DNA of 64,000 bases from Dictyostelium discoideum (taxonomy: Eukaryota). The position numbers and the translations under genes are program-made. Positions 1 to 64,000 of the stretch are shown here, one piece after another; positions within the stretch are counted from its first letter, which is position 1; each line of letters starts with the position of its first letter. The notes below the pieces were generated by a model. It saw nothing but the letters and a program-made list of their open reading frames with translations. It ran no database searches and was not told where the DNA came from. The stretch is taken from assembly GCA_000004695.1 (NCBI GenBank), contig CM000154.2, positions 4,736,001 through 4,800,000 of the forward strand, read 5' to 3'.

Positions 1-1
1 G

Positions 2-178
2 GGAAGTTCAATTGGTACATCTAATATTGTTGAATTAACTGGTAACAATAATTCAATTTCATGTTTTGATGGTGGCTATGGTGGTTTTAATGGATTAAGT
101 GGTTGTGGTGGTTCAAACGCAAATATCATCAATATTGATATCGATATTGGCCGTCGTCGTCGTCATAGATGTTGTTAA
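2..178 (+). CDS. 3' terminal coding fragment of an upstream gene (…[34 protein letters not shown]). Gene body lies outside the window.
   Basis: Open frame 3 from the window edge to TAA at 176-178. Codon usage is Dicty-like and the sequence becomes AT-only spacer immediately after the stop. No start codon inside the window. Confidence 0.3.
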
Positions 179-357
179 TTTTTACTAAATTATTTTCTTT
201 AAAAATTTAAATAAATTAATTTTTACTAAATTATTTTCTTTTTAAAAAATACAATAAATAAAAAATTTAATTTATTTGAACCCTACAATAACTTATTTTT
301 TAATTAGACTATTTCAAAATTCCACTCAAATAAATATAATAGTAATATAATAATTAC

Positions 358-420
<63 letters not shown>

Positions 421-1239
421 CCAATCACTTTTTCCTAATAAATTATTATTTTTTTTTATTATTAAAACATTTATATTACTTGGATAATAAATCTAGGGAA
501 ATTTCAAAAAAAAAAAAAAAAAAAAAAAAAAAATGAAAAGAATGTTTCTGTTGGGTGAACAAAACAAAATAAATAAAAATTAATTAATTATAAAATATCA
601 AGATATAGTACATATTTTTATTTATTTATTTACTTATTTATTTATTTAATTTGTGATTAAATGATGGAGTGTTGGTGGTTCATTGTGGTTAAGTTTTTTT
701 TTTTTTTTTTTTTTTTTTTTTCTTAACTCTTGATGATATGTTTAAACCATGGTTTAGGAAATTATTTTTGGTTTTATTCTATTTTTTTTATTATTTTTGA
801 TCCAATTAATTAAACAAATAAAATTCCTTTGCCCTTGAGTGTTGGTGAGACAGAGTCAAATCCTTTTTGCTTGTTTACACCCCCTGTAAATTTATTATCT
901 CCAAATATAATTTGAGGAGAAGTTGAAGTTTTAACAGTGATAACTGATGAAGAGGATGACTTATTTTTAAAATTTAATTTGGTGATTGAATCTTTATTTT
1001 TTAAAAAAGAATTGTTAATAAAAAAAAAAAATTTTATTTTATTTGTAAATAAAATAATACTTACCTATAATCATTTTATTTTTTTGTTTATTTATATTTT
1101 TTTTGTTTGAATGTATTTATTGTTTGATAAAAAAAAAAAAAAAAAAAAAAAAAACATTTTATACGTTTTTTTTTTTTTTATTTTATTTTATTATTTTATT
1201 ATTATAATTAAGATCAACAATCAAGATACAACTGAATTT

Positions 1240-1270
<31 letters not shown>

Positions 1271-1516
1271 CACAACACCAATCCCACCACGAAAAAACTA
1301 AAAATTACAAAAAAAAAAAAAAGACATCCTCACAATTTTTTATTTCTTTTTTTTTTTAAACCTTTTGCCACCATCTGATTTTTTTTTTTTTTTGCCACTT
1401 GAAAAAGGAAATGTTTTTGTTACATAAAATAATAATAATAATAATAATGATAATAATAAATAAAAATAAAAAAACTAAAAAGATATTCTAATTATTATTA
1501 TTATTATTATTATTAT

Positions 1517-1562
<46 letters not shown>

Positions 1563-1793
1563 ATTGTAATCCAAAATTGGTTTAAAATAAAAAATAAAAT
1601 AAAATAAAAAAAAAATAAAAATAATTTTTTTTTTTTTTTTTTATTTTTTATTTTTTTTTTTTTTTTTTTTTGGAAAAAACGAAACGAATAATTTTTTTTT
1701 TTTTTTTTTTTTCTTTTTAATTTTTTTTCAGAATAATTTATTTATAAATATTTTATAAATAATTAATAAAAATATAATATAATATAAAACAAT

Positions 1794-2131
1794 ATGTCAA
1801 ATTTAACAGTTAATGTTATTGAAGAAAAGAATTTAGGAGATAATAAACCATGTGTATTAAAATTTTCACAAGGTTTACCACCACTTTCATTCATTGAGAA
1901 AGAACCAGAATTCATTAGTATGAGTACAAAGAATAAAAGACATAGAGTTGTTTTAACCAATACAGATCAATTAGAATATGAATCAGAGGATAAAGATTCA
2001 AAATATGCAAAATACGCAATTGGTATCTTTGATAAAAATACAAAACAATTAAAAATTGTACCAACTAAAATACAAACTATGAATCAATCTGTTATTGGTT
2101 ATACCTTAACTTTAGATTCTTCTTCTGTATG

Positions 2132-2225
<94 letters not shown>

Positions 2226-3261
2226 CTATTTATTTATATTTTTATATATACTAACAATATATTATTATTATAAATAGGTAATATCAAGAGAAGAACGTTA
2301 TGATAAAATTAAGAAATTGGCAGACAGTTTTGGTTCTAAGATTACAAAGAAGAAGATGCAAAAAATGGAGATGGAAAATGTAGAAAACTTAGATTACGAA
2401 AAAACAACTAAATCAATTGATGCTGTTAAAAATGAATTGGCTGATATTGAATCAAATGAGAGTAAGAATAATAATAATAATCACTCATCATCATAATACA
2501 ATTTGTTTATTAACTATTTTTTTATAATATTATAATTGAATTTAAATAGAACCATTTGATTTACCAGATTTTGATGCAGAAACAAATGATGTTAGAAAGA
2601 TATATAATATTGAAGCAATTTTGCCACCAAGAATATTCTTTGGTTTAAATCATCAACCATTTTTAGATATTATTAGCAAAACATCAGAAGCACCATCATA
2701 TTTACCAGAATACTTTAAAGATCAACTCAAAAGATTTGAAGATATTAAAGATGAAGAAAAAGTTGTTTATAATTGTAAACTTTTAACCTTTATGTGGTAT
2801 TCAATGATGTAAAGTATTAAAAATAATTATTATTTTTGAATATAGTGATGGTGATAGTGGTGGTAGTGGTGGTAGTATAAATTATTAATTTTTTTAATTT
2901 TTATTTTAGTTTAATGAAATCTAAAGGTGGTCATGAACCATTAATTAAAGAAGGTTGTACAAGTGAAGTTATTAATTTCTTAGTTTCAATATTTGGTAGT
3001 AAAATCAATCATAAGAAATATAATATTTCTCAAGATGATAAATTAAAGATTTACAATTATCTTGCAATCTTTGCATTAAAACTTGAAGATTTCCAAATCA
3101 CTGATATTAAATCATTGGCACAATCATTATCACTCACTTCAAGTTCTTTTGAAAAACATTTCACTCGTGTTGGTTGTAAAGTTGTTAGAATTGGTTCTGA
3201 AAAGAGATCTGTTAGACTTGAAGCACCTTTAAAATTACCAAAAGCAAGATTTAGCAATTAA
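1794..3261 (+). CDS. DNA-directed RNA polymerase I subunit A49 (RPA49/PAF53 family). Four exons: 1794-2126, 2278-2461, 2550-2808, 2910-3261.
   Basis: The N-terminal block [19 protein letters not shown]…[17 protein letters not shown] parallels yeast A49 EFVLHGENERLEYEG…YVVGLFNPEKKSIQLYKAP. The C-terminal block [15 protein letters not shown]…[10 protein letters not shown]…APLKLPKA parallels A49 ILAIIMHLDNFIVEIT…RVLGAIVKG…KVPFKLPE. Introns have GTATGT/GTAAGA/GTAAAG donors and AG acceptors and keep the frame. The first intron contains a long (ATT)n tract. Confidence 0.65.
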
Positions 3262-3344
3262 AAAAAAATAAAAAAAATTTTAAAAAATAAATAAAAAAAA
3301 TAAATAAAAAAAAAAAAAGATAAATAAAAAAAATAATGGTAGTA

Positions 3345-3415
<71 letters not shown>

Positions 3416-4702
3416 TAATAATAATAAACACCCTAAGATTTTATTTTATTTTATTTTAAGAAATACAGTTTATTTTTTTTTTTTTTTTTGAAAAAAAAAA
3501 AACATTCACAATCAGGGCGATGGGTGATCTGTGTGTGTTGTATTTTAAAATAATATATATTATGGCTTTATTCTTTATTTTTTTATTTATTTTTTTTTTT
3601 TGCTTTTATTTGGCTATGTACAAATTATAATTATAAAAATATATCATAATGTCGGAGTATTTGTTTTTTTTTTTTTTTTTTTTTCCATTTGTTTTTTGAT
3701 AGTTCTTTTTTTGCTTTTTTTAGTTAGTTCTTTTTTTTTTTATTTCCATTTGTTTTTTTTTTATTTCAATTTAATTTCACAATTAATAAAACCTAAAAAG
3801 CTTAATATTCTTGATGTTGCCATTTTACCTATTGTAAGTCCAACCACTAAATAAATTAAAAAATTATATATATATATTAATATATTTCTTTAAAATATAT
3901 AAAATATAGTTTTTTAGTTTGATAATTACAAAATAAAAGTTTTTTAATTTGCTTATACTCTTCAATTTGTTGTTGTGGTTGACTTTGGTGCATTTTAAAT
4001 GTTTAAGGATAAAATCATAAAAAAAATTAAAAATAAAAAAATGAAATTAAAAAAAAAAAAAACAAAACGAAAAATTTGAAAAAAATTTGAAAAAAATAAA
4101 AAAAAAGAGAAAATCATTCTTTTTTTTTTTTTTTTTTTTTTTTTTTCTTATAATTATTATTCATAAAAACATAGTTTTTTTTTTTTTTTTTTTTTTGTTT
4201 TTTTTTTTTTTTTTTAATATATATATATAAGTATATTGATAAAATAAATAAATAAATAAATTAATAAAAAAAAAAGAAAGAAAGAGTGTGATGGTTTTTC
4301 TTTAAAAAATTTTAAAAATAAAATCAAATCAAAAATTTTTTTTTTTTTTTTTACTTTTTTTTTTTTTTTTTCTAATATCAAAATGTATAACAAATGAAAT
4401 TAAGTAAAAAAAAAATCATTTTCCCACTTTTTTTTTTTTTTATTTTTTTTTATTTTTTTTGTTTTTTTTAATAAAAAAATATAAATTTAAATTTTTTCAA
4501 AATTTTTTTTTCCTTTTTTTTTTTATGAATTACATTCAAAAGGGGGAATATTTTCGAAAATATTATATCTCATAATAATTACAATAATCTCAACTTAAAA
4601 AAAAAAATAGTAAAATTACCTTTTTATAATTTAGTCAAAAAAAATAAAAAAAATAAAAAAAAAATAAAAAAAAAATAAAAATAAAGAAATAAAGAAATTA
4701 AA

Positions 4703-5678
4703 ATGTCAACAGAAAGAGGTTTAAAAGATAGTATAGCCGGCACAGTTGCTGGTGCAGCTTGTTTATTTACAGGGTATATTAAAAAAACATTTATATAAAA
4801 TTATAAATTAAAACTACACATCATATTTACTAATTTTTTTTATTTTTATTTTTTTTTTATTATTTTTTTTTTTTTTTTTTTTTTCTAATAGTCATCCATT
4901 TGATACAATTAGAGTTAGATTACAAACATCAAATACACCAATTGGTATTATGGAATGTTTTAGAAATACAATAAAATATGAAGGATTTAGCGGATTATAT
5001 AAAGGTGTGACATCACCATTGTTTGGTATGATGTTTGAAACTGCAGTATTGTTTGCAGGATATGGTCAAATGAAAGTATTATTACAAAAGGATGAAAATA
5101 CACCACTAACAGTGGGACAATGTGCAATAGCAGGTGGGTTTGCAGGTGTTGGAGCATCAGTGGTGTTAACACCTGTAGAATTGGTTAAATGTAGATTACA
5201 AGTCCAAACAACCGGTCCACAAAAATATAAAGGATCGTTAGATTGTTTAGTACAAATTTTAAAAGAGGGTGGTATCAGAGGTGCCTATCGTGGTTTCACT
5301 CCAACCATTGCAAGAGAGTTTGTAGGAAATATGGCATTCTTTAGTACTTATGAAACTTGTAAACGTTATTTCAAAAATAAAGAAAACAAACCAAATGACG
5401 ATGACGAATTGAATTTACCAGCATTAATCATATCTGGTGGTTTGGGTGGTATGGCATATTGGACCGTTTTATATCCTGTTGATGTGGCAAAATCGAAAAT
5501 TCAAATTAGTGAAGGTGCTGGTCCTTCACCTTCAATCGTAAAAGTACTAAAAGAAATTTACTCAAAAGAAGGTGTAAAAGGTTTATTCAGAGGTTATACT
5601 CCAACTATCATTAGATCTTTCCCTGCAAATGCTGCTATGTTTAGTGTTTATGAACTTGTAATAAAATTATTAGGTTAA
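4703..5678 (+). CDS. Mitochondrial substrate carrier family protein, carnitine/ornithine-carrier-like. Two exons: 4703-4773 and 4892-5678.
   Basis: Three tandem carrier repeats, each with the P-x-D/E-x-x-K/R signature: PFDTIRVRLQ, PVELVKCRLQ, PVDVAKSKIQ. Six hydrophobic segments. Exon 1 encodes MSTERGLKDSIAGTVAGAACLFTG and is spliced (GTATAT…AG) in phase to HPFDTIRV. Confidence 0.75.
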
Positions 5679-5684
5679 TAATTA

Positions 5685-5820
<136 letters not shown>

Positions 5821-6301
5821 TTTAATTGATTATTTATTTATTTATTTTTTATAATTTTTCTATTCAATTTCAAATTTTTTTTATTTTAATTTAATTTCTT
5901 CCAAAACCAAATAATGATTTTCAGAAATGAAATGGGTGGGAATAATATCTGGTTTGATTTTTTTTTTTTTTTTTTTTTTTTTTNNACTTAATTTTTCAGT
6001 TTTTTTTGTTTTAGCCGAAAAACACACACTTTTGGGATTGATTATTACCCTCATATTTTCAGAAAAAAATAAAAAAATTTAAAAAAAAATAAAAAACCAA
6101 AAAAAAAAAAAAAAGATTTTTTTTTTAACACCAACACAAAAAAAAGTTACTTCGAAATCTACTTTTTTTTTGATTTTTTTTTTTTTATTATAAACACATC
6201 ATCTTTTTTTTTTTTTATAATCTCTTTAATTTTTTTTTTTTTTATAGTCTCTTAAATTAATTAAACTGCTATGTGTAATATAATAAATAAATAAAAATAA
6301 A

Positions 6302-7054
6302 ATGTATAATGAATTAATTAGCAGTAGTAATAATACAATTAATAATAGCAGTTTAAGTGATAGTAGTAGTGATGGTGGTGGTGACGAAAAAAGAACACCA
6401 ATATTTATAGGAATTTCAATTATTTCATTAGTAATTTATGCAGTATTATCTTCCATTTGTATTTATTCATTTTTTAAATCAATTTATAAAAAAGAGTCTG
6501 CTACTCTTTCAAAGGTAAAAATTATTATTACTATTATTAAAATTTTATATATTTATTAGAAAATAAATAATACTAAATTTATTTATTTAATTAATTAATT
6601 TTTTTATTAATTAATTTAATTTTTTTTAATTTTTTTTTTATTATTTTATTAAGATTTTCCATGTATTTTGTTTTTTATATACAACAACTAGAATAATTTG
6701 GTATTTAAAAAGAGTTGTAGATGGTGAAAGTGCTATAACATTTTTTTTTAATAATATATCATTCCCATTTTATATGTCTGCTTTATTAGTAGTTTTCTTT
6801 TTCTGGTGGGAAAGATATCATAGCACCTATGTCAGTAGTTCAGAATTTTTACCAAAATATAAAATGTATTTTATTTTATTTAATATTATGATTTATATAA
6901 TTCAATATCTTTTAATTTTATTTTTTTATACAATTGCAAATCAAAAGAGAGAAGGTGGTGTAACATATTTATTTAATACATTGTTTCAATGTAAGTTTTA
7001 AATTTATTTTATATTTTTTTTTTTTAAAAAAAAAAAAAAAATTAATTTATTAAC

Positions 7055-7090
<36 letters not shown>

Positions 7091-7720
7091 AAATATATAG
7101 CATGCTTATCATTGTTAGTTGGATTATCATTTTTATTTATAGTTTTAAGAATTTATTTTAAATTTACATCAATTGATAAAGATGTTTGTAGGAATCAAAT
7201 TAATCAAGTTAGAAAGATTTGTTTTTTAACAGTTGGAATATCATGTTGTTTTATAGTTAGATCAATAATTTTCTTTTATAATCCAATAACTCATGAATAT
7301 ATGAACTATGAAGTTTTTATTACATTTGGTTACTTTTTACCAGACATAATTCCAATCATTTTAAATTATATAATCATTTATAATAATATGAAAACTGAAC
7401 AAGAGGATAGTTCATTCATTAATATGTTATATGAAAATGAAATTGAAGATGATGAAACTAATGAAGGTATAATTAAAAATAATAATAATAATAATAGTAA
7501 TTATGTGAATAGTGTTCATGGTAATGATGATTTATTAACGAGTTATTCTAGTACGATTTCAAATACTACAAATACTGTTGTTGGATATTATAATTCTACA
7601 ACTCATACATTTGGTGGTGATGGTGCTATATTATCAACTTCAACTTCAATACTTCAACAACCTCAACAACAGCAACAACAAAGAAATCAACCAGACGAAG
7701 CATCATATTTATTAAAATAA
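6302..7720 (+). CDS. Predicted multipass membrane protein with an N/S-rich N-terminus and a polyQ C-terminal tail. Three exons: 6302-6514, 6654-6990, 7101-7720.
   Basis: ATG at 6302. Donor GTAAAA at 6515, acceptor AG at 6652-53. Donor GTAAGT at 6991, acceptor atatAG at 7099-7100. Frame maintained across introns (phases 0 and 1). At least 6-7 hydrophobic helices (ISIISLVIYAVLSSICIY, FPFYMSALLVVFFFWW, MYFILFNIMIYIIQYLLILFF, CLSLLVGLSFLFIVL, FLTVGISCCFIVRSIIFF, FITFGYFLPDIIPIILNYIIIY). Family not assigned. Confidence 0.5.
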
Positions 7721-9026
7721 TAAATAATTTTTTAATATTAAAAAAAGAGAAAAAAAAAAAAAAAAGTAATAATTATTTTTATAAAAATATATTTTTTATT
7801 TATCAATTTCTTAAAGAGTTTAAAACCTGATTTCTATGGCAGTAGTGAACTAGTTTGTAAAAATTTTGATATTTTTTGTGTCTTTTATGGTGAGTTGAAT
7901 ACGCACTGGATAAGGTTTCTCTAAATAAAAGTTTGGAACTTTATGTTGAATGCAAATACTAGGATAGTTTTAAAAGTATTTGCTTTTTTATATAAAACAT
8001 ATGGTTGGGAAGTAGCAGATGTTTACCATTCTCACCAATTACAGAGGTTGTAGTAATTGGAATGGCATTATCCAATGAATTTGGTGGATGTGGTGTTTGA
8101 GTCTCCATTGTGATAAAAGTTTTTTTGTTTATTATTTTTTTTTTTTATATCAAGAAAAAGGTTTGCAAAGGTGCATCCATTTCACCATTACCAATTCAAG
8201 TAACACCAAGTATTAATCCTTTTGAATTGATAATGGTAATCTCATTGATTGTGAACTGGTTGGCGATGGTGGTGGCGATTTACTACTATACATTCGTTTC
8301 AACCACCACCGATGTTGAGGAGAATGATCGTTAAAGAGTTATCAAATTTAATAAAGAGAATTTATTATCATCACATCATCGGTGGTGGTTGAAATGAATT
8401 CAGAGTTGAAATCATATAAAGAGGGGTACCATTGTAAAGATATTACTATGGTATTTGAAATTCATGAAGCCGCTGGTTTAATAGGAAAAGAATTTTGTTT
8501 GACTGGCTGGACTTGAAAATATGAAATAAAAATGCTAAAAATGTATCATTGGAAAGAGATATTAAAAATGTATTTGAAATTCATGAAAGCGCTGGTATGA
8601 TTGGTAAAGAATGTTGTTCCACTTGCAACAATGAACCAGAGTACCAGCAAACACATCGGCATTGATTGATATCATAGAGTTAATTAAAAAAAACTATAAA
8701 ATAAAATTTTAAAAGTAATCCAAAATAATTATAATGATATTTAAAAAAAAAAAAAAAATAGATAATGTATCTACTACTAAAAAATTTATCCATACTTTTT
8801 TCTTCTTTATCTATTATCTACTCTTTTTTAAAATCATTTGGAAATCTAAAGATTTAAACTGATTTCTTCTATTTTTTCAAATTTTTAATATTGATGTTGA
8901 TAAGAATAAAATAAAAAAGTGAAGTTACAATTTTAGAAAGAAAAAAAAAAAAGAAAATAATTTTTAATATTAATTCTTTTTTAATTTTTTTTCTATTTTT
9001 TATTATTATTATTATTATTTTAAATT

Positions 9027-12000
9027 TTATTCATCAGAACTATCATCATCATCATCATTTTCGTCATCAAATTCTTCTTGGATTGTTGCTTTATTATTAT
9101 TTTTATTATTATTATTATTATTATTATTTTGTAATTGCGGACGACCAGATCTTTTTTCCATAGTTTTTTTAAGTATTTCATTCCATTGTTTTTGAGACAT
9201 AAACCAAGGACCTGTGAAAACACAAAGAACGGTTGTTTCAGGTGAATAATGTAGATTATGAAGTAATTTTGGAGTGATTAAAAAGTATTGAGGAGAACCT
9301 TCACTACTAACGGATTTAACGATTTGTTCGAAAATCATTCTTTCATTCTTTGGATCCATACCTTGATTGATTTCATCTACCACTCTAAAAGGACAAGTTG
9401 TTAAATCCTGTAGAGAGATTAGATACAACATGGTACTAACTGATCTTTCACCACCAGATTGTAATTGAGCATTCAAAGTTTTCAAAGAATCTTCATTACG
9501 GAATTTAACACGAATATCCACAAAATATTTTGAATAATCATCGGGATGTTGTTCATCGAAACCTAGATGAACTTCACCCAAACAATTGATCGCCTTGAAA
9601 TATTGTGAGAAACTTGTATTGACTTGAGAGATAAACTCTTTTACAGGTACCAACCAATCCTCTCTTAATCTGCCCATTCGTTTATCGTTATCTTGTAACT
9701 CTCTTTGACGAAAGGATATTCTGTCCTCAATCACTTGAATTTCTCTCTTTCTCCCTTCATATTCTTCCAAAACTTTTGGATTATTTGAAATGATGAAATT
9801 TGCTTTAGTTTCAGTGGCTGAGATTTCTCTATCGATCTCCTCGAGAGAATGGAAACTGATTGATTTAAACTCCTCTTGAACCTCGAGTGTTAAAGGGCCA
9901 ACGATTTTCTCTGCTTCGCTTTTCAATCTTTTAGCCTCTTTAACACAGTCATCGAAATATTTGACCAATTCCGCTAGTCTCGTTTTATCAGCTTCAAGCT
10001 TTGCACTCTCACGTGCCAAGCTGTCCTCCTCAGAACGTAATTTAGCTTCGAGTCTACTGAGGGTGATTAAAGTATGATCACGGGAACCCATATGTTTGAA
10101 ATAATCTCTTAATTTATCAGTGATCTCTGATAGAGTATCAGCTCTCTTTGCATAGACCTCCCTTAGTTTTTGCCTGATTTTCTTTTCTTCCTCTTCAATG
10201 TTCTCCTCGGTATTTAATTCCTCTAATTTTCTAGCTAAAAATTGAATTCTACTATAACATTTACGACGATCATCAATGGTTGCATTACATTTATTCCTCT
10301 CCTCTGTGATGTTACGTTGAGTTGCAGTGATTTGATTTTGTTTTTGTCTAATTTCCTCAGCTGATAGCCTCTCTTGATCAAGACGTACCTTTGCTTGTCG
10401 AAATTTCTCTTGAAGTTCATCTTTCTTACCAGTGTTTATACCAGACAACCATTTTGCAACCTTGAAATTGGATACACGTGTGGTTGGTTTTCTATCACCA
10501 TATCTTGAATAAGTGGTATAGTAGGAACCATTTGGAGTGAAGAAAGAATTGATATGTTTGGTAATAGTATCTTCATTATTCAATGCACGTCTATCGAATA
10601 CAATACTCTTGAAAATTGGAATACTATCCATGATTGCATTTTTTACAACTTGATCAGCTTCAAATGTTTCATCTAAATAATGCGTGGCACCAATGGATCT
10701 GAAATCTTCAATATTATTAACACGCTCCATTTTGAAGCCTCCCCTACTGACCAAAGTGTTTACTCTTAACTTTTTACCATTATCAATGATATTGCTGTGA
10801 AAAGTTTCACGATCCTCCATAGATTGGAAAACAAATGTCATCATTAGATTAAAACTTAATGTCATCTCTAAGAATGCGGCATGTTCAGGATTCTGTACAT
10901 TAATCTCCATACAAATCGGACCAAACACTTTCTGTTTGAATAGATTTTGATTTTGTCTTAACCATTCGTATGCTGAATAAACGTCTCTTTGATCATTACG
11001 TAGGAATTCTAACTTTTGAGCTTGAATATTGTTTAATTGTGACATCTCCCTTTGAATTGAGGTACACTCTTGATTGATCATATTGAACTGTCTATTCTTT
11101 GCCTCCTTTTCAATCTCCAATTCACCCAATTGTTGATTACAATCTTTCAATTCCCTATTCAACTTTTCCACATTTCTCTTGGTATCTTCATCATTTGGTA
11201 ATCTTTGCATCTTTGTAGTCTCATCTTGAATATCTTTGGTCACTCTTGCAATTTGAACTTTTCTCTCTTTATCACGTTGTTGTATTCCATCTATTTCCGC
11301 TAAAAAATTCTCAACTACAATTACCAACTTACCATCTGTTAATGATAATCTTGATACTTCACTTTCAGTTTGTTGTACTTTTGTTGAATTATCATGAACT
11401 TCTTTTCTACTTTTTTCAATTGATTTAGTTTGTTCACTTTTTTTTTTCACAATAAATAATAAATAATAAATTAATAATAAAAATAATTAAAAATAATTAA
11501 AAAAAATAAAAAATAATTTTAAAAAAAAAACATACCTAATAATTGATTTAAAAGGTTTTAATTGTGATTCACCATGTTGAACAGTTTTTTCTGCTAGTTC
11601 TTTATCATCTCTTGCTTTTATGAATGCAACCCTTGCATTTTCAAAGATTGCCCATGTTCTTTTTCTTTTTAATTTGTCAACAAATTCTAATAACTTTTGT
11701 CTTTCTCTAAATTTATCTACATCTTTTTCTAATGATTGATTCTTTTTAACCAAATCATCTAAATTCTTTTTTAATTCTTCAAATGTCTATTTTTTTAATA
11801 ATAAAATATAAAATATATTAGTATAGAGAGTGGTGGGTGGGTGGGTGTGTGTGTGTATATAAAATTCATACAGTTGATTCTTTTTGATGATTTGATTGTA
11901 ATCTAATTAATTCTTGATGATTTTCATACATATTATTAATATTGATTGCTTTTTCAGTTTCAATTAATAATTCAGTTGGTGACATTGAAGCGAAACTAAC

Positions 12001-12606
12001 AACTTTATCTTGTGGAAGGAATTGACAAAGATTATCAACTTGTACATTGAGTTTCTTGATGGTTGTTATAAGGTCATTCTTTGAGATTGACTTTCCATTG
12101 ATATGAAATTCACTACCGTTACCCTCCTTCTTTAGGTCTCTTCTAATGATATAATTATCACCACTCTCATTGTGTAACTCGATTTCAATGTAACCTTGAC
12201 TACATCGATTCTTTATGAAATCGCCCAACTGTTTTTGTCTACCCAATAGGTTAGGTCCGCCACCTAGTCCAAGTGCAATCGCACAAACTATCGAACTCTT
12301 ACCTGACCCATTCGGACCAATGATTACGTTTAGTCTAGGTCCTGGCCTAAATTCAACGTCTGAATATGTTACAAAATTATTTAATTTAATTCTTACTATA
12401 CTTCCATTCACAAATTCCATTCTCCTATTACCACCATTACCATTACCATTACTATTACTACTACTATTTTTATTATTTGGTGTAGGTGTTGGTGCCGTTA
12501 TATTTTGTGTTGGTTGATTTTCTCTTCTCCTTTTAAATTGTCTTTGTTCTTCATCTTCACTATCACTTTCTTCAACAACTACTCTTTTAGGTATTCTATT
12601 ATTCAT
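9027..12606 (-). CDS. smc5: Structural maintenance of chromosomes protein 5 (SMC5). Three exons: 12606-11872, 11786-11526, 11436-9027. About 1135 aa.
   Basis: Walker A FRPGPRLNVIIGPNGSGKSSIV in exon 1. Long coiled-coil arms. ABC signature LQSGGERSVSTMLYL and Walker B FRVVDEINQGMD in exon 3. Donors GTATGA (11871) and GTATGT (11525); acceptors atAG (11787) and aaAG (11437). Reading frame verified across both junctions. Confidence 0.85.
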
Positions 12607-12642
12607 TTTATTTATTTATTTTATTTATCTATTTATTTATTT

Positions 12643-12691
<49 letters not shown>

Positions 12692-12692
12692 T
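12607..12692. repeat. (TTTA)n microsatellite in the smc5 5' flank
   Basis: Direct reading: tandem TTTA/TTTATTTA units. Confidence 0.85.
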
Positions 12693-12756
12693 TACCTATA
12701 TTATTTATATTATTATTTAATTTTATTATTATTTTGTTTTATTTTTTTTTACTTTC

Positions 12757-12789
<33 letters not shown>

Positions 12790-13874
12790 GTATTGTTTTT
12801 ATTTCCTATTTCAATTTATATAAATAGGTTACTACAATTATTTATGTACTTTATACATTATTTATTGTAATGAAAATTAAAATAATAAATAAATAAATTG
12901 AAAAATTTTGAAAAAAATAAAAATAAAATTAAAAAAAACGTGTAAAATTTGGCGCAAAAAAATTTCATTAAAAAAAAAAAATAAAAAATAATTTCCTTAA
13001 AAAAATAAAATAATTATCAACTAAAATAGAAAAGGTTTTTTTTTTAAAAATTTTTTTGTTTCAGGTAGGGCAAAAATATTATTAATCATTTTATTGTGTT
13101 TTTTTTATATTTCTATTTTTTTTAAATGTATTTCAGAAATCAAGAAACTTTTGGATGGATCGAGAAAAGGATCTATAATAAATCAAAAAAAAAGAAAGAA
13201 AAACTGTTTTAGTATTAGTAATTTGGATTTATAAGGTACTAATACATATATTTTTTTTTAAAAAAAAAAAAAAAAACAAATAAATATTAACATAATAGTA
13301 AAAATAATAAAATTTTAAAGGTTTGTGTGATTCCGGCATTCAGTTATTTTGTTTACTTTTTTTAAAAAAAAAACGAAAATAAAAGGACGTAGTAATTACA
13401 AAACATCAAGCCATCACTTTGTTCTAGCATCTCTCCAACGATGTCTCTTCACCTATTGAATCAATATCGAGAATCTTTATAAAGATGCAGATTACTTTTT
13501 TTAAAAAAAAGTAATACTAAAAAAAAAACAAATAAAATAAAAAAAATAGAAAAATAATAAAAAAAACGTGATAATAGATTTTCACTTACGATTAACTTTG
13601 GTGGCTTATAAAAAAAAAAAAAAATGAAAATGAAAATTTTTTTTTTTTTAAAAGCGAAAAAAAAAAAAAAAAAATTTTGAAAAAAAAAAAAATAAAAAAA
13701 AAAAAAAAGTAAAAAATAATTTTTCAAAGACAAGACGAATTACGGAACGTTCCGAAGTTCGATTTTTTTTTTTTTGGAAATTTTTTTCTTTTTTTTTAAA
13801 AAATTCTTTATTAATATATATGTGGGGTGTTGGGTGTTATGTATGATTTATTTTGATGATGATGATGATGTATT

Positions 13875-16408
13875 TTACTTTGTTTGGTGATTTAAAATTG
13901 GGTTATTATTGTTATTTGTGTTGTTGTTATTATTATTATTAGTGTTATTATTATTTACACCATTTGTCTGAGCAGTTGAAGCAGCATAAATTTGATGAAC
14001 TCTCATATGTTCTTTCCACATTAAAGATTGATGTTCTTTTGAACAAAAGTAAGTGGCATAACCAGTTTTAGCACAATTATAACATTCCAACATTGATTCC
14101 TCACCACAATAACAACATGGACGTTGTGGTGGTTGAATATGTTTATATTTTTCCAATACTAATTCTCTAGCTCTTTGTTTATCTCTTTCAAATTGTTCTT
14201 GTTGTAATTGTTTATTAATTTGTAATTGTTGTTGTTGTTGCTGTTGTTGTTGTAATTGTAATTGTAATTGTAATTGGAAATTTTGATTACTACTATTATT
14301 TGAGATCGAATGATTTAAATTACCTGTAATAATTGATGCTGTTGTTGGTTGTTGTTGTTGTTGTTGCTGTATATTATTATTGTTGTTATTGTTATTATTA
14401 TTATTATTGTTGTTGTTGTTGTTCGCTATATTGTTATTATTATTATTGTTTGAATTTTGGAAAGATTGAAATTGTTGTTGTGATACTTGTTGATGATATT
14501 GTTGTTGTAATGATGACAAACTATTTGCAGATGGTTGTGAATAAATACTATTTTGTTGTGGTGGTTGTTGTTGGGTTGATGATGATGAGGAGGATGATGA
14601 AGATGAATACATTGATGGGAAAGAAGAAGTTGATGAAGAGGATGCAGAGGAAGAAGTAGATGCAGCTGCTGTACTGCTACTATTATTACCATTGCTTATA
14701 TTATTACTAAAAATGGATGCATTTGAAAATGGAGTTTGAAACATATTTAAATCTGTGCCAAATAAAGATGATACGCTATTACCTAGAATACTACTATTGT
14801 TGTTATTGTTATTGTTATTGTTTATATTTACAGAACTATTATCATTATCTAGGTAACTACTCCAACTTGGTGTCCAATTGAATGGATCACTTGAGTATGT
14901 ATTTACTTCCTTACTAAATAACATTGACGATGAGTTTGATGAGTTTGATGATGAGGTTGATGATGATGAGGTTGCTGATGATGATGATCCACTATTACTA
15001 TCCCAATTATTTGCAAATATATTATAATAATTTGTATTAACTGATGGTATTATATTTGAATTTTGTTGTTGTAATTGTTGTTGTTGTAATTGTTGTTGTT
15101 GTTGCTGTTGTAATTGTTGTTGTAATTGTTGTTGTTGTTGTAATTGTTGTAATTGCTGTTGTTGTAATTGTTGTTGTAATTGTTGTTGTTGTTGTAATTG
15201 TTGTTGTTGCAATTGTTGTAGTTGTAGTTGTTGCAATTGTTGTTGTGATTGTTGTGGTTGTTGTTGTTGTTGTTTTACTTTTGGAGAGTTTGGTATATTT
15301 GTATTTTGTGGTTTTTTTGGTGAAAGTGGAATAGTATTGTTGGCCAAATTATTTATATTATTTAAATTATTGGTGTTGATACCATTTGTATTATTTAAAT
15401 TACCATTGCTATTGTTACTATTATTGCTAGTGTTATTATTATTGTTATTATTGTTATTATTATTGTTATTGTTATTATTATTAATATTAATATTATTATT
15501 ATTATTATTATTATTAAGTGGTTTAGTTTGTATTATTGGAACAGTGGTATTACCAGATTTTGAAAGATTAGATTTGGCAATATTGGTAGATTTTGAAGGA
15601 GTTGCACCTAATGGAGGGAATTCATTACCAAGTGGTGGGAACTCATCTTCATAGTGTTCAGCAGGTTGTTGAGGTAATTGAGTAGCATTAATACCATTTA
15701 ATAAAGGAGAAGTATTACCTGCTACTGCTGCAGAAAATGGAATTGGTTGTGAAGATGATAAACTGGATTGTGTACTATTACCATTAGCAATTGGTATAGC
15801 TGGTGCTGATGTATGTAATGAAATTGGCATTTGATGTAATTGATGAGTTGATGTTGTTGATCCCAAAACTGGGGAAATTGGTGTTTGTGATTGTTGTTGT
15901 TGACTTTGTTGTGATTGTTGACTTTGTTGTTGTTGTGGTTGTTCATTTTGTTGTATTATATTTGATTGTAAAGTTGGTGATGGTGGTGAATGTACTTGTG
16001 GTTGGTTTGGTGGTGGTGGTGAAATTGATGGTAAAACTGATAATTTAGAATTTTGTTGGTTACTAGTTGTTGGATCTGGTTGAATTGATAATTTTACATC
16101 TTTTTTAGTTTTATCGTCAGCAAATGGTTTGCTATAAGATGTTTGAACAGACAGTTTTTTATTTGAAGATTTTGATTTTGAACCTGGTATTGACCATTGA
16201 TCATTATCATTAATTAAATTTGAATTTGTTGTTTCACACATTGAACATGTTGGCATTGTTATATCTTCGTTAATATATGTACATATATTACAACGCCATT
16301 GACCTGATTTCAATTCAACACCATCCTCACTAGTGAGACCATTTTCACTTAAAATACCATCATTATTATCTAAACCATTATTAATTTCTCCATCTTGTTG
16401 CTGTTGTA

Positions 16409-16439
<31 letters not shown>

Positions 16440-16494
16440 CTGTTGTTGTTGTAATAAATATTGTTGTTGTTGTTGTTGCTGTTGTTGTTGTTGC

Positions 16495-16534
<40 letters not shown>

Positions 16535-17917
16535 GCTGTTGTTGTTGTTGTTGTTGTTGTTGTAATTGTTGTTGTTGCTGTTGTTGTTGCAATTGTTGTT
16601 GTTGTTTAATTAATAAATTTTTTTGTTGTAAATTATATTTCAATTGTTGATTTATCCTATTGTTATAATCTTCAAAATAAGCTTCCCATAATGGTGAACC
16701 TAATTCAGTTAAATGTGAACCTAATTTCTCGAGTTTAACCAATAACCTATTTAAATGATATAATAGTCTCTCTCTATTATATTCACTGATCACTGGTTTA
16801 GTATCTTGTAAATGAGTTAAATGTGCCTCTGGTCCAACCGAGGAACCACGAGTATTTGTTAATTTCTCACAATGTGTTATGAATGGCATATCCTCAACAT
16901 AATCAATTGCTTCAATAACTTGTAAATGAAATCTAATAACTGTCTTTTGAGCACTTGTTAATTTTGATGCTATCTTTTCATCTAAAAATAATGAACCACT
17001 ACTATTATCTGATAAAATATTATTACTACTACTATTATTACTAATACTATTCTTTGCTGCTATTTTTAAATCTTTAAATTCACTTATACCTATTTTTTTT
17101 TTTAAAAAAAAAATAAAAAAAATAAAAAATAAAAATTAATAAATATTTTTTTTTTTTTTTTTTTTTTTAATTTATAATAAATAAATTTCTATTATTATAT
17201 ACATACTTGATTTTGCCTTTTGTAGTCTATCCTTAACATGTCTTAATTTGCAATGTTTTTCTAATAAATTAAATGCCTGTTCATCGGTTAATTCTTCATC
17301 TTCTTTTGGTAATAACATACTCCATTCATTCCAAATACATGTAATAACATCATCAATCTAATAATTTATTTATTTATACAATTTTAGAAATAAAATAAAA
17401 TAAAAAATTATTAGAAATGTATTTTTTTTTTTTTTTTTTCTTTTTTTTTTTTTAAAAAAAATTTTAATTTTTTACTTACATCCATTTCAACTAATTTACC
17501 CCTTCTTTTAGCTTGACAAGATCTATTTTTTAAATTTCTATCACCAAGTACAATTAAACAATCAGCTTTGGAACCAGTTATAATCTCTGCTAAATTTTCA
17601 GTTTTAATACTTTGATTATTATTTTCTTCAGTCTTTAAAAATACATCAATACCTTTCTCAAGGAATTGGTTTTGTACTTCCTTTGCAAATCTCATCACTC
17701 TTGGATCAGCGGCATACAATACCACCATTTGTAAGAATGGTCTTCTTCCAGCCATCCTACTTGGATTAACTCTACAACTATATGATATAAATTCTTCTGA
17801 ATCTTCAGATAATGATAAGTTACTTATATTTAAAAAATTATTATTATTATTATTGTTCGTATTTCCATTACTATTATTAACATTACTATTACTACTATTT
17901 AAAACTGGTGAAACTAA

Positions 17918-17959
<42 letters not shown>

Positions 17960-18406
17960 ATTATTATTATTATTAATATTATTAATATTAATATTATTAT
18001 TATTATTGTTATTATTATTATTATTATTCCCTGAATTATTCACAAAAGATGAAGAATTATTTAAAACGTTTGTAGAAGTATTATTATTATTAGACCCATT
18101 AGTATTATTGTTATTGTTATTTGTACTATTTAAAATTGGTGAAGTTGGAGCAGTTTTATTCTTTTCAGTTTGTATATTGGTATTATTTATTGTAGAGTTG
18201 TTTTCATTATTATTATTATTGTTATTATTATTATTATTATTGTTGTTATTATTATTATTTGAAGAGGAAGGTGTTTTTGCTGTATATGCTATAGTGGTTG
18301 ATGGAGTTGACCCACTACCATATGAATGTGAAAACCTGCATGAATCTCCTAATTTGCATGTACCTGATTTAAAATATTTACAAATAACTGGATATCTACC
18401 TGTCAT
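13875..18406 (-). CDS. Large low-complexity multi-zinc-finger protein: N-terminal CCCH finger, an anticodon-binding-like alpha/beta module, a central RanBP2-type finger, and a C-terminal MYND finger. Three exons: 18406-17480, 17357-17207, 17089-13875. 1431 aa.
   Basis: CCCH: CKYFKSGTCKLGDSCRFSH. RanBP2: WRCNICTYINEDITMPTCSMC. MYND: CCYCGEESMLECYNCAKTGYATYFCSKEHQSLMWKEHMRVH. Donors GTAAGT (17479) and GTATGT (17206); acceptors ttAG (17359-58) and atAG (17091-90). Phase consistent (0, then 1). PolyQ runs of more than 40 and polyN runs of more than 25. Confidence 0.65.
16396..16606. repeat. (CAA)n/(TTG)n coding trinucleotide repeat, about 70 units, encoding polyglutamine within the zinc-finger gene. 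Similar arrays at 14195-14425 and 15050-15290.
   Basis: Direct reading. The antisense frames give artefactual polyC/polyV/polyL ORFs in the ORF track. Confidence 0.9.
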
Positions 18407-19733
18407 TGTAAATTTATTATTTTTATTATTAATATTAATATTATTGTTATTAATTTTTGTTGTTGTTGTTGTTGTTGTTGTTATTATTATTGCTGCTACT
18501 CTTGAAGTGGTTGTCGGTATTGCCGCTTGTTGTTATTATTGTTTTTGATGCTATCTAGTTTGTGTTGTTGTTGTTGTTGGTTGTTGTTATCTCAACTTCA
18601 ATTGGGTTGTCCTTGAAAAATTCTGTTTTTATTAATTTTTTTATTTTTTATTTTAATTGAAGTTAGTAAGGCGAAAGTTTTTTTTAGAAAAAAAAAAAAA
18701 AAAATAAATACAAAAAAAAAAAAAAAAAAAAATATAGTTTTATTTGATTTATAATTAATAAATGTATGTGAACGTTTTTTTATTTTTTTTTTTTCTTTTT
18801 TTTTTAAAAAGTTGTAAATTTCTGCTTTTTACTTTACTTTTTTTTTTTTTTTGTGTTATTTGATTTTTTTTCCAATTTTTTTTTTGTCTTTCGTTCGAAT
18901 GACGAAGGGGTTATTATTATTATTATTTTTTTCTTAAAAAAAAAAAAAGTGGGGTATAGTCGAAAAAAAAATAAAAAAATAAAAAAAGTGTAAATTGTTG
19001 TGGTTGGGATGTAATTTTTGTTACTTTTTTTTTTTTACCCTATGAAAAATGTATCTCTTTGAAATGATTCGAAAAAAGTTTTTTCTTTGTTTTGTTTGGT
19101 GTTGTTTAATTGGTTGGTTTTTTCAAAAAAAGAAAGAAAAGAAAAAAAAAAAAAAAAAAAAGTATATCTATTTAAATTATTACTTATTAGTTTTTTTTTA
19201 TTATTATTTATTTTATTTATTTTTTTAATTTTTTTTTTTGTGAATTACTTGAGGACGATACGAATGAAAAAAAAAAAAAAAAAAAAAAAATTTAAAAAAA
19301 AAAAAAAAAAAAAATCAAAAAACAAAAAAAAAAAAAAAAAAATGAAATTTAAAATTTTTTTTTAAATTTTTTTTTTTTTTTTAGTAACTTAATAACAATA
19401 ATAATAATGGCTTTCTATTATTTATCTGAAACCTTTCTAATCGTATTAAATCATCAAATATAGCCATATATATTGGACTTCGATAGATGACACCACTTTT
19501 TATAAAAATAAAAAAAATAAAAAATAAAAAATAAAAAATAAAAAAAACAAAAAAATGTACTTCCTTTTTTTTTTTTTTTTTTTTTTTTTCATTATTTTTT
19601 TTTTTTCCAAAATGAGAAGCCAATAAGATTATTATCTTATCTTATCCAATCAACAAAAATAATTTTTTATTTATTTTTTTATTTTTTTTTATTTTTTTAT
19701 TTTTTTTACAATACACAATAAATCCAATGATTA

Positions 19734-20072
19734 TTATAAAGTAATATTTGTATTTAAAGTTTGGGGTTGTTTATGTTGATTTGGAGGTAAAGTTTGTTGT
19801 TGTTGTAATTGTTGTTGAAACTCTAAAGAGGGTTTAACTGTGAGATCTCTTTCTTTTTGTAATGCTCTCTCTACTTTTTGATTTAATTCGATTTGATATT
19901 GTTTCTTTTTCTCTTTTAAATTATTTGCTCTATCTGTTAATCTATTCATTCTATCTTGAGAATTTGACATTTCTCTCTTAAGATTTTGAATTTTATTTAA
20001 ATATTCTTGAACTTTTTTAAACTATAGTGTTGTTATTTTTTTTCATTATTAATAAGTATGATTACCTAAAAA

Positions 20073-20103
<31 letters not shown>

Positions 20104-20520
20104 AGTTGATAATTACATTTTCTATAATAACATCTATATTTTTAACATTTTGTAATTTTACATTTTCATTTTTCAATGAGTTTAATAATACTAATTGTTC
20201 ATTTCTAATAAAATTATATTAGTTTTTTTTTTTATTTTTTTTATTTTTTTTTTATAATTTCAAACTACATACTGTAATTCATTAAGTTTTAAAGTAATAG
20301 CATCTAAAGGTATTTTTGATAATAATAATAAACCTTCTGTTAAATCTGGAACACATAATGAAATTGCATCTTTGTTACTTAGTTTTGAGGGTATATTATC
20401 TATATTATCTGTGACATTATCATTTGTATTTGTATTATTATTATTATTATTATTGTTATCATTATTTATATTAGGTGCATTATCTATATTTTCATTATTT
20501 TTATTATTATTTTCATCCAT
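19734..20520 (-). CDS. Small coiled-coil protein, hypothetical. Exon 20520-20260ish plus exon 20030-19734. Exact splice junction unresolved.
   Basis: Upstream ORF MDENNN…DAITLKLNELQ(Y) ends at a GTATGT/GTAGTT donor. Downstream exon after a tatAG acceptor (~20032) reads FKKVQEYLNKIQNLKREMSNSQDRMNRLTDRANNLKEKKKQYQIELNQKVERALQKERDL…*, with heptad-like spacing. The phase-0 join would require the non-canonical GTAGTT donor, so confidence is low. Confidence 0.3.
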
Positions 20521-21035
20521 TGCGTGTGGTGTGTTAAAGTGTAAAAAAAAAAAAAAAAAAAAAAATAAAAATTAAAAAAAAAAAAATAAAAATAAAAATA
20601 AAAATAAAAATAAAATAAAAAATTTTTAAATGAAAAAATTAAAAAAAGGATTATTACCTGTAATAAAAAAAGGTTTTTTTATTATTATTTTGGAAATAGA
20701 ATACCACAATTGTTGTCAATTTTTAATAATTTAAATTGTGGTATTTCATATTAATCATTTTAAAATATATTCTATATATATTCTATATTTTTTTTTTTTC
20801 TAATAATATTTTATTTTTTTTTTATTTTTTTTTATTTTTTTTTATTTTTTTAATTTCAATTTAATTTAATTTTTTTTTTCTTTTTTTTTTTTCTTTTCTT
20901 TTTTTTTTTTTTTTTAATACTTATAATAATAAATAAATAAATAAAAACAAATAAATAAATAAACAAATAAAAACAAGTAAAAAATTAAAAACAAAAATAA
21001 ATAAATAAATAAAAATAAAAATAAATAAATAAATA

Positions 21036-25136
<4,101 letters not shown>

Positions 25137-25256
25137 TAAAAAATAATTGTAAATTATATATAATTACATGTAATTATATGTGTATATATAATATATAATT
25201 TTTTTTTTTTTTTAATAAAAAGGTATTTGTAATGGTACTATTTAGTAATTTTATTT

Positions 25257-25287
<31 letters not shown>

Positions 25288-25326
25288 CAGATATTTTTGA
25301 TGGTTTTTAATAATTAATCAAAAAAT

Positions 25327-27212
25327 TGATTAATAACAAGTTGGTGTATATTTACAACAACCTACACCTTTACATTCAAATAAACGAATTGTTTCATTTT
25401 CAAGGTATGTACAACTCTTACCTGTTTTTTCACAATCAAGATCACGACATACTAAACAACCTTCTTCTAAATCATATGGTGGTGGATCAGCTGGTAATGG
25501 AGTTGGGGTTGGTCTTGGTGGGACAGTGGTTGGTGATGGAGTTGGAGTTGTAGTTGGAGTTGGGGTAACGGTTGGAGTAACGGTTGGTGTAACAGTTGGG
25601 GTAACAGTTGGAGTAACAGTTGGGGTAACAGTTGGAGTTACAGATGGAGTTGGAGTACAAATGTATGTTGGAATACATACACCATTTTCACAATATGAAA
25701 AAATGCATGGATCAGTGCTTGTACAATTAATAGGGTTTATTAAACAAGGTGGGTTCCCTCTTGGATTACATTCCCTTGGGAAGCATAAATCATTTGTAAT
25801 ACAAGTATCTACAGCATTACATGCATCACAATTATCAAACTTATCATAATAACAACCTATAGCTGGATCACAATGATCAGTGGTACATGGATCATTATCA
25901 TTACAATTTTTTGGAATTGCAAGACAACCAAAACCTATTTCACAACTTTTAAAAAAAAAAACAAATTAATTAATTAATTTTACTTTTTTTTTTCCAAATA
26001 ATTTAAAAAACTATTATTGAAAATAATTAAAAATATATTTTGAATAAATACATACGATTCTACTAAACATTTGTCATTAGTAGTGTTACATATCTTATCA
26101 ACAAATTCACATTGGTAATTATTATCTGGACCACATGCTTGTATTAAACATGGGTTAATAGGACTTTCGGAACATTGGTTAACCATACAACACTAAATTT
26201 TTAAAAATTAAATTTTGATTAATAAAAACTGCTTTATTTAAAAAAAATAAAAAATAAACTTACAGTATCATTATGACCATCACAACTGTATATATAATAA
26301 AAAAACCAATGTATTAAAAGATCTGATCAACTATTTTATTAATAATTTTATTATTATTATGTGGGGGAAAAAAATACTTACACTCCACAAGCATCATAGG
26401 CTGAACATGTGAAATTTAAATTGGTAATAATATTTAAAGTTGATTGTGATGTATGTCTTTCACAATAAAAGAAATCCCATGGATAACTTTGGCCAACTGT
26501 CAAACCTAAATCATCCATATTAACAGTTCTTGATGCTGCTGTATGAATACCACCAATATCAATTCTTAAAACATCATCAAAGAATACCCATACATCATCA
26601 TCTCCTGAAAATGTAAAATATTCACCACCATGATATGTAAAACTAAAATATAGCAAATTATTAATAAAAAATTATTAATAAAAAATTATTAAATTATTAT
26701 TATTTTAAAACTTACCTATAATGAATTTTCATACAAAAATGGAAATTATGACCCAAATAATGTGGTTCATTTGGATAAACTGTTGAATTATCGAAACCAT
26801 TACCATCAATTGGAAAGAATGAATTGCTTTGGTAGGCATATGTGCTATCACCAACCCTTGTTAAAGTGAGATCATATGGAATTGGGACGTTAACTTTTTA
26901 AATAATAATAATAATGAAATTAAAATTAACAATTTGTTTTTTAAAATTTAGTAAAAAAAAATATTAATTATTATATATACATACCACCTGGAACACTATG
27001 GAACCAAGAATAAAATGTCGATTGGTTGTGAACTACGATTCTACCATTTTCAGTTACTGGAGAATCACCACAGCAATAAACTGGTGTACCATCAGCACCC
27101 AAGTCTGGTTGAACAATACCTTCAACTACACCATTATAATAAGTTTCAATTTCGAAATCAGCTATAATTTATTTAAATAATTTAAAAATTAAAATATTTT
27201 TTAATTTCATTA

Positions 27213-27244
<32 letters not shown>

Positions 27245-27296
27245 AAAAAAAAATATAATAAAAATAATTTTAAAATTATATATATATGACTTACGA

Positions 27297-27329
<33 letters not shown>

Positions 27330-27646
27330 TATTAATAAATATATTAAAAAATAAAAAAATTTGAATTAGTATTGAATATTTCTATTTTTTTTTTTTTTTA
27401 AAATAAAAAAAATAATCTAAAAAATACTTACAATAGGAGATTCATCATAAATTGTTGCTGAAAGAACAATAGAGTCTGGTTGACCTTGTGAGAAACCCTC
27501 TTTAAATGTAAAAAATTTAATAGTTTATATGTTAATATATTTTTTATTTTTTATTATATAATAATTTTATTAAGTTTAATTTTATTTTATTTACCCTTAT
27601 ATAAATTACTTAATAAAAGTATTAACAACAAATATGAATATTTCAT
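25327..27646 (-). CDS. Secreted PA14-domain protein of the Dictyostelium psi (prespore-inducing-factor-like) family, with C-terminal Dicty CTDC cysteine-rich repeats and a (TPTV)n linker. About 8 exons.
   Basis: Signal peptide [17 protein letters not shown] at 27646. PA14 core over exons at ~27165-26980, ~26893-26705 and 26656-26378 ([14 protein letters not shown]…, …[40 protein letters not shown]). Repeated C-x-D-x-C…G-C modules ([31 protein letters not shown]). PT-rich linker [12 protein letters not shown]…. Stop at ~25327 (…CCKYTPTCY*). Donors GTAAGT/GTATGT, recurring every 60-200 bp. The exact ends of two small exons are uncertain. Confidence 0.6.
25556..25650. repeat. 12-bp tandem repeat (GGAGTAACAGTT-like), about 8 copies, encoding the (TPTV)n linker of the psi-family gene on the opposite strand
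   Basis: Direct reading: gtaacggttggagtaacggttggtgtaacagttggggtaacagttgg…. Confidence 0.85.
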
Positions 27647-28544
27647 ATTGTTTTTTTTTTTTGTTTTTTTATAATAATTAATAATATTATTAATTGTTCT
27701 TTTTTTTTTTTTTTTTTTTTTATAATTAAAAATCAATTTATTTCTTTTTTTAATAATGTTTTCCAATTTTTAAAAAATGTTTTCCAATTTTTAAATATTC
27801 ATATAATGTTACTATAAATATATAAATAATATTGATTTTTATTGTGTTTTATTTATTAAATGTTCATATGAAACAAATAAATTATTATTTTTTTTTTTTT
27901 GTTTTTTTTTTTTTTATTTGTTTGTTTTTTTTTTTTTTTTTTGTTTTTATTAAATATCTTTTTATATATAATTATTTCTCATTTCAATAAAAAATCATAC
28001 CCCCACTTTTGTTTTACAAATTATAACTATAAAAATTAATATTTAACATCCACTACAAAAAAAAAAAGTAAATAAAAGGGGTTTCATATGGACTGTCACT
28101 GCTTTCAAAAATTTAAATTAATTTGTAAAAAATAATAATTTATAATAAACTTATTTTTTTATTGTAATTGTTTTTTAAAAAAAAATAAAAAATAAAAAAT
28201 AAAAAATAAAAATAATAATAAAATAATAAAGTAAAGTTAATTGGAGAAAAAAAAAAATATATATTAATAAAATTGAAAAATATAGTAAAATTAAAATTAT
28301 TATGAAAATAATTAGAGCTTTAGTTTAATTATAACTTTATGATTTATTTATTCTCACATTAACATATTTTATTATATTTATTTTTTTTTTTTATTTTTAA
28401 TTTTTTTTTTTTTGGTTTTTTTTTTTTTTTTTTAAAATTTCATTTTTTTTATTTTTTTTTTTATTTTTTTTATTTTTTTATTTTTTTTTTTTTTTTTTTT
28501 TGATCTTCTCAATATTAATATTATAAATATCATAATAAACAACA

Positions 28545-29952
28545 ATGATTGGAAGATTAAATTTAATTACCAAATCAAATTTATTTAAAAATGTATTAAA
28601 AACTATTATTTTAATATATATGAATTTTTAAAAAAGATTAAAAACCTTCATATTAATATTTTTTTCCTTTTTTTTTCACAAAAAAAAATAAAATAAAATA
28701 AAATAAAATAAAATAAAATTTTATATAAACAAAAATTTTAAATGAAAATGAATCATTAATATTTTAAATGGAAATAAAACAAAAATTATTAAAAAAATAA
28801 AAAAAAATTAAAAAAAAAAAAAAAATTAAAATTTTTAGGTTAATAATTTAAATAATAAAAATTATTATTCAACTTGTTTAGTTATAGCAGAACATGATAA
28901 TAATCAATTATTAAATTCAACATTGAATACAATTACAGCAGCATCAAAATTAGGAGTCACAAATATATCAGTATTAGTAGCAGGTTCAAAATGTGGACCA
29001 GTTGCAGACTCAGTATCAAAAGTTAGTGGTGTAACCAACGTAGTTTGCGTTGACCATCCAACATTAGAACACTCATTAGCAGAGACAATCACCCCAATCA
29101 TTGTTAAATTACAATCATCATCGTCAAAAGAGGGTGACGAAATTACACACATCTTCACACCAGCATCCAATTTTGGTAAAAACTTCTTACCAAGAGTCGC
29201 AGCATTATTAAACGTTTCACAAATTAGCGAGATTACAAAAGTAAAAGACGCTGAAACTTTCCAAAGACCAATCTACGCTGGCAATGCAATCGCCACCGTT
29301 AAATCAACTGATAAATGTAAAGTTGGTACTGTTCGTACAACAGCTTTCGATAAAGCCCCAACAAGCGGTGGTTCGGCAAAGGTCGTCTCTGCCAACGATT
29401 GGGCTGTACCATTAATTGAGAAAGCAATCTCTGAAACAAACATTAAATGGGAATCTTCTGAAGTTAAAAAATCTGAACGTCCAGAATTAACAAGTGCTCG
29501 TGTTGTAGTATCTGGTGGTAGAGGTATGAAAAATGGTGAAAACTTTAAAATGTTAGAAGAATTAGCTGATACTTTAGGTGGTGCAGGTAAGAATTGCCTT
29601 TTATTTATCAACTCAAATCCAATTATAATTTCCTTACAAACTTTTTTTTTTTTTTTTTTTATTATTACTATAAAATTTAGTTGGTGCATCAAGAGCAGCT
29701 GTTGATTCAGGTTTTGTTTCAAATGATTTACAAGTTGGTCAAACTGGTAAGATTGTAGCACCAGAATTATATATTGCTGTTGGTATTAGTGGTGCTATTC
29801 AACATTTAGCTGGTATGAAAGATAGTAAAGTAATTGTTGCTATCAATAAAGATCCAGAAGCACCAATCTTTCAAGTTGCTGATGTTGGTTTAGTTGGTGA
29901 TTTATTCAATGAAGTTCCAAAATTAACCGAATCAATTAAAAAATCAAAATAA
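28545..29952 (+). CDS. etfa: Electron transfer flavoprotein subunit alpha, mitochondrial. Three exons: 28545-28592, 28839-29586, 29681-29952.
   Basis: Exon 1 [16 protein letters not shown] is a basic presequence. Exon 2 reads [29 protein letters not shown]… and [28 protein letters not shown]. Exon 3 reads [76 protein letters not shown], the ETF-alpha FAD-binding signature. Donor GTAAGA at 29587; acceptor ttAG at 29679-80; phase 1 verified. The exon1/exon2 junction (GTATTA…ttAG) is less certain. Confidence 0.8.
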
Positions 29953-30527
29953 ATTATAAAAAATAAAATAAAATAAAATAAAATAATTATTAAATAATTA
30001 TTAAATAATAATAATAATATTGGATTTTGGCTCAGCTCTTCATTTAATTCAAGAATTATTTTTTAAGATGAAAAAAAAAAAAAAAAAAAAATCTGTTTAA
30101 AAAATCTAACCCATAAATTTTTTTTTTTTTATTTTAAAATTTTTTTTTTTTTTTTTTTTTATTTTAAAATTTTTTTTTTTTTATTTTTTTTATAAAAAAA
30201 GTTTTATTTATTTTTAATTTTATTTTATTTTTTTATTTTTTTTTTTTAAAAAATTGAGAAAAAATAGCGTACAAAAAGAAAAAATTTTTTTTTTTAATTT
30301 CTTTTTTTTTTTTCACCACCACTTTAAAAAGGCACAAAAACAAATAAAATTTAAATTAAAATAAAACATAAAAATAAAATTTAAACAATAGTGTAATTAA
30401 TTAAAATATCGCTATTGTTGTTGATTTCTTTTCTATTTTAAAATATCGTGTTCTAAATTTATAATTTTTTTGTTGTATTTATAAGAACACTTTTTTTTTT
30501 CTTTTTTTAAAAAGCAAAACCAAAAAA

Positions 30528-30563
<36 letters not shown>

Positions 30564-31055
30564 ATCTATTTTAGTGTTCATTATTTATATATTTAATTGT
30601 GTGTGTTTTTTTAATAACAGTTTTTATAAATAAATAAAATTTTTAAAAATAAAAAAAAAAAAAAATAAATAAAATATAATCATATTTTTTTTTTTTCTTT
30701 TCTAAAAACTTTATAAAAACAATTTGTGTGTCATTTTTTTTTTCTTTATTTTTATATATACATATTAATATTTATTTGAAAAAACAAATTTAAAATAAAA
30801 AAAAAATTTATAATCCAATTTAATTTCAACCTATTTATGTAAAGATTAAATTTAATATTATTATTATTATTATTATTATTATTTTTAGAAAAAGAATATT
30901 AAATAATTAATAAATACTTTTTTTTTTTTTTTTTTAAATTGTTAATATAATTAAATTATGAATTAGTTAAGAAGTTTTTTTTTTTTTTTTTTTCCAAACC
31001 CCGAACCGAATCAATCCAATTTTTTTTTTAATAATTAATAATAATAATTAATAAA

Positions 31056-32033
31056 ATGTTATCAGCTGCTCCTAAACCAACTCCACAAAATAAAAAACAA
31101 TCATTTTATAATAAATTATGGTGTATGGTTTGTAGAATTCAAGATCCAGATATTATTGAAGATTATGCAAAAGGAGATTTAATTTGTAGAGGATGTGGTG
31201 TTGTTGTTGGTGATCGTATTGTAGATGAACATTCCGAATGGAGAACCTTTTCCAATAGTGAAAGTACAGGAGCCGATCCAAATCGTGTTGGTGGTCCAAT
31301 TAATCCTTTACTTCGTGATTCAGCATTGTCTACAACAGTTGGTAAGGGTTCAAAAGATTCAGGTACATTAACTCGTCTTCAAAATAAGAGTGCTTTGGGT
31401 ACTGGTGATCGTAATTTGTTAGCAGCTTTCAAAGAGATTGGTCGTATGGCCGATCATATGAACCTTCCACAAACAGTTCAAGATCGTGCCAATGAATTGT
31501 TTAGATTTATGGATGATAAGAAATCCACCAAAGGTAGATCTGTCGATGGTATGGTCGCCGCCGCTTTATATATAGCCTGTCGTCAAGAGCATCTCTCACG
31601 TACCTTTAAGGAGATTGCTGCGTTGACCAATGTTCCAAAGAAAGAGATTAGCAGATGTTATAAAATTATGAAAGAAACCTTTGCTAGTGTATTGAATCTT
31701 CAAACCATCTCCTCTGAAGATTTCACAAGTCGTTTCTGTTCAACTCTCAAATTACCAAATGACGTAAAGAAAGGCGCTGAACACGTCAGTAAAATGGCCA
31801 TGGATATGGGTATTGTTGCAGGTAAATCACCAATCTCTGTAACTGCTGCCTCAATCTATATGGTCTCTCAATTATCACCCGAGAAGAGAACTCAAAAACA
31901 AATCGCTGATGTTAGTGGTGTATCTGAGGTAACCATTAGAAATGCTTACAAAGATCTTTACGCTAAAAGAGATCAATTAATTCCTTCCGACTCTCCTTAT
32001 TTCAGTCAAGTTCAATATTTACCAACAAATTAA
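31056..32033 (+). CDS. gtf2b: Transcription initiation factor IIB (TFIIB). Single exon, 325 aa.
   Basis: N-terminal zinc ribbon CMVC…CRGC. B-finger/linker. Two cyclin-like repeats (RSVDGMVAAALYIACRQEHLSRTFKEIAALTNVPKKEISRCYK and KSPISVTAASIYMVSQLSPEKRTQKQIADVSGVSEVTIRNAYKDL). Confidence 0.9.
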   Translation: MLSAAPKPTPQNKKQSFYNKLWCMVCRIQDPDIIEDYAKGDLICRGCGVVVGDRIVDEHSEWRTFSNSESTGADPNRVGGPINPLLRDSALSTTVGKGSKDSGTLTRLQNKSALGTGDRNLLAAFKEIGRMADHMNLPQTVQDRANELFRFMDDKKSTKGRSVDGMVAAALYIACRQEHLSRTFKEIAALTNVPKKEISRCYKIMKETFASVLNLQTISSEDFTSRFCSTLKLPNDVKKGAEHVSKMAMDMGIVAGKSPISVTAASIYMVSQLSPEKRTQKQIADVSGVSEVTIRNAYKDLYAKRDQLIPSDSPYFSQVQYLPTN

Positions 32034-32336
32034 AAAAAAAAAAATAATCAAAAAAAAAAAATGAACATGAAAAAGAAAAAAAAGGATATACAAATAATAT
32101 GTTTTGTTCACTCAAAATAAATAATTAATAATAATAATATAAAAGTTTTTTTTTTTTTTTTTAAAACAATAATTTTTTTTTCTATACAAAATTTAAAATA
32201 AAACAAATATACATTTACATGCTTTCTTTTTTTTTAAAAAAAAAAAAAAAAAAATCTAAACGATTATGTTTTTTTTGTAATTGATAGTTTATTTTTATTA
32301 TTGGAAATTGGGATTATTATTATATTTCATGATTCA

Positions 32337-33935
32337 AGTGGTTCAATATCATCATATAATATTTTAACATAAATGTTTATTGTTAATTTATCATCATCAC
32401 TTAACCAACCATTCTTTTTATTAATTAATTTTGAAGCTAAAAATTTAGACCAACCTTTTCTCTCAATTTCTTCAAAAACTAAAATAATTTATATCAGTTA
32501 TTTTTTTAAATAAAAATAATTTAAATAATTAATATTAAAAATAATATTTACCTTCTAGACCTTTTCTTGTAATGGATTTTGATTTATCCAAAAGATTAAC
32601 CAATTCAAGAGTGAATTCTAATTTGTTAGGGTCTTCGTTATTATTATGTAAAAATAAAGAGAGGTGATCTTTTCCAGTTAGACTGCCATTTGGATAGATA
32701 GATATTACAAATTCACGAGACACAATATCGAATGATGGAGAATATATGTATTCAGGGTGCGGGGTATTCTCAACAAGATTTGAATAGTTTGAAATGATCC
32801 ATTTATTCGTATATCCTTGAGAAGTTAATTTCCATGAATTAATAAAATCATTTTTATTAAAATAATTATCATCGATTTCAGTAATTAATGATGAAAGTTC
32901 ATCATTCTTTCTTTGAAGTTCACTACAAGTAATCTTTGATTTTTCAATTTCTTTGAGAAGTAATTCTTGAATTTTCATTGATTGATCTAATGTTGATGAT
33001 AGTTTATCAATTAATTTGCCCATAAATAATTGATGATTTACATTCTCTAAATGACGCTGTAACTCTGATCTCTTCATTTCAACTTTGCAACCATATTCAT
33101 AATATTTACATTGTATTGTAGAATTATTACAATCATTCTCAATATGTGATTTTATTTGATCTCTTTCAAAAAAATTTAAACAACCTTGTGGACAACCTAT
33201 TACAAATTTTGGGCACTCATCATAATGATTTTCTAATTGCACTTGAATGATACCATCACAAGCACAATATTCACATTTAACTAATTTGAAACCACATTGA
33301 TTTTCATGTTCTTTCAATGAATTTAATCTTAAAACTCTATCACATCCGATATGTGAACATTTTACAAATTTAAATTTACAATTTTGTATATGTCTATCTA
33401 ATTGATCTACATTTATTATTTCTTTACAACCATTCTCTTCATCTTTAATTAATTTTCTTTTTTCATTTTCTTCGTCTTTATTTTCTTCATTTTCATTTTC
33501 ATTTTCTTCATCCTCATCTTTATCTTCATCATCTTCTCCATTTTCTTCATCTTCATTTTCATCTTCATCATCTTCATTTTCTTCATCTTCATTTTCTTCA
33601 TCTTCATTTTCTTGATTGGCACCATCAATAAAATAATCCAAGTGGAATGAATAAATACAATTACATTCTTTTTTAGAAAAATTTTGTTCAATTACTAAAC
33701 ATCTTGATAAATTTTTAAATGATTTTACTTTACATCTACAAATCATACATTCTTGTTTAATTTCTAATGATTTCTCCCAACATTCTTGGCATGCATAATG
33801 ACCAGAACTACATTGATAAATTGATTTTTTATAAATTAATTCAAAACAAATTGGACATGTATATTTATTTTTCTTTTGTAATGATTCTTTATTTAATAAA
33901 ACATCATTGATTGTAAATTTTGAATATATTGACAT
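32337..33935 (-). CDS. TRAF-like protein: RING finger, acidic D/E repeat, TRAF-type zinc fingers, coiled coil, C-terminal MATH domain. Two exons: 33935-32562 and 32479-32337.
   Basis: RING: [42 protein letters not shown]. Repeated C-x…H-x…C-x…C TRAF fingers ([55 protein letters not shown]). MATH domain [12 protein letters not shown]…[16 protein letters not shown]…LSLFLHNNN. The last exon after donor GTAAAT (32561) and acceptor ttAG (32481-80) encodes [42 protein letters not shown]. Confidence 0.75.
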
Positions 33936-34250
33936 TCCGTTATAAAATAAAATATAAAATTAAAAAAAAAAAATAATAAAATAAAAAAACAAATAAAATT
34001 GAAAATTAAAAAAATATTTAATTAATAATATTAATAATAAAAAAAAAAAAAAAAAAAAGGTGTGTTAAAAAATAATTTTTTTTTTTTTTTTAAAAAATAA
34101 TACTAAAAATAGCTCCAAAAATAAAAAAAAAAAATTAAAATTTTAAGCGAACAAAAAAAAGTTATTTTAAGTAGTATCTTTATTTCATTAATTTTTTTTA
34201 TTTTTATTATTTTTTCAAAATAAATATAAAAAAAATAAATAAATAAATAA

Positions 34251-34330
<80 letters not shown>

Positions 34331-34339
34331 TGTTAATTT

Positions 34340-34900
34340 ATTATCAATACTGAACCAACCACTCTTTTTATCATGAATTTCATTAATGCCACATTTATTT
34401 TCATGTTCTTCTAATGAATTTAATCTTAAACTATTTCACATCCAATATGTAAACATTTTACAAATTTAAATTTACAATTTTGTATATGTGTATCTAATTG
34501 ATCTACATTTATTATTTCTTTACAACCATTCTCTTTATATTTAATTAATTTTCTTTTTTCATTTTCTTTATTCTCTTCATTTTTTTCATCTTCATTTTCT
34601 TCTTGATTTGAACCATCAATACAATAATCCAAGTAGAATGAGTACATACAAAAACATTGTTTTTTACCAAAATCTTGTTCCATTACTAAACATCTTGATA
34701 AATCTTTAAATGATTTTACTTCTGATTTACAAATCATACATTCTTGTTTATTTTTTAAAGACATTCTTTACATGCATAATGACCAGATCTGCAATGATAA
34801 AAAAAAATATTCAAAACACTTTGGACATGTATATTTTTTTTTCTTTTGAATTAATTCTTGATTAAATAAAACTTGATTGATTGTAAATTTTGAATTAGCT
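34340..34900 (-). pseudogene. Decayed TRAF-like paralog fragment (RING/acidic/TRAF-finger region with frameshifts and a truncated 5' end)
   Basis: ORF 34426-34764 (…[28 protein letters not shown]…[17 protein letters not shown]) is collinear with residues ~60-200 of the intact gene. The upstream RING part is out of frame (…[13 protein letters not shown]… is only recoverable with shifts). A poly-A tract abuts at 34260-34325. Confidence 0.5.
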
Positions 34901-35024
34901 GGCATTCGTTATAAAATAAATATATATATTAAAAAAATAAAAATTTAATAAAAATTAAAAAAATTATAAAATATAAAAAATTCCAAGTTAACTTAAAAAT
35001 TTTATTGAAAAATATTTGAGGATT

Positions 35025-36318
35025 CTATAGGGGGTTATTATTATTATTATTTAATTTTTTAATAAAAATTTTAATTGTTAATTTATTATCAGTACTCAAC
35101 CAACCAAACTTTTTATCTTGGAATTCACCAAAGCCGACAGACCTGTGGAGGGTTCTGTTTGGTCCTTTAAATTTGATTGATTTCGACCTATCCAAATAAT
35201 TAACTATGGTAAAAATATATTTTAAATTAACCGATGGTTTTGTTTTAAATCCAATACAAGTTGGAGAAATTGAAAATGCACCTTTGGAAAAAAAAAAGTT
35301 GAAATTCTTCATTTTCAAAGTTAAATGGTTGAGAAAAAATTTTACCATTTGGTATGTTTGAAAAAATCCATTTGTTTTTGTATGTAGGAGAATAAGTGCT
35401 ATCCATTTTAGTGATAAATGAAGAAAGATTATTATTTTTTATTTGAAGTTCATCAATCTTTTTAACTAGCTCATCTTGGGTTTTATTTGATTCATATAAT
35501 GTTGATAATTTTGAAGATAGTTTTTCAATTAACAGACCTATGAAAAATTGATGATTTACATTCTCTTAATGGTTTAGTAACTCTGATCTTTCCATATAAA
35601 CTTTACAACCATATTCATAGTATTTACATGGTATTATTGAATAATTACAATCATACTCTGAATGATTTTATTTGATCTCTTTCAACCATAATTGAACAAC
35701 CTTGTGGACAGTCAATTGGAAATTTTGGGTATATATCATGATGATTCTCTAATTCCATTTGAATGATATCATCACAAGCACAATACTCACATTTAACTAA
35801 TTTGTAATCACATTTATTTTCATGTTCTTCTAATGAATTTAATCTTAAAACTATATCACATCCATCATGTGAACATTTTTCAAATTTAAATATACAATTT
35901 TCTATATGTATATCTAATTGATCTACATTTATTATTTCTCTACAACCATTCTCTTCATCTTTTACAAATATTCTTTTTTCATTTTCTTCATTTTCATATT
36001 CTTGATTGGCATCAATAAAATAATCAAAGTATGAGTAAATACAACAACATTCTTTTTTAGCAAAATTTTTTCAATTACTAAACATCTTGATAAATCTTTA
36101 AATGAATTCACTTCCGATCTACAAATCATACATTCTTGTTTTGTTTCTAATGATTTCTCCCAACATTCTCTACATGCATAATGACCAGATCTACATTGAT
36201 AAACTGATTTTTTATAAAAATATTCAAAACAAATTGGACATGAATATTTATTTTTCTTTTGTAATGATTCTTGATTTAATAAAACATTATTGATTGTAAA
36301 TTTTGAATTTATTGACAT
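35025..36318 (-). pseudogene. TRAF-like pseudogene (full-length relic, copy A of the duplicated unit). RING N-terminus intact, middle disrupted by frameshifts/stops, MATH-like C-terminus in a separate frame.
   Basis: 35962-36318 reads [83 protein letters not shown], then the frame is lost. 35025-35348 encodes a MATH-like tail. The intervening TRAF-finger region is only readable across several frame breaks. Confidence 0.55.
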
Positions 36319-36651
36319 TCTTTGTTATAAAATTATATATATATATTAAAATATATATATTAAAAAAAAAAATATAAAATAATAAAAAAAATTAAAAAAT
36401 AAATAAAATTGAAAAAAATAATAATAATAAAAAAAAAAGTGAGTGTGTTAATTTTTTACAAATAAATTTGCTATTATTTTTTTATTTAAAAAAAAAAAAA
36501 AAAAAGCTATTTTTATCACCAAAAAGAAAAAAAAAATTAAAATTTTAAGCGGTGGAAAAAAATAAAAAAAGTTATTTTTAGTTGTATCTTTTATTTCACA
36601 ATAAAAAATAATTAAAAAAAAAAACTAATAATTAATAAAATAAATAATTGG

Positions 36652-36693
<42 letters not shown>

Positions 36694-36783
36694 AAAATTA
36701 AGTTCTAGTAACATTTAAATCAAATTTTTTAATAATCTAAAAATGTTTATAAAAGATAGAATGATTAAAAATTTATTTGGTAT

Positions 36784-36815
<32 letters not shown>

Positions 36816-36841
36816 CATTGTAAATGTTATTAGAATTTTAT

Positions 36842-46775
<9,934 letters not shown>

Positions 46776-47614
46776 TTTTTTTATTTATTTTTAAAATTAA
46801 TATGAAACTTTTTATTGATAATTTTTAAGTTTTTGTTTAAAATTAAAATTAAAACAAACAGCGGGTGGAAAAAATAATTAAATAAAAAATTAATATATAA
46901 AAAAAAAAATAATTAAATAAAAAATTAATATATAAAAAAAAAAAAAAAAACTGAATTGGGGGTTCTATTTTTGTTAAACTTTTAATCTAACAAAACTCAA
47001 AAATATTGGTTAGAAAAAGCAAAACAAATTTAATTATTATTATCTTTGTCTTTGGTTATTATTTTTTATTTTATTTTACTATGTTAATGGAAAAAGGGTT
47101 ATTTTGTGTTTGTCAATTTGCAAAAAAAAAAAAATGTTTTGGTGTGTGTTTTTTTTACCCCCTTAAATATGACCAAAATTAATAAAATTTAATTTATTTT
47201 TATTGTACACCCAAATTCCACAAATACAATTTAATATTTACCTATACATCATGTTAATAAAACTTGGTGTGAGACCTTTTCTGGAAAAAAATTCAAATTT
47301 TTACGGAAAATGGAAAATGGAATATTTTCTAGAAAAATTTAAAAATAATGGAAAATAATGGAAAATTAAATTATATAAAAAAGGGTATAGTTTAAATAAA
47401 AAAAAAAATAAAGTTTTAATTTTATTTAATTTGAAAAATTATTTTTTCGAAATAACTTAATTTATTCCGGGATAACTCGATCTTTTTTAAAATATGCTGA
47501 GTTAATTATAATTAATTCAATTATCCACTGATAGATCCAATACTAAAAAATAGAAAATATTAGAATTTTTAAATTTTATTAATTCGGGGTTATTTTTTTT
47601 TTTAAAAAATAATT

Positions 47615-47794
47615 GTACCATGCCAAAATTACCATATTAATTTCAGCAGCCATATTAATTTTGGCATGGGACTTATGTCTGCCAAAATTACCGTATTAAT
47701 TTCAGCCTAAAATAGTTGGTCTGTGCATGCCAAAATTAATATGGCTGCTGAAATTAATATGGTAATTCTAGCAGACATAAGTCCCATGCCAAAA
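47615..47794. mobile_element. Solo ~180-bp palindromic MITE-like element, the same repeat family as the terminal inverted repeats of the 60383-62197 insertion
   Basis: It begins gtaccatgccaaaattaccatattaatttcagcagccatattaattttggcatgggac, a 57-nt hairpin unit. This is followed by a second palindrome ttatgtctgc…gcagacataa and a restart of the unit (gtcccatgccaaaa). It matches the reverse complement of 60383-60563 nearly base for base. Confidence 0.5.
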
Positions 47795-49019
47795 ATAATT
47801 ATAATAATTATTAGAAAATAGGATATTTTATAAAAAAATAAGATTTTTTATTAAAAATGTAACCTTTATTATTTTTTAAATACAATATATTAAAAAAAAA
47901 GATAAATAATAATAAAAAAAAAATAATACAATATATTAAAAATTGTACCATTATATAATTTTTAACATATTTTATTAAAATATAATAAATACTAAAAAAT
48001 GAGATAATATATAAGAAGGTTATAAATTTTATTAATTATGGTTTAAGTAATCCCTAAAAAATAAGATAAAAAATAATAAATTTTATAAAAAAAAAAAAAA
48101 ATATATAAAATTTCTTTTTATTTTTTCATTTTTTTTTCATCTTTTTTTTTTTCCAAAGTAAGTAAATTTTCATTATTGTTTGAATAAAATCAGTAAACTA
48201 ATTATTAAATTAGAATAAATAAAATTGATGAAACAACTTAAAAAAAAAAAAAAAATAATAAAAAAAAAAAAATAAAAAAAATTTAGAAAAATAATTTGGC
48301 TTTTTTGGCACAACAATGTCCAATAAATTTAGTTAGTAAAAATTCAGACAGATTAATATTGCCATTATGTAAAGGTATGATATCAAATAATAATTAAATC
48401 AAAATAGCTTTAATACTAATTATTTCTTTTTTTTAAAAAATTAAATAGATGTCTATTTAATTTTTTCAAGACCAGAGAAATCCAATGTAGCCTCATCTGA
48501 ATGCATTGCGAATACCCATTGTATCCTGTAATACCAATTAATTCCAATGTGGCTTCATCTGTTGCAAATCGATTTTCATTTATTAAATCTTATAATAATC
48601 TATTAAAATTTCTTTTTTTTTAACATATTTTAAAATTATTAATTAATTTAATAAATTTTATTATTAGTATTATTTTTTGATAATATTAAAATAATAATAC
48701 TAATAATAAAATTTATTAAAAATTAATAATATTTTTTGATTAATTTTTATAATAAATAAGGAATAGATTATATAAAAAAAATAAAAATTCTTATATTTTA
48801 ATATTTTTTATTTAAATATTTATTGTACACCCATTATTTTTTATCATTTTATTATAGTTTTTAATAATATTATTAAATTATAGTTTTATGTTTTAAAAAT
48901 GAGAAATTACAATAGTAAAATTTCCCACAATATGGTAAATCAATAAATTTTTTATAATTTAATGACAAATTAATATTCAATTTTATTTAAATAATATTAA
49001 ATTTTATCTTTTGGTAGGC

Positions 49020-49759
49020 TTGAAAAAACCCATTTGTTTTTTTATGTGGGCGAATAAGTACTATCCATTTTAGTGATAAATGATGATAGATTATCATTTT
49101 TTATTTGAAGTTCATCAATCTTTTTAACTAGCTCATCTTGGGTTTTATTTGATTCAGATAATGTTGATAATTTTATCATGATGATTCTCTAATTCCATTT
49201 GAATGATATCATCACAAGCACAATATTCACATTTAACTAATTTGTAATCACATTTATTTTCATGTTCTTCTAATGAATTTAATCTTAAAACTATATCGCA
49301 TCAATCATGTGAACATTTTACAAATTTAAATTAACAATTTTGTATATGTGTATCTAATCGATCTACATTTATTATTTCTCTACAACCAGTCTCTTCATCT
49401 TTTATTAATATTCTTTTTTCATTTTCTTCATTTTCATATTTTTGATTGGCATCAATAAAATAATCAAAGTATGAGTAAATACAACAACATTCTTTTTTAG
49501 CAAAATTTTGTTCAATTACTAAACATCTTGATAAATCTTTATATGAATTCACTTCTGATCTACAAATCATACATTCTTGTTTTGTTTCTAATGATTTCTC
49601 CCAACATTCTCTACATGCATAATGACCAGATCTACATTGATAAACTGATTTTTTATAAAAATATTCAAAACAAATTGGACATGAATATTTATTTTTCTTT
49701 TGTAATGATTCTTGATTTAATAAAACATTATTGATTGTAAATTTTGAATTTATTGACAT
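49020..49759 (-). pseudogene. TRAF-like pseudogene (copy B of the duplicated unit): RING N-terminus retained, ~550-bp internal deletion relative to copy A, MATH region residual
   Basis: 49331-49759 reads [22 protein letters not shown]…[36 protein letters not shown]…, near-identical to 35962-36318. 49020-49330 aligns to 35335-35520 and 35700-35790 of copy A, with the intervening segment missing. Confidence 0.5.
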
Positions 49760-50014
49760 TTTTTGTTATAAAATTATATATATATATTAAAATATATATA
49801 TTAAAAAAAAAATATAAAATAATAAAAAAAAATAAAAAATAAATAAAATTGAAAAAAATAATAATAATAAAAAAAAAAGTGAGTGTGTTAATTTTGTTAT
49901 TATTTTTTTTATTTAAAAAAAAAAAAAAAAAAAGTTATTTTTAGTCGTATCTTTTATTTCACAATAAAAAATAATTAAAAAAAAAAACTAATAATTAATA
50001 AAATAAGTAATTTG

Positions 50015-50051
<37 letters not shown>

Positions 50052-50201
50052 AAATTTAATTTCTAGTAACATTTAAATCAAATTTTTTAATAATCTAAAA
50101 ATGTATTTAAAAGATAGAATGATTATTAAAAATTTATTTGGTATTTTAAAAATTTTTTTTTTTTTTTTTTTTTTCCATTGTAAATGTTATTAAAATTTTA
50201 T

Positions 50202-60077
<9,876 letters not shown>

Positions 60078-60946
60078 TTTTTTTATTTATTTTTAAAATT
60101 AATATGAAACTTTTTATTGATAATTTTTAAGTTTTTGTTTAAAATTAAAATTAAAACAAACAGCAGGTGGATAAAAAAAAATAATTAAAAAATTAATAAT
60201 ATAACTAATTAATAAAAAAAAAAAAAAAAACTGAATTGGGGGTTCTATTTTTGTTAAACTTTTAATCTAACAAAACTCAAAAATATTGGTTAGAAAAAGC
60301 AAAACAAATTTAATTATTATTATCTTTGTCTTTGGTTATTATTTTTTTTTTATTTTACTATGTTGTGGAAAAAGGGTTATTTGTCCCATGCCAAAATTAA
60401 TATGGCTGCTGAAATTAATATGGTAATTTTGGCATGGGACTTATGTCTGCTAGAATTACCACATTAATTTCAGCAGCCATATTAATTTTGGCATGCACAG
60501 ACCAACTATTTTAGGCTGAAATTAATATGGCTGCCGAAATTAATATGGTAATTTTGGGCATAGAAAAATAAAAAAAAAACTCAAAGTCATTTAATTAATA
60601 ATCATCTCAAATATAAAAGAATTAAAAATAATAAAAAAAAACTCATGGGATTAATTACAGTAACAATACTGATGACAAGAATAATTATAAAATAAAAAAA
60701 AAAAAAAAATCTTTTTTTATCTTTTTATTTTTATTTCTTATTTATTTTCATGTGTTCAAAAAAAGTGGTGGTTTAAAACAATTTATTTAATTTTAAACTG
60801 TATGATTGTTTAAACAATTTCGAAATAAGTTTCTTTAAAGAAATTCTGTATTTCTTTTTTATTTTATTTTATTTCATTTCATTCTAATTTTTTTTTTTTT
60901 TTTTTTTTTATTTTTTTATTTTTTTTTTTTTTTTTGTATATTTAAG

Positions 60947-61100
<154 letters not shown>

Positions 61101-61284
61101 TACTATTATTTAATTGACCGAAGGGATATCTTTTACTTTTTTTTTATATATAATTGTTCGAAACTTTAAAAAATAAAATAAAAAAAAAAAAATTAAAAAA
61201 AAAAATATAAAAAAAAAATTAAAAAAATTAAAAAGTATTTTTTTTTTTTATTTTTTTATTTTTCCACCCGAAGATGTCGCTTTT

Positions 61285-61686
61285 TTGGAATTTAAAGATG
61301 TTGAATTCAATCAAAGTGATGAATTTGGTGTATTATTTAACGAAGTTACTATTGATAAAAATGATTTGAAGTACAAAGTAAATGTTGAATTTAGAGAGGC
61401 GGAGACAAGTAAAAATAAATTGCAAAGGGATATCGAAATAACCAAAAGAAAATCAACAGATGACCTAGTTGAAAAAGCAATCGAGCACTCTACCACCGAA
61501 GTTAGATCAACACATGAAGCTGCAACAACTTCCAATAATGGTGGAATCACAACTCAATCAAACAAAAACAAAACGGGTAAAAAAAGAGCTAATCAATTAC
61601 AATCTGATGCTGATTTTACCAAAAGATTTTCAAACGAAACTTCATCTGTTAGTAACAAAAGAGAAAGTAGAAGAGTCAATAATTAA
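61285..61686 (+). other. Internal ORF of the TIR element, 133 codons, no in-frame ATG (begins at TTG); unassigned
   Basis: Only stop-free stretch inside the element. Composition is less AT-biased than its surroundings. Charged, K/E/T/S-rich product …EFKDVEFNQSDEFGVLFNEVTIDKNDLKYKVNVEFREAETSKNKLQRDIEITKRK…. No recognisable domain. Confidence 0.25.
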
Positions 61687-62579
61687 AATAAAAAATTAAA
61701 AAAAAAAAATTATTTTAATTTTTTTTTTTTTTTTTTTTTTTTATTTTTAATTTTTTTTTTTATTTTTAATTTTTTTTTTTGTGAGCCGTGGACATAAATG
61801 AATAATAAAAAAATATATCAACTAAAAAAAAAAGAAATGAAAATAAATTATAAAATTAATAATAAAAATAAAAAGATAAAAATAAATAAAAGATATAAAT
61901 AAAATAATATGAAAATTTTTTTTTTTTTTTTTTTTANTATTATAATTATTATAATAAAAATAATAATAATAATAATTTTAGTACTAAAATTTTGTTTATA
62001 TTTGAGATGATTATTAATTAAATGACTTTGACTTTTTTTTTTTTTCTATGCCAAAATTACCATATTAATTTTGGCAGCTATGTACATGCTGAAATTAATA
62101 TGGCTGCTGAAATTAATACGGTAATTTTGGCAGACATAAGTCCCATGCCAAAATTAATATAGCTGCTGAAATTAATATGGTAATTTTGGCATGGGACAGT
62201 TATTTTGTGTTTGTCAATTTACAAAAAAAAAAAAAATGTTTTGGTGTGTGTTTTTTTACCCCCTTAAATATTGACCAAAATTAATAAAATTTAATTTATT
62301 TTTATTGTACACCCAAATTCCACAAATACAATTTAATATTTACCTATACATTAATAAAACTTTTATAAGCTGGCCATTTTTCAAGCGAAAACGATGATGG
62401 AGGGGTAGAAAATGATAATTTACTTAAATATTCTATTCAAAATAAAGAGGATAGAGAAGAAGAAGAGTTGAGTGTGTATTATTTTTCATTTTACATAAAT
62501 ATGTTAAAGTATTGGCCATTAGAAAAAAAAAAAGTTAAAAAATGAAAAAAGTTAAAAAAAAAAAAAGTGAAAATATATT

Positions 62580-62679
62580 NNNNNNNNNNNNNNNNNNNNN
62601 NNNNNNNNNNNNNNNNNNNNNNNNNNNNNNNNNNNNNNNNNNNNNNNNNNNNNNNNNNNNNNNNNNNNNNNNNNNNNNN
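62580..62679. other. Assembly gap (100 N). Single N at 61937 and NN at 5984-5985.
   Basis: Direct reading of n characters. A 100-N run is the conventional unknown-size gap. Confidence 0.95.
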
Positions 62680-63770
62680 TAATGTAGCATGTTTGAAATA
62701 ATGGTTTAATTCCGATTGCTTGATAAGGTGACATGCCGATAGCTCTGTGTTTTCTATTACATATACTTCCAAGGCCTAATTCTAAATAAGAGCTAATTGT
62801 TTGAGTTTTACACTATATTTTCGCTGTCAAATTTGGTAAATAAATGTTAGTAATTTAAAAAATATAGGGTGTAAATTAGAAGAGGGTACTAACTCTTCCT
62901 TTTGAAAATTTCTTATTAATTTTTTAATTTCTTGATTTACTCTTTCCACCATTCCTTGAGTTGTTGGTGTACGAAGTGCTCCATGAGCAGCTTTGGATGA
63001 AAGAAATGCAAACTCGCGAAATTGATCAAACACTTTGTTTTTGAATTCCTTTCCATTATCGCAATGCCACTTCTTGATAAGTTTATCTTTGTATGTAATG
63101 GCCAAAAAATTGTAAATTGGAACTGCTTTTTTATATGTAAGACATCTTTTAAAATAATGGTTAATATAAATAATATTGAACTTTTAGGATAGTATTAAGG
63201 TAATTACCTTCCAGTTGCAAATTTTGTGAAAGAATCGACACAAATAAGAATATAGACAATGTGTGAATCGTTTGCTTCTTTTACATTATCATTTTTGATA
63301 GTTTCCCAATTAGAAGAGAATCTATCGGTAGATTCTATAATGATATCATTATTTCTATGCTCTCCTTTTAAAGATGTTAAATCAAAAACCATTCTTGAAT
63401 ACTCTTCAGTATCTTCAATTGCAACATATTCTTTATTGATACCTATATTAAAATTATTAATATCATTTGATATAAATAATAATTTTTATTAATTTAAATT
63501 AATATTTTACCCTTAATTTTGTTTCTTTGGCATATATCACATTGCTTGACTGCATTATCAACCATTACCCACATACCAGTACAAAAATACATTGACTTGA
63601 ATTTTTGGTAAGTGGCATCTCTTCCAATATGACCTTTATGCATCTCGTCCCAATGGTTTGAAAACTCAACATCATTAATGACCTTACGGAGGACACTAGA
63701 TGAAATGGTTTGGCCATCATTGGTTGTAAAAACTTTCTTTTCGGATTTAAGTAACTCTTCGTGACCATTT
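62680..63770 (-). CDS. Intron-containing integrase/transposase gene (HHCC zinc finger + DDE rve-type catalytic core), partial. Exons 63770-63512, 63442-63208, 63145-62890, 62812-62680. C-terminus truncated by the gap; the N-terminal start exon is probably beyond 63770.
   Basis: Exon 1: HWDEMHKGHIGRDATYQKFKSMYFCTGMWVMVDNAVKQCDICQRNK (H-x3-H…C-x2-C). Exon 2: RMVFDLTSLKG…HIVYILICVDSFTKFATG (first Asp, second Asp region). Exon 3: WHCDNGKEFKN…RTPTTQGMVERVNQEIKKL (D…E). Exon 4: LGLGSICNRKHRAIGMSPYQAIGIKP. Junctions: donor GTAAAA with acceptor atAG; donor GTAATT with acceptor aaAG; donor GTACCC (weak) with acceptor atAG. Phases 1, 2 and 0 all close. Confidence 0.6.
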
Positions 63771-64000
63771 CTTTAAAAAATTAAGATTATATTATTAGAT
63801 ATTTTAATAATGAATTTGATTCAACATTATGAAACTTATAAACATACACAGCAAAGAAAAATGCACCTTTAAAGCAAATTTAAAGAAAAGTTGATTTAAA
63901 TTGGATTTAAATTGAATTTAAAGCCGCGTTTAAAAAATTCATTTTTAAGGTAATTTTTAAGGTAATTTTTAAGATATTTAAAAATGCCTTTAAAATTTGC
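62680..64000. mobile_element. Tdd-4-like DNA transposon (integrase-encoding, spliced) extending past the window end, adjacent to the assembly gap
   Basis: The spliced integrase gene argues against an LTR retrotransposon origin. Short direct repeats (ttaaggtaattttt x2, atttaaa motifs) at 63880-64000. Family assignment is from memory of Dicty DNA transposons, not from alignment. Confidence 0.45.

Follow-up and report, generated by a model that had tools for sequence, protein, structure and literature searches.

Five members of the TRAF-like family of Dictyostelium, TrafA-E, have been studied and are described as expressed in vegetative cells; the gene DDB_G0290931 is not among them (PMC10181826). 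For TrafE, E3 ligase activity and recruitment to damaged endolysosomes and to mycobacterial vacuoles are experimentally established (PMC10181826), and its gene, DDB_G0290971, lies in the same region of chromosome 5 as DDB_G0290931. The latter is named DdTRAFl among 16 TRAF-like genes with the full architecture (Dunn et al. 2018, PMC5758549), and that naming table was all that a literature search on the relic gene identifiers and on TRAF cluster evolution returned. The gene and the family are already known, and the pattern is that of a textbook tandem family. DDB_G0290931 has the RING, zf-TRAF, (predicted) coiled-coil and MATH architecture in common with TrafA-E, but differs from them in that an acidic (DEENE)n insert of ~55 residues, predicted to be disordered, separates its RING from its zinc fingers. 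The three other copies analysed here differ from TrafA-E in being apparently non-functional.

The domain order is also that of the metazoan TRAF2, TRAF3, TRAF5 and TRAF6, and the best sequence matches in the PDB are the TRAF6 RING-zinc finger region, the TRAF4 zinc fingers and SIAH1. However, identity to the metazoan proteins is only 20-26%, with no assignable orthology, and the solved structures nearest to the C-terminal domain are the MATH domains of SPOP and USP7 (target-normalised TM ~0.8, E 2e-11, Foldseek) rather than TRAF-C. To our knowledge, the TNF-receptor pathway is absent from amoebae.

In its organisation, the array resembles the vertebrate MHC, KIR and TRIM5/TRIM22 clusters and the NLR clusters of plants, in which intact genes stand among pseudogenes in tandem, copy number and integrity differ by lineage, chimeric members arise by gene conversion or unequal crossing-over, and dN/dS is high while reading frames are kept open. 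It differs from them in that a defence role for this subcluster is suggested by TrafE only, and in being interleaved with PKS genes.

The four copies and the intact gene

The window analysed is a stretch of 64 kb from chromosome 5 of D. discoideum AX4. It contains four TRAF-like copies and no more, as detected by tblastn with c1 (DDB_G0290931) and 76 family proteins as queries (Table 1). Among the clustered proteins, P0002-P0005 are unrelated short peptides that represent clustering noise. The minus strand carries all four; a preliminary description of the region had placed the first three on one strand, and its account of the strand is corrected here. Its core reading, one intact TRAF-like RING/MATH gene with three decayed paralogs, of which two go with a PKS duplication, in a family undergoing birth-and-death, is sustained. 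In all likelihood, the locus is a segment of the AX4 chromosome 5 TRAF-like array, with one intact gene and three dead tandem copies, in a family that evolves by birth-and-death together with gene conversion or recombination between neighbours.

Table 1. Positions, in the window, of the TRAF-like copies and of the two units of the PKS duplication.
Feature	Position	Strand	Description
c1, whole CDS	33935..32327	-	511 aa, one 73-nt intron
c1, exon 1	32552..33935	-	codons 1-461 and first base of codon 462; ORF and splice reconstruction
c1, sole intron	32479..32551	-	73 nt, GTAAAT...TTTTAG, 95% AT
c1, exon 2	32327..32478	-	last 50 codons and TGA stop; end of MATH domain
c1, acidic (DEENE)n repeat	33462..33613	-	TRF: period 15, 9.7 copies
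c1, 5' flank (promoter region)	33936..34300	-	duplicated with the gene copies; aligns with 36319-36697 and 49760-49933
c2, pseudogene (T2-like)	34330..34905	-	ATG kept; lesions relative to T2
c3, pseudogene	35025..36318	-	full length, type-B C-terminus, intronless
c4, pseudogene, duplicate of c3	48999..49759	-	TAA 49333, TGA 49303, 221-nt deletion, 3' cut
Duplication unit 1	35337..47265		5' three-quarters of c3, first PKS gene and its upstream region
Duplication unit 2	48999..62362		c4 and pks39

The spliced product of c1 is an exact match to XP_635487/Q54FD5 of D. discoideum AX4. The single 3' intron that had been proposed for this gene is present, with GT and AG at its ends, but the coding sequence continues past the suggested end at 32337. 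Exon 1 accounts for the RING (aa 27-66) and, after it, for the acidic insert, the three TRAF zinc fingers, a predicted coiled-coil helix and the greater part of the MATH domain. The C3HC4 ligands of the RING can be read directly from the sequence (C27-x2-C30-x11-C42-x3-H46-x2-C49-x2-C52-x10-C63-x2-C66), and their columns are invariant or nearly so in 34 homologs; the Pfam RING models score slightly under their curated cut-offs (Sina_RING 26.1 against 29.3, zf-C3HC4_2 24.2 against 27 bits). The remaining domains score above theirs, with 68.7 bits for zf-TRAF in three stretches (cut-off 27), 58.9 bits for MATH_2 (cut-off 32) and 45 bits for MATH (cut-off 21.2). The AlphaFold model comprises the RING, the acidic insert, which is predicted to be disordered (pLDDT <50 for aa 103-159), the zinc fingers, then a helix (302-358) and a beta-sandwich (374-502). 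In this monomer model the helix is single and long, with pLDDT ~83-93.

The Glu/Asp repeat within the insert had been noticed earlier and was recovered by TRF; its length varies among paralogs and strains: c2, c3 and c4 have a shorter repeat or none, and orthologs have a different one. An MKMKK reading frame overlapping it (33449..33691) had been taken for an antisense product, but lies on the gene's own strand, in the +1 frame.

From this architecture, and from homology to the characterised paralog TrafE and to TRAF6, c1 is most likely the gene of a RING-type E3 ubiquitin ligase. In such a protein, an E2 enzyme would be recruited through the RING, oligomerisation would depend on the ~55-residue helix together with the three TRAF zinc fingers, and a partner or substrate would dock on the C-terminal MATH beta-sandwich.

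Decay of c2, c3 and c4 and the PKS duplication

In strains ACTFIW and ACTFIR, the TFIIB gene is adjoined by three TRAF-like genes in the order TFIIB-T1-T2-T3, all of them intact. Against this background the three AX4 relics are broken, as previously claimed, and frameshifts, stop codons or deletions could be mapped in each. Clear homology to a functional gene, combined with lesions that splicing would not remove, marks c2, c3 and c4 as pseudogenes, and their retained 5' flanks and tandem position mark them as unprocessed duplicates.

The c2 copy had been described as 5'-truncated and frameshifted. The frameshifts are real, three in number relative to T2; the truncation is at the opposite end, since the ATG at 34905 and the 5' flank are both kept and it is the 3' end that is lost. 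Compared with an intact T2 of another strain, c2 has deletions of 11 nt (~34802), 10 nt (~34761), 1 nt (~34430) and 693 nt (~34390), and a poly(T)/poly(A) run takes the place of its last ~15 codons. Two frameshifts destroy the RING. An ORF of 112 aa (34426-34764) is annotated as DDB_G0290933. The copy would represent the decayed counterpart of the second array member, T2, which is intact in other strains.

The c3 copy is full-length yet disrupted, in agreement with the preliminary description, and carries only four disabling lesions: the loss of 1 nt at 36069, the loss of 2 nt near 35664, a TAA at 35568 and a frameshift at 35288-35297, in a homopolymer run of 10 nt (A10 on the plus strand, T10 in gene orientation). 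In blastx comparisons with the intact proteins P0046 and P0047, the matches pass through frames 1/3/1/2. The weak match of its 3' part to c1 was considered as a sign of decay, a reading that was rejected: c3 belongs to a "type B" subfamily with a shortened MATH domain and no intron, and is 71% identical in amino acids to the T3 proteins, c1 being less similar to it. The type-B C-terminus is related to type A by profile-profile comparison; a search of the PDB by sequence with its profile gave no match. One stop codon is seen in c3, where 6.5 would be expected for a branch that had been neutral throughout (P=0.011), c3 and c4 have no disabling lesion in common, and the indels that they share relative to c1 are all multiples of 3. 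These three observations point to a recent inactivation of c3, which would be the counterpart of the third member, T3.

The proposal that c3 and c4 hitch-hiked with a PKS gene is borne out by self-blastn and MAFFT alignment, in which the two duplication units match with 88-100% identity in 300-nt windows. The first PKS gene extends over ~36770-46775, and its name, pks38, is inferred from gene order; pks39 is DDB_G0290943 (PMC10755179). Unit 2 also contains a 1.8-kb insertion (60382-62199) with terminal inverted repeats at both ends. A block of ~12 kb with most of c3 and a PKS gene would thus have been duplicated, giving rise to c4. This fourth copy had been reported at 49020-49759 with an internal deletion; the deletion, of 221 nt, stands, and corresponds to c3 35513-35733 (junction 49174/49175), and the copy extends over 48999..49759 (Table 1). 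The 3' end of c4 coincides with the left edge of the duplicated block. Since this breakpoint lies inside the MATH region of c3, the 3' end was probably missing from c4 at its origin, a later deletion being the alternative. When homology was sought between the spacer at 47266-48998 and 62363-64000, with the aim of fixing the tandem junction, low-complexity matches only were found.

After the duplication, c3 and c4 would have drifted neutrally. The readable part contains 15 substitutions, distributed 5/6/4 over the codon positions, and 2 of 28 substitutions in total create stops, where neutrality would predict 2.1. The RING had been described as almost perfectly conserved among the relics; this is true of c3 against c4 only, the protein identity to c1 being ~80% and the c2 RING being destroyed, and the best-conserved stretch across the copies is the first TRAF zinc finger (~90% in nucleotides), not the RING. 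The idea that the RING is specially conserved in c3 and c4 was rejected, as 98% identity is unexceptional within the duplicated block.

Alternatives to pseudogene status

The leftover short ORFs, namely the 142-aa RING ORF of c4 (49331-49759, annotated as DDB_G0290941), a 118-aa ORF of c3 and the 112-aa ORF of c2, could be functional truncated proteins, for instance RING-only regulators or dominant negatives. All C3HC4 ligands are kept in the RING ORFs of c3 and c4, that of c4 scores above the Pfam RING cut-offs, their 5' flanks preserve copies of the family promoter region, there is no substitution between c3 and c4 in the first 200 nt, and two of the ORFs are present as proteins in public databases. 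However, the substitutions between c3 and c4 have no codon-position bias and two of them are nonsense, the ORFs end at different points in the two copies, as fixed by random lesions, and in the c2 ORF the first four RING ligands are missing and half a zinc finger is present. The 98% identity of the 5' parts is equalled or surpassed elsewhere in the block, non-coding DNA included, which argues for a conversion tract or recency rather than selection on the protein. Relic ORF fragments occur in genome-derived records only; the exact short products were not found in Logan or other non-NCBI contigs, which is uninformative because c1 was not found there either. Functional short proteins are accordingly improbable.

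A smaller likelihood still attaches to the relics being real multi-exon genes in which introns bridge the frameshifts, as they are modelled in the annotation of a 2025 assembly. Automatic gene calls of this kind exist for c3 (336 aa) and c4 (P0007, 170 aa), and exhaustive enumeration gives 85 GT-AG combinations that yield a 336-aa ORF for c3. Rescue by plausible introns, which the preliminary description had named as the finding that would make these copies genes, was nevertheless attempted and failed. Forcing the ORFs open takes three to five pseudo-introns in c3, with poor donors (GTTTAG, GTATGA, GTAGAG) and an exon-like AT content of 74-79%, against 94-95% in the true intron and in intergenic DNA. 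In c1 and the intact relatives these segments correspond entirely to coding sequence, their removal would delete zinc-ligand and MATH residues, and no intact family member has introns at such positions. Each relic frameshift falls in what is continuous coding exon in c1 and the intact relatives, and successive tblastn matches in different frames abut or overlap, which leaves no room for an intron. No intron-like segment (GTA..AG, at least 88% AT) was detected in c2, c3 or c4, that of c1 being the only one among the four copies.

It is hardly credible that the copies are really intact and the lesions sequencing or assembly errors in an AT-rich, repeat-rich region: although two error-prone contexts, the 10-nt homopolymer and an A-rich stretch, each hold one c3 frameshift, the three nonsense substitutions and the deletions of 693, 221, 11 and 10 nt are atypical of sequencing errors, and c1, c2 and c3 are reproduced with 100% identity in a second assembly, GCA_054883475.1, which does differ in the length of a nearby poly(A) tract. 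This assembly possibly derives from the same laboratory strain, so that it excludes assembly error but is not informative on the natural population.

Strain comparison, conversion and selection

Among the strains compared, intact RING starts account for 1 of 4 in AX4, 1 of 5 in FIY, 4 of 4 in FIW and 4 of 7 in FIR. Across strains c1 pairs with T1 and c3 with T3, and the mix of intact and broken members differs in each lineage, a pattern that suggests paralogs older than the split of the lineages, differentially kept or lost. Nucleotide divergence from the comparison strains is ~14%, a large figure for one species, and gene-body identities to T1, T2 and T3 are nearly equal (86-89%). The correspondence of c2 to T2 and of c3 to T3 is drawn from position, 5' flank similarity and C-terminal type, and falls short of proven strict orthology.

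The 5' flank of c1 matches the T2 flanks of two other strains at 94-95% identity, and the T1 flanks at 81-89%. Together with this flank, the first ~200 nt of c1 are closest to T2, while the remainder is closest to T1. The gene thus appears as a mosaic of two neighbouring lineages, its 5' flank coming from that of T2, with a putative breakpoint near 33730-33880; this mosaicism had escaped the preliminary description. Homogenisation among paralogs is evident both in this T2-like 5' end and in the patches of 88-100% identity in the duplicated block. The birth-and-death model put forward for the family holds, but not in its pure form: the version that fits the mosaic tracts and patchy identity is one with gene conversion added.

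By the NG86 method, intact orthologous pairs have dN/dS values of 0.65-0.95, compared with 0.04 for the adjacent TFIIB gene. Because intact genes themselves score so high, dN/dS fails to separate them from the relics, and a stop-codon expectation test was substituted as the discriminator. Intact members have 0 stops where 6-13 would be expected (P<=0.0025); both the NG86 values and this unweighted stop model take no account of the strong AT mutation bias. As read from these sequence comparisons, amino-acid change proceeds near neutral rates, yet there is clear selection that keeps the surviving ORFs open.

The integrity of TRAF and PKS genes is reciprocal, with intact PKS genes in AX4 and degenerate ones where the TRAF genes have stayed intact. 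A speculative and rather unlikely extension is that the TFIIB-proximal array is a fast-diversifying locus of the defence type, similar to TRIM5 or NLR clusters, in which MATH and RING modules would be reshuffled through conversion between neighbouring genes, recently dead copies like c2, c3 and c4 might serve as donors, intactness would be polymorphic among natural D. discoideum strains and a trade-off with the PKS genes may operate.

For annotation, the "hypothetical proteins" DDB_G0290933 and DDB_G0290941 would be pseudogene fragments, not to be counted as TRAF-like or RING proteins, and the 336-aa and 170-aa models of the 2025 assembly would be such fragments patched with false introns. The intact TRAF-like members adjacent to TFIIB change in amino-acid sequence ~20 times faster than their housekeeping neighbour, with their frames still open. 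As strains differ in the number of copies and in their integrity, results obtained in AX4 may not transfer to other isolates, and these strain differences in the array provide context for work on innate defence in Dictyostelium.

The intact gene and its product

Exactly four TRAF-like segments are found in the window (GC ~20%), all on the minus strand, whether tblastn is run with the intact gene c1 or with 76 family proteins; the other three, c2, c3 and c4, are pseudogene copies. An exact protein look-up identifies the 511-aa c1 product as XP_635487 / Q54FD5, 'TNF receptor-associated factor family protein DDB_G0290931', from AX4 chromosome 5. Dunn et al. 2018 (PMC5758549) call the gene 'DdTRAFl' and count it among the 16 members, out of >40 TRAF-like genes of D. 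discoideum, that have the complete RING / zinc-finger / TRAF architecture. Two long ORFs nearby are parts of two PKS genes, one being pks39 (DDB_G0290943; PMC10755179) and the other, we infer from gene order, pks38.

Coordinates of features in the window
Feature	Position	Strand	Remarks
TFIIB	31056-32033		upstream neighbour of c1
c1	33935..32327	-	tblastn
c1 intron (sole)	32551..32479	-	73 nt, GTAAAT...TTTTAG, 95% AT
c1 acidic repeat	33462-33613		15-nt unit x 9.7, encodes (DEENE)n (TRF)
'MKMKK' ORF	33449..33691	-	+1 frame
A-run between c1 and c2	34217-34325		about 80 pure A
c2	34905..~34330	-	tblastn
c3	36318..35025	-	tblastn
c3 frameshifts	36069; ~35664; 35288-35297		-1 nt; -2 nt; one in homopolymer run
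c3 stop codon (single)	35568		TAA
c3 pseudo-introns (examples)	36083-35959; 35656-35563; 35345-35282
c3 equivalent of c4 deletion	35513-35733		221 nt
c4	49759..48999	-	tblastn
c4 stop codons	49333; 49303		TAA; TGA
c4 pseudo-intron	49383-49291		76% AT, donor GTAGAG
Long PKS ORFs	37451-44971; 50799-58256
Duplicated block	35337-47265; 48999-62362		88-100% identity along its length (300-nt windows)
PKS paralogs	36770-46775; 50130-60200		mosaic, 88-100% identity (300-nt windows)
N-terminal KS region of PKS	45131-46611		99-100% identical
Insertion, unit 2 only	60382-62199		~1.8 kb
Inverted repeats of insertion	60382-60751; 62198-61876
Inverted-repeat arms	60419-60499; 62081-62161		89% complementary
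Solo insertion arm	47606-47799		~190 nt
Trinucleotide tracts	5660-5925; 15346-15537; 17827-18260; 22790-22975; 55276-55551; 60850-61117		77-97% identical

The preliminary description gave c1 one 3' intron, which is correct, and an end at 32337, which falls ten bases short of the end of the stop codon. The Glu/Asp repeat it reported is present; the 'MKMKK' ORF, which it took for antisense, actually lies on the same strand as the gene.

In the c1 protein, zf-TRAF and MATH exceed the Pfam cut-offs, and the RING scores slightly under its cut-off, with a full C3HC4 ligand set. A sequence search of the PDB matches SIAH1, the RING-zinc finger of TRAF6 and the zinc finger of TRAF4. Five elements are seen in the AlphaFold2 model (mean pLDDT 76): between the RING and the zinc fingers lies a disordered acidic insert (aa 103-159), and they are followed by a helix of 57 residues and a confident beta-sandwich that superposes on the MATH domains of SPOP and USP7 with a target-normalised TM of ~0.8. 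Dictyostelium TrafE, from the same chromosomal region, is an E3 ligase active at damaged endolysosomes (PMC10181826). By analogy with TRAF6 and TrafE, c1 probably acts as an oligomeric E3 ligase of the RING type, in which the MATH domain would select partners.

Anatomy and annotation of the relics

The relics were dissected by nucleotide alignment to c1, by blastx against intact relatives and, for c2, by comparison with T2, its intact positional counterpart in another strain. Previously described as 5'-truncated, c2 is instead internally deleted: its ATG survives, with ~100 nt of flanking sequence on the 5' side, and it has lost 11 nt (codons 33-38), 10 nt (codon 52), 1 nt (codon ~201-206) and an internal 693 nt. 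This largest deletion brings the final MATH strand directly behind the first TRAF zinc finger ('...DKKSGWFSIDNKLTIN'). At the 3' end the copy passes into a long homopolymer. The very long A-run between c1 and c2 takes the place of that end, and is ~55 nt shorter in a second AX4-like assembly (GCA_054883475.1, 2025), marking it as a length-unstable homopolymer.

The view of c3 as full-length and disrupted holds: it aligns throughout with intact 422-427-aa proteins of other strains (P0046, P0047; ~71% aa), with reading frames in the order 1/3/1/2. Its divergent 3' end gives the impression of heavy decay, a reading that fails on subfamily grounds. The TRAF-like family has two C-terminal types, A (including c1), with a canonical, Pfam-recognised MATH domain, and B (c3, c2 and the T2 and T3 genes of other strains), which is ~20-40 residues shorter, seldom recognised by Pfam and without the c1 intron. 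The two are homologous in profile-profile comparison (hhalign probability 99.8%, E 1.4e-29), and the weak match of the c3 3' part to c1 therefore reflects subfamily divergence. The internal deletion reported for c4 is likewise present.

It could be supposed that introns restore the relics, and the 2025 assembly does model c3 as a 336-aa gene (counterpart at 13915-15208 of its locus) and c4 as a 170-aa gene dependent on one pseudo-intron. However, a composition and splice-site scan of the four copies (GTA...(T/A)AG, 45-300 nt, >=88% AT) found a single intron-like segment, the genuine c1 intron, and none in c2, c3 or c4. Under exhaustive enumeration, c3 reaches the 336-aa ORF only when three to five GT-AG 'introns' are removed; these are exon-like (74-79% AT), have weak donor sites and fall entirely within stretches that code for protein in c1 and intact relatives. 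Intron rescue is thus ruled out. Public annotations conflict with the sequence here, as GenBank also lists the 112-aa ORF of c2 and the 142-aa RING ORF of c4 as AX4 'hypothetical protein DDB_G0290933' and 'hypothetical protein DDB_G0290941'. Both entries, like the more recent multi-exon models, represent fragments of pseudogenes. Over c1, c2 and c3 the 2025 assembly matches the window at 100% identity, and the lesions are therefore not errors of a single assembly.

Association with the PKS duplication

Self-comparison of the window shows a tandemly duplicated block, of which c3 and c4 are the leftmost parts in units 1 and 2; both relics therefore belong physically to the PKS duplication, as had been proposed. 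Its left edge falls within the MATH region, and the 3' end of c4 was therefore probably incomplete from the outset.

The insertion confined to unit 2 bears terminal inverted repeats at both ends and resembles a transposon-like element of the foldback or TIR type; a solo copy of its arm lies elsewhere in the window. The mosaic identity of the PKS paralogs suggests ongoing gene conversion between them. The self-comparison is dominated by many mutually similar low-complexity trinucleotide tracts resembling typical Dictyostelium Asn/Gln-rich coding repeats.

Integrity among strains and time of inactivation

A search of 5.8 billion proteins found 61 homologs, every named match being from Dictyostelium, and many sit in dense local arrays, both in other strains and in sister species. 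The order TFIIB, T1, T2, T3, PKS remnant and further TRAF copies is common to two assemblies that carry the D. discoideum label (~86% nt identity to the window over 24853-34269). T1 (518 or 507 aa, one intron) is orthologous to c1 by position; T2 (487 or 509 aa) has an acidic repeat and a type-B end, and T3 (427 or 422 aa) is type B. All three are intact in both, so the positions of c2 and c3 hold working genes elsewhere. Strains ACTFIW and ACTFIR retain only a C-terminal remnant of the PKS at this locus, with ACP and NAD_binding_4 alone (L012 4376-6082; L013 7751-9493). AX4 shows the opposite combination, intact PKS genes beside dead TRAF copies.

In D. cf. discoideum, a 466-aa c1 ortholog is followed by a transposon and broken TRAF copies. 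A 783-aa transposon-like gene (DDE_Tnp_4 and Phage_integrase domains) lies just upstream of this ortholog, with a 38-aa RING-start relic between them (L011 5795-8681, 9145-9261). RING starts with a full-length ORF number 1/4 in AX4, 1/5 in FIY, 4/4 in ACTFIW and 4/7 in ACTFIR. A 1585-nt Logan contig (SRR24091725) has a TFIIB identical to that of the window and, 47 nt on, a same-strand Usp-domain ORF where the window has the TRAF gene; transcripts joined in assembly into a chimera could account for this, as could a genome arranged differently.

Since c3 is nearer to T3 proteins than to c1, the duplicates are older than the lineage split. Sliding-window and flank comparisons show that the 5' flank and first ~200 nt of c1 are nearest T2 (flank identity 94-95%, versus 81-89% to T1), and that sequence downstream from ~33730 is nearest T1 (mostly 87-96%, 83% in the repeat window). 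Thus, c1 is chimeric between T2 and T1, the outcome of recombination or gene conversion among neighbouring genes in one lineage.

By the Nei-Gojobori method, dN/dS is 0.04 for TFIIB between AX4 and other strains (pS 0.07-0.09), 0.67-0.95 for c1 against its orthologs, 0.92 between T3 genes, 0.65 between T2 genes and 0.5-1.35 for the relics. Because intact genes and relics overlap, dN/dS cannot tell living from dead copies in this family. Counts of stop codons do separate them, given that a random single-base substitution in these codons creates a stop in ~7.5% of cases. Both tests are simple models without AT mutation bias. Intact pairs have none where 6-13 are expected (P 1.5e-6 to 0.0025). 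The c3 branch has one against 6.5 expected (P=0.011, assuming c3/T3 orthology), indicating that c3 died recently. Between c3 and c4 there are two against 2.1 expected, indicating neutral drift since duplication; their substitutions fall 5/6/4 over codon positions 1, 2 and 3. Nucleotide alignments to c1 reveal no disabling lesion common to c3 and c4, and every indel that the two have in common against c1 is a multiple of three.

Copies intact in some lineages and broken in others, together with duplicates that predate the split, constitute a birth-and-death pattern. The preliminary description was thus essentially right in its interpretation of a real finding. The process itself, in which tandem copies arise and die and some gene conversion takes place, is well known, and both c1 and the TRAF-like family were already annotated and described. 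What is added here is a corrected anatomy of the four copies, the recognition of the database entries and recent gene models of the relics as remains of pseudogenes, and evidence for an array that is evolving unusually fast, with integrity that differs among strains.

Follow-up and report, generated by a model that had tools for sequence, protein, structure and literature searches.

A probable defective Tdd-5 fragment, interrupted by a second transposon, beside an assembly gap in Dictyostelium discoideum

The end of the window (the whole 64,000-nucleotide stretch of Dictyostelium discoideum DNA that was analysed) very probably holds a partial, interrupted and mutated copy of Tdd-5, a class II (cut-and-paste) DNA transposon, represented by ∼1.17 kb from the middle of the element on the minus strand at 62680-63846 (probability about 0.93). 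Over the zinc finger and DDE core the spliced product is identical to TDD5 (AF298206) at 240/255 residues (94.1%), as against 131/252 (52%) for TDD4 (XP_629668); both reference core sequences are those of the Additional file 1 alignment of Bao, Kapitonov and Jurka 2010 (PMC2836005). Because of this difference the element is assigned to Tdd-5, the sister family of Tdd-4, both of which lie in the Ginger2/Tdd group. The first-pass annotation had proposed a Tdd-4-type DNA transposon; the class was correctly recognised, since this is a Tdd-class DNA transposon with introns and no LTR pol, but the family is Tdd-5. Searching 5.8 billion proteins returned Dictyostelium hypothetical proteins as the only matches. 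Agreement at 94% with a published protein is far more than chance could give. The element is already known and catalogued, and the present copy, which amounts to ∼31% of Tdd-5, adds nothing to the link between Tdd elements and integrases. The observations reported here concern its sequence identity, domain content, exon-intron structure, damage and genomic anchor.

The features at the window end are as follows.

62580..62679, no strand: assembly gap of 100 N, found by N-run scan, which masks the 3' part of the element or stands in its place
62680..62823, minus strand: exon D, placed by the conserved acceptor GACAG/CG at 62824/62823 and by alignment to L001 and the P0002 gene model
62824..62893, minus strand: intron C/D, with GT at 62893-62892 and AG at 62825-62824, sites as in L001/P0002
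62894..63145, minus strand: exon C, with the second Asp (WHCDNGKEF) and the Glu (QGMVERVN); 94% identical to L001, gap-free
63146..63207, minus strand: intron B/C, GT..AG, phase 2, GC 0.18; the L003 HSP breaks at residue 165
63208..63442, minus strand: exon B, with the first Asp (MVFDLT), a ∼45-aa insertion and the DSFTKFATGR motif
63443..63510, minus strand: intron A/B, GT..AG, phase 1, GC 0.06; the L003 HSP breaks at residue 87
63511..63770, minus strand: exon A, the H2C2 zinc-binding domain (MHKGH-x29-CDIC, PF17921), with its acceptor as in L001/L002
63771..63846, minus strand: 3' part of Tdd-5 intron 1, from the TA of the donor GTATGT, by alignment with L001/L002, where exon 1 precedes it
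63847..64000, minus strand: an unrelated TIR element whose last ∼154 bp, end ...CTTTGCTGTG, lie in the intron-1 donor; its target-site duplication is TA

Three-frame translation yields four open minus-strand blocks (63770-63511, 63442-63208, 63145-62894 and 62823-62680), and with a suitable choice of GT...AG sites these combine into a stop-free frame of 293 codons. The motifs follow in the order that had been described from the letters alone: a HWDEMHKGH-x29-CDIC zinc finger, MVFDLT with the first Asp, WHCDNGKEF with the second, QGMVERVN with the Glu and an N..H..SP..G post-core segment, to which exon D contributes ...KTQTISSYLEL..NRKHRAIGMSPYQAIGIKPLFQ. Two finer details of that description need correction, as the histidine pair is H-x2-H (or H-x4-H) instead of H-x3-H, and the glutamate stands 37 residues after the second Asp in place of the D-35-E spacing. 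When the spliced exons were searched, as had been suggested, Pfam Integrase_H2C2 (PF17921) scored above its cut-off (E=1e-9, 38.8 bits vs 25.5) and rve (PF00665) below its gathering score (E=4.8e-6, 27.2 bits vs 32.6). A profile of 11 family members gave E=8.8e-19 with the PFV integrase and ∼1e-11 with HIV-1 integrase cores, and the catalytic residues D107, D194 and E232 are kept in the alignment of all 11 members. The transposase family should, judging from these sequences, work as a D,D,E integrase-type enzyme. The ∼45-residue insertion of exon B is seen only in Dictyostelium copies in the alignment.

On comparative grounds the intervening segments are predicted to be real, spliceosomal introns: they have low GC, are more diverged than the exons, carry GT..AG ends and occupy positions found in relatives. 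GC is 0.06-0.25 in the introns versus 0.29-0.36 in the exons. Exons B and C align to L001 gap-free at 94% identity, whereas the introns are 74-77% identical to it with gaps; the intron C/D figure, ∼74% with gaps versus 94% in exon C, was obtained with intron bounds 2-3 nt off. The L003 copy is 80% identical, and its tblastn segments break at residues 87 and 165, which are the A/B and B/C junctions of the window. Exon dN/dS is 0.31 against L001 and 0.19 against L003, with differences in excess at third positions.

Every junction had been described as closing in phase. This holds for A/B and B/C, which are as in relatives, but the C/D junction then needs TTA/GTACCC and ATATAG/TGT, sites used by no relative, and exon D begins at 62812 as opposed to the conserved start at 62823. 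The relatives splice GAAGA/GTATGT ... ACAG/CGAGAAG, giving QKEDEKIGKTQ in P0002. The corresponding conserved sites are present in the window (GA/GTTAGT at 62894/62893 and GACAG/CG at 62824/62823), and they give EDENIV followed by a stop because of a 1-bp insertion. The third junction as first drawn is thus probably an artefact of indels, and this locus illustrates that indels beside an assembly gap can pass for splice junctions.

The copy cannot be autonomous as assembled, and no intact transposase can come from it, because exon 1 and the 5' TIR are split off, four conserved residues are replaced, exon D is frameshifted and the rest is missing or hidden. Relative to TDD5, three prolines have become leucine (P>L, CCT>CTT), and S>Y and N>H replacements are present as well; all of these but N>H lie in exon C at family-conserved positions. 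Exon D carries indels of +1, +1, -1 and +1 against L001 within ∼140 bp beside the gap; in comparison with TDD5, ALEVYNN has become GLGSICN through a compensated frameshift and QTAT has become QTCYI through a terminal one. These indels may be decay, or they may be sequencing errors or poor sequence beside the gap. Isolated N bases at 5984-5985 and 61937 mark locally low-quality sequence in the assembly, which bears on the trust placed in the indels of exon D.

That the copy is incomplete at the 100-N gap, as the first-pass annotation stated, is borne out. The first real letter after the N run is 62680, and the C-terminal ∼120 residues of the transposase, present in P0002, have no coding anywhere in the window by tblastn of the relatives. 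The gap hides or replaces these ∼120 residues together with the 3' region and the 3' TIR, and the sequence at 62199-62579 on its other side is without Tdd-5 similarity. Between the end of a neighbouring duplication (described below) and the gap lies a 58-codon open frame (62369-62542, plus strand) that ends ..ENDDGGVENDNLLKYSIQNKEDREEEELSVYYFSFYINMLKYWPLEKKKVKK and a stop, with a possible AG acceptor before it; neither this frame nor the sequence 62363-62579 matched any of the fetched sequences. No terminus or target duplication of the window copy is visible, and the terminal sequence of the relatives, TGTTGTAGGGAATTTT..., is absent from the window. Since neither end can be seen, the extent of the element rests on relatives.

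At the other side, the element had been drawn through to 64000. This stands as far as 63846; the remaining 154 bp, 63847-64000, are not Tdd-5. Homology to L001, L002, L003 and L014 ends at 63847, the start of intron 1. Exon 1 is absent from the window, though it is present at all four of those loci, and the first base of exon A finishes a Glu codon begun in that missing exon. The foreign sequence matches at 72% the TIR of a 751-bp element (10582-11332 of L002) that is inserted in a Skipper-like retroelement. The empty sites of L001 and L003 reveal a TA duplication and an element with ends CACAGCAATG...CATTGCTGTG, and in the window the insertion point is the TA of the Tdd-5 donor GTATGT. Given an insertion at the donor TA, exon 1 and the 5' TIR of Tdd-5 are expected beyond position 64000. 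The inserted element is unnamed and non-autonomous, with ∼190-bp TIRs and TA duplication in the manner of Tc1/mariner elements; a related copy lies at 1433-2002 of L005.

The shape of the complete element can be taken from its relatives. The intact Tdd-5 (AF298206) of the Ginger2/Tdd group is 3,783 bp long with 297-bp TIRs (Bao et al. 2010, PMC2836005). Four Tdd-5-like copies (L001, L002, L003 and L014) start at TGTTGTAGGG / TGTTGTAGGGAATTTTTTTTGAAATTTCGC, and this terminus fits the TGTNR rule for Ginger2 (PMC2836005). Their reading frame opens with an ATG exon of its own, which lies 334 bp in from the TIR terminus, and neither RT nor RNase H precedes it. A complete relative, 2780 bp long with ∼294-bp TIRs (5993-6286 / 8481-8772), is found in L014 between two host genes, a ComC-like gene and a kinase gene. 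Two genes are called in it, one with an H2C2 product and one without a Pfam match, and an RT match is found in neither. The L014 element, from D. cf. discoideum, occupies the exact midpoint of a palindrome with 59-bp arms (5934-5992 and 8773-8831); its flanks, ATTTT / AAAAT, are part of that palindrome and show no direct 5-bp duplication in this, the only complete relative. Either the element inserted into a foldback sequence, or its TIRs run past the TGTTG terminus common to the other copies. No 3' end was found in L001, L002 or L003, and L004-L006 (Tdd-4-like copies and a third clade) gave no usable termini. A ∼580-bp foldback or MITE-like element also occurs in the 5' regions of Tdd-type copies (L003 6541-7121, L006 6534-7105, L004 4778-5947) and is 98.5% identical between two loci of one genome.

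An intact Tdd-5 would accordingly be pictured as ∼295-bp TIRs ending TGTTG...CAACA around one multi-exon transposase gene. The product would combine an N-terminal H2C2 zinc domain with an RNase-H-fold D,D,E core, like that of retroviral and Gypsy integrases. By analogy with integrases and with the published description of the group, the transposase would bind the TIRs and cleave at the TG...CA ends; joining of these ends to staggered target cuts would then presumably leave a 5-bp duplication. Such a transposase gene could keep spliceosomal introns because the element moves as DNA.

The window is AT-rich, with GC of about 20%, and its place in the genome can be anchored through its neighbours. 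The ORF for TFIIB (31056-32030) has the same sequence as XP_635486.1 of D. discoideum AX4, and the ORF at 61285-61686 is 100% identical to DDB_G0290953 ("hypothetical protein"), whose contig is inferred from neighbouring locus IDs to be AX4 chromosome 5. The gene pks39 is DDB_G0290943 on NC_007091.3, and the window carries two PKS genes in tandem. GCA_054883475.1 is 99.7-99.85% identical to 21040-42103 of the window; the one PKS cluster that a PKS query of that assembly brought up was a different one, 290 kb away. dictyBase holds two occurrences of Tdd-5, one of which is DDB_G0290955 (PMC3386910). Because the adjacent ORF is DDB_G0290953, the order of the IDs indicates that the window copy is most probably this catalogued DDB_G0290955.

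In rblA-null cells the derepression of DDB_G0290955 amounts to 85-fold, and the gene reportedly has a consensus E2F element (PMC3386910). It is very unlikely that the damaged copy is kept as a spliced unit under RblA/E2F control whose truncated integrase or RNA acts in transposon control or S phase. A domesticated integrase, in which a former Tdd transposase would serve the cell as a host gene, could explain strong RblA-dependent regulation, and the exons of the family are under purifying selection. That signal, however, comes from comparing transposon copies across different genomes, where an active family would be expected to show it. The window copy has lost conserved residues, its exon D is frameshifted and another transposon interrupts it, while L001, L002, L003 and L014 stand beside different genes with unrelated upstream flanks. 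The E2F consensus TTTSSCGC, moreover, is absent from 62680-64000. Domestication is on this evidence exceedingly unlikely. The nearest E2F-like site in the Tdd-5 part is TTTCGCGA, at 63014-63021 on the minus strand, which falls on the exon C codons F-R-E.

Tdd-4 shares the architecture and group of the window element and is the more abundant family, with 19 elements to 2 of Tdd-5 (PMC3386910). A copy of Tdd-4 itself is still hardly tenable, for over the same 255 residues the product is 94% identical to TDD5 and 52% to TDD4, and TDD4 and TDD5 are themselves identical at 136/254.

The reading as the integrase end of an LTR retrotransposon pol of Skipper or DGLT-A type, with the introns explained as frameshift decay, is refuted in practice: the H2C2 and DDE order is indeed that of Gypsy integrases, Skipper-like retroelements adjoin the Tdd copies in L001-L004, and the last 154 bp of the window resemble sequence within the L002 Skipper copy, but that Skipper-internal match is the 751-bp TA-duplicating insertion, missing from other Skipper copies, and it is this TIR element that lies upstream of the Tdd-5 part in the window, in the relatives ∼330 bp of TIR are followed by a separate ATG exon that neither RT nor RNase H precedes, the segments between exons are bounded by GT..AG, very poor in GC and conserved in position, and the product is 94% identical to TDD5. 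No RT-like ORF is listed in window 59000-64000.

The defective Tdd-5 copy borders a tandem segmental duplication of ∼11.5 kb, in which 35734-47265 and 49174-62362 are 91-95% identical by self-comparison. The duplication carries two large polyketide synthase genes (ORFs 37451-44971 and 50799-58256). Its second copy alone contains a 1.8-kb TIR element at 60382-62198, with termini TGTCCCATGCC...GGCATGGGACA; the empty site at 47098-47104 in the first copy gives a target duplication of 6 bp (GTTATT) or 7 bp, and the absence of the element there implies that the insertion post-dates the duplication. Its arms measure ∼320-370 bp at 71% identity, each with a 58-bp internal palindrome. The element encloses an (ATT)n microsatellite and the gene model DDB_G0290953; the left TIR contains the first exon of this model (MAAEINMVILAWDL), and the ORF is multi-copy (DDB_G0271172, DDB_G0281529, ACTFIT_008970, ACTFIW_009629). 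A solitary ∼195-bp piece of the same 60383/62197 family lies at 47606-47800, just past the first duplication unit, and is 97% identical to 60424-60530 and 87% to 62060-62206. The TG...CA ends and long TIRs of the 1.8-kb element recall integrase-type transposons, but its duplication is of 6-7 bp. A link between this family and the integrase gene had been raised by the first-pass annotation and is not upheld. As candidate Tdd-5 termini its ends were rejected, because TGTCCCATGCC...GGCATGGGACA differs from TGTTGTAGGG, there is no BLAST similarity, and the target duplication of 6-7 bp contrasts with the 5 bp reported for Tdd-4/5. A literature search on thug and DDT elements returned nothing relevant to the two neighbouring TIR elements.

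The correct label for the locus is a defective Tdd-5 fragment, neither a host integrase gene nor an LTR pol, and the locus as a whole shows transposons nested one in another where a tandem polyketide-synthase duplication ends. Compared with the Tdd-5 reference, the window copy has, like TDD5, the ∼45-residue insertion in full between the first Asp and DSFTK, and its relatives likewise have ∼294-bp TIRs ending TGTTG; the window copy differs in the foreign TIR element in its intron-1 donor and in having no visible termini. Tdd-4 (XP_629668; AAFI02000006.1:352615-356458) is 3,839 bp long with 260-bp TIRs (Wells 1999, via PMC2836005) and a reported target duplication of 5 bp. It is like the window copy in architecture, group and the motifs MHKGHIGRDATY, WHCDNG.EFKNKV and RTPTTQGMVER, but at only 52% identity of the product it counts as a family of its own.

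Metazoan and fungal Ginger2 elements (Ginger2-1_AP, _BF, _HM, _NV etc.) have the H2C2 and DDE transposase and TGTNR termini in common with Tdd-5, but identity is ∼30%, their target duplications are of 4 bp, their TIRs are shorter (45-180 bp), and they are without the Dictyostelium insertion between the first Asp and DSFTK. The Tdd/Ginger2 group links cut-and-paste transposons to the integrases of LTR retroelements, a link published in 1999-2010. Retroviral and Ty3/Gypsy integrases (PFV 3OYI/3L2Q; Skipper in L002) have in common with it a zinc-binding N-terminal domain and an RNase-H-fold D,D,E core; in contrast to them, Tdd-5 is without gag-pol, RT, RNase H and LTRs, and carries spliceosomal introns and TIRs.
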